Part shown: positions 1-64,000 of the stretch, one piece after another
Position numbering within the stretch: position 1 is the first letter of the stretch
Layout of the letters: each line of letters opens with the position of its first letter
From: Octopus vulgaris
Taxonomy: Eukaryota
Assembly (NCBI GenBank): GCA_951406725.2
Contig: OX597838.1
Coordinates: forward strand, 13,454,001-13,518,000
Length of the DNA: 64,000 bases
Direction of reading: 5' to 3'
Notes under the pieces: model-generated
Database searches by the model: none
What the model was told of the DNA's origin: nothing
What the model saw: the letters and a program-made list of their open reading frames with translations, nothing else
Program-made: the position numbers and the translations under genes

Positions 1-8
1 GAGTTTTT

Positions 9-210
9 GGATCTTTTCTGTTTGATAGACGGAATTTTCTAGTTAACTAAAAAATTTGAAACTTCGTTAAACTACGTTTAAGTTACTAATTACAATTTTG
101 TTTTCAATTTTGTTTACAATAATGTTTTCTTTTGACACATTCTACCAGTATACGAAGTTTCAAATTGTTTAGTTAACTAGAAAATTCCGTCTATCAAACA
201 GAAAAGATCC
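9..210. mobile_element. Short foldback/MITE
   Basis: ggatcttttctgtttgatagacggaattttctagttaactaa (9..50) is the reverse complement of about 169..210. Confidence 0.7.
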
Positions 211-719
211 ATACACTCAGTTAGATACGAACTGTATTATATTATTTTCTTAAGAAAAATAATAAGCATAACTACAGTTTAGTGCCCCATTCCTCCCAGT
301 TGGTTTTATCACTGCATAGCTTCTTGAAGATATTTTTTACAATGAAATTTTGCACAGATACGTTTTCGAGGGTGCAGATTATTTTCTGAAGGAGTTTCAG
401 ATCATATTCTATCTATATATCGGCGGTTATGTAGCTAGAGTGTGTGCCACTGGGGCAGCCTTTGAGTTACAGCGGCTGGAACTTTTCTGTTTGGTTGCCA
501 GCGGAAATGGGGATGGAATCTATGGAGGAGAAAGACCTGGGAATACATCAATCAAAGTAGGGAAGACCAACCTCAGGTTGTTGAGCCTCAGAGGGGAGAA
601 CATAGCGAAGCAAAATAAGTGACAATTTGCTGTGCTCGAGCAGACGTATCCATCTTAGCTGAAAGAAAACGATATCCTAAAAGCATATCATTTATGCTCC
701 TGCATCCAAATGCAGCATA

Positions 720-1180
720 TTTTCCTTTTGAACGGCACTTTGTAACATAATTTCTAGGTAACTAAAAAGTTTTAAACTTCGTATACTGGTAGAATGTGTT
801 TATAAAACATCATTTTCTCTTTGCTTTATTGAGAAAATTCTATAGGTTGTAAGATATTTCGTCTGAAATTTCTTGCATTTCGGCAATATTAACCAATCGA
901 TTACCTCCATTGACGTAAATAACATTCTGTGCATAATGAATATGTCCCTCCTTTAAGAAACAGATTGGGTTTATTTACATTTGTGAAGTAAAAAAGATAC
1001 CCTTCCCCAACCGAAATGCAAAGTAATTTCAGACGAAATATCTTACAAACTATAGAATTTTCTCAATAAAGCCAAGAGAAAATGATGTTTTATAAACACA
1101 TTCTACCAGTATACGAAGTTTAAAACTTTCTTGTTACCTAGAAATTATGTTACAAACTGCCGTTCAAAGGGAAAAGATCC
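720..1180. mobile_element. Foldback/MITE with about 160-bp inverted arms, related to 9..210
   Basis: 720..882 is near-complementary to 1011..1176; ends in gaaaagatcc like the 9..210 element. Confidence 0.75.
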
Positions 1181-1894
1181 CAAATGCATCTTCAAAACAC
1201 CTGTCCTTCCTTCACCCTTCTATGATACTATTTTCTCAGCTCTTGTATTTATTTGTGAACAGAACTGCGTATATTTCATCCTTTTGTACTACCAGTTATC
1301 CCTCATCTTAGAACTACTTCCCTTGTCACCCATCCTGTATTTTCAACATTATCCCTTAACACAATATTTTCTACGGAACACTTCTATACCCAGAACACAC
1401 TCTTGTACCTACCAGCAATGCTTTCCCTCCACTTTTGTTTGTCTTGAACAATATCCATCCCTATATACGTCTGCCTTCTGTTTCTGTCACTCTTTACTCT
1501 TTTACTTGTTTCAGTCATTTAACTGTGGCCATGCCGGAGCACCGCCTTTAGTCGAGCAAATCGACCCCAGGACTTGTTCTTTGTAAACTTAGTACTTATT
1601 CTATAGTCTCTTTTGCCGAACCGCTAAGTTACGGGGACGTAAGCACACCACCATCGGTTGTCAAGCGATGTTGGGGACAAACACAGACACACAAACATAT
1701 ACACACGCAGATACATATATATATATGTATATATATATATATACAGATACAACCAGAGTTTTGGTCAGTTAGCAACTGAACTTCACAACCTCATATGTTC
1801 TTAAAATTTAAATCTACATCTTTATCTGTATATTTACCTTCTCTAAAATGTTATTTGATTTGAAAGCTTTTATATTATTGGAAAACCTATATAA

Positions 1895-1983
1895 TTGGCT
1901 GACGAGCACTCAGCATCTTAAATTTGCTGTAATACTTACTACAGCTTTTAATAAAATGTTGTAGTATGAAACAATTGTACCAA
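1895..1983 (+). ncRNA. Minimal type I hammerhead ribozyme-like motif with large stem II insert
   Basis: ttgg-CTGACGA-g...t-GAAA-caattg-TA-ccaa: stem I ttgg/ccaa, palindromic stem III. Confidence 0.55.
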
Positions 1984-2128
1984 ATTACTGGAGTCTTTCT
2001 TGTTGCTTATTTTTTATTATAATTATTATTTTTTATTATAATCACCCCGCAAATTTTTATGGTTAACACCATACAAAATTCTGGTGCATCTAAATTAAGT
2101 ACCATATTCATTTGAATCTAAATAGTTA

Positions 2129-2185
<57 letters not shown>

Positions 2186-2189
2186 TAAT

Positions 2190-2830
2190 ATTTCCATTCT
2201 ACAAATTACACAGCCCAAGTGCAATCGAGAGGAAAATCAGAGGAAAGAATTTTATTGATAAATTCGAACTCAAGCTAAATAAGCAATAATAATAATACCT
2301 AGATAGCAGGAAAATTATCTTATTTAGGGTTAAAAGTTCTATTGCCACCACCATCACCACTAGCAACAATAATTAAGGTGCTGACAATGATGATGATGAC
2401 AATTGAAATATAAAAATCTCTGACAAATGCTATTTACAACATTTCTAAAAATAGCCCAACAATTGCTGCCTCACACAGGGTTAAGATACAGGACTCTTGA
2501 CATGTTCAACAAAGCGTGACGCCTAAACCAATCAGCTCAACCATCCAATCAGCTTAAGTAATTGAGTGATACTACACACTGATTGGTCAGAATACAGTTT
2601 GCAAAACTTAGCTGTATTTAAGGAACAGATTCAATCATCTCGCTACAGTCAAAAATTGTGAAGCATGACTGTCACCACTACTACATGAACCTGAAGATTG
2701 CAGAATTTAATGCATGAAAGTACTAGTTCAATCAGAATGAACACTTAACATTCTACTATTTTATTTTATTCTATTATATTATCTTATAATATATCGTTAT
2801 AAGATTGTAAATAAAACATGAAAATCAGAC
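2190..2830 (+). mobile_element. Penelope-like element 3' remnant (GIY-YIG C-terminus-like, then 3' region with hammerhead)
   Basis: translates in fragments as FPFYKL...ERKIR..NFIDKFELKLNK, resembling PLE endonuclease C-termini; begins at a (TA)n run. Confidence 0.45.
2686..2730 (+). ncRNA. Minimal type I hammerhead ribozyme-like motif
   Basis: tgaac-CTGAAGA-ttgca gaatttaa tgcat-GAAA-gtac-TA-gttca: 5-bp stem I. Confidence 0.65.
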
Positions 2831-2953
2831 AAGGTTGGAATTCCTTTTATTAAAATATTCTTCTATACACAATCACACACACCCATATATATATCTATCT
2901 ATATATATATATATATCTGTAAATGTAATATGTGGCAATTCTTCGGTAGCCAT

Positions 2954-3014
2954 GATAAAACTCTGAGCTTCAGATGCCAAGGTGGAAATCCACGCCGCCA
3001 TCTCTTCAGTTATC
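2954..3014 (-). ncRNA. Hammerhead-like motif, inverted copy of 3244..3304 with GAAA changed to GAAG
   Basis: reverse complement reads gataa-CTGAAGA-gatg...catct-GAAG-ctcagag-TT-ttatc. Confidence 0.5.
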
Positions 3015-3243
3015 CAGCCATCGGAAAAATGCTATGAAAAATGACCCCAGACATCGGTTGAGGACTCTACCCCCGCAGAAGAATTCAATATGGACGCCTA
3101 TTACATTAATTATTCTATGAAAAACATACCTATACCATCAAGGGAACTATACTCTAAGAAACTTTTGGAGAAAATTGCAGACCTGATTAAGCACATGAGA
3201 TGGAAAGTTAGGGTCATTTTTCATAGCATTTTTCCGATGGCCG

Positions 3244-3304
3244 GATAACTGAAGAGATGGCGGCGTGGATTTCCACCTCAGCATCCGAAATTCGGAGTTT
3301 TATC
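3244..3304 (+). ncRNA. Minimal type I hammerhead ribozyme-like motif in a Penelope-like pseudo-LTR
   Basis: gataa-CTGAAGA-gatg...catcc-GAAA-ttcggag-TT-ttatc: 5-bp stem I. Confidence 0.65.
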
Positions 3305-4033
3305 ATGGCTACCGAATAATTGTCACATATTACATTTACAGATAAATTCCCCTATTTACATAATATCGAGGTCTCTTTCATTCTTTTGTTGTCTTACCAT
3401 TTTTATCAATATATATATATACATATATACAACGGGCTTCTTTCAGTTTCTGTCTACCAAATCCACTCACAAGGCTTTGGTTGGCCCAAGGCTAGAGTAG
3501 AAGACACTTGCCCAAGGTGCCACGCAGTGGGACTGAACCCGGAACCATGTGGCTGGTGAGCAAGCTGTTTTATTTCATAGAAATTTGCCATAAAGGCATT
3601 ACACAGAGTAGCTTGCGGGCTAGACATAAACATTAATGAAGCGGATGATTATGATGAAAAATGATAAAGGCGCCCGCCGACCCTCATTTTTTTTGCCTCA
3701 AAAATTCATAAACTGAAGTAATGAACCTCTTACAAAAATGCAATTTCTTGGACCAAAAGTCCATACAATCAAAATATAGTGTATACGCCAATTAGAGGCA
3801 ATAAACCTCTACACTTCCTCCGCCAGCAAATCTTGTGCAACTTGCAGGCACTGTTTCCACCGAAATCGGGAGTTCGAATGGAGAATTCTGAAAATCTTGC
3901 CTCCACACAAGTCAATTATCATATTGCATTGTTTTTTCAGTGAGACTCGAGATACCTACCATTATGAATAATACCAAATGTACCTTTCGGATTTTTCAAA
4001 ATGTGATGTAAGTCTTTGGTATAGCAATTGCAT

Positions 4034-4125
4034 GCGGATGAAGAGAGCTTTAAACCATCCTTTATGTTGATTATACAATGATATAAGAATAGGTCGTTTT
4101 ATAAAGCTTGAAACACGTGTACCGC
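4034..4125 (+). ncRNA. Hammerhead-like motif with a core C-to-A change
   Basis: gcgg-ATGAAGA-gagcttta...taaagctt-GAAA-cacgtg-TA-ccgc: stems I and II intact, palindromic stem III. Confidence 0.55.
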
Positions 4126-4178
4126 GACATCCTTTGTGTTCTGTTTTTAATTTCATTTGATGTATGTATATATATATC

Positions 4179-4432
4179 CGGTGGCACGTAAAAAGCACCA
4201 TCCGATCGTGGCCGTTTGCCAGCCTCATCTGGCACCTGTGCAGGTGGCACGTAAAAGGCACCCACTACACTCATGGAGTGGTTGGCATTAGGAAGGGCAT
4301 CCAGCTGTAGAAACACTGCCAGATCAGACTGGAGCCTGGTGCAGCCTCCATGGCTTCCCAGATCCCAGTTGAACCGTCCAACTCATGCTAGCATGGAAAA
4401 CGGACGTTAAATGATGATGATGATGATGATGA
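4179..4432. mobile_element. SINE-like repeat ending in (GAT)n (copies at about 6380..6700 and 49795..50610)
   Basis: shared core ggagtggttggcattaggaagggcatccagctgtagaaacactgcc...catgctagcatggaaaacggacg(gat)n. Confidence 0.8.
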
Positions 4433-4729
4433 TATTATATATATATATATATATATATATGTACATATCTATATATATATAGATAGATAGAGATAGAGAT
4501 ATATAGATATGATGATGCGTAGCCTAGTGGTTAGAGTGTTGCACTCACAATCATGAGATTGTGGTTTCAGTTCCTAGACCAGGTGGTGCATTGTGTTCTT
4601 GAGCAAGACACTTCATCTCAAGTTGCTCTACAATCATTTAAATACCTGATGTGTGGTACACTATGCAACTGATCAGGCAACATATTTCTAATTTTGGAAT
4701 TCAGTGAATAAACTTCACTGAAAATATAT

Positions 4730-5113
4730 GGAAGCACTCCGTCGGTTACGATGACGAGGGTTCCGGTTGATCCAAATCAACGGAACAGCCTGCTCGTGAA
4801 ATTAACGTGTAAGTAGCTGAGCACTCCACAGATACGTGTACCCTTAACGTAGTTCTCGGGGATATTCAGCGTGACACAGAGAGTGACAAGGCCGGCCCTT
4901 TGAAATACAGGTACAACAGAAACAGGAAGTAAGAGTGAGAGAAAGTTGTGGTGAAAGAGTACAGCAGGGGTCACCACCATACCCTGCCGGAGCCTCGTGG
5001 AGCTTTAGGTGTTTTCCATCAATAAACACTCACAACGCCCGGTCTGGGAATCGAAACCGCGATCCTATGACCGCGAGTCCGCTGCCCTAACCCCTGGGCC
5101 ATTGTGCCTCCAC
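4730..5113 (-). mobile_element. tRNA-derived SINE (near-identical copy at 41535..41927)
   Basis: minus-strand head with A box (tggcccagNggttagg) and B box (ggtttcgattccc). Confidence 0.85.
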
Positions 5114-5163
5114 TGAAAATATATATGTTTACGAAGGCTAGACAGGTATCTTCAGCTAGCAGG

Positions 5164-5203
5164 CCAGACTGATGACGAGCAAGACTCAGAAACATGTCTC
5201 TGG
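5164..5203 (+). ncRNA. Minimal type I hammerhead ribozyme-like motif
   Basis: ccaga-CTGATGA-cgag caaga ctca-GAAA-catg-TC-tctgg: 5-bp stem I, GUC triplet. Confidence 0.7.
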
Positions 5204-5497
5204 ATGCAGGCCTAGCTGTTGGGGGTGCTTGTCTCCCCTTTGTAAACATAAGGACACAGGAAATGTGTCAAGGCCGACAGGAAGTGTTGATGCTTCCTAG
5301 GGCTAAACAGCGGTGGTGTAATTCCCTCTATGGGACTGTCAAGTTAAGTTGACATTATACAACTGATCTATCGTTCCACCACCGCTCATATCTCTCTGAG
5401 ATATTTAGAAATTTAATATTTCTAAGTATATATATATATATATACTAAAAGTACAAAGTGAATTTGCATTTTTATATTTTTATAATTGTACTTTATA

Positions 5498-5628
5498 ATC
5501 TCTGATGAGGCCTTGAGATATATATATATATAAGAAACTCATTTTTAACTGCATATTACCTCAATACATCTGACTAATATAGGCAGAATGAGATAACCTT
5601 TATCTACAGGCTGAAACAGCTGTAAGAT
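5498..5628 (+). ncRNA. Hammerhead-like motif with about 95-nt loop II
   Basis: atct-CTGATGA-ggcct...aggct-GAAA-cagctg-TA-agat. Confidence 0.6.
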
Positions 5629-5784
5629 CCATTTTGTGTGTATTATTTTTAGGGTATTATCTTACTTATTGATGTATATTGTTTTATTTTGTTGGATTTG
5701 GATGTTCCTATTTATGTAGTTATATATATATATATATCATCATCATCATCATCATCGTTTAGCGTCCGTTTTCCATGCTAATAA

Positions 5785-6092
5785 AAGGAGCACTCTGTCA
5801 GTTATAACGGTGAGGGTCCCAGCTTATGTGATCAACAGAACAGCTTTCTCATGAAATTAACATGCAAGTGGCTGAGCACTCCACAGACACATGTACCCTT
5901 AACATAGTTCTCAAAGAGATTCAGCACGAACCAGTATGACAAGGCTGGCCCTTTGAAATACATTTTTGCCAGCTGAATGGACTGGAGCAATGTGAAATTA
6001 AGTGTCTTGCTCAAGGACACAACGCGTAGCTGGGAATTGAACTCATGACCTTACGATTGTGAGCCGAATGCCCTAACCACTAAGCCACGCAC
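5785..6092 (-). mobile_element. tRNA-derived SINE related to 4730..5113
   Basis: head gcgtggcttagtggttagggcattcgg...gagttcaattccc; shares body with the 4730 copy. Confidence 0.75.
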
Positions 6093-6097
6093 CTTTA

Positions 6098-6135
<38 letters not shown>

Positions 6136-7319
6136 CACACACGCACACATATATGCTGGATGTGTTGGGCAGCTTGACAGGATTCAGTGAACCATAAAGC
6201 TATGTAGACCCTAATGTCAGCTTTGATATGTTTTTGTATGGCTGGATGATCTTCCTGACACCAATCACTTTATAGAGTTTACTGGGTGCATTTCAGTGTC
6301 AACGGCACCAAGGAGGCTGTCTAGTAACTTGTAAGGCCAGAAAAGAAAGGAACAGGAAGAAGGACCAAAATGGGTAAAGGGCACCTGTGCCAGTGACACA
6401 TAAAAAGCACCGTCTGAACATGGCAGATGCCAGCGCCACCTGACTGGCGCCCGTGCCGGTGACACGTAAAAGCACCAACCGATCGTGGCTGTTTGCCAGC
6501 CTCCTTAGGCCCCTGTGCCAGTGGCATGTAAAATACACTCACGGAGTGGTTGGCATTAGGAAGGGCATCCAGCTGTAGAAACACTGCCAAACCAGACTGG
6601 AGCCTGGTGCAGCCTCCATGGCTTACCAGACCCCGGTCGAACCATCCAACTCATGCTAGCATGGAAAACAGAAGTTAAAGGATGATGATGATGATGAGGA
6701 TAAGAAGGAAAAGGCTTCTTTGACTATATGTGGCAGAGGAATAGTATTTGAGAGGAGGAGTGGCAATCTTTCTAAGCCAGGTGTGGTAGAAAAACAAACC
6801 AAGGTGGCTTGTAAAAGAGATTCAATGCTGAGTCGATGGAAAACTGAAAAGAAGATAGAAGTGGTGGTGGGATGCTGGAGCATCTCAAGGTACTTTGTGG
6901 GGTGGGGAACGGGAGTAGAGTTGCATGCAATAAGTGAGAGATACAGCAGTGGGTCAGGGACAAGTGGAGTGTGATGGTTCAGATGAGAGGGCATTGAAAG
7001 CGAAAGTAAGTAAGAGAGGTGTTGAGACTGGAGCATCGCAGAGGAGAGAGATCAATGGCTAAAGGCAGAATGGAAGATGATTGGTCGAAATAGTGTGGGC
7101 AGGGATGGTAATAAGAAATGGAAGTGATTCTGAGGAGGTGGGAATGTAGCATGTGCCTATTCTGCTCTTAGGTGATTACAGTAGCCAAATAGAGAAGTGA
7201 AGGATGCTAGGGGATGAGATGTGGAGGAAATGCTGGAAAGGCAGATAGAGAAAGAGAGAGGAACAACAAGGCTCCAAACATAAAAGGATAACCAAAGTGA
7301 TTTTAGGATATCATTTCCG

Positions 7320-7640
7320 CTGTGATGGATGAGTCTTTTTCAACACAGCAAATCACCAATTATATCTCAGTTTTTCATCATCTCCTCCATAAGGTTCAGC
7401 TTCTTGAAATCAACCTTCAATACATGATCCCATGTTTTCCTGGGTCTCTGTTTTCTACAAGTCCTATTCACTCTAAATGATTGGCACTTCTTATGCAGCT
7501 GTCCTCATCCATACACATCACATGACCAAATCATCACGGTATTCTCTCTTGCACACCACATCTGATTCCTCTTATGTTTATTTCCTTTTCCAATACATTT
7601 GCACTTTGTTACACATGCACACTGACATTGCACATCCAAC
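7320..7640 (-). mobile_element. Degenerate RTE-like LINE 3' remnant
   Basis: minus strand translates in fragments like RGIRCGVQER...FGHVMCMDED..., similar to 60310..60720. Confidence 0.55.
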
Positions 7641-8259
7641 ATTTACACAGTGAAAGTATTAATAGTGAAACCATTAAAACTGAAAGTATTATCTCACATT
7701 ACAATAGAGATGTTATTGTTTCACTTTTGACGCATAATACTGAAATAGTGTAAGAGATAAGAGATTGCTCCAGGCTCGCTTTAGGTAAGAAGCTGAAAAT
7801 TTTTTTGGCCCATGACACTGCATAGACCCTAAGTAAATCATATGTAAAATTTGAATAAAATTAGTTGGGTAGTTCTTGAGTTTTAGGTATTCACACAACT
7901 AGGGTGTTGGTGACTGGAAGGGCATCCAACCACAGAAAACTGCCTTAATTCCATCTGACCCATGCAAGTATGGAAAAGTGGATGTTAAAGTGAATTTGGA
8001 ACACAATGAACGGTAACATATTCTGCAAGGCTCCTCGTATGGTGCTCTGATGTCTAAACCACTTCACTGTCCTTGACTGGTACTTTATCTTTCGACCCTT
8101 GAAGGGTGTAAGACAAAGTGACTTATCTACACAAATGTGTGCCCCTATAGACTTTGTTTCCTCATAACATTTCAGAAACATTTTTTAATGAAACTTTCTA
8201 CGGATACCTTTTAAATGGTGTAGATGACGATTATATCAGAATTTAATGTGTGTGTGATG

Positions 8260-8340
<81 letters not shown>

Positions 8341-8423
8341 GTGTATATACATCACAGAACCGTCCAACCCATGCTAGCATGGAAAACGGACGCTAAACGA
8401 TGATGATGATGATGATGATGATG

Positions 8424-8468
<45 letters not shown>

Positions 8469-8974
8469 AATGGTGGGTGTAGCATTTGCACTACAAACAT
8501 TCAATATACTAAGATGGAAATGCTTTAATTTTTTTCCTTGGAAACACTTTCACTTCTCGTTTCATGGAACCTGAAAGCGAAGACGCGCCTATCTTTGATT
8601 TACGTAGGTACAAATACAGACAGGAAGAGAGAAAGCTCGACTTTAGCAATGGACTAGTTTATCGTTTCTTGAAAGGGAAAAAAAAATGCAAAACTGATTT
8701 GAGCATCATTTGAACTTAGTGAACAGAAATATAAAAAGACTACCAACATAGCCTTTTATGAAGCTCTTATGGGTATTATTGACGAGTGGAGAAGGGAAGG
8801 AAAAAGAGTCTCCGACAGATCAGTCAATAGAAGCAATATTGGTGATCAATGAAGATGGAGAAAGAGGAAAAAGAGTGAGATTTGTGGTGATGAGGAAGGA
8901 GGTTGTTTACGACTGTTTGTCACCTATGAAATAATATAGGAGGAGGGGGGCAGTTAGGGAGGGAGAGAGAGAGT

Positions 8975-10080
8975 GAGAGATACATACATACAAACATACC
9001 GAGAGAGAGGGAGGGAGAGAGAGCGAGAAATACACACAAACATACAGACAGAGAGAGAGAGAGAGCGAGAAATACACACAAACATACAGACAGAGAGGGA
9101 GGGAGAGAGAGAGAGAGAGAGAAATACACACAAACATACAGACAGAGAGGGAGAGAGAGAGAGAGCGAGAAATACACACAAACATACAGACAGAGAGGGA
9201 GGGAGAGAGAGAGAGAGAAATACACACAAACATACAGACAGAGAGGGAGGGAGAGAGAGAGAGAAATACACACAAACATACAGACAGAGAGGGAGGGAGA
9301 GAGAGAGAGAGAGAAATACACACAAACATACAGACAGAGAGGGAGGGAGAGAGAGAGAGCGAGAAATACACACAAACATACAGACAGAGAGGAAGGGAGA
9401 GAGAGAGAGAAATACACACAAACATACAGACAGAGAGGAAGAGAGAGAGAGAGCGAGAAATACACACAAACATACAGACAGAGAGGGAGGGAGAGCGAGA
9501 AATACACACAAACATACAGACAGAGAGGGAGGGAGGGAGAGAGAGAGAGCGAGAAATACACACAAACATACAGACAGAGAGGAGGGAGGGAGAGAGAGAG
9601 AGAGAGAAATACACACAAACATACAGACAGAGAGGAAGGGAGAGAGAGAGAGAGCGAGAAATACACACAAACATACAGACAGAGAGGGAGGGAGAGCGAG
9701 AAATACACACAAACATACAGACAGAGAGGGAGGGAGAGAGAGAGAGAAATACACACAAACATACAGACAGAGAGGGAGGGAGAGAGAGAGAGAGAGCGAG
9801 AAATACACACAAACATACAGACAGAGAGGGAGGGAGAGAGAGAGAGAGCGAGAAATACACACAAACATACAGACAGAGAGGGAGGGAGAGAGAGAGAGAG
9901 AGAGAAATACACACAAACATACAGACAGAGAGAGGGAGAGAGAGAGAAATACACACAAACATACAGACAGAGAGGGAGGGAGAGAGAGAGAGAGAAATAC
10001 ACACAAACATACAGACAGAGAGGGAGGGAGAGAGAGAGAGAGAAATACACACAAACATACAGAGAGAGAGAGAGAGAGTG
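8975..10080. repeat. Minisatellite of about 23 units of GAAATACACACAAACATACAGACAGAGAGG(GA)n, 42-54 bp each
   Basis: directly visible; explains the spurious 366-383 aa ORFs. Confidence 0.95.
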
Positions 10081-10457
10081 GGAAAGAGTGAGAAATTGAG
10101 AGAGAGGGTATGAAGAAGGTGTAGAGACCGTGTAAGGGTGAATTGGGTGGAAAAGAAATAAAATCTACCCGGAAAAAGGATAGGAATATAAGGGGAGAAG
10201 GATAGAAGAGGAAAGCAAGGGAAAGAATAAGAGTGAAAAACTGTTTTATATATACAAATATATATATATATATTTATTATATATAGTCAGTTAAGACATT
10301 AAGCATTTTAACTCTCTCTCTCTTTAATAAAGACATTCTATCTTTCTCTGTATATATAAATAGAGAGAGGGATAGAAAGAGTGAGAGAGAGATAGAAAGT
10401 GTGAGAGAGAATGGGAAGAGAAGCAGAGAGGGAGCATAGCTAATGTTCAAAAAGCAA

Positions 10458-10609
10458 CCAATGAAAAACGTTTGTACAGTGCGAGAGGTGGAGACCTACG
10501 TCATCAATCGGGCTCTGCTCCTTCGTCTCTTAGTCATCCTCACACTATAACTCCACTTGCCACTGCTTTAAGCTTACTGCGCAGTCGCAAACCAGACAAC
10601 CATACCAAC
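10458..10609 (+). promoter_or_regulatory. Probable FET promoter and 5' UTR
   Basis: CCAAT at 10458..10462, CRE-like TACGTCA at 10497..10503, pyrimidine-rich initiator-like stretch; no clear TATA. Motif matches only. Confidence 0.45.
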
Positions 10610-10622
10610 ATGGCTGAACCAC
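10610..10622 (+). CDS. FET gene coding exon 1 (MAEP, phase 1)
   Basis: ccaacATGGCTGAACCAC|gtaagt: good Kozak context, strong donor, CpG-richer surroundings. Confidence 0.85.
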
Positions 10623-11324
10623 GTAAGTAGAATCGGTTTGTTTCCTTCGGCGACTTTTGTTCCATTTAAAACGAAACTTCTTCGATCGTAATGTCGGTTA
10701 AAGCTACGTCGAAAGATGACTCGATGTTCGAGCTACGTTTCCCACTCATTTTCGATTCTTAATATTCAAGAAACCGTGTAGAATTTAGCGATTTAGTTTC
10801 ACCCATCTTCCGGCTTCGTTCCATGCGAAACGACAAAGAAGTGTGGCGGAAAAATGGCTGACAATTTGAAAAAAAAAAAAAAAAAAAATTTTTTTTTTTC
10901 CCTCCTTAACAATTTATCGTTACCAGCATCAATGTAAAGGGGCTGCTTTCGAATTCATTGCATTATTTCCCATTTTATCTCGACCTTACGAACAATACAC
11001 AGCCTTAATTTCAACGCCACATGTCTAATAAAGGGTTGTGTATAACCAAACAGGAGAGATTGCTCAATGCAACATCTCCTCCTCTTGGCTTCTTCTCTCT
11101 TTTTTCTCTGTGTCTGAGGGTTTTTATGTCTATTTCTGTCTTCCTGCCTGATTGAACGCGCAAAAAAAAAGAGCTAGAAATCTCTAAAGTTTGCAAACGG
11201 ATTTCTATTTTCTATATATATATGATGCAAGCTAGATTATATTAGTAGATTGAATGAATGTCTGGCCTCAACAAAAATCCATCCAAAGAATGCAATAGTA
11301 CATATGAACTTAGACATTTCTCAT

Positions 11325-11374
<50 letters not shown>

Positions 11375-11803
11375 AGTGCCATGCATATATCTCAGCAATC
11401 CATACACACACACATATATATAGATATATGTGTGTATATTATATCTAATATATTCATCTCTTGCTAGATGAGATACATTTGATCCCACCAATAACGAGTT
11501 TATTATCTAAATCTGCCTAAATGTATAAATACCAGACCTTATTTTGACAGCCAGCTTCCTGAAGATTTCATCTGAATGAAACAGTGCTAGTCCTGTAGAA
11601 GCTCCTTCTATAAAATAATATATATATATATATATATACTTAGTTTGATTTGAAAACCCCCACTAGAATGGGAGAAAGCACTAATATACATGATGTATAA
11701 AAAAATGTAATATACAATTAAATATCTGTAAATATAAACCATCCGACTTTCTGAGTACCTCATTTCTTCTAATATAAAATACCTGTACATCATCTCCAAA
11801 CCT

Positions 11804-11863
<60 letters not shown>

Positions 11864-12672
11864 AGGTTTGGAGATGATGTACAGGTATTTTATATTAGAA
11901 GAAATGAGGTACTCAGAAAGTCGGATGGTTATATATTTACAGATATTTAATTGTGTGTGTGTGGATACATAGGTCGACACGCATGTGGCGGCTCCCTTAA
12001 TATCCTACAAACTACAAATACATTTTGCCACATTTCGATAAGGACCGTTACACGAACCGCTCCTCGTCCTTTGGGTAGCTTTTTGCTGTTTGAAAATATT
12101 CCTTGATTTTTATTTGCCGTGTTTGTTTGTTCTTACCAAACATGTACATATATGTTTTTGTGTGTACACGCCCATACTGTTTCGAAATAAATAAAATAAA
12201 ATAAATTTACCCAAAGAAATTGTAATAAATAAATAAATGTATTAAATTTCCCCAGGTAAAAAAACCCACAAGGAGACTTCTAAATAACCACAAAAATTCA
12301 ATGAAGAAGCGCTAAGATGTCTATCCTCAAGAGTGAAAATAATTTTCCCCCACCTCATTCATAATGAATAAAAACAGTGATTAAAATTAGTAGTGGTGGT
12401 TGATCTCAAATCTTCTCTAAAACCGTGAGACGGGAGATATAGATAGAGCTTTTTGTTTTGATCAGATTTAGCTAATATATATCAAAGCCTACTTTATCCA
12501 GTGTCTTCTTGTTTTAAAACAGGATATGAATTTTGCTAACTATTTCTGAACACTCCTTGTAATAAGAGAGGCTCGCCTTTATCTCGCGCACAATTTCTTG
12601 TATGCGTGTGGTGGTTAAATTCAAATGTGCTTAGATGCGATATGTATCATCTATACTTATCGCATCCTTTTT

Positions 12673-12718
<46 letters not shown>

Positions 12719-15700
12719 CTTAGTATGTGTGGAGCATTGTTATCCAATGTTTAGAAATGGTAGGATTTGATTTTTAGGGCGATTTTTGGTTGCCGTTTCC
12801 TACACTGGTTTTCAAAAAAAAATGCTTTCGTCTTATGAATGTATTTGTGTGTATACACTCACACACACACGCATCATGTCTTGTATGTATGTCAAGCCTG
12901 TGCGTGTGTATACAACGTTTATTGTATGCGTGTATGTTAGGAGGAGGAGGAGAAGCAGCAACTCTTGTGTCATGACACAGTAGTCACTAATGGCGGGCTT
13001 CTCTCACAAATATTTACCAGATGTCTCTCGCTTCATTTTTTCTCTTTCTGGGCTACAGATATAATTTGTAAATATATATAATAAACATTGGATTAAATAG
13101 AAATGCAAAGTATACGTTCCGTAATAATGATGGTCATTCATAGATGTTTAAAAATAAGGGAAACCTTCCATAAGATGTTATATAAGAAGGCAACAGTGTA
13201 TGGTTGTGGCTTACTTAGATAGGAAGAGGAAAATGAAATATTCATTTCTCTTCATAGCAGCTCTAACTCTAAAATCTAGACGTTACATAATTTTTGATAT
13301 CCTAACGATTTTTTATGACTTTTAAAGCAAATTTTTTTTGTTTTAAATAAAGTATAAGTTTTGGAAATGTGTGTTCCTCATTTTCTGTTTTGTTCATATA
13401 TTTTTATGCCTTTGTAACCTGAAATTTATTTTTAGCACCATGTTGAGAAAGACGCATTGGTCTGTCTTTATTAGTGGCGAAGCTAAAGGACGTGTACACA
13501 AACTCTAAATAAAATTTAATCTAATTTCTTAATCGTTCGTAATGATCAAATGGTGAAGAAATTTACATTTGGTCGTCAAAAATTTAATCTTATAGTTTAA
13601 GAAGATTCGTGAACGTAATTTTATGATGTAATAGGGCACGTGCTTGCTATTTCATCTTGCTTCTATTTTCCGTTTTCCTTCCTCGAATGTTCTTTTAAAT
13701 TATTTACAATTTCATTTCTCAATGAAATTTGAAGCCGTGAATCTTAAATTTTGAAATTTCGAATCAAAATATATCTATAGTTTGCATTTTTCATATTATC
13801 GCCTTTAATATTAAGAAAGAGTATATAGTTGTATCTTAGATGGATTAAATGTCCTTTGTGTGTGTGAAAGGAAGACACACGTGCTCTTTTATAAAAGTGG
13901 TTGGTGGAGTTTGAAACGGGAACGTTTGATTTATTAGTTGCCATGGTGCGAGATGAATGTCTGGGCGCGCGGCCGAGTGGAAAAAAGTATCTTTTTTTTT
14001 TTAAATGTTAACGATTTTTGCTTTGAGATTAAGGTCAACAGTATACGATTCAACGATGCAAGCCACACAGCGACTGTCTATTTTTTTTTTTAGTGATCTC
14101 TTCGTCGTTGGTTACGATTTGACTGGTTCCTATGTATGAGACCCAGTTTGATGTGAACTTTATTTGTAATATTCATTTATTTGTAAATGATTAAGGGTTC
14201 ATAATCAGTTAAAATTGCAATGCTTTGATCTAAAACAGGTTGGAGGCACTTTGCTATGCATTAGGCCTTCTGGAGAGTAGCGTATTTGTGTTGAGAATAA
14301 ACCTTATTTTACAAATTCGTAGGTAAACATGTTATAAATTAATTTTTGAACTTTCGACTAGATTTTTGGAGGGTTCTCAATCTTTTATTTGCAAAAAAGG
14401 TATTGGTTTGTTAATGAAAATATTTCAATTCATTACGTGATATTATGAATGGAAATAATTTAGAACGAAATGCTTAAATGCTTAATAACAACCTTATGTA
14501 GACGTGCGAACAGAGACTAGTGTAATTTTCTATATATGAGGTATTTATAGAGAATATATTGTACAGGTGTACATAATTTAACATTCTATAAAGAAAGCAT
14601 TACGTCTCAACGATGTTGATACATACGAATAAGTTAAAAAATATATATTAAACATGTATCTGCACAGCTAGTCTTTCACACGTTAATTACATAAAAAAAC
14701 TTTTGGAAACAGGTGGTTATTTTAAAATTTTGGGGTGTAGGTTTCATAGTCTTCCTCCTATATATTTTTTTTCACTGGTTTAATTTTTGGTTAATCTTCA
14801 TCAAGCAAATCTATGCTCAAAGGTGTTCTATGATCCTGTTTTGCTTCTGGATATAATATCACATTATTCAGTGCATAATTTCTGAATATGGGTGTTGATT
14901 TCAATAAGATCAACGTTTTTCTTTCTCAGTTTCTCAAATGGAGTATGTGTGTATCTTAACTCATTGTGATGTACATAATATATTGCTCATCGAATTGGTG
15001 ACCCACATACATTTCGAATATGAGATCTATTTTTAAAAATAACAACATAATGACATGTATTTCTTATAAGAAATAAACTTCTCAAAGTAGATTTATTAAT
15101 GTTTGCTTCTTGATGGTTCATTTTTGTAACTCTGTAAAATTTGCCTGATAGAATGTTAAAATTGTTCCAGAGTAAAAATCACAGAAAAAAATATCTTGGG
15201 AGGCAGTGAATTTTGAGAGCTGCAGTTTAGCCAACATTAGATATGTACTGGAATGAGTATTCAGATTGGTTGAATTCCATCAAGTGTTATTTGGGTATAG
15301 AAGAAGAGTTTGGTTTTGTGACTGATGTGTGCATAATCTATTGTTTTGAGAACTCTAATTAAGACTTATATTTATATTTTCAGAATATAATTATTCAGGT
15401 GCCGGTGGTGGCCAAGCTGGGTAAGTTAACAAAATAGTTGAAATAATTTCGTTTTCGATTTATTTCTATGAAATTTTGCGTCATATTTTTGAATAACTGT
15501 CTTTGTTTTCCTTCACAGCTACAGCTACAATGCCTATGGCGGCACTGCTGCCGGAGACAGTAGCTCTTACCAGCCGGCTACTTACAGCCAACAGGTGAGT
15601 CCTTAATTTCTGGCTTGTTCAAGCTGTACACACAGCTTAACTTGGGCCCATTTTTTTCAAGTTTTCCTCAACATTTCATCCTTGTATATTCTGGCCAGTA

Positions 15701-18700
15701 TTTTTATATCTGTCAAGGGTGAAAATAAAAATAACAGCTAAATGTACTAGATTACTATTAATTAGAATTTATTATCCAGAACATTACTTAATTCTCTCTA
15801 CACGATTATTTTTTTCTAGAGTTCTTCACATTTTAGCATGAATAATGACTATACATGTAATAGAACAGTTTTAGCTAAATAATAGTTGCAGACTATAAAG
15901 TAGTGATAAAAAGTTTTCTTTTGTAATGAACATTCTATTTCTTGCTTTTCTTCAGGGATATGGTCAGACTTACAGTTATGACCAGTTGTCCTATAGTCCA
16001 TCTACGGCAGCACCCCAAGCTGCGGTCCCTTCATCTTATGCTCAACAGCCTGGTTATGGTCAAACAGCATATGGACAGACTGTATATAGTCAGTCAGGTT
16101 AGTTGGTTTTTATTTGGAATTTATTTAAAAAGCACATCTCCCTGCCTTTTACTACTTAAAATTATATATGTGACTTATTTCCAAATATTTTGAATTTTTT
16201 TTTCCCCTCTTATTTGAACTTGCGATCTAAAGCTAATAATACTTTACACTGCTTGCTTTTTTTCCCCCCTTTTATATCACTGGAATGTTTATATACTTAC
16301 TTTTCTCATAAATTTAAATGTAATAAATTTAACTTAATTGACTGCATAAACTTTTTGACTAACTGCCATAATTTACTGTTCTTGTATCCCATTATTGTAC
16401 ATTTAACGGTGTATATTGTCTACACAAGCATTATTTGTTAAAAATTTCTAATGCAATTTCTCTTCGTATTTGTACATTGGCTTTTCCTATATGCTTGCCC
16501 TTCATCCTGTTAGTATTAACACAGTTGTCACTTATTTTGTTAAACTTCAAAAGAGATGCTTATTGTTTATATATATATATACTTACATATATATATGAAA
16601 TAGTTTTGTTTTTAATTTTTTGGGGGGAGAAATGGGAGGCATCAAGCAGAGCAGGAACTCACAGTTTTGCTACTAATCTCTTTCAGGCCAGCCAGCTCAA
16701 CAGTCTTATGGTCAATATGGCCAGACATATGGTCAGAGCTCGGATGGTTCCGCCTACGGCCAACAATCTTCCTATTCTCAGCAAGGTAACCACAGATTGC
16801 TTCTAGGATATTTTCCATGATTATAAATGGTGTCTCCCAGTACAGCCATTCCCTTTTCTTTTCGTTTTTTCTTCTTGAAGTTTTAAACGTGCATGAATAA
16901 ATTTTGATCTTAAAAACCTTTTTTTAACAATTTTTAATGTAGCCTCCTGCCATAGATATGACTTAGGATGTAGATCTTCTATACAGCTGATAATTCATTG
17001 AAATGTTAAAGTTGCTGCTATTGTGTACAAGGATGTTGTCACAGTTTATATGAAACCTTATTGGAACAATGCTCTGGGTCACCATTTAGAGCTAATTGAA
17101 ACCAGTTCTAAAAGTTTATTGGTTTCCATGACTAGTTTATGTATAACCCAACCTTTGCCACCATTGGGCATCAAAGAGAGCACCCCTCCATACCTTTTCC
17201 TTACAATAAAATTTTCATGAAATACATATGAATGAATAAGCATCTCATTTGATAGTAATCTGAATGCTTAAGAATTCTTGTAGAAATAAACAGCATTAGT
17301 GTTGTAGTCACATGTTACTGTTTACTGAACAGAGCTGATTTCAACTTTGTTGTTATGGATACTGTCAGTGTATACTATATAGTGATATATTAAGCTAGTA
17401 TTGGGGAGACAGTAAGAATTACTGCTTTTGGGAATGTAGGTGGGTGTCGTTATAGTAACTGTCATGAAAAATTTTGAGTCAATATGGAGGAAATAGTGTC
17501 AGCTCTGAACATTTGGCTATAAATTTTTCATCACGGGGTTGTCTGCCCCAGGTGCTAGTCCAGCAACTGTGCAGTTAAAAGATGAGTGTTTGACTTGAAT
17601 TAACAACAGTGAAGTGTAATTTTATAAATTCTGTTTTCTCTGTAGTAACAATTAACTATTATCTCAAATATTAACAAATTAACAAGATAGATGTCTTAGT
17701 TCACAGATAACCACAGTACAAGTTCTGTATCATTTAAGTGTGACTATATTCCGTAACTTAGCAATTTGTATAATGTTTATACAAGTGTAGAACAGTGCTC
17801 ATGTTTTGAGAAACTTTCTAAGACTCTGCTTGCTCAGAAATTTGTCATTGGGTCATCTGACACAAGTATTTTGACTTGATTTGCTCTCTTTCAGTGATGA
17901 GTATCTCTTAGGCATTTTGACTGGTCTCAAAATCTGTTTTGATTTAGAAATCCGCCAACAATTTTTGCTCAAAAGCTGGCCAAATTAATATACACAGCTG
18001 AAACAGCAATTGGATTCCACTTCAGTCAATTATATTTTAGGTGATAATTTTGCTCAAAGAAACCATTCAAATTTGTGTAATATTTCATGTTTGAGTGCAA
18101 AATAAACATTGTTTCCTGTCTTTTGAGTTAACAGGAAAATGGCTTCATAATTTCTCTCAAAAAAACCTCAGCATGCTTTTCCAAGAATTGAAAGTTTTGT
18201 GTCTTTTGTGAGGAATAGTTTGGCATCTAATACACAAATAATCATATTTAGAATTATTAAATTTCTGTATTTTTGAGACTTGATACTGGAACATTTGGTT
18301 TTTAAAATACATTTTATTCTGCTGATTTTAATATATTTGTTTCACTTGACATAACTTTTTTTACTTGACATTTATAACTTTTTTTTTTTTCAGTTGACAA
18401 GTTTTACTACATTTTTAAAAAGCATATCTGATAGTTTTAGGTAAAAGTGGATTTTCATATGTCCTTTTAATAAATGAAAACATAATGTTTTGCTATTTAA
18501 ACTGACAGGTTATGGTCAGGCTGCACAACCTCCTGCTTCAAGCAGTAGTGGCAGTGGCGGTGGAAACGGGGGCTACAGTCAGCAAAGTTATGGTCAGCAG
18601 AACAGTAGCTACAGTGCTCCTCCTCCACAGCAGCAGCAACAGACTGGTTATGGTCAACAGAATTCCTATGGTCAACAGCCAGCCCAGCCACAAAGCAATT

Positions 18701-21700
18701 ATGGAAATCAGCAACATAGCTATGGTGACTACAACCAACAAGGTGGCTACGGAGGTGCTCCTCAGCAACCTCCCCCACAGGCACCATCTGGTGGCTATGG
18801 CGGCCCTCCTCCTCCCAAAAATTATGGCGGTAAGTGGCTAAGTATATCAGCTGTCGTTTTTCTTGTTGAAAATTAGCAAAATAAAATTTAGGGACTTGAA
18901 ATTGAATGTGGGTTTCAACATTGAATGTATTTATATTGTTTAGTAAATATTTTGAGAAAATTACTCTGATAGAAGAATTTTCAATGATACATTTGTACCG
19001 TTTTTAACTCTTTTGATATATTTCTGTAATAAAGGGGTGGGGGCATAAAAATCCCAATATTTTTGATTTACCTAAAACCTCATTGGGATGCAGATCAATA
19101 ATCATGCATTTTTCTCAATTGGGCTATAAACATACTCTCATATTGTAGTTTTCCTATATATATATATATATATATATATCTCTTGGTATCTATAAGTTAC
19201 AGGGCATTCTTATGTAGATTTATTAAAGGTAAGATGCAAATGTGTATTTAGTTTTTCTACATTTCTCTATATCTGAATCCATATTCTATTGAGTGTTAAG
19301 GTTTGGTTAGTAATATTAACCTGTGCACAGTTGTAACCATCAGTTCATGATTTTCTTTTTCAGACAATCGCAGTAGTAGTCGTGGTGGAGATCGTAGTGG
19401 CAGTGGCGACCGTGGTGAGCGCGGAGATCGTGGCAACAGTAGTGACAGAGGAAGTGGCAATTCAGGCTATGGGTGAGCTTAATTTTTCTATTTCCCCCCT
19501 AAAACTCTCATCTTGGTACATGACACTTAATTTCCTTTAAAATGTGTTTTCTAAAGAAATCTTGGACAGTAAGAGGAGTCAAGTTGTTGGTTCCAACGGA
19601 CATGTTTCCCTCCCATAAACAACTTGTCGGTAACATTTTCTTAATGGTGCTCTCTCCTCCGTTGATATTGGTAAGACATGTTACGTGCAAATTCTTTTAC
19701 AACACCTTTGTCACATTTCGGTGACTGTTGCGTTTAATCGACTATGACCTTTTGGCTTGTGTAAATTCTCAAGGTTACCTTCCCACTGCAATATCATCAT
19801 GAAACTGTTCTCCATTGGTCCAACTCATTTATTGTTATGAAATTGAAAGCTGTACAGTAGGGAAAACATGGTATGGATGAGTGGGTGGAAGTGTTTCACT
19901 TGGTCAGCATTTACAAAAAAAAGGACACGAGCATTCCAGGGAAAAGTTGTAAAATAATTTTTTATTTTGTTTTTACTTTTGCGCAAATTCTTTTTGGTGC
20001 ATTCAAGGACTCAAAAAAGACTCATATATGGGGGAAGAAATCAAAAAATTCTGAAGTTTCATCAAAACAATTTAAAAAAAAAATTTTTTTTAATTTCAAA
20101 AGACAATTTTTTTTAACATACATGAAATACTCTGGTACACTTGGTTGATATATTTTGCCTTGTCTCTAGGCTGTTTTTGCATGCAATATTCTGAGAATAT
20201 GGATAAGACTATTTGTTAGTCTGCTGGATTATCACTGAGTGTTGGTGGTATATTTCTTTGAATATGAATTATAGAAATTGAAAAGCTTATATGATTTTCT
20301 TAAATTGTTTCAAGCTTTAACAATCTAAATTGGTAGCTTCAGTTCTTTCATTATTTAGGATGTGATGGTAATGATGAGTTTGAATGTTTTGGCTGAATAC
20401 ATCTTTGCCATGCTTCTTATTTCAAAATCCTACAGTTTGTCTCTTTTGGTCAGTTGCTTAGTTCACTTAGGGTGATATATTAATCTATAATGGAAATTCT
20501 TAGAATCTCCTTTGCCATTTGGTTTTCAAATCCGTTCCTGCAGTAACAAGCTGTTTACATTTTATCAGCCCGTATCACCAAGGATAGTTGAACCTGTTGC
20601 AGCGATTGCCAATGTTTGCGTCATATCCAAACTGAGGGTGTAAAATTTGTCTCCTGGCTTTGTTTAATTGCAAGAAACTTAGTTTCTCAAGTATTTTTTT
20701 TCATCAAACTTGCATTTTCAAAAACTAGTTATGATGGTCATAATTAAAAATTAAAGGAAAATTATAAGAATTGTTGGGTGTGCTCAAAAGGTTTTATGAA
20801 ATGTGTTTATAAACAGTCCAGTAAGGTGTGCACATACGCTTTCTCTACAGCTTAGCAACTAACTGTTAAGTTATGCCATTGTGTGTGTGTGTGTGTGTGT
20901 GTATACATATGTATATATATGAATGAAAGACTGGAATGTTTGTATTGTGACATATGATATTGGTACCTGAACTCTTAGTTATCTGGATTGTGTTCAGTTC
21001 CACTGTATGAGTATTGTAAATAAAACACATTCTCATTGTATTCCATTGCTTCAAATCACTGGTTGCAGGTTTATTTGTCAGGTGGCTTAAATGACTCCAA
21101 TTAACTGATATTACTGGAGAGATTTTGAGGTGCGTTTGATATTAAAAGTTGAATTTAAAAAACAAAAAAGAAACAGCTACTGTTGGAGTATTGGAATGTG
21201 TTGGAATCTTTAAAAGTAATATAGGATTTGGATTTTTTTAAGAAAAATTTTTTTCTCATTTCTCATTTTCAGAGAAATCATTATCTATACATATTTTCCC
21301 ATAAATATGAAAACTGGTTCCATTACAAGCTATTGTTGCACCAATGCAATCATGAGATCCACAACTTGGCTTCACTGAATCCTGCAATGGATAAACCTAT
21401 CCCATTATTTCTCCCATCATATTTATTGGTTACTTGGTGTATTTTTTCCTTCAGACTTTCCCAAACCGAAACTTAAGGTTCTGCACCATTTCTATTTTCC
21501 TCCCTAGTGTAAAAAAAAAAATTATTAGTGAACTTTCAGTAAATTAAGTGAAATTATTAATATTAATTTATTACATGACATATTTTCCTTTTACTATTTA
21601 ATTCTCTTGCTTAAGTATTTAGTGTTTTTGGGGACCAGAAAAATTTGCAGAACTGAATGAGTGAATGAGTTTCAGTTGTTGGTATTGATGACCTGATTAA

Positions 21701-22029
21701 AATTAAAATTTTGTACAGATTGATACATTCAGTATATATAATTTTTCTGGTCCCAATGTCATTTCATTTACCCCACCTTTTTTTTTTTTCTTTACATATA
21801 CATCTGTTCAGAAATAGCAAAACTGGTCTTATTAATATTGTGTGTGTGTGATATACATGTGTATGGGCTTATTTAAAAGAATTTTTTTTTTTTCTAAGTG
21901 TGCTTTTAGTATAAATTGAAAATTGGGAGTATGTGTACTCTACTAAATTCTTTAGATTTTGGTAGAATACATATAAAGGGTACTTTGTGGGCATATTTTT
22001 AGTTTCCAAGGTTTACCATTCCTCAATCG

Positions 22030-22060
<31 letters not shown>

Positions 22061-25000
22061 TTGTATGCAAATAGCTGTTTTCACCCTCATTTTTTTCTCT
22101 TGTAATTGTGGCCGCCTTGTATAATAATGTTTGTTTTGATGATGAAAAATAATGCAAACTTTCTTTTTTTTTTTAAAGTCATCTATTTCTGACAGGTCAC
22201 ATTGAAGGTCAGTTTCGAGACACTAATGTGTTGCAAAATAAAATCAAAATATAAAGACCAATATAATGCTTTAAAATCCTTATATACTGAAGTGCTGCTC
22301 TAAAAGCAAACAAAAGTTACAGGAAAAATACAATGATTTTTCTTTAACTTTTGAGCAAATGTTTTAACCTGTAAGAAAGCAAGTGAAACAAAACCCAGTC
22401 CATGCTGACCCCCTAAAATATCAGCTTAATGCTTTCCCCTGCCCTGTTCCTTCTCTTGTGGTTTTGGTGTTCAACAGTGTCTGCATACATTACAGAAAAA
22501 CCTATCTTGGTATATAGTTAGGCCATGCTGGTACACAAATAGAAGTCTTGTATATATAGATATATATATATGTTATATATATATAAATATATATGAATGA
22601 GTTTTTTAAAAAAACATTTTTTTCTTCAAAACATTTTTAAATCTCTGAAAACGTTTTTTCTTTTTCAATCATCCATTTTGATAAGTAAAGTTGTATTTAA
22701 GACAAAAAAAGAAAAAGGTAAAACAACAAAACAAATTAGTACCAATCAACCAACCAGAAAGTTGTTGTCCCAACTGCTGTCTCTATGGTGTGTCTCTAAT
22801 GCAAAACATTAGCTTGTGTTGCTTATGACGTGTCTCAGCTACTACAGCATGACTTTGTAATGAGTAGCCCATTGAATCCATCTACACCAAGAGGTTTCTG
22901 GTATATTGTTATATATACATATATGTATGTATATATATATTCTTTCCTCAGGTGGTTTGCTTATTAGCCAACGAAAGATATATTAAAAGGTGAATTCAAA
23001 AGTTCTAGATGAATATATATATACATGTCTATATGTATATGTTTTGGTGTTTTTAATTGGTTTATTTTTTTTTTCCGTGGTTGAAATGGTTTGAAAAATT
23101 TAAATGTGCCCCTATTTAGTGTAAACTAAATCAGATGACTGTAAAAGGGTTAACAGCTATGAAATTGTTCATGATTATATATTTTTTTTTTTGAAATGGT
23201 GTTTGCCCACACGGGGTTTAAAAAAAAAAAAGAATTAAAAAAAAAACAATTTACAGTTTTGCAACAACAGCCTTAGCGTGTCTTAGAAATGTCCTGCATT
23301 TGAGCTGCTTGGAAATGGTGAAAAATGACCGGGTGAAGAGAAATCTTGGCCTTGTCAGTAGAGCATTCCATCTGTAGGATGGACTGTTATTACTGAACTT
23401 TCCTAATGTATTTCAGCGGTGGCAGAGGAGGCTTCAACAAAAGTTATGGTGGTGGTAAGTGACTGGTTAAGGCTGTTACAGCCTCCTCTTTTCTTATCCT
23501 CGGTATTTCACACACACTCAACTTCCACACTTGCTCACATACACACACATTCGGACAAGTCAACAAGCAAACACCCCCACTGAGAAATTGCATAACGTCT
23601 TTGATTTCACAACAATCCATGACATTCAGAATTCTTCAAAACTGTTAATGGTATTGTGTGTGTATATGTATTTGATTATTTGGGCATTTAACTACGACGG
23701 TAAAAATACCATAGACAACATGTACACTCATGGTTGTTTTGAAAATTAGATCAGTCTTTTGTGACTAATTACAATGAAAGCCAGAATGTTTGTAAGGTAA
23801 TTTACATAATGGTGAATTAGAATCTGGTTATTCTTACTATCAATGATGTACACTGCTGAGCCATTTCGGTATGTTTTAGAGCATACGGCTGTGTTTAAAA
23901 CAGACACAAAAAAAATGGAATGTGCATATCGGTAAACCTCTACAACTGGTGTTCATTTGGTATATTACAAACAAAATGGTCTGTAAAAATGTGAAAATGT
24001 CAAAAAAATTTGGTGAAAAAACATTGTGTGTATTTGATGGGTTAAAATAAGGTGAGTGGTATTATGAAAAAGAAAAAAAAAAAAGGCTGTTGAAATGACA
24101 TTGGTATTGTGTACAAGAATGTACTTACTACCCAATCACTTGATGTACAATGTTCCAAAGGTGCGCACACACACAAAAAAGGGTTTTGAGACAGTTGGTT
24201 GAATGGACAACAGTTAGTGATTATTTTTCTTCCACTCCACACCATTGATTTTGTTTTTTTTTTATTTTAATTTACTTACCTGATGTAATTTTTTTTTTTT
24301 TTATATTGCCACCTTCCATTTCGGATTGATCAAGGTCTTTATATTGGTCCTGATTACTAGTGACATTTCTCTGCTAGCCAACTATATTTAAAATCCACTG
24401 AGATATATAAATCAGCACGCACACACACGCACATGTATATATATGCATGCTAATTAGTAATATTGAAACGCTGTTTCATTGGTTCTCTGTTGAAAACTTA
24501 GGTTTTCTATTTAAAACAAAACAAAGATTTATTTTTTTTTTTTTATTCAAGGGTTAAAAATATATGGTGATTGCAAACATTTTAAATATTTCCATCCAGT
24601 TCCACTATATTAATCTGCATAATTATATTTCGAAATCTTGGTTGCTGAGTAAAGATATCCAAGTGGTTTAATGACTTTCCAGTACAACTGTGTATGTTGA
24701 GTTGAAATCAAAGCTGCATATTGATGGGAAATCTAGACGGTTTTAAAGCAGTGAACCCAAGTACTTTACCCTTTAATGCTCAGTCATTATCACTATTAGC
24801 CTCTAATGTGATGAGATCCTTGAAATGTTGGTTTTACTGTACAGTCATCTTAGTAACCTGAACATATTTGATATATGTTGACTTAGTGGTTGTTAGGCTT
24901 CTACTCCATCCCTTCTTTCTCGGAGATCCTCATGTGTCTAATTTCAATAAACTTTTGTTTCATGGGGGAAAAGAATTGTTTTATTGGCCTCTATTGATTT

Positions 25001-28000
25001 TTTTTGTTTTATGTGGCAATTTTTCTCTTATGTTTTAATTTTCTAAAGTTTCTTTCTTTCTTTAAATTTTTCTTCATGCAGGCGGAGGTGGCAGTGGCAG
25101 TGGTTATGGAGGTAAGTTTTTGTAGCTTTTTTGAATAATTCCATTTACATAATTATTATTAACCCTTTAACATTTTAACTGTGGGGTGTATCTGGCCCAA
25201 ATTATCTACCTGTTGTACGTTCAAAAGTATTTGGATCATCAGTGCTAAGAAATTGGGCTGTTAATTCGAAGTGTAATGGGATACCTATAGTTGATTTTTA
25301 ACAATATTGGTGGTAAGTGTAAGAAGTTGACTTCACAATAATAGTCTCTGGTTTGATTTCTTTGGCACCTTGAGCAAAGGTCTTCCTACCATAGCTAAGA
25401 ACACACCAATACTTGGTGTAGAAAATGGAGTCTGCGGAACCTGTGCATGCATACACGGGCACACACACATAAACACTATACAAAGTATCACTATTATTTT
25501 TTACAATGCCAACTGTCTACAGAATTTATGAAATTTAAATGTATTGCTCTATAAGATATTGAATTTCTAATGTAATTTCATTGTAGATGGACCAATTATG
25601 GAAATGCCTGATACAGTGTTCGTTTGTGGACTAAATGAAGAGGTCACTGAAGATGCTCTAATTGAACATTTTGGAAGCATTGGTGTCATTAAGGTAAATT
25701 GAAGCATTAATTTATTTTGTATAAGGAAGATGGAGGAACCCTTTTGTCCAAGTCACTAAGTGTTGTGGTTCTGTAATTAGAAAAATTGTTCTCAGTATAC
25801 AAGATTATTAATTACTTCTACATAGATTGTTGCCCCCCCCCCTTTTTCCTAAAATTTAATGAAATTTGAGTTGCACAGTGTTTGTAAATTATTTTTGTGA
25901 ATTCCTTTCTTAAGACTGATAAGAAAACAAGCAAACCAAAGGTGTGGATCTACAAAGACAAGGCGACTGGTCGCGGAAAAGGCGAGGCTACTGTGACATA
26001 CGATGACCCTGAAAGCGCAAAGGCAGCTATCAATTGGTTTAATGGTAAGTTTAGTATTTCAATATACTGTACGTGAAGTTTCTGGAACATAAAAATTATT
26101 ATAAAGTTTTAAATGCGTGAAAGAAGTTACACTTTAAAGTGAATGATAGGAAGTCGAAAATATTTTTAGGATTCAATATGTCTAGGCATTGGTCATACTG
26201 GAGTTACACTCATTTAGATGTCCTGGTCTATTTGGTGGATTCTGATTTAAAATAGAAATTTTCGCCTTCTAAAGGTGTCATTATTAAGATCGGACACTTA
26301 TTTAAATGGCTTTATTCCCAAATGATGGTGTGTGATAGTTATCTCTTTCCCTGGTTTTGTTTTCAAATTCCAGAAATATTTAGTACTAAAATGAAATCTA
26401 GGTTTCATAAAATCGATAACATCCATTGAGAATGAATTTTGGTTGCTGTTAAATTGGGTTCAGTGTTCAGACCTAAATTTAGCTGTTGATGGGACTCACA
26501 AGTTTTAAAAATTCATATATTGGACTTTGTCTGTCTGTAGAAATCAATATTCTAATATTATTTAATTTGTCTTCAATTGTTAAAGATAAGTGTTTTTTTT
26601 ATGTTTGTCTAATCTGTTTTCTCACTAAATTTTTCAGAAAAAGATTTCCAGGGCAGAATAATTAAGGTTGAAATGGCCCAGAGAAAAGCTTGGTCTAGTG
26701 GCCGTGAAGGAAGAGGTTTGTTTTGTTTTTCTGTTCTCTGTTTTAGTAATGACAGAATGTTATCAAATGTATGGAGGAGATGAGAAAAATGGCTTGATTT
26801 AAAGTTGTGTATACCCTTGCTTTGATATTAGTGATGGTTCTAAATTAGCATCTGTTACATATGAGCGATGTTGATTGCTTTCAGTCCATTATAACTATGT
26901 CTGACAATAAGGAAATATTACCTTGGAAACCAACAAGAGTTGATGACCGGTATCTGGTTATAGAAAAATTGCTTCAAAAACTTTCGTCTGATCTGTGGAA
27001 ATGTGGACATGGACTGTTTGATCTTTAAAATTGAAGTTCTAATTGTCCCACTTGACTAATACAGTTGTCTGTTAATATTAAATACATTAAGAAGTAATTT
27101 TAACTGTTTCATTGGAACTTTGCTTTAAGAAATCCTTATTTAAAAGAAATATATAAGTTATTGTTTGTGAATTTAGTAATATCAAATGAGGTGCAAGTCT
27201 TTGGAAGACACATAGGTACATAGTAACTTAAGATTTCTGTGATCATTTGATCTTTATGTACACACACACACATACCATACATATCCAAGATTGTTGGTCT
27301 ATACATGTGTAGACTGATCTTGAGTTCTTCTGCCCTTGCTAGAAATAGCAACTGAATACCTTCAAATCATTTTACTGTCTTACATAATGAATGACCATGT
27401 TGAGCAATATAATCTTGTGTACCTGTTAATTACTAGATGGTCAATTCTAGAACACCTCAATCGTGTCCAAGAAAGCTGAACCAACGATGCAGCTACAAAT
27501 ATCATACTTCCCTTCTAAGACTGCAATATAGTCTTTTCTACTGTAGGCACAAGATCCGAAATTTTGGGAGGGGGCCAGTCAATTGCATTGACCCCACTAC
27601 GCAACTGGTACTTAATTTGTTGACCTCGAGAAGGATGTAAGGTAGTTGACTTCGGCAGAACTTGAACTCAATGTAAAGACAGACAAAATAGCCTGGCGTG
27701 CTGACATTTCTACCAGCTTGCTGCTGTGTTTTTTAATACTTAACCTCTGTTTGCTGTTGGTAACGGAGATTCACAGCAAATATTTCTTAATATACTTGCT
27801 GGTGACATGTAAAAGGCATCCAGCACTCTATGGAGTGACTGGCATCCAGCTGTAGAAAACACTCCAAAATAGACTGGAGCCTGGTGCAGTTCTCCTGCTT
27901 GCCAGTTCCATTTAGATTTGTACATCTAAGTTGTCTGATTCTGACATTTCTCATAAATATGTCTAATAAATGTTCTTTGTATTTTTTAAGGTGGCAGAGG

Positions 28001-31000
28001 TGGAGGCCGTGGTGGCGGCGGTGGTAGAGGTAAGTTCGATTCACTTTGTTCACTTAATTCTTCTTGGTTTGAAAGCTTTATTCATAGACTTGTTACATCT
28101 CTACTGATCACATCAAGTTTGGGACACTCTTCCTGCAGAATTCTATTTTTGATAATCCTAATTGTATAATTTAGTATGTTAATAAGAATGCAGGGTTTTT
28201 TTTGGGGGGGGGGTAATTTTGTCTGCTCCATTCCAACACCTGTGGTACCACCTTCAAGGGATGAGTCAAATTCCGGTACTTTTTATTTTTAAGTCTCGTA
28301 CTTATTGTGTTGGTCTCCAACTACTATGGTACGGGGAAGTAAACGAACCAGCACCCACTGTCATTGTATATTCGCCCATATATGAAAGGCTTCCATATAG
28401 TTTTTGTCCATCAAATTCATTCACAAACCATGGTTGGCTTCAAGCTATAGTAGACACCGAATCCAATCTGCTGTACAGTGAGACTGAACCCAAAACCACA
28501 TTGTGGTGGTTGAGCAAACTTAGCACGGAGCCAATTCTGTGCTAATGGTTAACACCAACTTTGTGGTAACTGGTACGACACACTGATCTGGTTGGCGTAG
28601 AAGGTTGTCCTTTTAGCATTCCGGTTACTTTAAGTTAATATTTGTTCACATTGTTTCAAGATGTTGATGATGTGATTGATTAATTTTAGGACATTGTTGA
28701 GTAGGTTTGGAGGTCAGATCTGGTTCATTTGAACATAAAAACTAGTAGGCAATTGAGCCTGATGACTGGTTTAAATGCTAATGGGTTGGGTCAATGGTGG
28801 ATCGGTTTTCATTGAAGATGGAGTAGTCAGCAATGTAAATAAATCATTATTGCACTTGTCTTTAGTTTATGTGTTTCTTCTTGACGTAGACAAGTCTTGC
28901 ATTTACTGTAATGTTTTCATTAACTTTGTAGGTGGCTTTGGCGGCGGCGGAGGTGGTGGTGGTGGCATGGGAGGTGACCGAGGAGGTGGTGGCGGCGGCG
29001 GAGGACGCCAAGGAGATTGGACTTGTCCTAATCCGTAAGTTTGTTACCTTTACGTTGGTGAAATCTTGATGTTTTTCTTTTGTTTTGGCTTGATGCAGTA
29101 AATTAGTTCATTTCTAAGTCAGATTTGACATTTACCTGTAATCATATAGATGTAAAGTATTTCAATACACAGTATAGGTAACAGTGAAAATTAATACAAA
29201 TTTTGACATGTTTAATCGTTTCATTTTATTCAAATTTTTAATGAGTGGTAACAACTTGGAGTAAGAAACATTTTGTTCTTGCTATTTTACCCTCTCCATC
29301 AAACTGATTCTACCAAGTATACCTCCCCTTATGATGTAATGCCTAATCCTAAATCCTCCCCGTCTTGCAAGATTTGCTTACTGTCTGGAGTCCTTAGGAG
29401 CCACCTGAACTCCTTTTGTACCAGGACTCTTTGCAGAAACTGAGATGTCTTGTTAATTGTATGATTTAGGAGTGTCAGCTTTACATTGCTTGATTTCCTG
29501 CATATCATGTTCTCTTCTCTGGGGGATCTGGCTAGTGTGACAGCTCATGTTGATTGGCTAATGTAGATGAGGAAGTATGTCATTGAGTTGGGAACTGACA
29601 GGGACCCTGCTCAGGGGTTTGCCTGAAACAGCCTGAGCAGAATTTGACGAATAGTAGGTGCAGTGATGCATACCCTCGTACTTGACCCCACTGTCAAGCA
29701 TGTGTTTGTTCCTGGTATTAAAGCAACATTGATGCTATATTAACAGCCTTTGTACATGCCAATACATGTCTTCTGTATTTTCTGTTCTTGTTCATCCAGA
29801 GCCTGCGGTAATAACAACTTTGGCTGGAGAAATGCTTGCAACTTATGTAATGCTCCCAAGGAAGGAATGGGCTCTGGCCCTGGTGGTCCTCCTGGTGGAC
29901 CTGGTAAGTTGATACAGTTTCTATAGTGTGTATAGGGATGTGTGTGTGAAATAGAAGGAATGAAGGTAGACTAGCATTAATAAAGTTTCTATACATCTGT
30001 TTTGTGTGTGGCCCAGTGGTTAGATGGTTGCATTTGTGATCGCATGTTGTGGCTTTGATTCCTGGATTGATTGGATGAGTTCACTCAACTGTAAATGACT
30101 AAAGCCTGAAATAGAATGGTGTGTCCTGTTCAATGGGTGTGTTGGGATCCAGGTCACCTGTTATGGAAAACTGGTAACCAGCTCTGATTCCCCCAACAGG
30201 TATTGATGGTAGATGGGCGTATGGTGTAGTGGTTTAGAGTGCTGGCTACTAACCCCAAGATTCCGAGTTCGATTCCAAGCAGTGACCTGAGAATAATAAT
30301 AGTAATAACATCGAAAAATACCTTGAAATTTCCCCAAGATACCTGATGAAGGCTGGATGGTATATCGGCTGAAACGTGTTATCAACAAACAAGATGACAA
30401 ATATCCGTCAAATGTAAATAATATAAGATGTTTGTAGAGATGGCTTTTTTTCATTCTATTTGTGTGTGTGTGTATTAAGTTTTGTCGACAAAAATTTTAT
30501 ACTGGCAAGGTAAATATTTTAAAACATCTCAAAAGTCATGATCGTGATATCTTACTCTTTGTTATCAGTGAGTTTTGGATATTTTTTAATCTGTCTGATA
30601 CACAAGATTACTCCTTTTAGAGTTCACTCCATTTTGTGAAAAATTTTATATTTAAATTTTGAATCTAAGTCATGTATAACAGAAACAATTCTTGGATCTC
30701 TGACTAACTAGTTTAAATAGGGATCTGTAAATAGTGGTCTTGTGCTTTCTCTCCCTTCTCAAGCACTTTAAGGTAACATCCCTTGTCATAAACAGGTGGC
30801 ACTACCACTTCAAGAGTTGTGTTGGGACTTTGGTTGCAATACATCTACCTCAGCTTGCTAGCTGTCTAATATGGGCTTTTATTTTGTATTTCAGGTGGTT
30901 TCCGAGGTCGTGGTGGCCCTCGTGGAGGTATGGGTGACAGAGGTGGCCGAGGAGGCATGGGTGGCGGCGGCGGAGGTCGCGGTGGTGGAGGAGGTGGCGG

Positions 31001-33427
31001 CATGGGCGACAGAGGTATCCGTGGTGGAATGGGCGACAGAGGAGTGAGAGGCGGCATGGGTGGTGACCGTGGTGGAAGAGGTGGCTACAGAGTTGGCCCA
31101 CGTGGCGGCGGCGGTGGCATGGGAGGCGATCGCGGCGGACCAAGAGGAGGTGGCGGTGGCATGGGTGGTGACCGCGGAGGTGGCGGTGGTGGTGGAGGTC
31201 CTGGTGACAGAGGCGGACGTGGTGGATTTGGAAAAGACAGAGGCCGGTAAGTTGTTTTCTTCTTTTCTTTTCTTTGTTATTAAGGAAGCAAGCTCACAAG
31301 TCATTAAAGCACCAGACATAATGCTTGGTGGAAAGTTTGACATCGCCTTTCATATTCTTGTGGGGATCAATAAAATAACTACCTGCTTCTAGCTCTCTCC
31401 CTAGAAATTTCCAAGCTTGTGTCTATATCGGGAAAGATTATTATTAGTGTTTGTAGGTTTTGTTATTTCTAGACTTCAACCACCACATAATTCATCAGTC
31501 AGTTTGTGTGGGTTTTAGTTTCATCTTATTACTCTAGTTGTAAGGTGGTGAGCTGGCAGGACCTTTAGCTCATTGGGCAAAACGCTTATGTTCTGAGCTG
31601 AAGTTCTTGTGTGGTTGACATGGCATTTTGCCCAGCTGACATTTCTTCTGTTTACGAAGGCAGCGAGCTGGCAGAATCGTTAGCACACAGGGCAAAATGC
31701 TTAGCAGTATTTCGTCTGCCGCTATGTTCTGAGTTCAAATTCCGCCGAGGTCAGCTTTGCCTTTCATCCTTTCAGGGTCAATTAAGTAAGTACCAGTTAC
31801 ACACTGGGGTCGATATAATCAACTTAATCCGTTTGTTTGTCCTCTCTGTGTTTAGCCCCTTGTGGGTAGTAAAGAAATAGATATTTCTTTTGTCCTTCCG
31901 GTCAGTTCAAATTCTGCTGAGGTTGACTATTCCTTTTGTTCAATTTGGGGTCAAATTGAACAAATGCCAGTCAAGTACTGAAGTCTGTGCAATCTACTTC
32001 CCCTACAAAGGAAAAGAACTTGAAAATTTTCAAGCCTTGTTACTATTATATTGGTTCCACTAGTCTTCTGTTGTAGGATTTCTTTCTTAAATTTTGATGT
32101 ACTCACAACTTAGCTTCACTGCTGTCATATAATAATCTCAGATGACAGGCAATAAAAGGCATTTAATTGGAGTTTGTCAAATCAACTTGGATTTGAGAGC
32201 AGCTTTAGTTACTCTTTTACTTGTTTCAGTCATTTGACTGCGGCCATGCTGGAGCACCACCTTTAATCGGGCAACTCGACACCGGGACTTATTCTTTTGT
32301 AAGCCCAGTACTTATTCTATCGGTCTCTTTTGCCGAACCGCTAAGTAACGGGGACATAAACACGCCAGCATCGGTTGTCAAGCAATGCTAGGGGGACAAA
32401 CACAGCCATACAAACACACACACGCATATATATACATATATACGACGGGCTTCTTTCAGTTTCCGTCTACCAAATCCACTCAGAAGGCTTTGGTCGGCCC
32501 GAGGCTATAGTAGAAGACACTTGCCCAAGGTGCCATGCAGTGGGACTGAACCCGGAACCATGTGGTTGGTAAACAAGCTACTTACCACACAGCCACTCCT
32601 GCGCCTGTTCTTTTTTTTTTTTCTTTCTGTCTAGGCCGTGTACATCTAGGACAGTGTTACGCACTGTACCTACTGCCCTCCCACCAAAAGACAGTAGGGT
32701 TTCAAATATCAGATTTTATTAGTCATTGTTTAACCCTTTAGTGTTCACATTCTTCTGCCAAAATTAATGCTTTTTTATCCACATTGTTTTGAACTAATCA
32801 TGCATTATCTTGTAGTTATGAGGTTTTGATGAGGTAGCTGTTAATTTTTAAGATGATATTGTAGGGTTGGTGTGAGAGACCAGATCTGGTCAGTTTGAAC
32901 ATAAAACAGGTAGAATATTTTTGGCCGGATATGGCCGGTTTAAATGCTAAAGGGTTAATGTCCGTTTTCCATGCTGGCTTGGGTTGGACAGTTTGACTGG
33001 GGGCTGGCAAGCCATAGGCTGCTGCAGGCTCCAGTCTGACCTGGCAAAGTTTTTCCAGTTGGATGCCCTCCCTAACGCCAGTCATTCTGAGAGTGTAGTG
33101 GGTGCATTTGACATTCCACTGGCACAGGAGCCAGTCAGGCAGCACTGGCATTGGCCATATCTACAATTCCCATTGATTTTGATTTTACTTGACTCTGTAG
33201 GTCTTTAGTGCGGCATGTCACCTGGCAATTCAAAGGTACTTAAATGGGCTGCTTATGTGACCTTGGTGTAGGCTACAGTTGTGATCTCACTTTACTTATT
33301 GTGTCGAATTAGCTAACCCATACCAGCATGAAAAACATAGATGATAATACTGATAATTTCTTTTCTTTGTATTTTTTTCAGACCCCAAGACAGCAGATCT
33401 GAGAGACGACCAAGGCCATATCCTTAG
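10610..33427 (+). CDS. FUS: FET-family RNA-binding protein (FUS/EWSR1/TAF15/cabeza-like), 17 coding exons, 1824 nt, about 607 aa
   Basis: join(10610..10622,15384..15420,15519..15594,15956..16097,16687..16785,18509..18829,19364..19472,23417..23454,25082..25111,25587..25693,25915..26044,26638..26715,27991..28029,28932..29034,29800..29903,30895..31246,33382..33427). All introns are GT-AG and phases are consistent. Protein: MAEPQYNYSG... QGSY-rich N-terminus; RRM (DTVFVCGL...[47 protein letters not shown]); RanBP2 ZnF ([28 protein letters not shown]); RGG boxes; C-terminus [10 protein letters not shown]. The symbol is a family label: an invertebrate FET gene is expected to be co-orthologous to FUS/EWSR1/TAF15. 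Confidence 0.95.
11553..11603 (+). ncRNA. Type I hammerhead-like motif in FET intron 1 (sense)
   Basis: agcttc-CTGAAGA-tttca tc tgaat-GAAA-cag tgctagtc ctg-TA-gaagct: 6-bp stem I, paired stem III. Confidence 0.6.
11714..11954. repeat. Near-perfect palindrome of about 240 bp centred on (TA)n
   Basis: acaattaaatatctg...ccttccaa (TA)n ttggaagg...cagatatttaattgt. Confidence 0.92.
15384..15420 (+). CDS. FET exon 2 (37 nt; [13 protein letters not shown])
   Basis: ttttcag|AATATAATTAT...GCTGG|gtaagt; in phase with exon 1. Confidence 0.85.
15519..15594 (+). CDS. FET exon 3 ([25 protein letters not shown])
   Basis: ccttcacag|CTAC...CAACAG|gtgagt. Confidence 0.9.
15956..16097 (+). CDS. FET exon 4 ([10 protein letters not shown]...TVYSQS)
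   Basis: ttcttcag|GGATAT...CAGTCAG|gttagt; SYGQ-type low complexity. Confidence 0.9.
16687..16785 (+). CDS. FET exon 5 ([17 protein letters not shown]...SYSQQ)
   Basis: ctctttcag|GCCAG...CAGCAAG|gtaacc. Confidence 0.9.
18509..18829 (+). CDS. FET exon 6 (QGSY/P-rich low-complexity domain)
   Basis: ctgacag|GTTATGGTCAG...AATTATGGCG|gtaagt; matches ORF 18490..18876. Confidence 0.92.
19364..19472 (+). CDS. FET exon 7 ([24 protein letters not shown]...; RGG1)
   Basis: ttttcag|ACAATCGC...GGCTATGG|gtgagc. Confidence 0.9.
23417..23454 (+). CDS. FET exon 8 (38 nt; [13 protein letters not shown]), counterpart of human FUS exon 7
   Basis: tatttcag|CGGTGGCAGAGGAGGCTTCAACAAAAGTTATGGTGGTG|gtaagt; RGGFNK motif. 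Confidence 0.92.
25082..25111 (+). CDS. FET exon 9 (30-nt microexon, [10 protein letters not shown])
   Basis: long polypyrimidine tract, catgcag|GCGGAGG...TATGGAG|gtaagt. Confidence 0.85.
25587..25693 (+). CDS. FET exon 10 (RRM N-half, [28 protein letters not shown])
   Basis: ttgtag|ATGGAC...ATTAAG|gtaaat; RNP2 motif. Confidence 0.95.
25915..26044 (+). CDS. FET exon 11 (RRM KK-loop and RNP1; 130 nt)
   Basis: ttcttaag|ACTGATAAG...TTTAATG|gtaagt; [10 protein letters not shown] motif diagnostic of the FET RRM. Confidence 0.96.
26638..26715 (+). CDS. FET exon 12 ([26 protein letters not shown])
   Basis: tttttcag|AAAAAG...GGAAGAG|gtttgt; RRM beta4. Confidence 0.93.
27991..28029 (+). CDS. FET exon 13 (39 nt, RGG)
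   Basis: ttttttaag|GTGGCAGAGG...GGTAGAG|gtaagt. Confidence 0.88.
28932..29034 (+). CDS. FET exon 14 (RGG2 plus start of ZnF, GDWTCPNP)
   Basis: ctttgtag|GTGGCTTT...CCTAATCC|gtaagt. Confidence 0.95.
29800..29903 (+). CDS. FET exon 15 (RanBP2 Zn[21 protein letters not shown])
   Basis: ttcatccag|AGCCTGC...GGACCTG|gtaagt. Confidence 0.95.
30215..30425 (+). mobile_element. tRNA-headed SINE-like element carrying a degenerate hammerhead-like core
   Basis: A box TGGTGTAGTGG (30222), B box GAGTTCGATTCC (30265), then CTGATGA (30343)...GAAA (30371). Confidence 0.6.
30895..31246 (+). CDS. FET exon 16 (RGG3; GGMGDRG repeats)
   Basis: gtatttcag|GTGGTTTC...GAGGCCG|gtaagt; matches ORF 30930..31250. Confidence 0.94.
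31659..31885 (+). mobile_element. SINE with Meta-domain-like core (gcctttcatcctttcggggtcgataaa); many copies
   Basis: copies at about 38140..38445, 42148..42622 (-), 44385..44795 (-), 48178..48408, 48760..48995, 59480..59630 (-). Confidence 0.8.
32210..32606 (-). mobile_element. SINE with internal (CA)/(TA) microsatellite (head ggcgcaggagtggctgtgtggtaag...)
   Basis: copies at about 1490..1700, 3430..3567, 36905..37180, 40904..41320 (+), 56990..57535. Confidence 0.85.
32734..32954. mobile_element. piggyBac-type MITE
   Basis: TTAA|CCCTTTAG...CTAAAGGG|TTAA; decayed relatives near 52600..52955 and 59634..59865. Confidence 0.75.
33382..33427 (+). CDS. FET exon 17 ([20 protein letters not shown])
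   Basis: atttttttcag|ACCCCAAG...CCATATCCTTAG; R-x-R-P-Y motif. Confidence 0.92.
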
Positions 33428-33544
33428 AATTCTTTCTACTTTCTCATCCCATCAGATGTAAAAGAGAATACCAATTCCTCATTTTAAATCATTTTAACTT
33501 TTTCTCTCTCTCACATTGTCTTCTCTCAGTATAATAATGTCTTC

Positions 33545-33550
33545 AATAAA
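33545..33550 (+). promoter_or_regulatory. Polyadenylation signal of the FET gene
   Basis: AATAAA about 120 nt after the stop codon, followed by T/GT-rich sequence. Confidence 0.6.
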
Positions 33551-35239
33551 GTTTTAAAATATCTTCAACTTATTATTTGTAGTCTTAGCATGTTGTTTTT
33601 AGTGTTCTGTTATTTATTTACTTTGTAAGGCATGTTACATAATCTGGTTTTCTCCTTGCCTCATTCTAAATTGAAAACCTGTTTACACCTTGGAAAAAAA
33701 TGTGCCTGCAACTACAGTGGAGAAAACTCGGGGGCGACAAAGCACAGAAGAGGTTACTGGTCCTATATTTTCATTTACCCAAAACCAGGAACTTTTCAGC
33801 ACCCCCTCGTATATTTGGCCTTTTTGCTACCAACCTGTCTGAGAGCGCTTCCTGCTTTGAAGTGATCTAAATTAGAACCTTCAATCCAAATTTGATGTCA
33901 ATTTATGCTCCAAACTAATTAATTTTACTAAGTTTCTCATTTTCAAAGTTGAAATAACTTGTATTTCAACAAATACAACAAAGATTAAGGCTAACATTTA
34001 ACTTTTTCACAACCATTTCTATGCCCTCTCCAATTCAGTTGTTAGTCAAATTCATTGATGTTTAAGTCCATTGAATAAGGATCAATACATTTTTAATAGA
34101 AAAATTGGGTTAAAAAAAGGAAAAGATAGCAAATTTTCTGTTTTAATTACATTTGATATGAGAAGAATGTAATACTGAAAACATTCTTCAAAAGTCTTAC
34201 AGAATAAAAACAAGTGATCAGTGTGATCACTGTCTCTGCACCCGTGTTGGATCGTAGTCTTGAAGAGACTTTTTCTAGTCAAACGAATCGGCCCTAGTAC
34301 TAAACTAGTTATTTATACTGTTGGTCTATGGTGAACTGCAAAGTTACAGGGGTGTAAACAAACCAACAAGCATTGGTGGGAGAGACATACATTTAGTTGG
34401 GACTGAACCTGGAACCATGTGGTTAGGATGCAAACATTACTACACGTCCATTCCCGTGCCTACGTTTAAGCACACATGTATGAATTACACTGGTGTCCAA
34501 TGTAGTGATGGTCTGTAAAAAGCATTTAGTGTAACCTGTCCAAGAGAATGATTTAGGCATTGGGCTCACAACTGTGCGGTAGTGGGTTTGATTCCTGGAT
34601 CAGGCTGTGTTTTGTGTTCTTGAGCAAGACACTTTATTTCATGTTGCTTCCAGTTCACTCAACATGAAATGAGTTGCATCGTCACTGGTGCCGAGCTGCG
34701 TCAGCCTTTGCCTTTCCCTTGGATAAGGGTAGAGCGGAAGGACTGGTATGCATGGGCGACTGCTGTTCTCTTCAGCGCAAATGAGACGAGGCCTGCCACG
34801 ACGAAGAGGGAAGAACATCAACATGCTATGACCACAAAGGGCAATGGGGGAAATTCATACGAGAAATGTTATTGTGAAAGTATATTAGGGACGAGATAAT
34901 CCAGTAAGGGAGCAGGGCGATTGCTGTGATAAAAAGGATACCTAACGAGAAGAAATTCCCCAGGATGAGACACGGTGAAGTTTACAGACAACAGGTAGAC
35001 CCGTGCAGTGGCCAAGTGATAGACAGCCTAGAGATGGGAAAAGGCCACTTGGAAGACCCCCCACAACGCTGGAAAGATGATTTAGTTAAGTTGGGATGAA
35101 AAAAAAAGGGGCTGGAGGTGGAAATGTGCAATGACGAAACAACTGGAAGCGCATCGAGAATAACAATGTATACCAACATCGGAGAGGCTGGGTGACGTAT
35201 TGATGTATAGTTTTATACACACGCACACACAAATCTATA

Positions 35240-35745
35240 TCTATATATATAAAACTCTAGTTGTGTGAGTGTCTGTCCCCTTCGATTTAGATTCCTAACT
35301 CCTCCCACATTTTGCGGTGCAGTTTAACCAAATTCGGGTATCTTATAGTCGTGATTCATATCGAGCCCGTCTGACTATTAGCGCGCGTCAACGATGAGTC
35401 TACGATTTTAAAAATAATTTAACATCATTTTTTATTCCATTTTAATGCATAAAATGCATCGTGTGTCGATGGCGGCGGAGTTGGCGTCCATGCTCACAGC
35501 TGCACCTGTTTGCTTCTCCCCCTTCCCTCCCTCGTGAAGCTGTGGGGAAGGGAGTGTAAAGAAATCAACGTCGTAATGCGTTGTGAAGGAAACCAGCGTT
35601 CTTTTAGAACAACGACTTCATGGCTTGAAGACACCAAAACAAAAATGGCTAAGAAAGCCCGAATTTATAAGGGAAGTAACTCTCTAAAAATGCTTATGTA
35701 GTTATTTCCCTTACAAACCCGAGCAACGCCGGGCGATACTGCTAG
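35240..35745 (+). mobile_element. Non-autonomous Helitron, copy 1
   Basis: 5' TC(TA)n start; 3' hairpin CCCGAGCAACGCCGGG followed by CTAG|T. Confidence 0.8.
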
Positions 35746-36242
35746 TATATATATAAAACTGTAGTTGTGTGAGTGTCTGTCCCCTTCGATTTAGATTCCT
35801 AACTACTCCCACATTTTGCGGTGCAGTTTAACCAAATTCGGGTATCTTATAGTCGTGAGTAATATCGAGCCCGTCTGGCTATTAGCGCGCGTCTACGATT
35901 TTAAAAATAATTTAACATTTTTTATTCCATTTTAATGCATAATTTTTCGTGTGTCGATGGCAGCGGAGTTGGCGTCCACGCTCACAGCTGCACCTGTTTG
36001 CTTCTCCCCCTTCTTCCCTACCTCGTGAAGCTGTGGGGAAGAGAGTGTAAGGAAATCAACGTCATAAAGCGTTGTCAAGGAGACCAGCGTTCTTTTAGAA
36101 CAACGACTTCATGGCTTGAAGACACCAAAACAGAAATGGCTAAGAAAGCCCGGATTGGCATCTATAAGGGAAGTAACTCTCTAAAAATGCTTATATAGTT
36201 ATTTCCCTTACAAACCCGAGCAACGCCGGGCGATACTGCTAG
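35746..36242 (+). mobile_element. Non-autonomous Helitron, copy 2 (head-to-tail)
   Basis: near-identical to copy 1, same 3' hairpin plus CTAG. Confidence 0.8.
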
Positions 36243-38999
36243 TCTATATATATAATCCAAGTAGACTCCAACGTTTCTGGAATTTCATAATTTAATTTTC
36301 AGTTTGTATTTACATAATTGTACTTACATAATTATTTTATAGCGATCATCATGGTCATATCATTCTAAGTATTCGACTTGGCCTTTCATCCTTTCGGGGT
36401 CGATAAATAAGGTACCAGTTTCTAACTGGGGTCGATGTAATCGACTTAATCCCTTTGTTTGTCCCCTCTATGTTTAACCTTGTAACAATAGCGACGTTGC
36501 TTATGTAAGGGAAATAACTCTGATACGACTTAATAACTGATATCTTGGCGAATGAGGACTGCGTTGTGTTCGAGTGTCTACTTTGGCATGCTACAGCCGG
36601 ACGTTCGTACTAGCACCAACCACTTTACAGTGTCTACCGGGTACTTTTTTTTTTAGTAAACCAGTGTTATTCATTGTATGCTAAAATGTCTGCATTCTGT
36701 TTCAAAACAACAAGCCTTAGAATGGCAACCTTATGCTAAAAAATTATGAGAGGAGGAGGCCACAGCAAAACGGGTTCCTTTCTTGTCGAGTAGCTACAGA
36801 CTTACATTTTAGAAAAGGTGGGAGTGATCGAGTGAGAGTAGAGAGTGATAAAAAAAATGAATGGGGATGAGATGTCATCAAACTAAATCTAAACTGAAAC
36901 TCTATACTCTTTTACTTGGTTCAGTCATTTGACTGTGGCCAAGCTAGAGCACCGCCTTTAGTCGAGCAAATCGACCCCAGGACTTATTCTTTGTAAGCCC
37001 AGTACTTATTCTATCGGTCTCTTTTGCCGAACCGCTGCGTGATGGGGACGTAAACACACCAGGCTTTGGTCGGCCCGAGCCTATAGCAGAAGACATTTGC
37101 CCAAGATGCCACGCAGTGGGACTGAACCCGGAACTATATGGTTGGTAAGCAAGCTACTTACCACACAGCCACTCCTGCGAAAACTCCTTTCTTTTGTACT
37201 TATTAAATTTCATTTGAGCCAAAGTTTATAAAATAGAAGTATTAAGAAAGTTTATTACTGCATGTATGTATGTATGTGTGTGTGTGTTTGTTCATGTGTT
37301 ACATACATACATATGTTGTGATGTTGTCTATATGTTCTGAAAATCCCTTGTCATTCATGTTAAGGAAGTCTGAAGGGTGTCTCACTGGTATTCACAAGGA
37401 AACAGAAATACCAAGATTACACACTGTTTCTTTGTGGATAGTTTAAAACTTTAGGCAAAGAATATACATGAGACGAAAAAGAGCCTTCGTGTGTGAAGGA
37501 ACGGGGGAAAATGTTGCTTAACAATAGGAATTGAGTATGGTTGGTGGGTAAGGTATTTTAAGAACGTTTTTGATTAGAGAAGGCAGTAGTAAGCTGTCAT
37601 GTGTGATAGAATATGTTACGGTGATACAATGAATGTATGTGAGAAAAAAGTTATATGGTAAGAAAAAGTGAGTAGGAATGATTTCTGCCTTTTGTTGTCT
37701 AATGAGAATGCCACCTTTATTGTCAGGTTACTAATAAGTTGCTAAACTGGATATTCCTACATCACTTTGTCAAAATATTTCTCAACATAGAAGGTGTGTA
37801 TGTGTGTGGGTGTTCCTTAATCTGGTTATGAAGTTTCCAGATTATGCTGCCAATCTGACGATCTTTTACAATGTGCCATTTGAGCATGGAGACATGTTTG
37901 TGTCATAGATATGGAAGTTTATTAGCATACACATATTATTGGTTTCATGTAGTTTTTTTTTTGTTTTGGGCAGAGAGTTGATATAAAAAGGATCCAGAAT
38001 GTGCCAGATGTATGTTTAAACCTTCTCAGCAAATGGCTTTTCTTTTAATGACAGTGGTGGTAGTAGTAGACTAATATTTGGTAGTCTAAGAAAGCATGTC
38101 TCCTTGTGGTGTTGATCTAGTCGGTAATGAGTGAAAGGCAGCCAGCTGGCAGAAACGTTAGCATGCTTAAGTGATATTTTGTCTGCCGTTACATTCTGAG
38201 TTCAAATTCCGATGAGGTCGACTTCGCCTTTCATCCTTTCTGGGTTGACTAAATAAGTACCAGTTGTGCACTGGGGTTGATATCATCGACTTAATCCGTG
38301 TAGGTTGACTTTGCCTTTCATCCTTTCGGGGTAGATTAAATAAGTACCAGTTACGCACTGGGGTTGATATAATCGACTTAATCCGTGTGTCTGTCCTTGT
38401 TTGTCCCCTCTATGTTTAGCCTCTTGTGGGCAATAAAGAAATAGGTAATGAGTGAAAGATGTGGGGCACCCATTAGAATTGTTGGAAATATGCAATCTAA
38501 AAGGCTTAATCAGTCACTTTGCTACATCTGTTCTGCTTGGTGATATCACCTTCTTATGAGACGTAGTACAAAGTCAAACTGTGCAAGAGATCCTATTCCA
38601 TCAGGGTGTTCAGCAGTGGAATCAATATTTTTGAGTGTATGAAAGACAGAATTACCTTCAATGAGGGGAGGATGTGAGAATAAGTATGTAGTGATGCGAT
38701 CTTGGAAATCTTCAGCATGCACGAGCAGAGATGGAATCTTCTGGAAGGCCTGCTGAAAGTTCCCTCATGTGCATGCACAGAAAACTAGCAGCAGCAAAAT
38801 AATCTTGTATCTCTCTCTTTGACGCTGAATGATACAGATGTGTCTCCAGCAGCTCTCTCAAGGTGCTACCTCGTGGTGCATCTCCGCTATGCTTGAACAG
38901 GCAGGACTGACTCACTCCACTAGACTACTGCTGCTAAGCTCCCAGGCTGCTGATTCGCCCAGAGGAAGGAAATGTTTATATTGCGAATCAAAGAATAAA

Positions 39000-40000
39000 T
39001 ATTTATACTGTTGAAGTTAACGGAAAATCTTGACTCTTTCTTCAATTAATATTTAATGTAAAGGATGCGAGTCGCACCCATCCAGGTGCAGGAATCTCTC
39101 ATCCTGTTACACGTATGTCATCAACATAACTTTATATTGACTGCTCGACTCATAGATGCTTAGCTTGAAGTTTCACACATGAAAAAAGCCTGATCATTAG
39201 GTTGATTACTTCTAAATAAGTGTCTGAAAAAACAGATGTGTTTCTTGCATCTGTGAAACTTCAAGTAATGTGTCTCTGAGTCAAACTATTTATGCAAAGA
39301 TTCAAACTCCATGAAACGTTTTGAATGCTGTTTTCTCGAAAAGTACTGACGGAAACCTCTTCATTAAAGTGTCCAGTTTAAACAATCCTATGAGATTGCA
39401 GGCATCTGTGCTGTGGAAAGCTCCCATTGCCACTTTGAAGGGGCCAATCGATTCAGTCTGCTTGACCCAGCCTGAACCTTTATTGAATAGCAGCATTTTC
39501 CTAATGTGCATAATTATGTTTATGTCCTTATTGCTAATGTCATTAGAATTCCTGGCTAGTAACCTTTTCGATATAGACAGATAAAAAATTCACTCTATCA
39601 AAACTGGGTGAACATTACTCTGCTTCTACTCTGGTTGGCTTTAAATCATAAGATAACTTTATTGGTATTATGTTATGAGGAGAGATTGGATGCCTTCATT
39701 ATGTCCTTGTTCATGTTTCTTAGTATGCGGTTGTTCACCAGTCTGATTTCTGATTCAGCCTGGTTTATCAAGTGACATTTAGGGTTAGAGGCAAAGTTTG
39801 GATTCTGGTGTTTGATGGTGATAAAGGCATTTGTCATAGCTAACACATCCACCCTATTGGCTATACCAAGGTTGTTGGCTTCGTTGTTTATACTATTGTA
39901 CTTTTAACAACACATACTCTTGTATTTATGTGGGGAAGAACATCTATATTTCAATGTGATGCTATTGTTTAAAAGCCTACCGTACGTGCATGTGTCTACC
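39000..40000 (-). mobile_element. Degenerate Penelope-like reverse transcriptase remnant
   Basis: minus-strand fragments TIKHQNPNFASNPKCHLINQAESEI and HIRKMLLFNKGSGWVK...FKVAMGAFHSTDACNLIGLF resemble PLE RT motifs (TLKDHK..NP.CRLINP.KSE; FDVTMGS.DGAE.CELVGL). Boundaries approximate. Confidence 0.75.
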
Positions 40001-41534
40001 CTATATAGTATTTTTTTGGTTGTGTGAGAGAAGAGTAGAGCCCAATTCAAATTTTTCAGGAGATGTCAATCAGAAGAGATCTTGCTCTGAAAGGAGCTAG
40101 AAGACTTACAGAATTTCAGTTTGGGGATGATGCTCAGCAGGTCTACTTTGAAGGCTTTAAGGTCTTTGATCTTGGGTGAGAATCTCCTAGATTTGCTGTC
40201 CCCTGACAATCAATCCTGGCTCCTTCACGAAATCAACAGGAGAAGTGTGGGTAAAGGAGGTGGAAACTCCAAAGATTAAACCAGGATTACAGGAATCCTG
40301 TATCCTAGGGTGGAGATCCTGTCAGTGATGGTGTCACGGGGGGAAAAAAAGTACTGGTGGTTGTGCAACCTAAAATTTACTAACCCTCATCATCAGTGCT
40401 GAAATGTCAAATAAAAATAGAAATGAGAATGGCATGAATGAGGCTGGTAAAAGAGGGGTGTCAGAAACATCTAGATAAGATCCCAGGAGAACCATATCTC
40501 AGAGAAATGCAAAAGAACGTGCTGACAAGTACTGCCCACATCTTTACCTTTTACCTTTTAGTAATCAAAGGGGTCCATAGGTAAAAAATGGTTGAGAACC
40601 TCTGGTCTAAACAAACAGGTAGAAATGGCACCCTACACATACTTTCTCCCCCATCCCCAATCTCTTCAAATTCCTATGTTTTCAACAATGAAGATTACGA
40701 TTTGATTTTGCATGCCAACTGCTTATGGTAATTTTCACTTTGTGATCATAAACCGGAAAAAACCAAATTGATTAAACAGATTTTCTTTCAATTCCGGTAA
40801 GACATGACTTGTACGCAATTTGACAAAACAAACGTGAGAAAAAAATTCATATGTTTTATTCAATAGCTTGAATAAAGCAATGGAACAAACAAAAAAATAT
40901 ATAGGCGCAGGAGTGGCTGTGTGGTAAGTAGCTTACTTACCAACCACATGGTTCCGGGTTCATTCCCACTGCGTGGCACCTTGGGCAAGTGTCTTCTACT
41001 CGACCAAAGCCTTGTGAGTGGATTTGGTAGATGGAAACTGAAAGAAGCCCGTCGTGTATATGTATATATATATATGTATATGTATATATATGTGTGTGTG
41101 TCTGTGTTTGTCCCCCCAACATCGCTTGACAACCAATGGTGGTGTGTTTATGTCCCTGTAACTTAGCGGTTCAGCTAAAGAGACTGATAGAATAAGTACT
41201 AGGCTTGCTTACAAAGAATAAGTCCTGGGGTCGATTTGCTCGACTAAAGGCGGTGCTCCAGCATGGCCACAGTCAAATGACTGAAATAAGTAAAAGAGCA
41301 AAAGAGTAAAAAAAAAAGAGTATATCAAACCAGTCATTTATTTAGGTTTCCTGTTTAGCCCCTTTCTCCATTAGGTTCTGTTATTGCTTTGTTGTCGGTC
41401 AACGAAGGTCTCATAATGCTAAATTCTTCACTCTTTGTGATACCTGGCCATATCAAACTCATTTATAAGCTTTTCTATTTTACGAGGTTGGGCTGAATAG
41501 TTAATAGGCTGACTATGAAGGAGTCGTGCTGGAA

Positions 41535-41927
41535 TGAGAAGCACTCCGTCGGTTCCGACGACGAGGGTTCCAGTTGATCCGAATCAACGGAACAGCCTGC
41601 TCGTGAAATTAACGTGTAAGTGGCTGAGCACTCCACAGACACGTGTACCCTTAACGTAGTTCTCGGGGATATTCAGCGTGACACACAGAATGTGACAAGG
41701 CTGGCCCTTTGAAATACAGGTACAACAGAAACAGGAAGTAAGAGTGAGAGAGAGAAAGTTGTGGTGAAAGAGTACAGCAGGGATCACCACCATCCCCTGC
41801 CGGAGCCTCGTGGAGCTTTTAGGTGTTTTCACTGAATAAACACTCACAACGCCCGGTCTGGGAATCGAAACCGCGATCCTATGACCGCGAGTCTGCTGCC
41901 CTAACCACTGGGCCATTGCGCTTCCAC
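41535..41927 (-). mobile_element. tRNA-derived SINE (same family as 4730..5113)
   Basis: sequence near-identical to the 4730 copy. Confidence 0.85.
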
Positions 41928-42897
41928 GATGAAGGAGTGATACTAGTGATCCATTAGTTTCAATTCTAATTAATAACTGAATTGTTTCTTTCCTGGCAAA
42001 CTGACGACTGACTGTTCAAAGAAGACTTCAGAGGAAAGTAGTAGCGATGTCTTTTGAAAATGGACAAAATTTGGTATAAATAGATACACACAAACACATA
42101 TATACAAACAGATCTCATTCCACCTCCTTCAACACACATATATATATTTCTTTACTACCCACAAGGGGCTAAACACAGAGGGGACAAACAAGGACAGACG
42201 AAGGGATTAAGTCGATTACGTCGACCCCAGTGCGAAACTGGTACTTTATTTATCGACCCCGAAAGGATGAAAGGTAAAGTCAATCTCGGCGGCTACACAC
42301 AGAGGGGACAGACAAGGACAGACAAAGGGATTAAGTCGATTACGTCGACCCCAGTGTGAAACTGGTACTTAATTTATCGACCTCGAAAGGATGAAAGGCA
42401 AAGTTGACCTCGGCGGCTAAGCATAGAGGGGACAAACAAGGACAGACAAAGAGATTAAGTCGATTACGTCGACCCCAGTGCGTAACTGGTACTTTATTTA
42501 TCGACCCCGAAAGGATGAAAGGCAAAGTCGTCCTCGGCGGAATTTGAACTCAGAACGTAACAACAGACGAAATACCGCTAAACATTTCGCCCGGCGCGCT
42601 AACGTTTCTGCCAGCTCGCCGCGTTTCAACACACATATATACTTGAGCAAACCTAAAGTTGCAGTCGTTCCAGTCATGGCCATCCTGCTTTTTTTTTTTC
42701 TCTTCAGATGTAGTATATCTAGGATTAAATTATTTAATGACTTTCGTTGTAGGCTGAATGTAATTTGAGGAAAATTTGGCTGCTATTTCTAGCAAGTCAT
42801 GTGACCACAAAGAGGCAGTATCTGTTTATCATCAGAAGAGTTACATTAAATATTAAACAGAACCTGAAAGACTACTTTAAAAAACATGGAGAATTCT

Positions 42898-42899
42898 AA

Positions 42900-42976
<77 letters not shown>

Positions 42977-43026
42977 AAATAATAATAATAATAATAACAA
43001 CCATAATAATAAAAATAATAATAATG

Positions 43027-43061
<35 letters not shown>

Positions 43062-43089
43062 TAATAATAATAATAAAAAAAAATAATAA

Positions 43090-43131
<42 letters not shown>

Positions 43132-43214
43132 TAATAATAATAATAACAATGATAATGATAATAATAATAAAAATAATAATAATAATAATAACAACAACAA
43201 CAACAATAATAATG

Positions 43215-43254
<40 letters not shown>

Positions 43255-43323
43255 TAAAAAAATAATAATGATAATAATAATAATAATAATAAAATAATGA
43301 TAATAATAATAATAATAATAATA
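42898..43323. repeat. (AAT)n microsatellite, imperfect
   Basis: directly visible. Confidence 0.97.
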
Positions 43324-43565
43324 TGTGGAAATAGAAATAGAAATATGCCTGTTCCAAGTATCATAGTACTAATAGTAGCTCTTTTGGTTGTATATTTGAT
43401 ATATATCTTTAATCTTTAATCTTTCGTTTCAGTCATTAGACTTTGGCCATGCTGGGACACTATTCTTTTATTCTTTTACTTGTTTCAGTCATTTGACAGC
43501 AGCCATACTGGAGCACTGCCTTTAGTCGAACAAATCGACTCCAGGACTTAATCTTTGCAAGTAAC

Positions 43566-45651
43566 AAGTGTAATAGGTGTAAAAAAATGTGTAGTAAACT
43601 AATCAGAAAGCAAAAATTTACGCAAATGAACCAGGGGTAGGGAAGAGGATTTTCGAAAAATTCCCACGATCCGAATTTTTTCCTCATAATTTTTATAGGA
43701 AAATGGATATCTTTTACTGAAATTTTTATATAAATACCTTTCAAACAGCATAGATTACGATTATAAAGAAATTTGGGAGGAAATTTTTTCTGGCGGGGTG
43801 AGGAGAGGAGTTTCGAAAAAAACAGCGGTCTTCCACATAAGTTAATTTTTTTTTTTTTACTGTCCCCATTCCCGCTCCGAACCGATTTTGGCCAATTTTT
43901 GGCATTTAAAAACTTTGTGGGGAGCCTTTTTGGTAAAAAAAAAAAAAAAAAAGAAAAAGGAATTGTAGATATTTTCAGAGACAAGAGTGTGATTCAAGGG
44001 AGATTTGGCTGTCGTTTCTAGCACATCCCAAGACAACCTTCCTCGTTTCTTTCTCACTCCTAGCATATATTGATGTATTGATGTTTTTCAATATTTTTCT
44101 CCCCATTTATACTATAAAAAAAAAATTTGAAAATTTATGATTTTAAAAAAAAATCCCACTCCCCGCCTCTGATTGTTTCTGTTTATAATTTAAAATATTG
44201 AAGAGCCTGAGATCATTTCTGGCATTTCTCCACAGTGATTTTTAAAAAATAGGTATGTAAAAGATACCTTCGGTATAGGTACCGCAAGTGGCTTTGTTTA
44301 CATTTCTGAAGATAACAGAAACCCTTTTCTCCCACCCCTAACCCTAACACAAACCCTAACCCCCCCCCCATATATATATATGTTTCTTTATTACCCACAA
44401 GGGGCTAAACATAGAAGGGACAAACAAGGACAGACAAACGGATTAAGTCGAATACATCGACCCCAGTGTGTAACTGGTACTTAATTTATCGACCCCGAAA
44501 GGATGAAAGGCAAAGTCGACCTCGGCGGAATTTGAACTCAGAATGTAAAAAGAGACAAAATACCTATTTCTTTACTACCCACAAGGGGCTAAACACAGAG
44601 GGGACAAATAAGGACAGACAAAGGGATTAAATCGATTACATCGACCCCAGTGCGTAACTGGTACTTAATTTATCGACCTCGAAAGGATGAAAAGCAAAGT
44701 CGACCTCGACGGAATTTGAACTCAGAACGTCACGGCAGACGAAATACGGCTACGCGTTTCGCCTGGCGAGCTAACATTTCTGCCAGCTCACCGCCTTTAT
44801 ATATATATAAAATAAAAAGAAATCTTGAAATGTATCCGGTACTTCCGGTACCTATACCGAAGTTACGCCAGATAAATGGGCGCTATTTAAATACAGAGGT
44901 CCCGATGCATCTATGTAAGGATATGTTTTTACAGTGCATACTCGGTAGGGTTAGTTTTAGTTTTAGGGTTAGGGTTACGTAGATGCGTCAGGACCTCTGT
45001 ATTTAAGTAGCACCAGAAAATGGGGTTTTTTTTCTTACACACACACACGGCCTTGCTTAATTAAGATAGGAGTAAACATTTAAATTACCATTTTTTTTTC
45101 GTTGATGCTTATATCCCACCAATGGAGCACGCGTGTAGTCCATTGATATCATCATTAAGGTGGAGGGGAAGAAAAAAAAAATCATAAATTTTCCAAATCG
45201 TTTTTTTTTATTTTTTTAATAAAAAGATGCTCTCATCATTTCGAAAATTGTGGTGAAAAACAACTGGAAAAATCCCCCGTCAAAACGGAGAAATTCCAAC
45301 TTATGTGGTCTTCTTGATCCGAAACTCCTCTCCTCATCACTCCAGAAAAAAATTTCCCCCCACAAATTTCTTTATAATTGTAATCTATTCCGTTTGAAAA
45401 GTATTTGTATAAACTTTCATTAAAAGATACCCATTTTCCTGAAAGTTATGAGGGGAAGAAAGTGGATCGTGTGAATTTTCCCTAAATCCTCTCACCACAC
45501 GTTCAGGAAAAAAATTTTCCCCACAAATTTCTTTCTAATCGTAATCTATGAAAGGTATTTATATTAAATTTCATTAAAAGATATCCATTTTCCCGAAAGT
45601 TATGAGTAAAAAATCGGATCGTGTGAATTTTCCGAAAGCCCTATTACACTT
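43566..45651. mobile_element. Composite foldback element of about 2.1 kb with nested insertions
   Basis: termini aagtgtaatagg / cctattacactt; 43640..43843 is inverted relative to 45297..45640, where the subunit is duplicated. Confidence 0.6.
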
Positions 45652-46239
45652 TTTTTGTTTTGGTGGCCGGGTGTTAAACTGAATATTAACCAGGTGTGGT
45701 GGGTTAATATCCAGTTGACACACACACACAAATACACACACACATACATACACACGCGCGCGCACACAAACACACCCATACATATACGACAGGCTTCTTT
45801 CAGTTTCCGTCTATCAAATCCACTCACACACAAGGTTTTGGTTAGCCCGAGGCTGTAAAAGACATTTGCCCAAGGTGCCATGCAGTGGGACTGAACCCGG
45901 AACCATGTTATTGGGAAGCAAAAATTTAGCTGATATTTTTAGGGAGTCGAAAAACCGCGAAAGCGCAGGTTTTTTTCAGTTGAACGTTTACTATATGTTA
46001 TGTGTACTTTGTCCCCCATACACCTGGCACACATCTTTCGTCTTAGTTGTCACGAAGTTTTCCACATGACTGACTGCTTAACTGATATCAGAAACCCACC
46101 TATTGCTACATACATACATACATACGTACATACATACAGGTGTGTATGTGTGTGTGTGGGAGTGTAGGTACGTACACACACATACAAAACTTAAATAGAA
46201 GGCAACCTACATTTAAAAAAAACAGCAGTGGTGGTAGTA

Positions 46240-46555
46240 GTAGTAGTAGTAGTAGTGTGTATATGGGTGTGTGTGTGTGTATGTGAGTGTGTGTGTGTAT
46301 ATGGGTGTGTGAGTGTGTGTGTGTATATGGGTATGTGTGTGTGTGGGTGTGAGTGTGTATATGGGTATGTGTGTGTGTGTGTTAGTGTGTGTGTATATGG
46401 GGGGGGTGTATGTGAGTGTGTGTGTGTATATGGGTGTGTGTGTGTGTGAATGTGTGTATATGGGTGTGTGTGTGTATATATGGGTGTGTGTGAGTGTGTA
46501 TATGGGTATGTGTGTGTATGTGAGTGTGTGTATGTATATGGGTGTGTGTATGTGA

Positions 46556-46623
<68 letters not shown>

Positions 46624-46851
46624 ATGGGTGTGTGTGTGTATATGGGTGTGTGTGTATGTGAGTGTGTGTATGTATATGGGTGTGTGTGTGTATGTGAGTG
46701 TGTGTATGTATATGTGAGTGTGTGTATGTGAGTGTGTGTGTGTATATGGGTGTGTGTATGTGAATGTGTGTGTATATGGGTGTGTGTGTGTGTGTATATG
46801 GGTGTGAGTGTGTGTGTGTGTATATAGGTGTGGGTGTGGGTGTGTATGTGA

Positions 46852-46884
<33 letters not shown>

Positions 46885-46960
46885 AGTGTGTGTGTGTATA
46901 TGGGTGTGTGTGTGTATGGGAGTGTGTGTGTGTGTATATGGGTGGGTGTGTGCGTCTATC
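46240..46960. repeat. Complex (GT)n / GTGTATATGG low-complexity repeat
   Basis: directly visible. Confidence 0.95.
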
Positions 46961-47360
46961 TGTGAGTGAGAAACGAATGAAAAGCCAAGAACAAGTTTCT
47001 GTTGAGATAACATTAATTTCTTGACCAATGGTGCATCAAAATTACCATCACATGACAGGTAGATCGTTAATTCCATGGTAACCAGCGCACCTTAACCTAG
47101 TATATCAGGAGAAAAGAAAAAAGAAAAAAAAATCCCATTAAGCAAATGTTATTCAGCGACAGTTGATACCTGTTGACATAATATTTAGCCACGTACTTTG
47201 TGTGTGAGTTTTATATATACAATCTGCTGTCTGGGACACGGCTGTCACCATTGATATAATCATTACTGCTACAAATAATCCGCTCAGGAAACTCTATTAA
47301 AAACTTTTATTTTCTAAATTTTAAAGTATACCAAAAACAGTAAATATATTTTCAGTACAC

Positions 47361-48139
47361 ATGCAAATCTACTGGAATATCTTGGTCTTTTTTGCTACAA
47401 GCACTGTTTCCGTGCTTGGAGATATTAAGCAGGATGTGGTCTACGAGTTCAGTTCTCTCACCTTCGAATCGGTATCGGGAGTTCACAGTTCGTCAGAAAA
47501 TGTGGTTACGGGCATTCAAGTCTACAACGATACAGTCTACGTGAACATACCACGCCTCACTCCAAATGTTCCAGTAACGTTGGCGACTGTCGCGAAGAAA
47601 AACGGTAAAGTTGTGTTCAAGCCTTTCCCAACCTTGCAATATCAGGAATTAGGTAACTGCAATGCCTTGCAATCGGTCGGCGCAATACGCGTGGTTCGTA
47701 AAACGAACCTGCTCTACATAGCAGATAATAAGTACTTAGACTGTAATGCCAAATTAATTATTTTCGATTTAGTCAAACGAACGATAAAAAAGAAATATGA
47801 ATTTTCCAGTTCGGATATCGATGAAAAACTAAACTCCACACAATTTGAGGACATCGTCGTCGATGGTGCAGGAAATGCGTACATAGCAAATGCTGGAAAA
47901 CCCGGTTCAATCATAGTTTACAGGAATAAGATGTCGAAAAGCTTTGTTTTCCATGATCGAATGTTGGAGATCATCGATCCTGTCACTTTCAAATTTGGCA
48001 ACGATTCGTACAATGTGAATCAAAGTATAAGCGAAATGACACTTTCACCCGATGATGATTACTTATTCTTCGTTATTCATTATAAGAAGACTGTCCAAGT
48101 CCCGACAAAATCTTTTGAGGATATTGCAACCCGAACGCG
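47361..48139 (+). CDS. Yellow / major royal jelly protein (MRJP) family secreted beta-propeller protein, first large coding exon (partial gene)
   Basis: 260-aa ORF with signal peptide (MQIYWNILVFFATSTVSVLG) and yellow-family motifs: YVNIPR..NVPVTLATV, KPFP..QELGNCNALQSV, LLYIAD, AKLIIFDL, DIVVD..AYIAN, MTLSPD..YLFF. The apparent stop TAG lies inside a donor site (CG|gtaggt at 48140), so the CDS probably continues. Downstream exon not found in this window. Confidence 0.82.
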
Positions 48140-49736
48140 GTAGGTGGAATACATTCATTTGAAACTTTTATTGTTTTGTGGCGAGCTGGCAGAAACGTTA
48201 GCACGCCGGGCGAAATGCGTAGCCGTATTTCGTCTGCCGTTACGTTCTCAGTTCAAATTCCGCCGAGGTCGACTTTGCCTTTCATCCTTTCGGGGTCGAT
48301 AAAATAAGTACCAGTTACGCACTGGAGTCGATGTAATCGACTTAATCCGTCTGTCTGTCCTTGTTTGTCCTCTCTGTGTTTAGCCCCTTGTGGGTAGTAA
48401 AGAAATATATTGTTTGTGGTCGTGACGCCTGTTAAGGCTGCGATTCGGCAGTCGTTGGAGCAAAGGGGCGCATGCAGCCAGTCATAAAACCTCGTTGTTG
48501 TATAATCATCTCATTCATATTCGTTTTATGTATTGTCCCCTCTGTGGTGTCCTATCTGTCCTTGTTTGTCCCCCTCTATTTTGGGCCCTTGTGGCTAATA
48601 AAGAAACAGTCGTAGAGCAAAGGATTTTATCAAACACTCTTCCTCACAAATCAGCTGCCTTCTACTTCTGTTCCACGCGCGCTGTATTTCCCACCGCCCT
48701 TTCTCCCATTGTCCCTTCGCATCCTCGTGCACACTTCTGCACAAGATATTTTCCCTGTTAAGGTGGCGAGCTGGCAGAAACGGTAGCACACCGGGCGAAA
48801 TGCGTAGCCGTATTTCGTCTGCCGTTACGTTCTGAGTTCAAATTCCGCCGAGGTCGACTTTGCCTTTCATCCTTTCGGGGTCGATAAAATAAAGTACCAG
48901 TTACGCACTGGAGTCGATGTAATCGACTTAATCCGTTTGTCTGTCCTTGTTTGTCTCCTCCATGTTTAGCCCCTTGTGGGTAGTAAAGAAATATATATTT
49001 TCCCTGTTGAATTTCGTCCCTACAACATATCTTCTTAACACCCCTTCATCTCCCTGTATTTGTGTTCTCTCACTGCATTACCCTTCACTCCACTTCCATT
49101 CTCCTTTCGCAGTCTCGCGAACGTACCCAAACACTCATCATATTAAATCCCTGATTTCACTTCACTTAATACACTTCACTGTAACATGAGTGGAAGCTCC
49201 ATTACCTCTTCACCACCTCTCTCTTCTTTCTATCTTCCTCCTCACTCTCCCGTCTCCACTCTCTCTTTCTGTCTCCTTCTATATCCCCCATCTCTCCAAC
49301 TGAGGTAGCCATGTATCACCTCTACTCCTACACACTAATTTCTGTCCATCTAATCACACTCTTAACATCTCATCCTCTGACACAAAGTCATCTCCTTCAG
49401 TGAAGGATCTTGTCTTACAAATTACTTGGTGATCTCAATTCTGCTAGTGCCTCATGAAGGGCACCCAGTACCCTCTGTAAGTGGTTGGCATTAGGGAGAG
49501 CAGTCACAGAAAACATACCAAAGTAGACATTGAAGATTTGTGTAGTCTTCTGACTTGCCAGCTCAGGCCAAATTGTCCAAATCATGGCAGTTGTAGAAAT
49601 GAGTTGCGACATCACTGGTACCAAGCTGTATTGGACTTTGCCTTTCCCTTGGATAACATCAGTGGTGTGGAGAGGGGAAGCTGGTATGCATGGGCAACTG
49701 CTGGTCTTCCATTTTGAATGATGATGATGATGGTTT

Positions 49737-49799
<63 letters not shown>

Positions 49800-50445
49800 G
49801 CTGTGGGCACGTAACAAACACCATCCGATCGTGGCCGTTTGCCAGCCTCATCTGGCACCTGTGTCAGTGGCACATAAAAACACCATCCGAGCGTGGCCGT
49901 CTGCCAGCCTCGTCTGGCACCTGTGTCGGTGGCACATAAAAACACCATCCGAGCGTGGCCGTTTGCCAGCCTCGTCTGGCACCTGTGTCGGTGGCACATA
50001 AAAAACACCATTCGAGCGTGGCCGTTTGCCAGCCTCGTCTGGCACCTGTGTCGGTGGCACATAAAAACACCATCCGAGCATGGCCGTTTGCCAGCCTCGT
50101 CTGGCACCTGTGTCGGTGGCACATAAAAACACCATCCGAGCGTGGACGTCTGCCAGCCTCGTCTGGCACCTGTGTCGGTGGCACATAAAAACACCATCCG
50201 AGCATGGCCGTTTGCCAGCCTCGTCTGGCACCTGTGTCGGTGGCACATAAAAACACCATCCGAGCGTGGCCGTCTGCCAGCCTCGTCTGGCACCTGTGTC
50301 GGTGGCACATAAAAAAACACCATCCGAGCGTGGCCGTTTGCCAGCCTCGTCTGGCACCTGTGTCGGTGGCACATAAAAAACACCATCCGAGCGTGGCCGT
50401 TTGCCAGCCTCGTCTGGCACCTGTGTCGGTGGCTCATAAAATCAC
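49800..50445. repeat. Tandem array of about 10 x 62-64 bp units inside a SINE-like element
   Basis: unit CACCATCCGAGCGTGGCCGTTTGCCAGCCTCGTCTGGCACCTGTGTCGGTGGCACATAAAAA. Confidence 0.93.
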
Positions 50446-50607
50446 CCACTACACTCTCGGAGTGGTTGGCGTTAGGAAGGGCATCCAGCTGTAGAAACAC
50501 TGCCAGATCTGACTGGCCTGGTGCAGCCTTCGGGCTCCCCAGACCCCAGTTGAACCGTCCAACCCATGCTAGCATGGAAAACGGACGCTAAATGATGATG
50601 ATGATGA

Positions 50608-50665
<58 letters not shown>

Positions 50666-50791
50666 GTGCAGGAGTGACTGTGTAGTAAGAAACTTGCTTC
50701 CCAACCACATGGTTCCAGGTTCAGTCCCACTGCATGGCACCTTGGGCAAGTGTGTGTACGTACCTACAATCAATTTACAGCATCCTTTACT

Positions 50792-50869
50792 GGACCTACG
50801 GGCATTTCAACTGCATTGACTGCACATTGTTGGATATGCAACATCGTCAGTGCAGTTTCATCAGGGTCC
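50792..50869 (-). ncRNA. Type I hammerhead-like motif with long stem II
   Basis: reverse complement reads ggacc-CTGATGA-aactgcactgac...gtcaatgcagtt-GAAA-tgcccg-TA-ggtcc: 5-bp stem I, 12-bp stem II with one mismatch. Confidence 0.65.
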
Positions 50870-51394
50870 TTACTCTCTGCCATTTCGTGAAACTGAAGGA
50901 ATAAAAAAAATAAATAAATAGTAAATTTATTAGAATAACAAACTAAGAATATTCCTTTTGAAATGAGAGGAACGGTAAACTTGTAGTAGTAATAACAAAT
51001 CTACATAAACATTCAATCCAACCGTGACCTATTTTTAGGACTATGTTTCTCGCTTCACCTACCACATAGAGGTGAACCTCAGTCAAGATTCCCACGACTA
51101 TTAATAGCAGCACCCACACCTCCTACTAAACACTTCATTCGGGTTTTCTGATTATTGCTTCTGTTTTGAACACAACATGTGATTCCTCTTACACCCAGCT
51201 TTTCACTTAGTACTTTTGTACTATGAAATATATGTGTGTGAAGGGGCATGGATCAGTGGTTAGAGAGTATTGGACTCACAGCAAGACCCTTTATTTCGCG
51301 TTGCTCCATTTCACTCAGCTGTAGAAATGGGTTGCAATGTCACTGGTGCCAAGCTGTAGCAGCCTTTTGGAACCAAGTTTCTTACTACACACTG

Positions 51395-51489
51395 TGTATA
51401 TGTATGTGTGTGTGTGTGTGTATTTGTGTATGTGTGTGTATGGGTGTATATATGTATGCATGTATATATGTGTACATATTACATGTACA

Positions 51490-51543
<54 letters not shown>

Positions 51544-51925
51544 CATCTATATATATGTATACATATATATCTACACATACATATATATATATATATATAT
51601 ACATATATATCTCTACACATACATGTATACATATACATCTATACATATGCACGTATACATACACAGCTATACATATACATGTATACATATACATCTATAC
51701 ATATACAGCTATACATATACAGCTATATATATACATATACATACATACATACATACATATATATTTTTATATATATATATATATATACATCTGCACATAT
51801 ACATGTATACATATACAGCTATACATATATACATATACAGCTATACATATACATATACATCTATATATATACATGTATATATATATACATCTATCTATAT
51901 ACATGTATATATATACATCTATATG
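51395..51925. repeat. Complex (TA)/(TACA)/(TG) microsatellite
   Basis: directly visible. Confidence 0.95.
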
Positions 51926-53199
51926 AATATAAATAATTTGGGAAAACAAATTTCCAAATCAATCAGGTGTGACCCTACAGTGTTACGTGCATCTACATAT
52001 CGTACTTTGGGGTCTTATTTATCCTATTCTTGAGGGCCCTTTCTTCAGACCTTTTAGCATCTCAGTAACTTGTCACTCTTTCAGCCATGTCCAGTATGCA
52101 AATCTATCTGCTCGACTGCCCAAGTATGGGCTCCATCTATCTCATCTGTTAGATCAATAGCTTTTTGCTATTGACTGCAGATATGCTAAAGAAGATCCTT
52201 CTCTGTCCTACACTCTCTGGTGTTCCCTAGGGTTTAATTATGTCCCTTATTCTCTTTCTAATCCTTCAATGATCTGCTTGCCATCATGTCCATCAACTCT
52301 CTCTCTTACACAGACAATAGCACTTGTTCTTCACTAACCTCCTCCAACCAAGTGTCACTCACAAGCTACATAGACAACACATGCCAAAGCAGTGCTGAGT
52401 CCATGAACAAAGTCCTTGAAAGCATCCCCAATGGTGAACAGCCCACTTAACTATAAATATGCAAAGTATCTGATAAAAGTCGGTATTCAATTCTCTGGGA
52501 TTAATCGATACGCAGGTATTCTATTTCAGATAATACAAAAATAACCTGAGTATATCTGACAGTAAACTCATGGTATCAGTTTGCACATCCCGAAATAACA
52601 CTTAATTCTTTAGTGTTCAAATTAATATGTCAAAAGTAATCCTTATTCATTTTCATTTTTAAAAAATTTATCTGATATTATCTTGTAGCTTCAAGATTTG
52701 AAAGATGTAATTGTTTATTGACATTGCAGGGTAGGTGTGAGATACTGGTTCTGGCCAGTTTGAGCATAAAATGAGTAGAATATTTGGGCCGGATATAGCC
52801 GGTTTAAACCCTCTCTCTCTTTCGGAGAGGCACTAAGCAGCTATACGCACACATACACACAAGGCAGTAACTTCCACCTACCGAATTCAATCACAAAGCT
52901 CCGGTCGGCTCGAGGCTATAGTGGAAGACACCTACCCAAAGTGCCACTAAAGGGTTAAAGGATATAACCTAAATTACCAGCTATATAATGTACTTCATTA
53001 ATTATATCATACTTTAGTTAATACTTATATTTATTAAATATGAAGGAACTATATGTGTTTCAGGATTTTTTTGCTGATACTAAAATGGTGATTTGAGGAA
53101 AAAAGGAAGATATGTATTTGAATTTTTCTTGTTATATATCAAATTTAAACACAGACACTTATACTCTGATGTTTAATCTTATATCTCACATTCTGTATT

Positions 53200-55990
53200 T
53201 CCCTAATCAGTACTCCAGAGTTTCTTCCAGGACAGTGGTCGCTCAAGTGCTTGGTCCTACTGCATCCATTGACCTTGGTGAGCAAGCCCTACTGCCTTCA
53301 TCCGGTGACCCTCTTCTGTTGAACCACACATCCTTTACACTATGGGTTCTCATGCTCCTGGTATTGGTGTTTTCTACCTCTTGGTACTGTAATTGCCAGT
53401 TCCTAGCTGTCCTTGACACACTACACCAACAATCTCATGGTGTTCTGAGTCTGTCTCTACTTCCTTCATAGTTTCCTGGGGTTTCCATTTTCTTCCCCAC
53501 ACTTTATGATCTTGTTGGTGTGTCTGACTTCCTCGTCCTCAGACAGAAGCAATGTGGTGAATGCTCTTGCCTCTGTGGTTTTGAATTCCTCCATCTCTGG
53601 TGAAATTTGTAGGCAGAGTTTAGAGGTGTTGCTGTACAGATTGTTCTGAAACTAGGAGAATGCCGGCCACCTTCACATGCACTTACTGTACAACCTCTCC
53701 ATTGCCTCTATCCGAATCATGGAAAAGCCATAAAGCAAAAATGGCCACTGCAGTCTGGGTACGATGCCGTATTGGAAGCACTGCAGTTTGAATCTTCCCA
53801 GTAGCTGGCTTTTATCAACTGCCTTTAGCCAGTTGCCTAGTTGAGTTTCAATGTCTTCAGCATCACCAATATCCTTAAGGGAATGATCATAATTTTTCCC
53901 AGGGCAGCGGACTTTTTCTTGGATTGTCAGAATCTCAGAACTCTGAATGTTGAAGGTGTCACTTTAACCCTTTCGTTACCAACCCGGCTGAAACCACCTC
54001 TGGCTCTGTATTACAAATGTCTTGTTTTCATAAGTTTTGAATTAAAATCTTCCACCAAACCCTAGTCACAAATTTATGTTCCTAACACTAGCTGAATGAT
54101 AACTAAGTTATTTTACTAAATTCTTTGTTATATTTAACCCTTTCGTTACCAACCCGGCCAAAACCGGCTCTGGCTCTGAGTTCAAATATCTTATTTTCAT
54201 AAGTTTTGACTTAAAATCTTCCATCAAACCTTAGTCACAATTTATGTTTGTAACACTCGCTTAATGATAACTAAGTTATTTTACTAAATTCTTTATTATA
54301 TTTAAAGTAATTGAAAGAAACACAGAGCATCTCAAAATAAATACAGTAACGAAAGGGTTAAAGTAATTGAAAGAAACACAGAGTATCTTAACATAAATAT
54401 GGTAACAAAAGGGTTAAGGATATTCAAGTTTCAAGATTTTACTGGGTTGGACTTCAAGTATGACCATGTGGCCATCTTTTCCAGTGGGCTTTAATGTCTG
54501 CTGTGTCCCTTTGATTGATGGCATCATAACTTTTGTCATCCATGAATGACCTGCAAACTAAATTTCCTGTTTCCGTCAGTTTTGGGACCTCTGGACTACT
54601 TCCTTCCTATCTCTACCAGTAGATCCATGGCCACCACAAAGAGTACCATGGAAATAGTGTACCTTGCCATAACGGGTTTTTCCAATTGCTGCCACTTAGT
54701 GGTAAAATTTCCCATAGTAAACCTCATCCTCAGTGGATACATATGGAACATTATAAGTCTGACTACGTCTGTTGGTACTTGGTAGTACTCCAATGCACTT
54801 TGGAGTAGCTGGTGAGGCATGCTTGAGTACAATTTGGCAAGATCCAATTACACAACAGAGAGTATTGTTCATCCTTGTTTCTTTAATGACAAGGCCAATC
54901 ACTTCAAGGCATTCAGAGTGGACTGGGACACTTTCTGAACACTTGTGCCGATGTGCTCATTGGCCAAGAGATATGAGGTTAAACTTTGAACAATGATGGT
55001 TCAAAAGATCTTCCCCTCAACATCCAGAAGGGAAATCTCTTGAAACTGGTTAAGTTCTGCTGAGTTTTCTTCTTTTAGGGGCAAAACAACCCTCAGTGAA
55101 TCAGGATTAGGGGCAAAATAGCCCTCCAGTCCAGGCTTACTGCTTTTTCTTCCAGATTAAACATAAAAGTCTAGCTACTTTAACAGAAGCAGACAATTTT
55201 TGTATATTCTATACATGGTGCCAGATGGCCCTGGTGCAGAACCTGCATGATATTTTGCTACCACTGCCCTCACTTTGTTAAAACTGATGTCCGCCATGCT
55301 GAAGGCAGTGTGGAGTTTCAGTGTTGGCAGTGGATAGGAACAATCCCCTTATAGCATGCCTCTTCTGAGGTCACCATACACTACTGCTATTCTGCTTTCA
55401 ACTTTTCTAGAGCCTATTAACCTCCCACTTTTTGACTCTCTGAAGAGGTCAGCTGTGAACTGGAAGGAGTTGTTAAAAAAAGGCTTTGTTTTGCTTTCAC
55501 TTCTCCCTCTCTGTTTTTTCTGAAGTGACTCTGTTCTGCAAAGCTGGGGTAGGTTTCTTCATAACTCCATAGTAAGTTAGTTTAAAGCACCTTTTCTTTC
55601 ATCATCCACTTATTTCCAACTTTTCTTCAGCTGCCTTCGTTGTTTGCTTAATCCTACCATCTGATGCAGCCTCTTACTAGGGCCATTCTGCTTGTTGCTT
55701 TTGCTTTTCTTCACTCCAAAGATATCTTGGAATAACTGGTACCACTTGCACCAAGATTCTTATCTTCCTAGTGTGCCGCTCTTTAAAATATCCAGAATGA
55801 TGTTCAAGTCCTTGTCCAACTGGGTCCATTTCAGATCTGTTGATAGTGGAAAATTCAGCTGTAGTTTCTTCTCAAAACCCTTGGGGCTGTCAGATTCATC
55901 CACTCCTCTTGCACATTAAGCAAGCTAAGCATAGAAGTACTGGGAACCTTGGTTTGCCTCCTGGCAATCTTCTGATTGCCATGGGGTGTA
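53200..55990 (-). mobile_element. Degenerate non-LTR retrotransposon (HERO/R2-superfamily-like RT)
   Basis: fragments AGSAPGPSG.MYRIYKNC and DLAKLYSSMPHQLLQSALEYYQVP...FTTKWQQLEK...ISMVLFVVAMDLL, with stops and frameshifts; clade assignment tentative. Confidence 0.7.
53968..54413. mobile_element. piggyBac-type MITE containing a second copy of itself (54138..54357)
   Basis: both copies have TTAA|CCCTTTCGTTAC...GTAAC(G/A)AAAGGG|TTAA. Confidence 0.85.
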
Positions 55991-57198
55991 AGTGACTGAG
56001 ACAACAACTCCCCTCTCCCAAGTGGGACACTGGGCCATCACAGGGTTCGTTTCCCAGCTATTACTGGGGCTCAGTTACTGCTGGGTGGACCGGAACAACG
56101 TGAAATGAAGTGGTTTGCTCAAGAACACAACACGCTGCCCAGTCCAGGAATCAGAATCGTGATCGTAAGATCACGAAAGCAACCCCCTAACCACCAGGTA
56201 CATGCTTTCACTATGGTTACCACCTCACCATAGTTTACCTAATTTACAAAGCTTGTGATACAAAGACAGGTGCTTCACCATTGTCTGTCCTTACCTTTCT
56301 GTTTTTGCTAAACAAAGAGTGACAGGTGGCTACAGATGCGGTATTGTAGGTTAATTTGTGTATGGGTGTATATATTCACACACTCGCTCTTGTTGAACAA
56401 AGCTGCTGATAATTCATTTCAGGTCAGGACTGTATATTTAAATGCTGATTATATTTCCTGAACATACAACTTATGATTCATTGATGTCATTATGAATATA
56501 ATTATATATACCACCTCTCTCTCTCTCTCTCTGTCTCACTCCACACACACACACGAACGTTCTTGCACTCATACAAGCATAGGCGCAGGTGTAGCTGTGT
56601 GGTAAGAACCTTACTTCCCAACCACATGGTTCCGGGTTTATAGCAAGTGGAGTGCCTCATGGAACTATCTTGGGGGCTGGTACTGCTTATGGGAGCATTT
56701 TTGAACATGCCTTCAGTTACACAAACAACCACACTTACTAGCTAAACCAATGACGCAAAAGTAGTACAAACAATCAAGGAACCTTTTGATGCTAATCTTC
56801 TACAGAAAGTCCCAGATGCCATATATGAACAGGCTGAAGAAAACAACATGCAAATTCAATGCAAGAAAATTCCAAGCCATCTGCTACCAGCCTGTTTGTG
56901 CTGACATGCCACAACAAAGATACTTTGAACTGAAAAGAGCAGCAATCCTAGAGTCAAGTACAGTTCATGATCTGAGGATTGGTATCTTTTTCTCTTTTAC
57001 TTGTTTCAGTCATTTGACTGCGGCCATGCTGGAGCACCGCCTTTAATCGAGCAACTCGACCCCGGGACTTATTCTTTTTGTAAGCCCAGTACTTATTCTA
57101 TCGGTCTCTTTTTGCCGAACCGCTAAGTAACGGGGACATAAACACACCAGCATCGGTTGTCAAGCAATGCTAGGGGGACAAACACAAAAACACCCACG

Positions 57199-57265
<67 letters not shown>

Positions 57266-57303
57266 ACAATTGAGGGTAAAATTAATTAATGTAATATAAG
57301 GGT

Positions 57304-57361
<58 letters not shown>

Positions 57362-57589
57362 CATACATATATATGACGGGCTTCTTTCAGTTTCCGTCTA
57401 CTAAATCCACTCACAAGGCTTTGGTTGGCCCGAGGCTATAGTAGAAGACACTTGCCCAAGGTGCCACGCAGTGGGACTGAACCTGGAACCATGTGGTTGG
57501 TAAACTAGCTACTTACCACACAGCCACTCCTGTACCTATATGAGAGGTAACACTTCATTTTATGTACATATCACCTAGATTGTGACAGT

Positions 57590-58285
57590 CTGCTGGTGAA
57601 TGGCTTGATAGATTCTGAGAACTTTCAGAACCAGGGACCAGGAAACTATGCTAGTTCTATAGATAACATTTGCCTTCGGCTGTTTGAACTCTTGCTCTCA
57701 ACTGTGGCCTCACCACAATATCAAATTAACAATGCAACTTGAAGCAGTTCAGTGGTGCTACACCAGGAAGATTGCATCAGTGGAACAGTCGAGCCATTGG
57801 GAGAGACGGAAAGAGTTTCAATTCTACTCCCTGGAGCAAAGACAGGAGAGATATGCCATGATATACATATGGGATTATCCTAGAAGGGTTGGCACCAAAC
57901 TTTGGCATAGAATGTTATACCAGCCTCCAAACTGGAAGTCACTACACTGTTCCAAAACTCTCACCCATTCTGTTTAGAGTGAGGCCCATGTACTGCAATA
58001 GCTTGGGATTCAAAGACCCACAGCTATTTAATATCTTGCCAAAACAACTGAGAGAGCTGCATGAAGTAGGGGTGGATGTTTTCAAGAAAAAACTTGACCT
58101 CCTGCTGTCTATGATCCCAGATGAACCTACGTCACAGCAAGAAACTCAAAACAGGGCAGCAGAGGCAAACTTCCTCCTTCACCAAAAGCCAGTCACAAAA
58201 GAGTGGCCATTTGAAAAGGGGATAATATTGCAGTGCTACAGCATGGCCACAGCCTTTGATGAGCTGAAACACATAAAAGAATACA
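57590..58285 (+). mobile_element. LINE 3' remnant (CR1/L2-like RT C-terminus)
   Basis: LEAVQWCYTRKI...WERRKEFQFYSLEQRQERY..IYIW and PQLFNILPKQLR...VFKKKLD motifs. Confidence 0.75.
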
Positions 58286-58905
58286 CACACACACACGTAC
58301 ACACATCCAAGTGTACGTATGCTGATTAAAATAATTTGCTGAACTTTTTAAAGTTGTGACATGGGAAAGTTTCCCAGCAACACCTTCTGCATGTAGTCCA
58401 TAGAGTTAAGCTGCTGCAAGTATACTTAAATATAGTGAACCAAAAATCTCTCAATTTCTCTCTCTCTCTCTCTCCTTCTCTCTTGTTTGAAATTATCGTT
58501 GGTAAATATATTGATAATGTTCTGTTTGCTGTGATTAATATCAGTTTGTTTGGAGGGATATTGTAGATTTAGATTAGAATAGTGTTGTGTGGGGGGAAAG
58601 TGCGATATAGTTAAAAATAGAGGTGAAAAAGTATGGTGGGAGAGAAGGAGAGTGTGAGTGGAGATTGGCAAAAAGAGCAGAGTAGTGGTGAGATTGTAGT
58701 CTGTGTGCAAAGAAGTAGTTAGTATGAGTGTGAGTGTGTGTGTGTGTGAGAGAGAGAGAGTAATAGAAATGAGAAGTCTAAGTGAAATCTATATGAGTAA
58801 GAGAGAGAAAATAAAACAGAAAGAAAGAAGAGGGGGTGAGTATGCATGTTGGCCTCAGAGAGAGAGAGAGAGATGTGTGAAAGCATGTATTTGCGAAGGA
58901 ATAAA

Positions 58906-58970
<65 letters not shown>

Positions 58971-60309
58971 AGTGAGTGTGCAAATGCAACAGAGGGTTGA
59001 CAAATTGCTTGTTTTTCTAACTAAATATTTCTGCAGAGAAAGAAAGAGAGCAACAGCAACATTAATTGTGACAATAACTGCAATGCAAACAAGCAGATCC
59101 ACCCAAAACGATAAAAACAAAACTGATATCCTCTGAGAGGTGAAGAAAGTTTGAAGAGACCTCAAAGCCGAAGACGTGTGAATTAGGTGGATTTCAGCCA
59201 TTGACCTGTTTTATAAACAATATCATATACAAAAAAACATTGTATGTATTACAATTGTTGTAGTAGTCAAGGTATTGACAGTGGGGACAGCCACAGTGGT
59301 GTGTGTGTAAGCATGTGTGTGTCTGTGTGTTTGTAGTCACTTTAACAGTTTTTTTCTTTTTGTTTTTCCTTTCTGGGTTTGGAGAGAAAGAGAGAGAGAG
59401 AAAGACGGGGACATTGGATATTGTGGGCATTCTGAGCCTGGTGATATTATTGAGGCTGTTAATGTTCGGCTTAACCTATTTCTGTACTACCCACAAAGGG
59501 GCTAAACGCAGAGAGGACAAACAAGGACAGACAAACGGATTAAGTCGATTATATCGACCCCAGTGCGTAACTGGTACTTATTTAATCGACCCCGAAAGGA
59601 TGAAAGGCAAAGTCGACCTCGGCGGAATTCTGCTTAACCCTTTGGCATTCAAATTCTTCTGTAAAATGCATTGCTTATTTATTGACATTGTTTCAAATTA
59701 ATCATGCATTATCTTATAGCTTTGAGATTTCAACGATGTGATTGATTGTGTATTTTTAGAATGATAAATGATAGGGTAGGCGTGAGAGGCGAGATTTAGG
59801 TGGTTTGGACACAAAACAGGTTGAAGATTTGGGCTGGATGTGGTTGGTTTAAATTCCAGAGAGTCAAACTATTGCATGTTGATGACTGCAGTAAAAAATA
59901 TGGAGCTGGTGATGAGTGATTTCAGAAGACGATTGTTCTTGGGAGAATAATCTTTGGTGATTGTTTTGTGCAGGGACTAGTGAGGCTGGAAACAGCTTGT
60001 ATGAGGTAAAAGGAAAAATGAGTGAGTTGACAGAGCAACTCTGAAGAAAGGGCCCTCAAGAATGCCAGACAACTGATCTAATTGGTTGCAGTAGAGCAAA
60101 CTCCATTGAATGGCCAGGTGATGGTATAAAACCAGGCAATATGATATATCTGTGATCCCCAAAAACGAGGTGGTAGGGACCTTTATGGTTAGGTAGTCTG
60201 TAGGAACTAGGAGCAAGGGGCAGGGGGTAACATTGTTAATAAGTGGAGAACCCAAAACATAGCAATTTCATCACTCAGTTCCCATGAGGAGGGAAAATTT
60301 TTCAAAAAC

Positions 60310-61160
60310 CTCATATCACCAAAGATCCTGATCCTTTGTCATCTCATCCATCAGGCAGAGAGTCCTGAGTTCAGCCTTCACCACTCCACCCCATACTTTC
60401 CTGAGTCTCCCTCTTCTGCAAGCTTTAAGTGAAAACGACACTTCTTTATATAGCTGTCCTCATCCTTCTACATCACATGTCCATACCAGTGGCAGCTACT
60501 TTCTTGAACACATCTGATTCCTCTTATACCCAGTTTTTTCCCTCAGCACCTTTGTACCAATTCTTTCACACACATCCACATTGCACATCCAGTGAGGCAT
60601 GCTTGTGGCATTTCTTTCTAATCTCCTCGAGTCCTCTGCATTCAAGGCCCATGTCTCACTACCATACAGAAGTACACTTCTAATACAAGCATCATACAAT
60701 CTGAACTTTTCTCAATCAGGTCTTTAATCTAATGACTATATTCTTAGAGCAACAAACCTCCCCTACTAATTGCATCTTCTAATTATCAACTTCTTCTAAT
60801 GAGCCGTCTAGGCATTTAAGAGAGCTGGTTTCAGGTGTGCTTGTACGTTCTACTCCAGTGCATTTATCAAATATGAAGCTTATATTTTTGGATAGTCTGC
60901 CAGTGATTCCACTACATCTCTTGTGTGTCCATAGTTTACATTGACTTTAGTTTACGGAATTTATACATACTTGTTTTCTACAAGAGCAATGCCATTTCCC
61001 TAAAAGTACCAGAGTCCTGTTTTCTCTCCTATTTACTAAAACCTTTGTCCATGCATCTACTTTAAAAGTCTTCTATTCTAGGAATAGCTTCCATGCTGGG
61101 ATTTCCTTCTGTAATTCCCCTATAGAATTCAATTATAAGGACTAGATCATCAGTCTTAAA
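60310..61160 (-). mobile_element. RTE-like LINE remnant
   Basis: YDACIRSVLLYGSETWAL...RRLERN..SM..WMCNV motif. Confidence 0.75.
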
Positions 61161-61749
61161 TTCCACTTCATGGACAACCAGTCTTAAACTCCACTTCAAG
61201 TTTTTTTAATAATAATTCTTGTTTAACACATGCATCTTTTCTCAGGATAAGTTATGATTTCAGATCAATAACTTGAAGTTTCATAACTTTATTGTTGACT
61301 GAACATTTAAATACAAACTGACCTTTTGGTTGGCAGCTGTGTTGACAATTCTTTTCAGTATGACATTACTTAACTGTCATGGACCTGTGTAAAATATGTA
61401 TAGTTTGTTGTTTGGAATATTTGTTTTGTGTTGCAGTGTCATACTTGAAATCAATACTCTGTCTTCTACTAGTATGACTTGTGTCCAGTCAGTTGTGATG
61501 CCATCTGGAAATATGAGATGCATTCCAGAAGTTTTGATACTTTTTTTTCAAGACAGTGAGTTATAAGATGTCTAAGATTATTGTCATTTTAGTATATCAT
61601 TACTGCACATCCAGTAATTTGACCTACCAACTTTAGTTATTCTAGACTGAAGGAGACGACTGTAACAGCACTTTTATCATATCCTGCAAAAAAACACTGC
61701 TTGCCACTGCCGACTAGCTTGCAGAAAGCAGTTGGGATATTTGGAAGGT

Positions 61750-62280
61750 TGCAATGTAATGAAGTTTTGTGTTAAACTGGGCAAAAATGCCACAGAAATT
61801 TATGAAATGTTCGACACTGCTTATGGATTAACTTTTTTGCTGGCATAAGCAGTCCAAGGATGGTTGAGAAGTGTGGGAGAGAGAGGGGTGTCAGAACATC
61901 AGTGCTGGTTGAGAAAATTCACAATTTTCTGGTTGAAGACCATCTTATGTCTATAAAGACAATAAGCATATAGTTTGGGTTTGGTGTGACAACTGTACAT
62001 AGAATTGTTTATGACGATTTGAACAGGTGTAAAGTTTGTTCCCAGGTTGCTCAGTGATGGTAACCAACTACTTGACAAAGATGGGTATCAAAACTGTCCC
62101 TCACCCCCTCCTTACAGTCCAGACCTTGCTCCCTTTGACTTTTGGCTGTTCCCCAAGCTGTAGGAGAACCTCGAGAGCAGTTGTTTTGAAGATGAAAGAG
62201 GCTGTGACAAGAGTCCTGGACACCTTTACTTTAGAGAACTTTAACTTCCATGGCGCTTTCATGAAGTAACCGGAATACTA
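61750..62280 (+). mobile_element. Degenerate mariner transposase remnant
   Basis: KFCVKLGKNATEIYEMFDTAYG and PHPP(Y)SPDLAPFDFWLFPKL motifs across frameshifts. Confidence 0.75.
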
Positions 62281-62359
62281 CAATTTGTGGTGCTGACATA
62301 AAAAAATGTATTTCACAAAGTCTTAACTCTAGTGACCTACTAAATAAACCTGTCTGTGT

Positions 62360-62880
62360 TGCAACAGATGTTGAATATATTGCAAGATCTGATGTTTTTA
62401 CTGATATAATGAATCATCTACAAACTCTTAACTTGGCACTCCAGAGAAAGGCTAAGATTATTTCTAATCTTACTCAGTTTTCAGCTTTCAAAGTAAAATT
62501 AAAACTTTTCTAAGAGACATTGTTGAAAAATTTCAGGCACTTTGCCAATCTCAGAAATGGAGTGAATCCATTTCCTGATGCTAAAATAAAAGACCACAAA
62601 CCGGAATACCAGCATAAATTACAAAGATTACAAAGATTACTTGATAATTTCCTAACCAGGTTTGATGACTTGCACAAGGTGAAGCAGGACTTTCTTGATG
62701 TGATCAGTGATGGTTGTCCAGTTCTCAAACCTCTAGTTATGGAATCACGAGGCAATGGATTTACAGAATTTAGGTCTAAAGAAGATCCGTAGATCCTTGT
62801 CTACAAAAGAGTTCTGGAAACAAGTTCCAGAAATAGAATGTCTTAAACTGAAGAAAATAACTGTGCAACCACTCTGTAAT
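62360..62880 (+). mobile_element. Degenerate hAT-like transposase remnant
   Basis: DLMFFTDIMNHLQTLNLALQRKAKIISNL...NFRHFANL...LLDNFLTRFDD resembles hAT/GTF2IRD2-like C-terminal region. Confidence 0.55.
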
Positions 62881-64000
62881 AAATTTTATGAAATGGAAGC
62901 ATTGTGTAGGCCTTACAAGCCACCAACTTATTGAGCTAATTCATATAGCCTTGATGGAAACCTGAAAGACCCCTGCTAGCAATAAATAGCAGCTTTAATA
63001 GCCTGATATGTGTTGCATTGCCATAAAAATTTGCAAGTCTCCTTTTATAAGATAGGATCTGGTTTAAATAACTCTAATTTTATTGGTTTGCCTTTTTACA
63101 TATTTTTCATGTTCCGACTAGATATTTACTAAGATAAATATTTTAATTATTTTTACCTTTTCTCTTTTATTCTTGATTGTCTAATTTCATGTTACTGAAT
63201 GCCAATTTGTACAACCTATGCATAAGTACACTTGAACATATGTGTGTATGTCTATGTGCGGATGTTCGTTTCAATTTCACAGACTAAATTCACCTGCATT
63301 CCGCATCTGCTGTCTCTTGCTCACCCCCACCTCCAACTCTGTTGATTTAGCTTTCTTTTCCCCGGAGACACAAGGTGCCATAAATTATCTTTACAACTGC
63401 CACACTTCCGAACTTCAAATTATAAAGGTAATTTATATACACCCCACCCTCAATGTTTTTGTAGTTCATTATTGTATTAAATATGCTAAAACTTTTGGTG
63501 TACAAACTTAAACTAAATCAACTGCATTCATGAATAAATATTATTGCATACATACAAAATGTGTTTGTAGCAATTAAAAAACATTCTTTTGTGTCACTAG
63601 TTACGCTCATCAGACTACAGCCAGCCTGGGGCACCATCATGGAAGTATTTAATCAATCATATCAACCCTAGTACTTTTTTTTAAAGTTTGGCATACTTCT
63701 ATTATTGATCCAAGTTGTGTGGGACAGAAACACTGACACAGATACAAATGTAAACATGGTGTGAATATTGTTCATGTCTTGTGACTCTCAAACACCTGAA
63801 CTTTATAGTCTTGTTAATCAAGTTTCACCAACTTTGGATTAAATGTTTCAAGTAGATTTTGGCATTTCATCTCAGGGGAAGTTGAAAGGTTACCTGCAAT
63901 TTGGATCTCAGCCATAAACCAGCATGTTTTGGAATATTTACACTTGCATCCCCGCAATAAATTTTCAGAATTTACCATATAAAAATGACATTCGAAAAAA

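What the first reader, a model, noticed from the sequence alone, without database searches (positions are those of the whole stretch)
1895..5628. Dense cluster of seven distinct minimal hammerhead-ribozyme-like motifs in under 4 kb
Seen: seven motifs of the form stem I-CTGANGA-stem II-GAAA-stem III-TH-stem I at 1895, 2686, 2954(-), 3244, 4034, 5164 and 5498. Apart from the 2954/3244 inverted pair, each has a different but correctly complementary stem I (ttgg/ccaa, tgaac/gttca, gataa/ttatc, gcgg/ccgc, ccaga/tctgg, atct/agat). Stem III is short and mostly palindromic (caattg, gtac, cacgtg, catg, cagctg). Known: Penelope-like retroelements carry minimal type I hammerheads with short palindromic stem III, thought to cleave as dimers; PLE protein remnants lie at 2190 and 3090. 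Inference: about six unrelated PLE or retrozyme families have piled up beside (TA)n runs about 5-9 kb upstream of the FET gene, six of seven on the + strand. This could act as a self-cleaving barrier to read-through transcription. Several copies have core or stem II closing-pair defects, so some may be dead.
Basis: partly seen in the sequence, partly recalled or inferred. Interest (0 to 1): 0.8.

Follow-up and report, generated by a model that had tools for sequence, protein, structure and literature searches.

The report
Pile-up of Penelope retroelement hammerhead ends
The seven small self-cutting-RNA motifs are real, but they are ribozyme-bearing pieces of six different repeat families (three Penelope-like retrotransposons, one retrozyme, two unplaced) of a kind this octopus-type genome carries in tens of thousands, unusually crowded here but likely without any job for the host.

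Summary
All seven motifs are at the stated coordinates; five pass a strict hammerhead descriptor (0.003 expected in shuffles). Each lies in a dispersed repeat family: two Hydra-clade and one Neptune-type Penelope-like element (PLE), one ~355-nt retrozyme, and two families with the same architecture but no ORF found. That makes six insertions.

The genome holds about 20 intact motifs per Mb (~56,000 extrapolated). A genome-wide sub-pattern gave 7,239 + and 7,246 - matches. The crowding is a real outlier: at most 2 per 3.8 kb in 1.15 Mb of control DNA, and 0.07-1.2 such clusters expected per genome by chance.

The barrier idea is not supported. The nearest upstream gene found (KCTD10-like) points away from FET. 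Two motifs have broken cores and a third a damaged stem II. The copies have decayed like their siblings, and their family-specific stem III palindromes cannot form the dimers such ribozymes need. Two of the 'closing-pair defects' are family traits, not decay.

Best reading: neutral serial insertion at (TA)n tracts in a local hot spot. This is a known kind; Hydra PLEs with hammerheads are already published for octopus, and this scan noted similar clusters in other genomes.

The parts
1745..2131 (+). 5'-truncated 3' end of a Hydra-clade PLE (family F1895): 3' UTR, hammerhead, ~150-nt tail ending in (TA)n
   Evidence: 40 of 3430 candidates scored, best 83-93%; longer copies L066, L068, L074 carry a Hydra-type endonuclease end upstream in sense
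1895..1983 (+). Minimal type I hammerhead, core intact, base of stem II damaged (G.U closing pair then a C.A mismatch); predicted cut after 1979
2132..2191 (.). (TA)n tract between two insertions
2190..2884 (+). 5'-truncated 3' end of a Neptune-type PLE (F2686): last 32 codons of the GIY-YIG endonuclease (2191-2286), 3' UTR, hammerhead, tail
   Evidence: 91% amino-acid identity to the 775-aa ORF of L287, which has RVT_1 and GIY-YIG matches
2686..2730 (+). Minimal hammerhead identical to its family majority, U.U at the base of stem II; predicted cut after 2725
2911..3046 (-). Inverted, truncated partner of the 3244 repeat; its hammerhead (2954-3014) has GAAG for GAAA and four CpG-type changes in the arm; likely dead
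3047..3208 (+). 5' UTR and first ~40 codons (ATG 3090, RWK motif) of a Hydra-clade PLE, joined to the upstream edge of the hammerhead repeat
3212..3408 (+). Hydra pseudo-LTR (F3244) with hammerhead 3244-3304 (core intact, G-C closing pair, 9-nt stem III region; predicted cut after 3299) and ~105-nt tail to (TA)n
   Evidence: the same motif follows the ORF in sense in L270 and its homologue recurs every 2.59 kb in the tandem L268
3920..4160 (+). Repeat family F4034 with hammerhead 4034-4125; this copy has C3 replaced by A (23 of 24 siblings keep C), likely dead; parent ORF not found
4682..5425 (+). One unit of a ~355-nt non-LTR retrozyme (F5164) with a 10-nt terminal redundancy, interrupted by a SINE-like insertion (4730-5110) with a 14-nt target duplication
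   Evidence: head-to-tail trimer in L303
5164..5203 (+). Minimal hammerhead equal to the family majority, C.A at the base of stem II; predicted cut after 5198
5462..5720 (+). Repeat family F5498 with hammerhead 5498-5628 (core intact, 104-nt stem II region; predicted cut after 5624), flanked by (TA)n; parent ORF not found
10610..31250 (+). FET-family gene (context only); first coding exon inferred at 10610

Best explanation
The cluster is six separate insertions of hammerhead-bearing repeats (three Penelope-like retrotransposon pieces, one retrozyme, two unplaced families) that likely landed one after another at (TA)n tracts in a local insertion hot spot and likely do nothing for the host. Shown: each motif belongs to a dispersed family; family copies end a fixed 40-230 nt past the ribozyme in (TA)n; three families connect to Hydra- or Neptune-type ORFs and one to a tandem retrozyme unit; the local density is far above background. 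Inferred: reverse transcription starts at the tail just 3' of the ribozyme and usually stops early, so the ribozyme is the part most often copied. Each insertion leaves (TA)n beside it and so renews the target, and the spacer between two divergent genes tolerates the additions. In the parent elements the ribozyme would cut tandem precursor RNA as a homodimer; the solo copies here would be inactive or nearly so.
For: - Family membership.
- Tail lengths to (TA)n cluster per family.
- ORF links. Retrozyme trimer.
- The structure is real across families: stem II pairing, not required by my descriptor, has 3 or more pairs in 28 of 32 family representatives against 8.7 with shuffled partners, 0 of 5000 shuffles reaching the observed mean.
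- Background: 23 strict hits in 115 x 10 kb, 0-1 in three shuffles; 7,239 + and 7,246 - matches to one sub-pattern against 492 and 486 control.
- Ordinary decay: private differences 1.0-3.5% in the six main copies and 5.1% in the inverted partner, against sibling medians of 2.2-5.2%; core hits in two copies.
- Stem III self-duplexes -4.6 to -11.1 kcal/mol, cross-pairs weaker than -3 except 4034 with 5164, and 4034 is core-mutated.
- Published: Hydra PLEs insert in (TA)n and carry hammerheads, including Hydra-1_Obim; a single minimal hammerhead showed no cleavage, dimers little.
Against: - The cause of the hot spot is not shown. General clustering is weak: 70 other-family insertions per Mb beside family copies against 50 per Mb at random, and never more than 2 per 3.8 kb in the random set.
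- (TA)n density is only about twice the mean (12 runs in 4.6 kb against 12.8 per 10 kb).
- The surrounding 260 kb is at background density.
- All six main copies share one orientation.
- Five of six main copies keep an intact core.
- F4034 and F5498 were not tied to an ORF or a tandem unit.
- No cleavage or transcription data.
Confidence: 0.75

Rival explanations
1. Same elements, but no hot spot: this is simply the chance extreme of about 140,000 independent insertions, picked out because it is striking.
For: A Poisson calculation expects 0.07 (intact only), 0.24 (all detected) or 1.2 (with the mild local enrichment) such clusters per genome. The library misses families (for example the one at 11553), so the true density is higher. 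No over-dispersion was seen in 1.15 Mb.
Against: The chance that one given 64-kb window holds such a cluster is 2e-6 to 3e-5. The first three insertions abut directly through (TA)n, as serial nesting predicts.
Confidence: 0.15
2. Targeted hot spot: under-wound DNA between the divergent KCTD10-like and FET promoters would extrude (TA)n cruciforms that the PLE GIY-YIG endonucleases prefer, concentrating (and perhaps orienting) insertions there.
For: The divergent gene arrangement is shown. The excess is confined to this spacer within 264 kb. TA repeats are proposed to form cruciforms (PMC9890227, search listing only). Under-winding behind polymerases and structure-selective GIY-YIG nucleases are recalled knowledge.
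Against: Seven 10-kb stretches centred on double-CRE motifs held 3 insertions (43 per Mb, no excess). This test is weak and the sites were not shown to be promoters. The TA-rich part of the same spacer at about -3 kb to 0 has no detected hammerhead. Cruciforms are symmetric and do not by themselves explain one orientation.
Confidence: 0.12
3. One reading: the host keeps the cluster as a self-cleaving barrier that stops + strand transcription from running into the FET promoter.
For: Six of seven motifs are on +, five with intact cores. A CpG-rich, CRE-containing promoter-like patch lies just left of the window (about -300 to 0), so some + strand upstream-antisense RNA is conceivable.
Against: The upstream neighbour is divergent. 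Dimer partners are incompatible. Monomer folds mostly mis-pair the core. Decay is ordinary. 5'-OH ends are poor Rat1/XRN2 substrates, and cleavage alone did not terminate transcription in a yeast reporter. In Anolis, no RNA-seq reads begin or end at the PLE hammerhead site.
Confidence: 0.04

Closest known systems
Minimal hammerheads of metazoan Penelope-like elements (Cervera & de la Pena 2014, PMC4209133)
   Same: Type I, 4-5 bp helix I, short palindromic helix III, many sequence families per genome, mostly solo copies from truncated PLEs, opposite-strand pairs 100-700 bp apart.
   Different: Reported counts are about 2,000-9,000 per genome with a different descriptor, against ~56,000 extrapolated here. 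G10.1-C11.1 is less fixed here (G-C in 8 of 32 family representatives). Stem II regions reach 104 nt. No six-family cluster is described in the part read.
Hydra clade PLEs, including Hydra-1_Obim of Octopus bimaculoides (Craig et al. 2021, PMC8557442)
   Same: RWK, DKT and CxCX5C motifs, no CCHH, ~2.5-kb unit, (TA)n insertion, sense hammerhead after the ORF with an odd 9-nt stem III region and U at the cut site.
   Different: F3244 and F1895 are other families than Hydra-1_Obim (different stem sequences; compared by eye). A related family here has many intact 717-aa frames and tandem units.
Neptune-type PLEs
   Same: GxKF, DKG, CX2-5CxxC linker, C-terminal GIY-YIG with CCHH in the full-length relative L287.
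   Different: No tree was built, so Neptune versus Nematis rests on motifs only.
Non-LTR retrozymes of animals (Cervera & de la Pena 2020, PMC7229834; bioRxiv 10.64898/2026.07.22.740005)
   Same: ~355-nt non-coding unit, head-to-tail array, one type I hammerhead per unit. A U.U base of helix II like that of F2686 is described for an axolotl motif that works as a dimer.
   Different: F5164 has a minimal rather than canonical hammerhead and was seen mostly as monomers; circular RNA not tested.

Membership tests
Minimal PLE hammerhead | Core CUGANGA / GAAA / UH | tested here: met
   Met in 5 of 7 window motifs; not met in 4034 (C3A) and 2954 (GAAG). Core equal to the family majority in 122 of 151 sibling copies.
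Minimal PLE hammerhead | Short helix I closing a type I topology | tested here: met
   4-5 Watson-Crick pairs in all; required by my descriptor, so not independent. 25 distinct stem I 4-mers among 32 families.
Minimal PLE hammerhead | Helix II that covaries between families | tested here: met
   28 of 32 with 3 or more pairs against 8.7 for shuffled partners.
Minimal PLE hammerhead | Short palindromic helix III region | tested here: met
   Perfect 6- or 8-nt palindromes in five families, a 9-nt near-palindrome in F3244.
Minimal PLE hammerhead | Conserved G10.1-C11.1 pair | tested here: inconclusive
   G-C in F3244 and the F1895 majority, G.U in F4034 and F5498, U.U in F2686, C.A in F5164. The paper also describes an unpaired base at the 5' end of stem II, so the register is uncertain.
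Minimal PLE hammerhead | Located in PLE terminal repeats | tested here: inconclusive
   Met for F1895, F2686, F3244; F5164 is a retrozyme; no ORF found for F4034 (19 loci) or F5498 (19 loci) with three PLE protein queries.
Minimal PLE hammerhead | Self-cleavage as a dimer | not testable with these tools
   Needs an in vitro assay.
Hydra clade PLE (F3244, F1895) | RWK motif, DKT, CxCX5C linker, no CCHH | tested here: met
   Read by eye in ORFs of L268-L271; RWK in window 3090-3208; CxCX5C upstream of F1895 in L068. RWK and DKT were not seen for F1895, whose N-terminus was not recovered.
Hydra clade PLE (F3244, F1895) | Insertion into (TA)n | tested here: met
   (TA)4+ within 152 nt of the motif end in 17 of 19 F1895 loci and within 144 nt in 21 of 24 F3244 loci.
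Hydra clade PLE (F3244, F1895) | Placement in the RT phylogeny | not tested
   No tree built.
Neptune-type PLE (F2686) | RT plus C-terminal GIY-YIG with CCHH, GxKF, DKG, CX2-5CxxC linker | tested here: met
   775-aa ORF of L287: RVT_1 E 2e-6, GIY-YIG E 3e-5; motifs read.
Non-LTR retrozyme (F5164) | Short non-coding head-to-tail repeats, one type I hammerhead per unit | tested here: met
   354-355-nt trimer in L303, 2 of 3 units passing the strict descriptor.
Non-LTR retrozyme (F5164) | Expressed as circular RNA | not testable with these tools
   Only contigs were available; they show neither ends nor strand.
Host-domesticated transcription barrier | A same-strand gene upstream and conserved, active ribozymes | tested here: not met
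   The nearest upstream gene found is divergent; no sign of local constraint. Activity untested.

The most novel reading that the evidence does not exclude
Spacers between divergent active promoters are genuine multi-family landing pads for Penelope-like elements, because transcription-driven under-winding exposes (TA)n as cruciforms for their GIY-YIG endonucleases. This locus, with six young same-strand insertions from Hydra, Neptune and retrozyme families, would be the type case and would point to what the PLE endonuclease actually recognises.
Probability: 0.12. Interest if true: 0.55.

Novelty: new member of a known kind. Interest (0 to 1): 0.25.

Why it matters
As found, it matters modestly. 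It shows that this octopus-type genome holds roughly 35,000-84,000 intact minimal hammerheads in at least 25-32 families, including a retrozyme family and a recently active Hydra family. I did not find such a census in print (searches; the octopus repeat annotation PMC13282606 has no occurrence of 'ribozyme'). That is a large natural set for testing which minimal variants cleave. The cluster itself would matter only if hot spots of this kind prove systematic, which would bear on how PLE endonucleases pick targets, or, much less likely, if the host uses it.

Tried and rejected
- Rfam found no hammerhead at either threshold, so it could not be used.
- I suspected 3575-3915 of being a PLE endonuclease remnant belonging to the 4034 motif. 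Rejected: it is part of another repeat, and none of its 14 relatives carries the 4034 segment.
- Contigs of four public runs laid on 1750-5760 were dominated by other repeat copies. The putative RNA run covered 16 of 30 bins, chiefly high-copy repeats, and contigs cannot show ends or strand, so this is no evidence either way on transcription. One contig of a run labelled as a different organism bridges the 4682 junction without differences, a weak hint that this insertion is shared. The piece at 3574-3669 is not locus-specific (98-99% copies exist elsewhere).
- CpG richness did not identify promoters, because CpG-rich repeats are common.
- The promoter-proximity test was cut to 7 sites (70 kb) and is weak.
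- A small alignment had one row in the wrong orientation and was not used.
- A pattern search for tandem pairs did not test clustering.
- Lunse et al. 2017 on dimer cleavage is not held and is cited only through a review.
- A PDB search with a Hydra ORF found nothing significant.
- Pfam on 228 upstream and spacer ORFs found no host gene inside window 1-10,600; short or non-coding exons would be missed.
- Rows dropped before counts: overlapping duplicate loci L024, L086, L124 (and L070, L071, L122), self loci, and sibling rows under 80% identity (12 rows with these duplicates and the window's own inverted copy, of 163).
Full report
Observation. A descriptor scan of both strands recovers the six + strand motifs at the stated coordinates with the stated stems. 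The seventh (2954-3014, minus) is one arm of a 152-nt inverted repeat and has GAAG in place of GAAA; 4034 has A in place of C3. Five motifs pass the strict descriptor in 1801-5700, against a mean of 0.003 in 300 dinucleotide shuffles. Rfam does not detect them. The window lies in a 2.8-Gb genome of 227 contigs. I call it octopus-type from recalled SINE features, genome size and likeness of one element to the published Hydra-1_Obim; this is inference.

Each motif is part of a dispersed repeat. Searches of the genome with each segment returned 1,334-3,430 candidates for five segments, 40 scored each, with best identities of about 83-97%; the 2190-2884 element dominated the search with the whole region. 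In siblings the ribozyme is followed by a family-specific tail of about 40-230 nt (up to about 350 in F5498) and then (TA)n, 5' ends vary, and inverted partners are common.

Family identities. F2686 is the end of a 775-aa RT plus GIY-YIG ORF with Neptune-type motifs. F3244 belongs to ORFs with the RWK, DKT and CxCX5C motifs that define the Hydra clade (PMC8557442 section 11), and its 2954 copy is the inverted partner of the same insertion. F1895 continues upstream, in three longer copies, into a Hydra-type endonuclease. F5164 is a ~355-nt unit that occurs as a head-to-tail trimer elsewhere, hence a retrozyme; the window copy is one unit split by a later SINE-like insertion with a 14-nt target duplication. 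F4034 and F5498 share the architecture but were not linked to an ORF in 19 loci each.

The fold is under constraint in the parent lineages. Among 32 family representatives, stem II, which my descriptor did not require, has at least three pairs in 28, against 8.7 with shuffled partners. Among 151 sibling copies, departures from the column majority were 2.0% in the core and stem I against 5.5% in flanks; the flank figure is inflated by subfamily differences and truncation, and siblings were the best matches to the window copy. The U.U and C.A closing pairs at 2686 and 5164 are family traits, not decay.

Background. In 115 evenly spaced 10-kb stretches (1,149,900 called bases) there were 23 strict hits and 1, 1 and 0 in three shuffles. 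That is about 20 per Mb, or ~56,000 genome-wide (35,000-84,000 by Poisson arithmetic). An exact sub-pattern gave 7,239 + and 7,246 - matches against 492 and 486 for the reversed control. Adding decayed copies by similarity gives 50-52 insertions per Mb, a lower bound, with at most 2 per 3.8 kb. Beside 123 family copies, other families occur at 70 per Mb (26 in 369 kb), and the 260 kb around the cluster is at background. Six insertions in 3.75 kb is therefore an outlier: 0.07-1.2 such clusters are expected per genome, but only 2e-6 to 3e-5 per given 64-kb window. I read this as a local hot spot; chance is not excluded, and my sample is too small to see how heavy the tail is.

The barrier idea. 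FET is on +. The nearest upstream gene found is a KCTD10-like BTB gene on the minus strand, with its first coding exon about 7.6-7.8 kb left of the window; IFT20 exons on + lie about 29-33 kb left, beyond it. So the cluster sits in a spacer between divergent genes, with no adjacent + strand gene found to read through. A promoter-like patch with two CRE motifs just left of the window has unknown direction, which leaves room for some + strand RNA. Minimal hammerheads showed no cleavage as monomers and little as dimers (PMC4209133, parts 1-2 of 4 read). Here the stem III palindromes pair with themselves but not with each other, except 4034 with 5164, and 4034 is core-mutated. Predicted monomer folds mostly mis-pair the core. 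The copies carry 1.0-3.5% private changes (5.1% in the inverted partner), like their siblings. A 5'-OH end is described as a poor Rat1 substrate (PMC3241649 passages), and no reads were found to end at the hammerhead of an Anolis PLE (PMC11167929 passages). In favour of the idea remain the shared orientation of six insertions (p about 0.03, post hoc; 7 same and 13 opposite among neighbouring pairs elsewhere) and five intact cores. Public contigs were uninformative on transcription.

Mechanism. Shown: family identity, tails ending in (TA)n, truncation and inversion, young age, local excess. Inferred: reverse transcription starts internally at the tail (as shown in vitro for an Anolis PLE) and usually stops early, so the ribozyme is the part most often copied. 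Each insertion leaves (TA)n next to it, and the first three insertions abut through such tracts. A review states that PLEs tend to insert into or next to existing PLE copies (PMC6765202 passage). Why this spacer in particular is unexplained; the cruciform idea is a hypothesis with one weak negative test (3 insertions in 70 kb).

What is known. Minimal PLE hammerheads, Hydra elements in octopus with (TA)n targeting and a hammerhead (PMC8557442 passages, section 11 and supplement rows) and animal retrozymes (PMC7229834 passages; bioRxiv 10.64898/2026.07.22.740005 part 1 of 5, supplements closed) are all described. An octopus repeat annotation lists 31 recently active Penelope-like families and general TE hot spots but does not mention ribozymes (PMC13282606 passages). 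Searches showed no octopus hammerhead census; subscription papers, including Lunse et al. 2017, were not available. Earlier notes of this scan describe similar smaller clusters in other genomes. Verdict: real, a new member of a known kind, interest 0.25.

Noticed in passing
window 11553-11603 (+): An eighth hammerhead-like motif, with a 16-nt stem III region, in sense orientation in the inferred first intron of FET; it belongs to another dispersed family ending ~20 nt before (TA)n, seen in at least 8 other held loci.
   Followed up: partly
window 50792-50869 (-): A further strict hammerhead of yet another family, with a 7-bp stem II.
   Followed up: no
L268 (G000:C3:37227500-37237400) and many places: A very young Hydra family with many intact 717-aa frames and 2.59-kb tandem units; in the one unit printed, the hammerhead core reads CCGAAGA (U4 to C).
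   Followed up: partly
window 3047-3212 and L032-L042: In 11 siblings, as in the window, the first ~40-50 codons of the Hydra ORF are joined to the upstream edge of the hammerhead, with junctions that differ by a few bases; recurrent template switching is one reading, but the query selected for this form.
   Followed up: partly
L251:9700-10000 (just left of window position 1): CpG-rich promoter-like patch with two TGACGTCA motifs and GAC/GGC repeats; direction and gene unknown.
   Followed up: partly
L251-L254: KCTD10/TNFAIP1-like gene (minus) next to IFT20 (plus), here convergent; I recall IFT20 and TNFAIP1 being neighbours in human too (recalled, not checked).
   Followed up: no
window 39338-40194 (-): Another decayed Hydra PLE ORF fragment, 37-48% identical to L268's protein.
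   Followed up: no
window 47325-48143 (+): 272-aa open frame with a major royal jelly protein/yellow-like Pfam match, E 4e-7.
   Followed up: no
window 1-218 and 717-1178: Two related elements with long terminal inverted repeats (67 and 158 nt arms), MITE-like.
   Followed up: no
window 8959-10096: 48-nt minisatellite, 23.5 copies, about 0.5 kb upstream of the inferred FET start codon.
   Followed up: no

Follow-up and report, generated by a model that had tools for sequence, protein, structure and literature searches.

The yellow genes of animals were surveyed by Rosani et al. in 2019 (PMC6678240), and an octopus representative was included. In that work the yellow transcript of Octopus bimaculoides was rebuilt from RNA-seq data and the protein was then modelled. 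The species has one yellow and one DCT gene. Expression of yellow in skin, suckers and visceral mass exceeds 100 TPM, DCT is nearly confined to the retina, and a melanogenic role was proposed for yellow. The authors favoured the presence of yellow in the protostome/deuterostome ancestor, followed by losses. Discussed in the same paper, as a distinct idea, is that the entire eukaryotic family may have come from bacteria very long ago. Since the O. bimaculoides orthologue, its skin expression and the melanin hypothesis are already published, the gene described here is not new. The supplement holds the O. bimaculoides sequence and at least eight more cephalopod sequences; all 12 matches to 'vulgaris' in it belong to Arion, and an O. 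vulgaris sequence is absent from it. Only some yellow proteins are dopachrome conversion enzymes (DCEs). According to the accessible part of PMC5085778, yellow-f and f2 have this activity and recombinant yellow-y does not. Other yellows are structural (PMC6678240; PMC13538373 in its accessible part), and in the latter source tortoise beetle Yellow-x provides a precedent for a structural, glycosylated extracellular yellow. The dopachrome-rearranging activity of cuttlefish ink, mentioned in an earlier note on this DNA, is real (accessible parts of PMC4052311 and PMC5085778).

We analysed a window of 64,000 nt from Octopus vulgaris (contig OX597838.1). An ATG at 47361 opens a reading frame of 260 codons, followed by a TAG at 48141-48143. 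This frame contains the first coding exon of a yellow/MRJP gene (47361-48139, + strand). The exon has 779 nt, corresponding to 259 full codons plus 2 nt, with the last codon split (phase 2), and it encodes residues 1-260 of 407. The encoded peptide matches the first 260 residues of CAI9740646.1 (O. vulgaris, 407 aa) at 100% identity, which confirms the cephalopod host that the earlier note had guessed. Orthologues were found in O. sinensis (XP_029650946.1, 99% identity), in O. bimaculoides (the DCE/yellow protein XP_052832718.1, also 407 aa, 86% identical) and in Argonauta hians (GAB1608141.1, 57% identity). By eye, the N-terminal 240 residues of XP_052832718.1 match the corresponding entry in the available part of the PMC6678240 supplement, and His-333 and Tyr-352 agree with Table 2 as contained in the available part of that paper. 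The O. vulgaris gene is very probably the known yellow orthologue, inherited within animals.

The exon ends at a canonical splice donor (G|GTAGGT at 48139/48140; donor bases GTAGGT at 48140-48145, +). The in-frame TAG consists of donor bases, which explains the truncated 260-aa models in databases. The exon accounts for only about two-thirds of the full-length protein. A tblastn search of the 64-kb window with the 407-aa protein gave no convincing match for residues 261-407 (best stray match E 9.7). Therefore, we infer an intron of more than 15.8 kb that occupies 48140-64000 (+) and runs past base 64000; the exon or exons for residues 261-407 would lie beyond this base. Upstream of the ATG, an acceptor-like pyrimidine tract ending in AG (47339-47355, +) is located 5 nt before the start codon and may mark an intron in the 5' UTR. 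Colinearity of 47169-47360 with a related octopod record would be consistent with a long 5' UTR and also with unspliced sequence. In contrast to the donor after codon 260 in O. vulgaris, the gene table in the available part of PMC6678240 lists 0 introns for O. bimaculoides. This entry probably derives from the 260-aa model. Two squid/cuttlefish-like gene calls (P0013 and P0173) end at most a few residues away from the codon-260 point, and these end points suggest that an intron at this position is common to coleoids. The O. bimaculoides 260-aa and 407-aa models fall in one cluster. UniRef lists a truncated O. bimaculoides protein, A0A0L8H478 (P0003), as 'Adipocyte plasma membrane-associated protein', a name that seems wrongly given to a fragment of a yellow protein.

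Further features of the window were recorded alongside the exon. A dispersed repeat of ~240 nt begins 38 nt into the intron (48178-48415, +; families D3, D4 and D6, pairs I1-I5). It has a second copy at 48763-49001 and inverted copies within 44376-44792, and appears to be SINE-like. A tandem array with a 62-nt unit covers 49816-50440, its copies being 93-95% identical. The long purine-rich tandem repeat at 8910-10286 is open in several frames and looks non-coding. An RNA-binding gene has exons at 18506-18838, 25918-26049, 29756-29911 and 30870-31247 (+). It encodes a Gln/Gly/Ser/Tyr-rich segment, an RRM (E 6.6e-7), a RanBP zinc finger (E 8.8e-4, below the cut-off) and an RGG tract, a layout that we take to fit FUS/EWS/TAF15. 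The body of this gene is poor in CpG, and a CpG-rich stretch lies near 13.3 kb. No tRNA was predicted by ARAGORN in the 64-kb window.

Membership in the yellow/MRJP family had been proposed from sequence motifs, and a Pfam search and a structure prediction had been suggested as checks. Both supported the proposal. The exon translation alone matched Pfam MRJP (PF03022) with E 3.9e-7 and 30.1 bits, above the gathering cut-off of 19.8, and the full protein reached E 1.2e-12 and 48.2 bits. An AlphaFold2 model, computed with a 76-sequence alignment, is a six-bladed propeller with a mean pLDDT of 90.9 and a pTM of 0.88. According to the predicted secondary structure, the exon encodes the N-terminal closing strand, blades 1-3 and three of the four strands of blade 4 (47421-48139, +), with blades assigned from strand order. 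The propeller is nearest to solved members of the family: the same five entries, MRJP1 (two), Aedes DCE, LJM11 and 2qe8, were best in both Foldseek and VIA-align. VIA-align gave Z 36.8 for MRJP1 (rmsd 3.6, 346 aligned), Z 36.5 for Aedes DCE (rmsd 2.7, 333 aligned, 19% identity), Z 34.5 for LJM11 (rmsd 2.7, 324 aligned) and Z 34.0 for Anabaena 2qe8 (rmsd 2.6, 307 aligned). The next entry after these family members scored Z 25.4. A phmmer search of the PDB with the single octopus protein returned only LJM11 (E 0.68), and an NCBIfam search gave no match.

The earlier note had described the product as secreted with a signal peptide. A hydropathy scan supports a predicted signal peptide of residues 1-20 (47361-47420, +), which is identical in three Octopus species. 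The best 12-residue mean of the hydrophobic stretch is 2.11, and a V-x-G cleavage-type motif is found by eye at residue 20. The full protein contains five N-glycosylation sequons, four of them encoded by the exon (N56, N158, N214 and N220), together with the exon-encoded Cys100 and Cys128. The mature chain is basic (pI 8.9) and has about 41 kDa before glycans. GPI signals consist of small omega-site residues, a polar spacer and a terminal hydrophobic tail. Read by eye, the C-terminus of the full octopus protein has small residues at 382-387, a spacer at 388-391 and a hydrophobic segment at 392-407, and no cytosolic part follows. Thus simple secretion is an incomplete description, and the full-length protein is likely to be GPI-tethered. 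We examined 149 proteins, the octopus protein included, and a GPI-type tail was seen in 42 of the 119 with a complete propeller end, so this is a common variant within the family. Many mollusc and brachiopod yellows carry such a tail, as in octopus, and by eye it is found in all 8 cephalopod entries of the available part of the PMC6678240 supplement. An R-E-K-R furin-type site (378-381) precedes the tail in three of four octopod proteins, namely those of the three Octopus species and not that of Argonauta.

The origin of the gene was addressed with a homologue set of 150 matches. Twenty clusters were looked up. Nine of the 20 were taxon-named, and all nine are animals (argonaut, brachiopod, bivalve, three gastropods, sponge, termite and wasp); the other matches carry no taxon name. 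The nearest named non-cephalopod relatives are the yellows of Arion, Aplysia, Haliotis, Sinanodonta and Lingula, with 27-34% identity. The sponge cluster, P0155 (XP_065842960.1), contains a two-domain yellow protein of Oscarella lobularis, in contrast to PMC6678240, where the family was reported absent from Porifera. Bacteria were represented by 11 plasmid-borne genes. The best of them scored 50.5 bits (rank 156 of 181), whereas the top non-cephalopod rows reached 136-160 bits, and the best plasmid match had 25.6% identity. A single-protein scan of bacterial chromosomes revealed no relative among 67 pattern matches. A profile word search scored 8000 proteins and recovered only 6.

A mixture-model tree was calculated from 22 labelled rows out of 163, after unlabelled rows, near-duplicates and four bacteria had been dropped. 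The 15 animal rows formed a clade (100/99) against 7 bacteria. Cephalopods were placed inside the animal clade on a long branch, at a fork without a clear sister. Grouping cephalopods with the other molluscs was not rejected (p-AU 0.247). Grouping them with the nearest sampled proteobacteria was rejected (p-AU 0.0004), this bacterial group having been chosen after the first tree was seen. In a FastTree analysis of all 163 rows, cephalopods, together with other long branches, took a basal position in the non-bacterial group, a placement that is likely caused by long-branch attraction. A quick 46-row tree placed cephalopods with P0009 (SH-aLRT 88) inside an animal-containing group; the grouping with P0009 is weakly indicated. 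The two named insect rows group together as a separate clade, and the trees contain no named yellow-f sequence.

The exon is uninterrupted from ATG to donor and CpG-rich, as had been noted earlier, with a CpG o/e of 1.36 compared to 0.51 for the whole window. Eleven of 1234 non-overlapping 779-nt sliding windows reach 1.36, and these lie in two places, near 13.3 kb and 42.4 kb. The ratio is 1.12 at the repeat-filled start of the intron and fades to 0.26 distally; in the body of the neighbouring RNA-binding gene it is 0.37. Such a distribution would be expected if, in the manner of molluscs, methylation covered the bodies of housekeeping genes and spared tissue-specific 5' exons. A putatively unmethylated 5' exon is the better reading of the CpG richness. 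Because GC is 41%, the elevation continues into the intron start before fading, and the neighbouring gene body is depleted, CpG content is not an argument for transfer.

Two alternatives concern the gene itself. A horizontal origin had been suggested, in which the cephalopod lineage would have taken up the gene from bacteria, and the gene would owe its CpG richness and long exon to this source. The o/e of 1.36, the existence of bacterial homologues, the long cephalopod branches and their ambiguous position among animals could be taken in its favour. However, the best bacterial score lies far down the list, all taxon-named clusters are animals, the gene contains a spliceosomal donor, its GC of 41% lies below the 46-68% of the 11 bacterial loci, and the window has two other places that are just as CpG-rich. 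In the phylogeny of bacterial, insect and mollusc homologues that had been called for, cephalopods do not nest among the sampled bacteria, and nesting with the nearest of these is rejected by the AU test. For the sampled bacteria, a cephalopod-specific transfer is largely refuted by these comparisons, and we regard it as extremely improbable. The other alternative is a decaying or truncated gene whose only product is the 260-aa fragment, and it would account for the stop directly after codon 260, for the database entries of 260 aa and for the strong divergence of the octopus protein from the family consensus. Here, too, the chance is minimal in our view: 407-aa models exist in four octopod species, the RNA-seq assembly yielded a full O. 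bimaculoides transcript (PMC6678240), the Octopus species are 86-99% identical to each other and the predicted propeller is complete and confident.

Next to the fold, the ligand pocket was compared. A consensus was built from 147 rows that are neither cephalopod nor bacterial, taking the 107 columns with at least 60% conservation. Octopus keeps 45 of the 101 filled consensus positions, compared to a median of 79% for the 147 rows from which the consensus was built. Among 130 near-complete rows, the three from octopods rank at the bottom, below the bacteria. N163, D177, D275, W333, D335 and N350 are replaced in octopus; they are kept in 8-11 of the 11 bacterial rows and in most others. According to the AlphaFold2 secondary structure, the replaced positions sit at the starts of the first blade strands. 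In such propellers these starts line the channel. Serotonin is contacted in LJM11 by Thr327 and Asn342 (two hydrogen bonds each) and by Phe344 (accessible part of PMC5094789). In the profile alignment these residues correspond to Gly335, Thr350 and Tyr352 of octopus, and the amine-binding set is thus not retained. LJM11 Asp328 corresponds to Lys336. At the positions of Gly335, Lys336 and Thr350, Aedes DCE has Asn, Asp and Asn; at several positions that are replaced in octopus, it too deviates from the mollusc consensus. A P-G-K-M motif in blade 6 was found in every full-length cephalopod sequence examined, squid and cuttlefish included, within the available parts of the sources. As judged from these alignments, coleoids have a predicted pocket in common that differs from both insect types characterised so far. 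Because no catalytic residues of insect DCEs were found in the literature searched, the pocket argument against a DCE is indirect. P0009, the closest match without a cephalopod label (32%), keeps most consensus pocket residues and might represent the state before pocket remodelling.

We consider it rather probable that the protein is a glycosylated propeller, grouped with its animal relatives, which is GPI-tethered on skin and sucker epithelia and acts in ligand binding or as a matrix component rather than as an insect-type dopachrome enzyme. The signal peptide would be cleaved after residue 20, GPI would be attached near Ser384 and the protein would be held on the outer cell surface of these epithelia, with optional release at the R-E-K-R site. 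A ligand-binding or matrix role is most likely and a non-DCE function is presumed. Our search, mostly of open-access literature, found no functional test of a cephalopod yellow and no structure paper on Aedes DCE.

A different function would follow if the octopus protein were a true DCE, with its cuttlefish orthologue being the dopachrome-rearranging enzyme of Sepia ink, held by the tail in the melanosome lumen or on the surface of skin cells, and with an active site remodelled independently. Several observations fit this. The Sepia enzyme is melanosome-associated and preferentially forms DHI like the insect enzymes (accessible parts of PMC4052311 and PMC5085778). Near-exclusive expression of O. 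bimaculoides DCT in the retina and high yellow expression in skin would suit a pigment role, as argued by Rosani et al. (PMC6678240). In fold, Aedes DCE is as close a match as any other member of the family, and the conserved P-G-K-M of blade 6 suggests a selected pocket. On the other hand, octopus has Lys336 and Thr350 where LJM11 and Aedes DCE both have Asp and Asn. The Sepia enzyme is said to be near 85 kDa and to be inhibited by copper chelators, and this size does not agree with the mature octopus chain. The Sepia and insect enzymes also differ in substrate preferences (PMC4052311, accessible part), and one review filed the cuttlefish enzyme as Trp2-related (PMC5855855, accessible part). 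Among the 361 proteins listed in the available part of an O. vulgaris ink proteome (PMC10142993), no match was found by accession, name or motif; the list was filtered for 'characterized' proteins, which makes this a weak negative. We therefore regard this alternative as unlikely, and DCE activity of any kind in the octopus protein would be similarly unlikely. Still more doubtful is the specific proposal that coleoid yellow is the gene behind the dopachrome-rearranging enzyme described from cuttlefish ink in 1994, as a GPI-tethered, DHI-forming protein with a rebuilt pocket (Lys for the Asp of insect DCE) that would be shed by furin in Octopus. If true, a biochemical activity known for 30 years would gain its gene, and one fold would be seen to perform the same chemistry with two different pockets. 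A pigment role as such is a fair hypothesis that has already been published (PMC6678240). The earlier note had also considered a biogenic-amine scavenger like the sand fly yellow-related salivary proteins. The LJM11 fold is shared and Tyr352 matches Phe344, a main-chain contact, but Thr327 and Asn342 are lost, and Lys336 in place of Asp328 reverses the charge, which would make amine binding less favourable. The high expression reported for skin, suckers and viscera (PMC6678240) and a tail that suggests tethering also speak against this role, and we give it very little credence.

As the orthologue has been published together with its skin expression and the melanin hypothesis, the overall significance of the locus is small. 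The additions to the published account are the likely GPI tether, the long intron, coleoid-wide remodelling of the pocket, the sponge homologue and the test against a cephalopod-specific transfer. The main text of PMC6678240 on the O. bimaculoides protein does not use the term 'GPI'. Compared with the known systems, Aedes aegypti DCE (PDB 9W1K) and Drosophila yellow-f/f2 have the same six-bladed MRJP propeller as the octopus protein, and Aedes DCE also has the aromatic-Pro pair at the start of blade 6. In contrast, Asn-Asp in blade 6 of Aedes DCE is Gly-Lys in octopus, a later Asn is Thr, and Tyr-Arg in blade 2 is Gly-Ala. Lutzomyia longipalpis LJM11 (PDB 3Q6K) shares the fold, but its amine-binding Thr327 and Asn342 are not kept and octopus adds a hydrophobic tail. 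The aligned snail yellows keep the N-D, D-G-I and W-x-D consensus positions, whereas coleoids have replaced them. Apis MRJP1 (PDB 5YYL, 7ASD) is the top structural match to the octopus model. Like tortoise beetle Yellow-x, MRJP1 is a secreted matrix component, whereas the octopus protein has a predicted terminal anchor signal.
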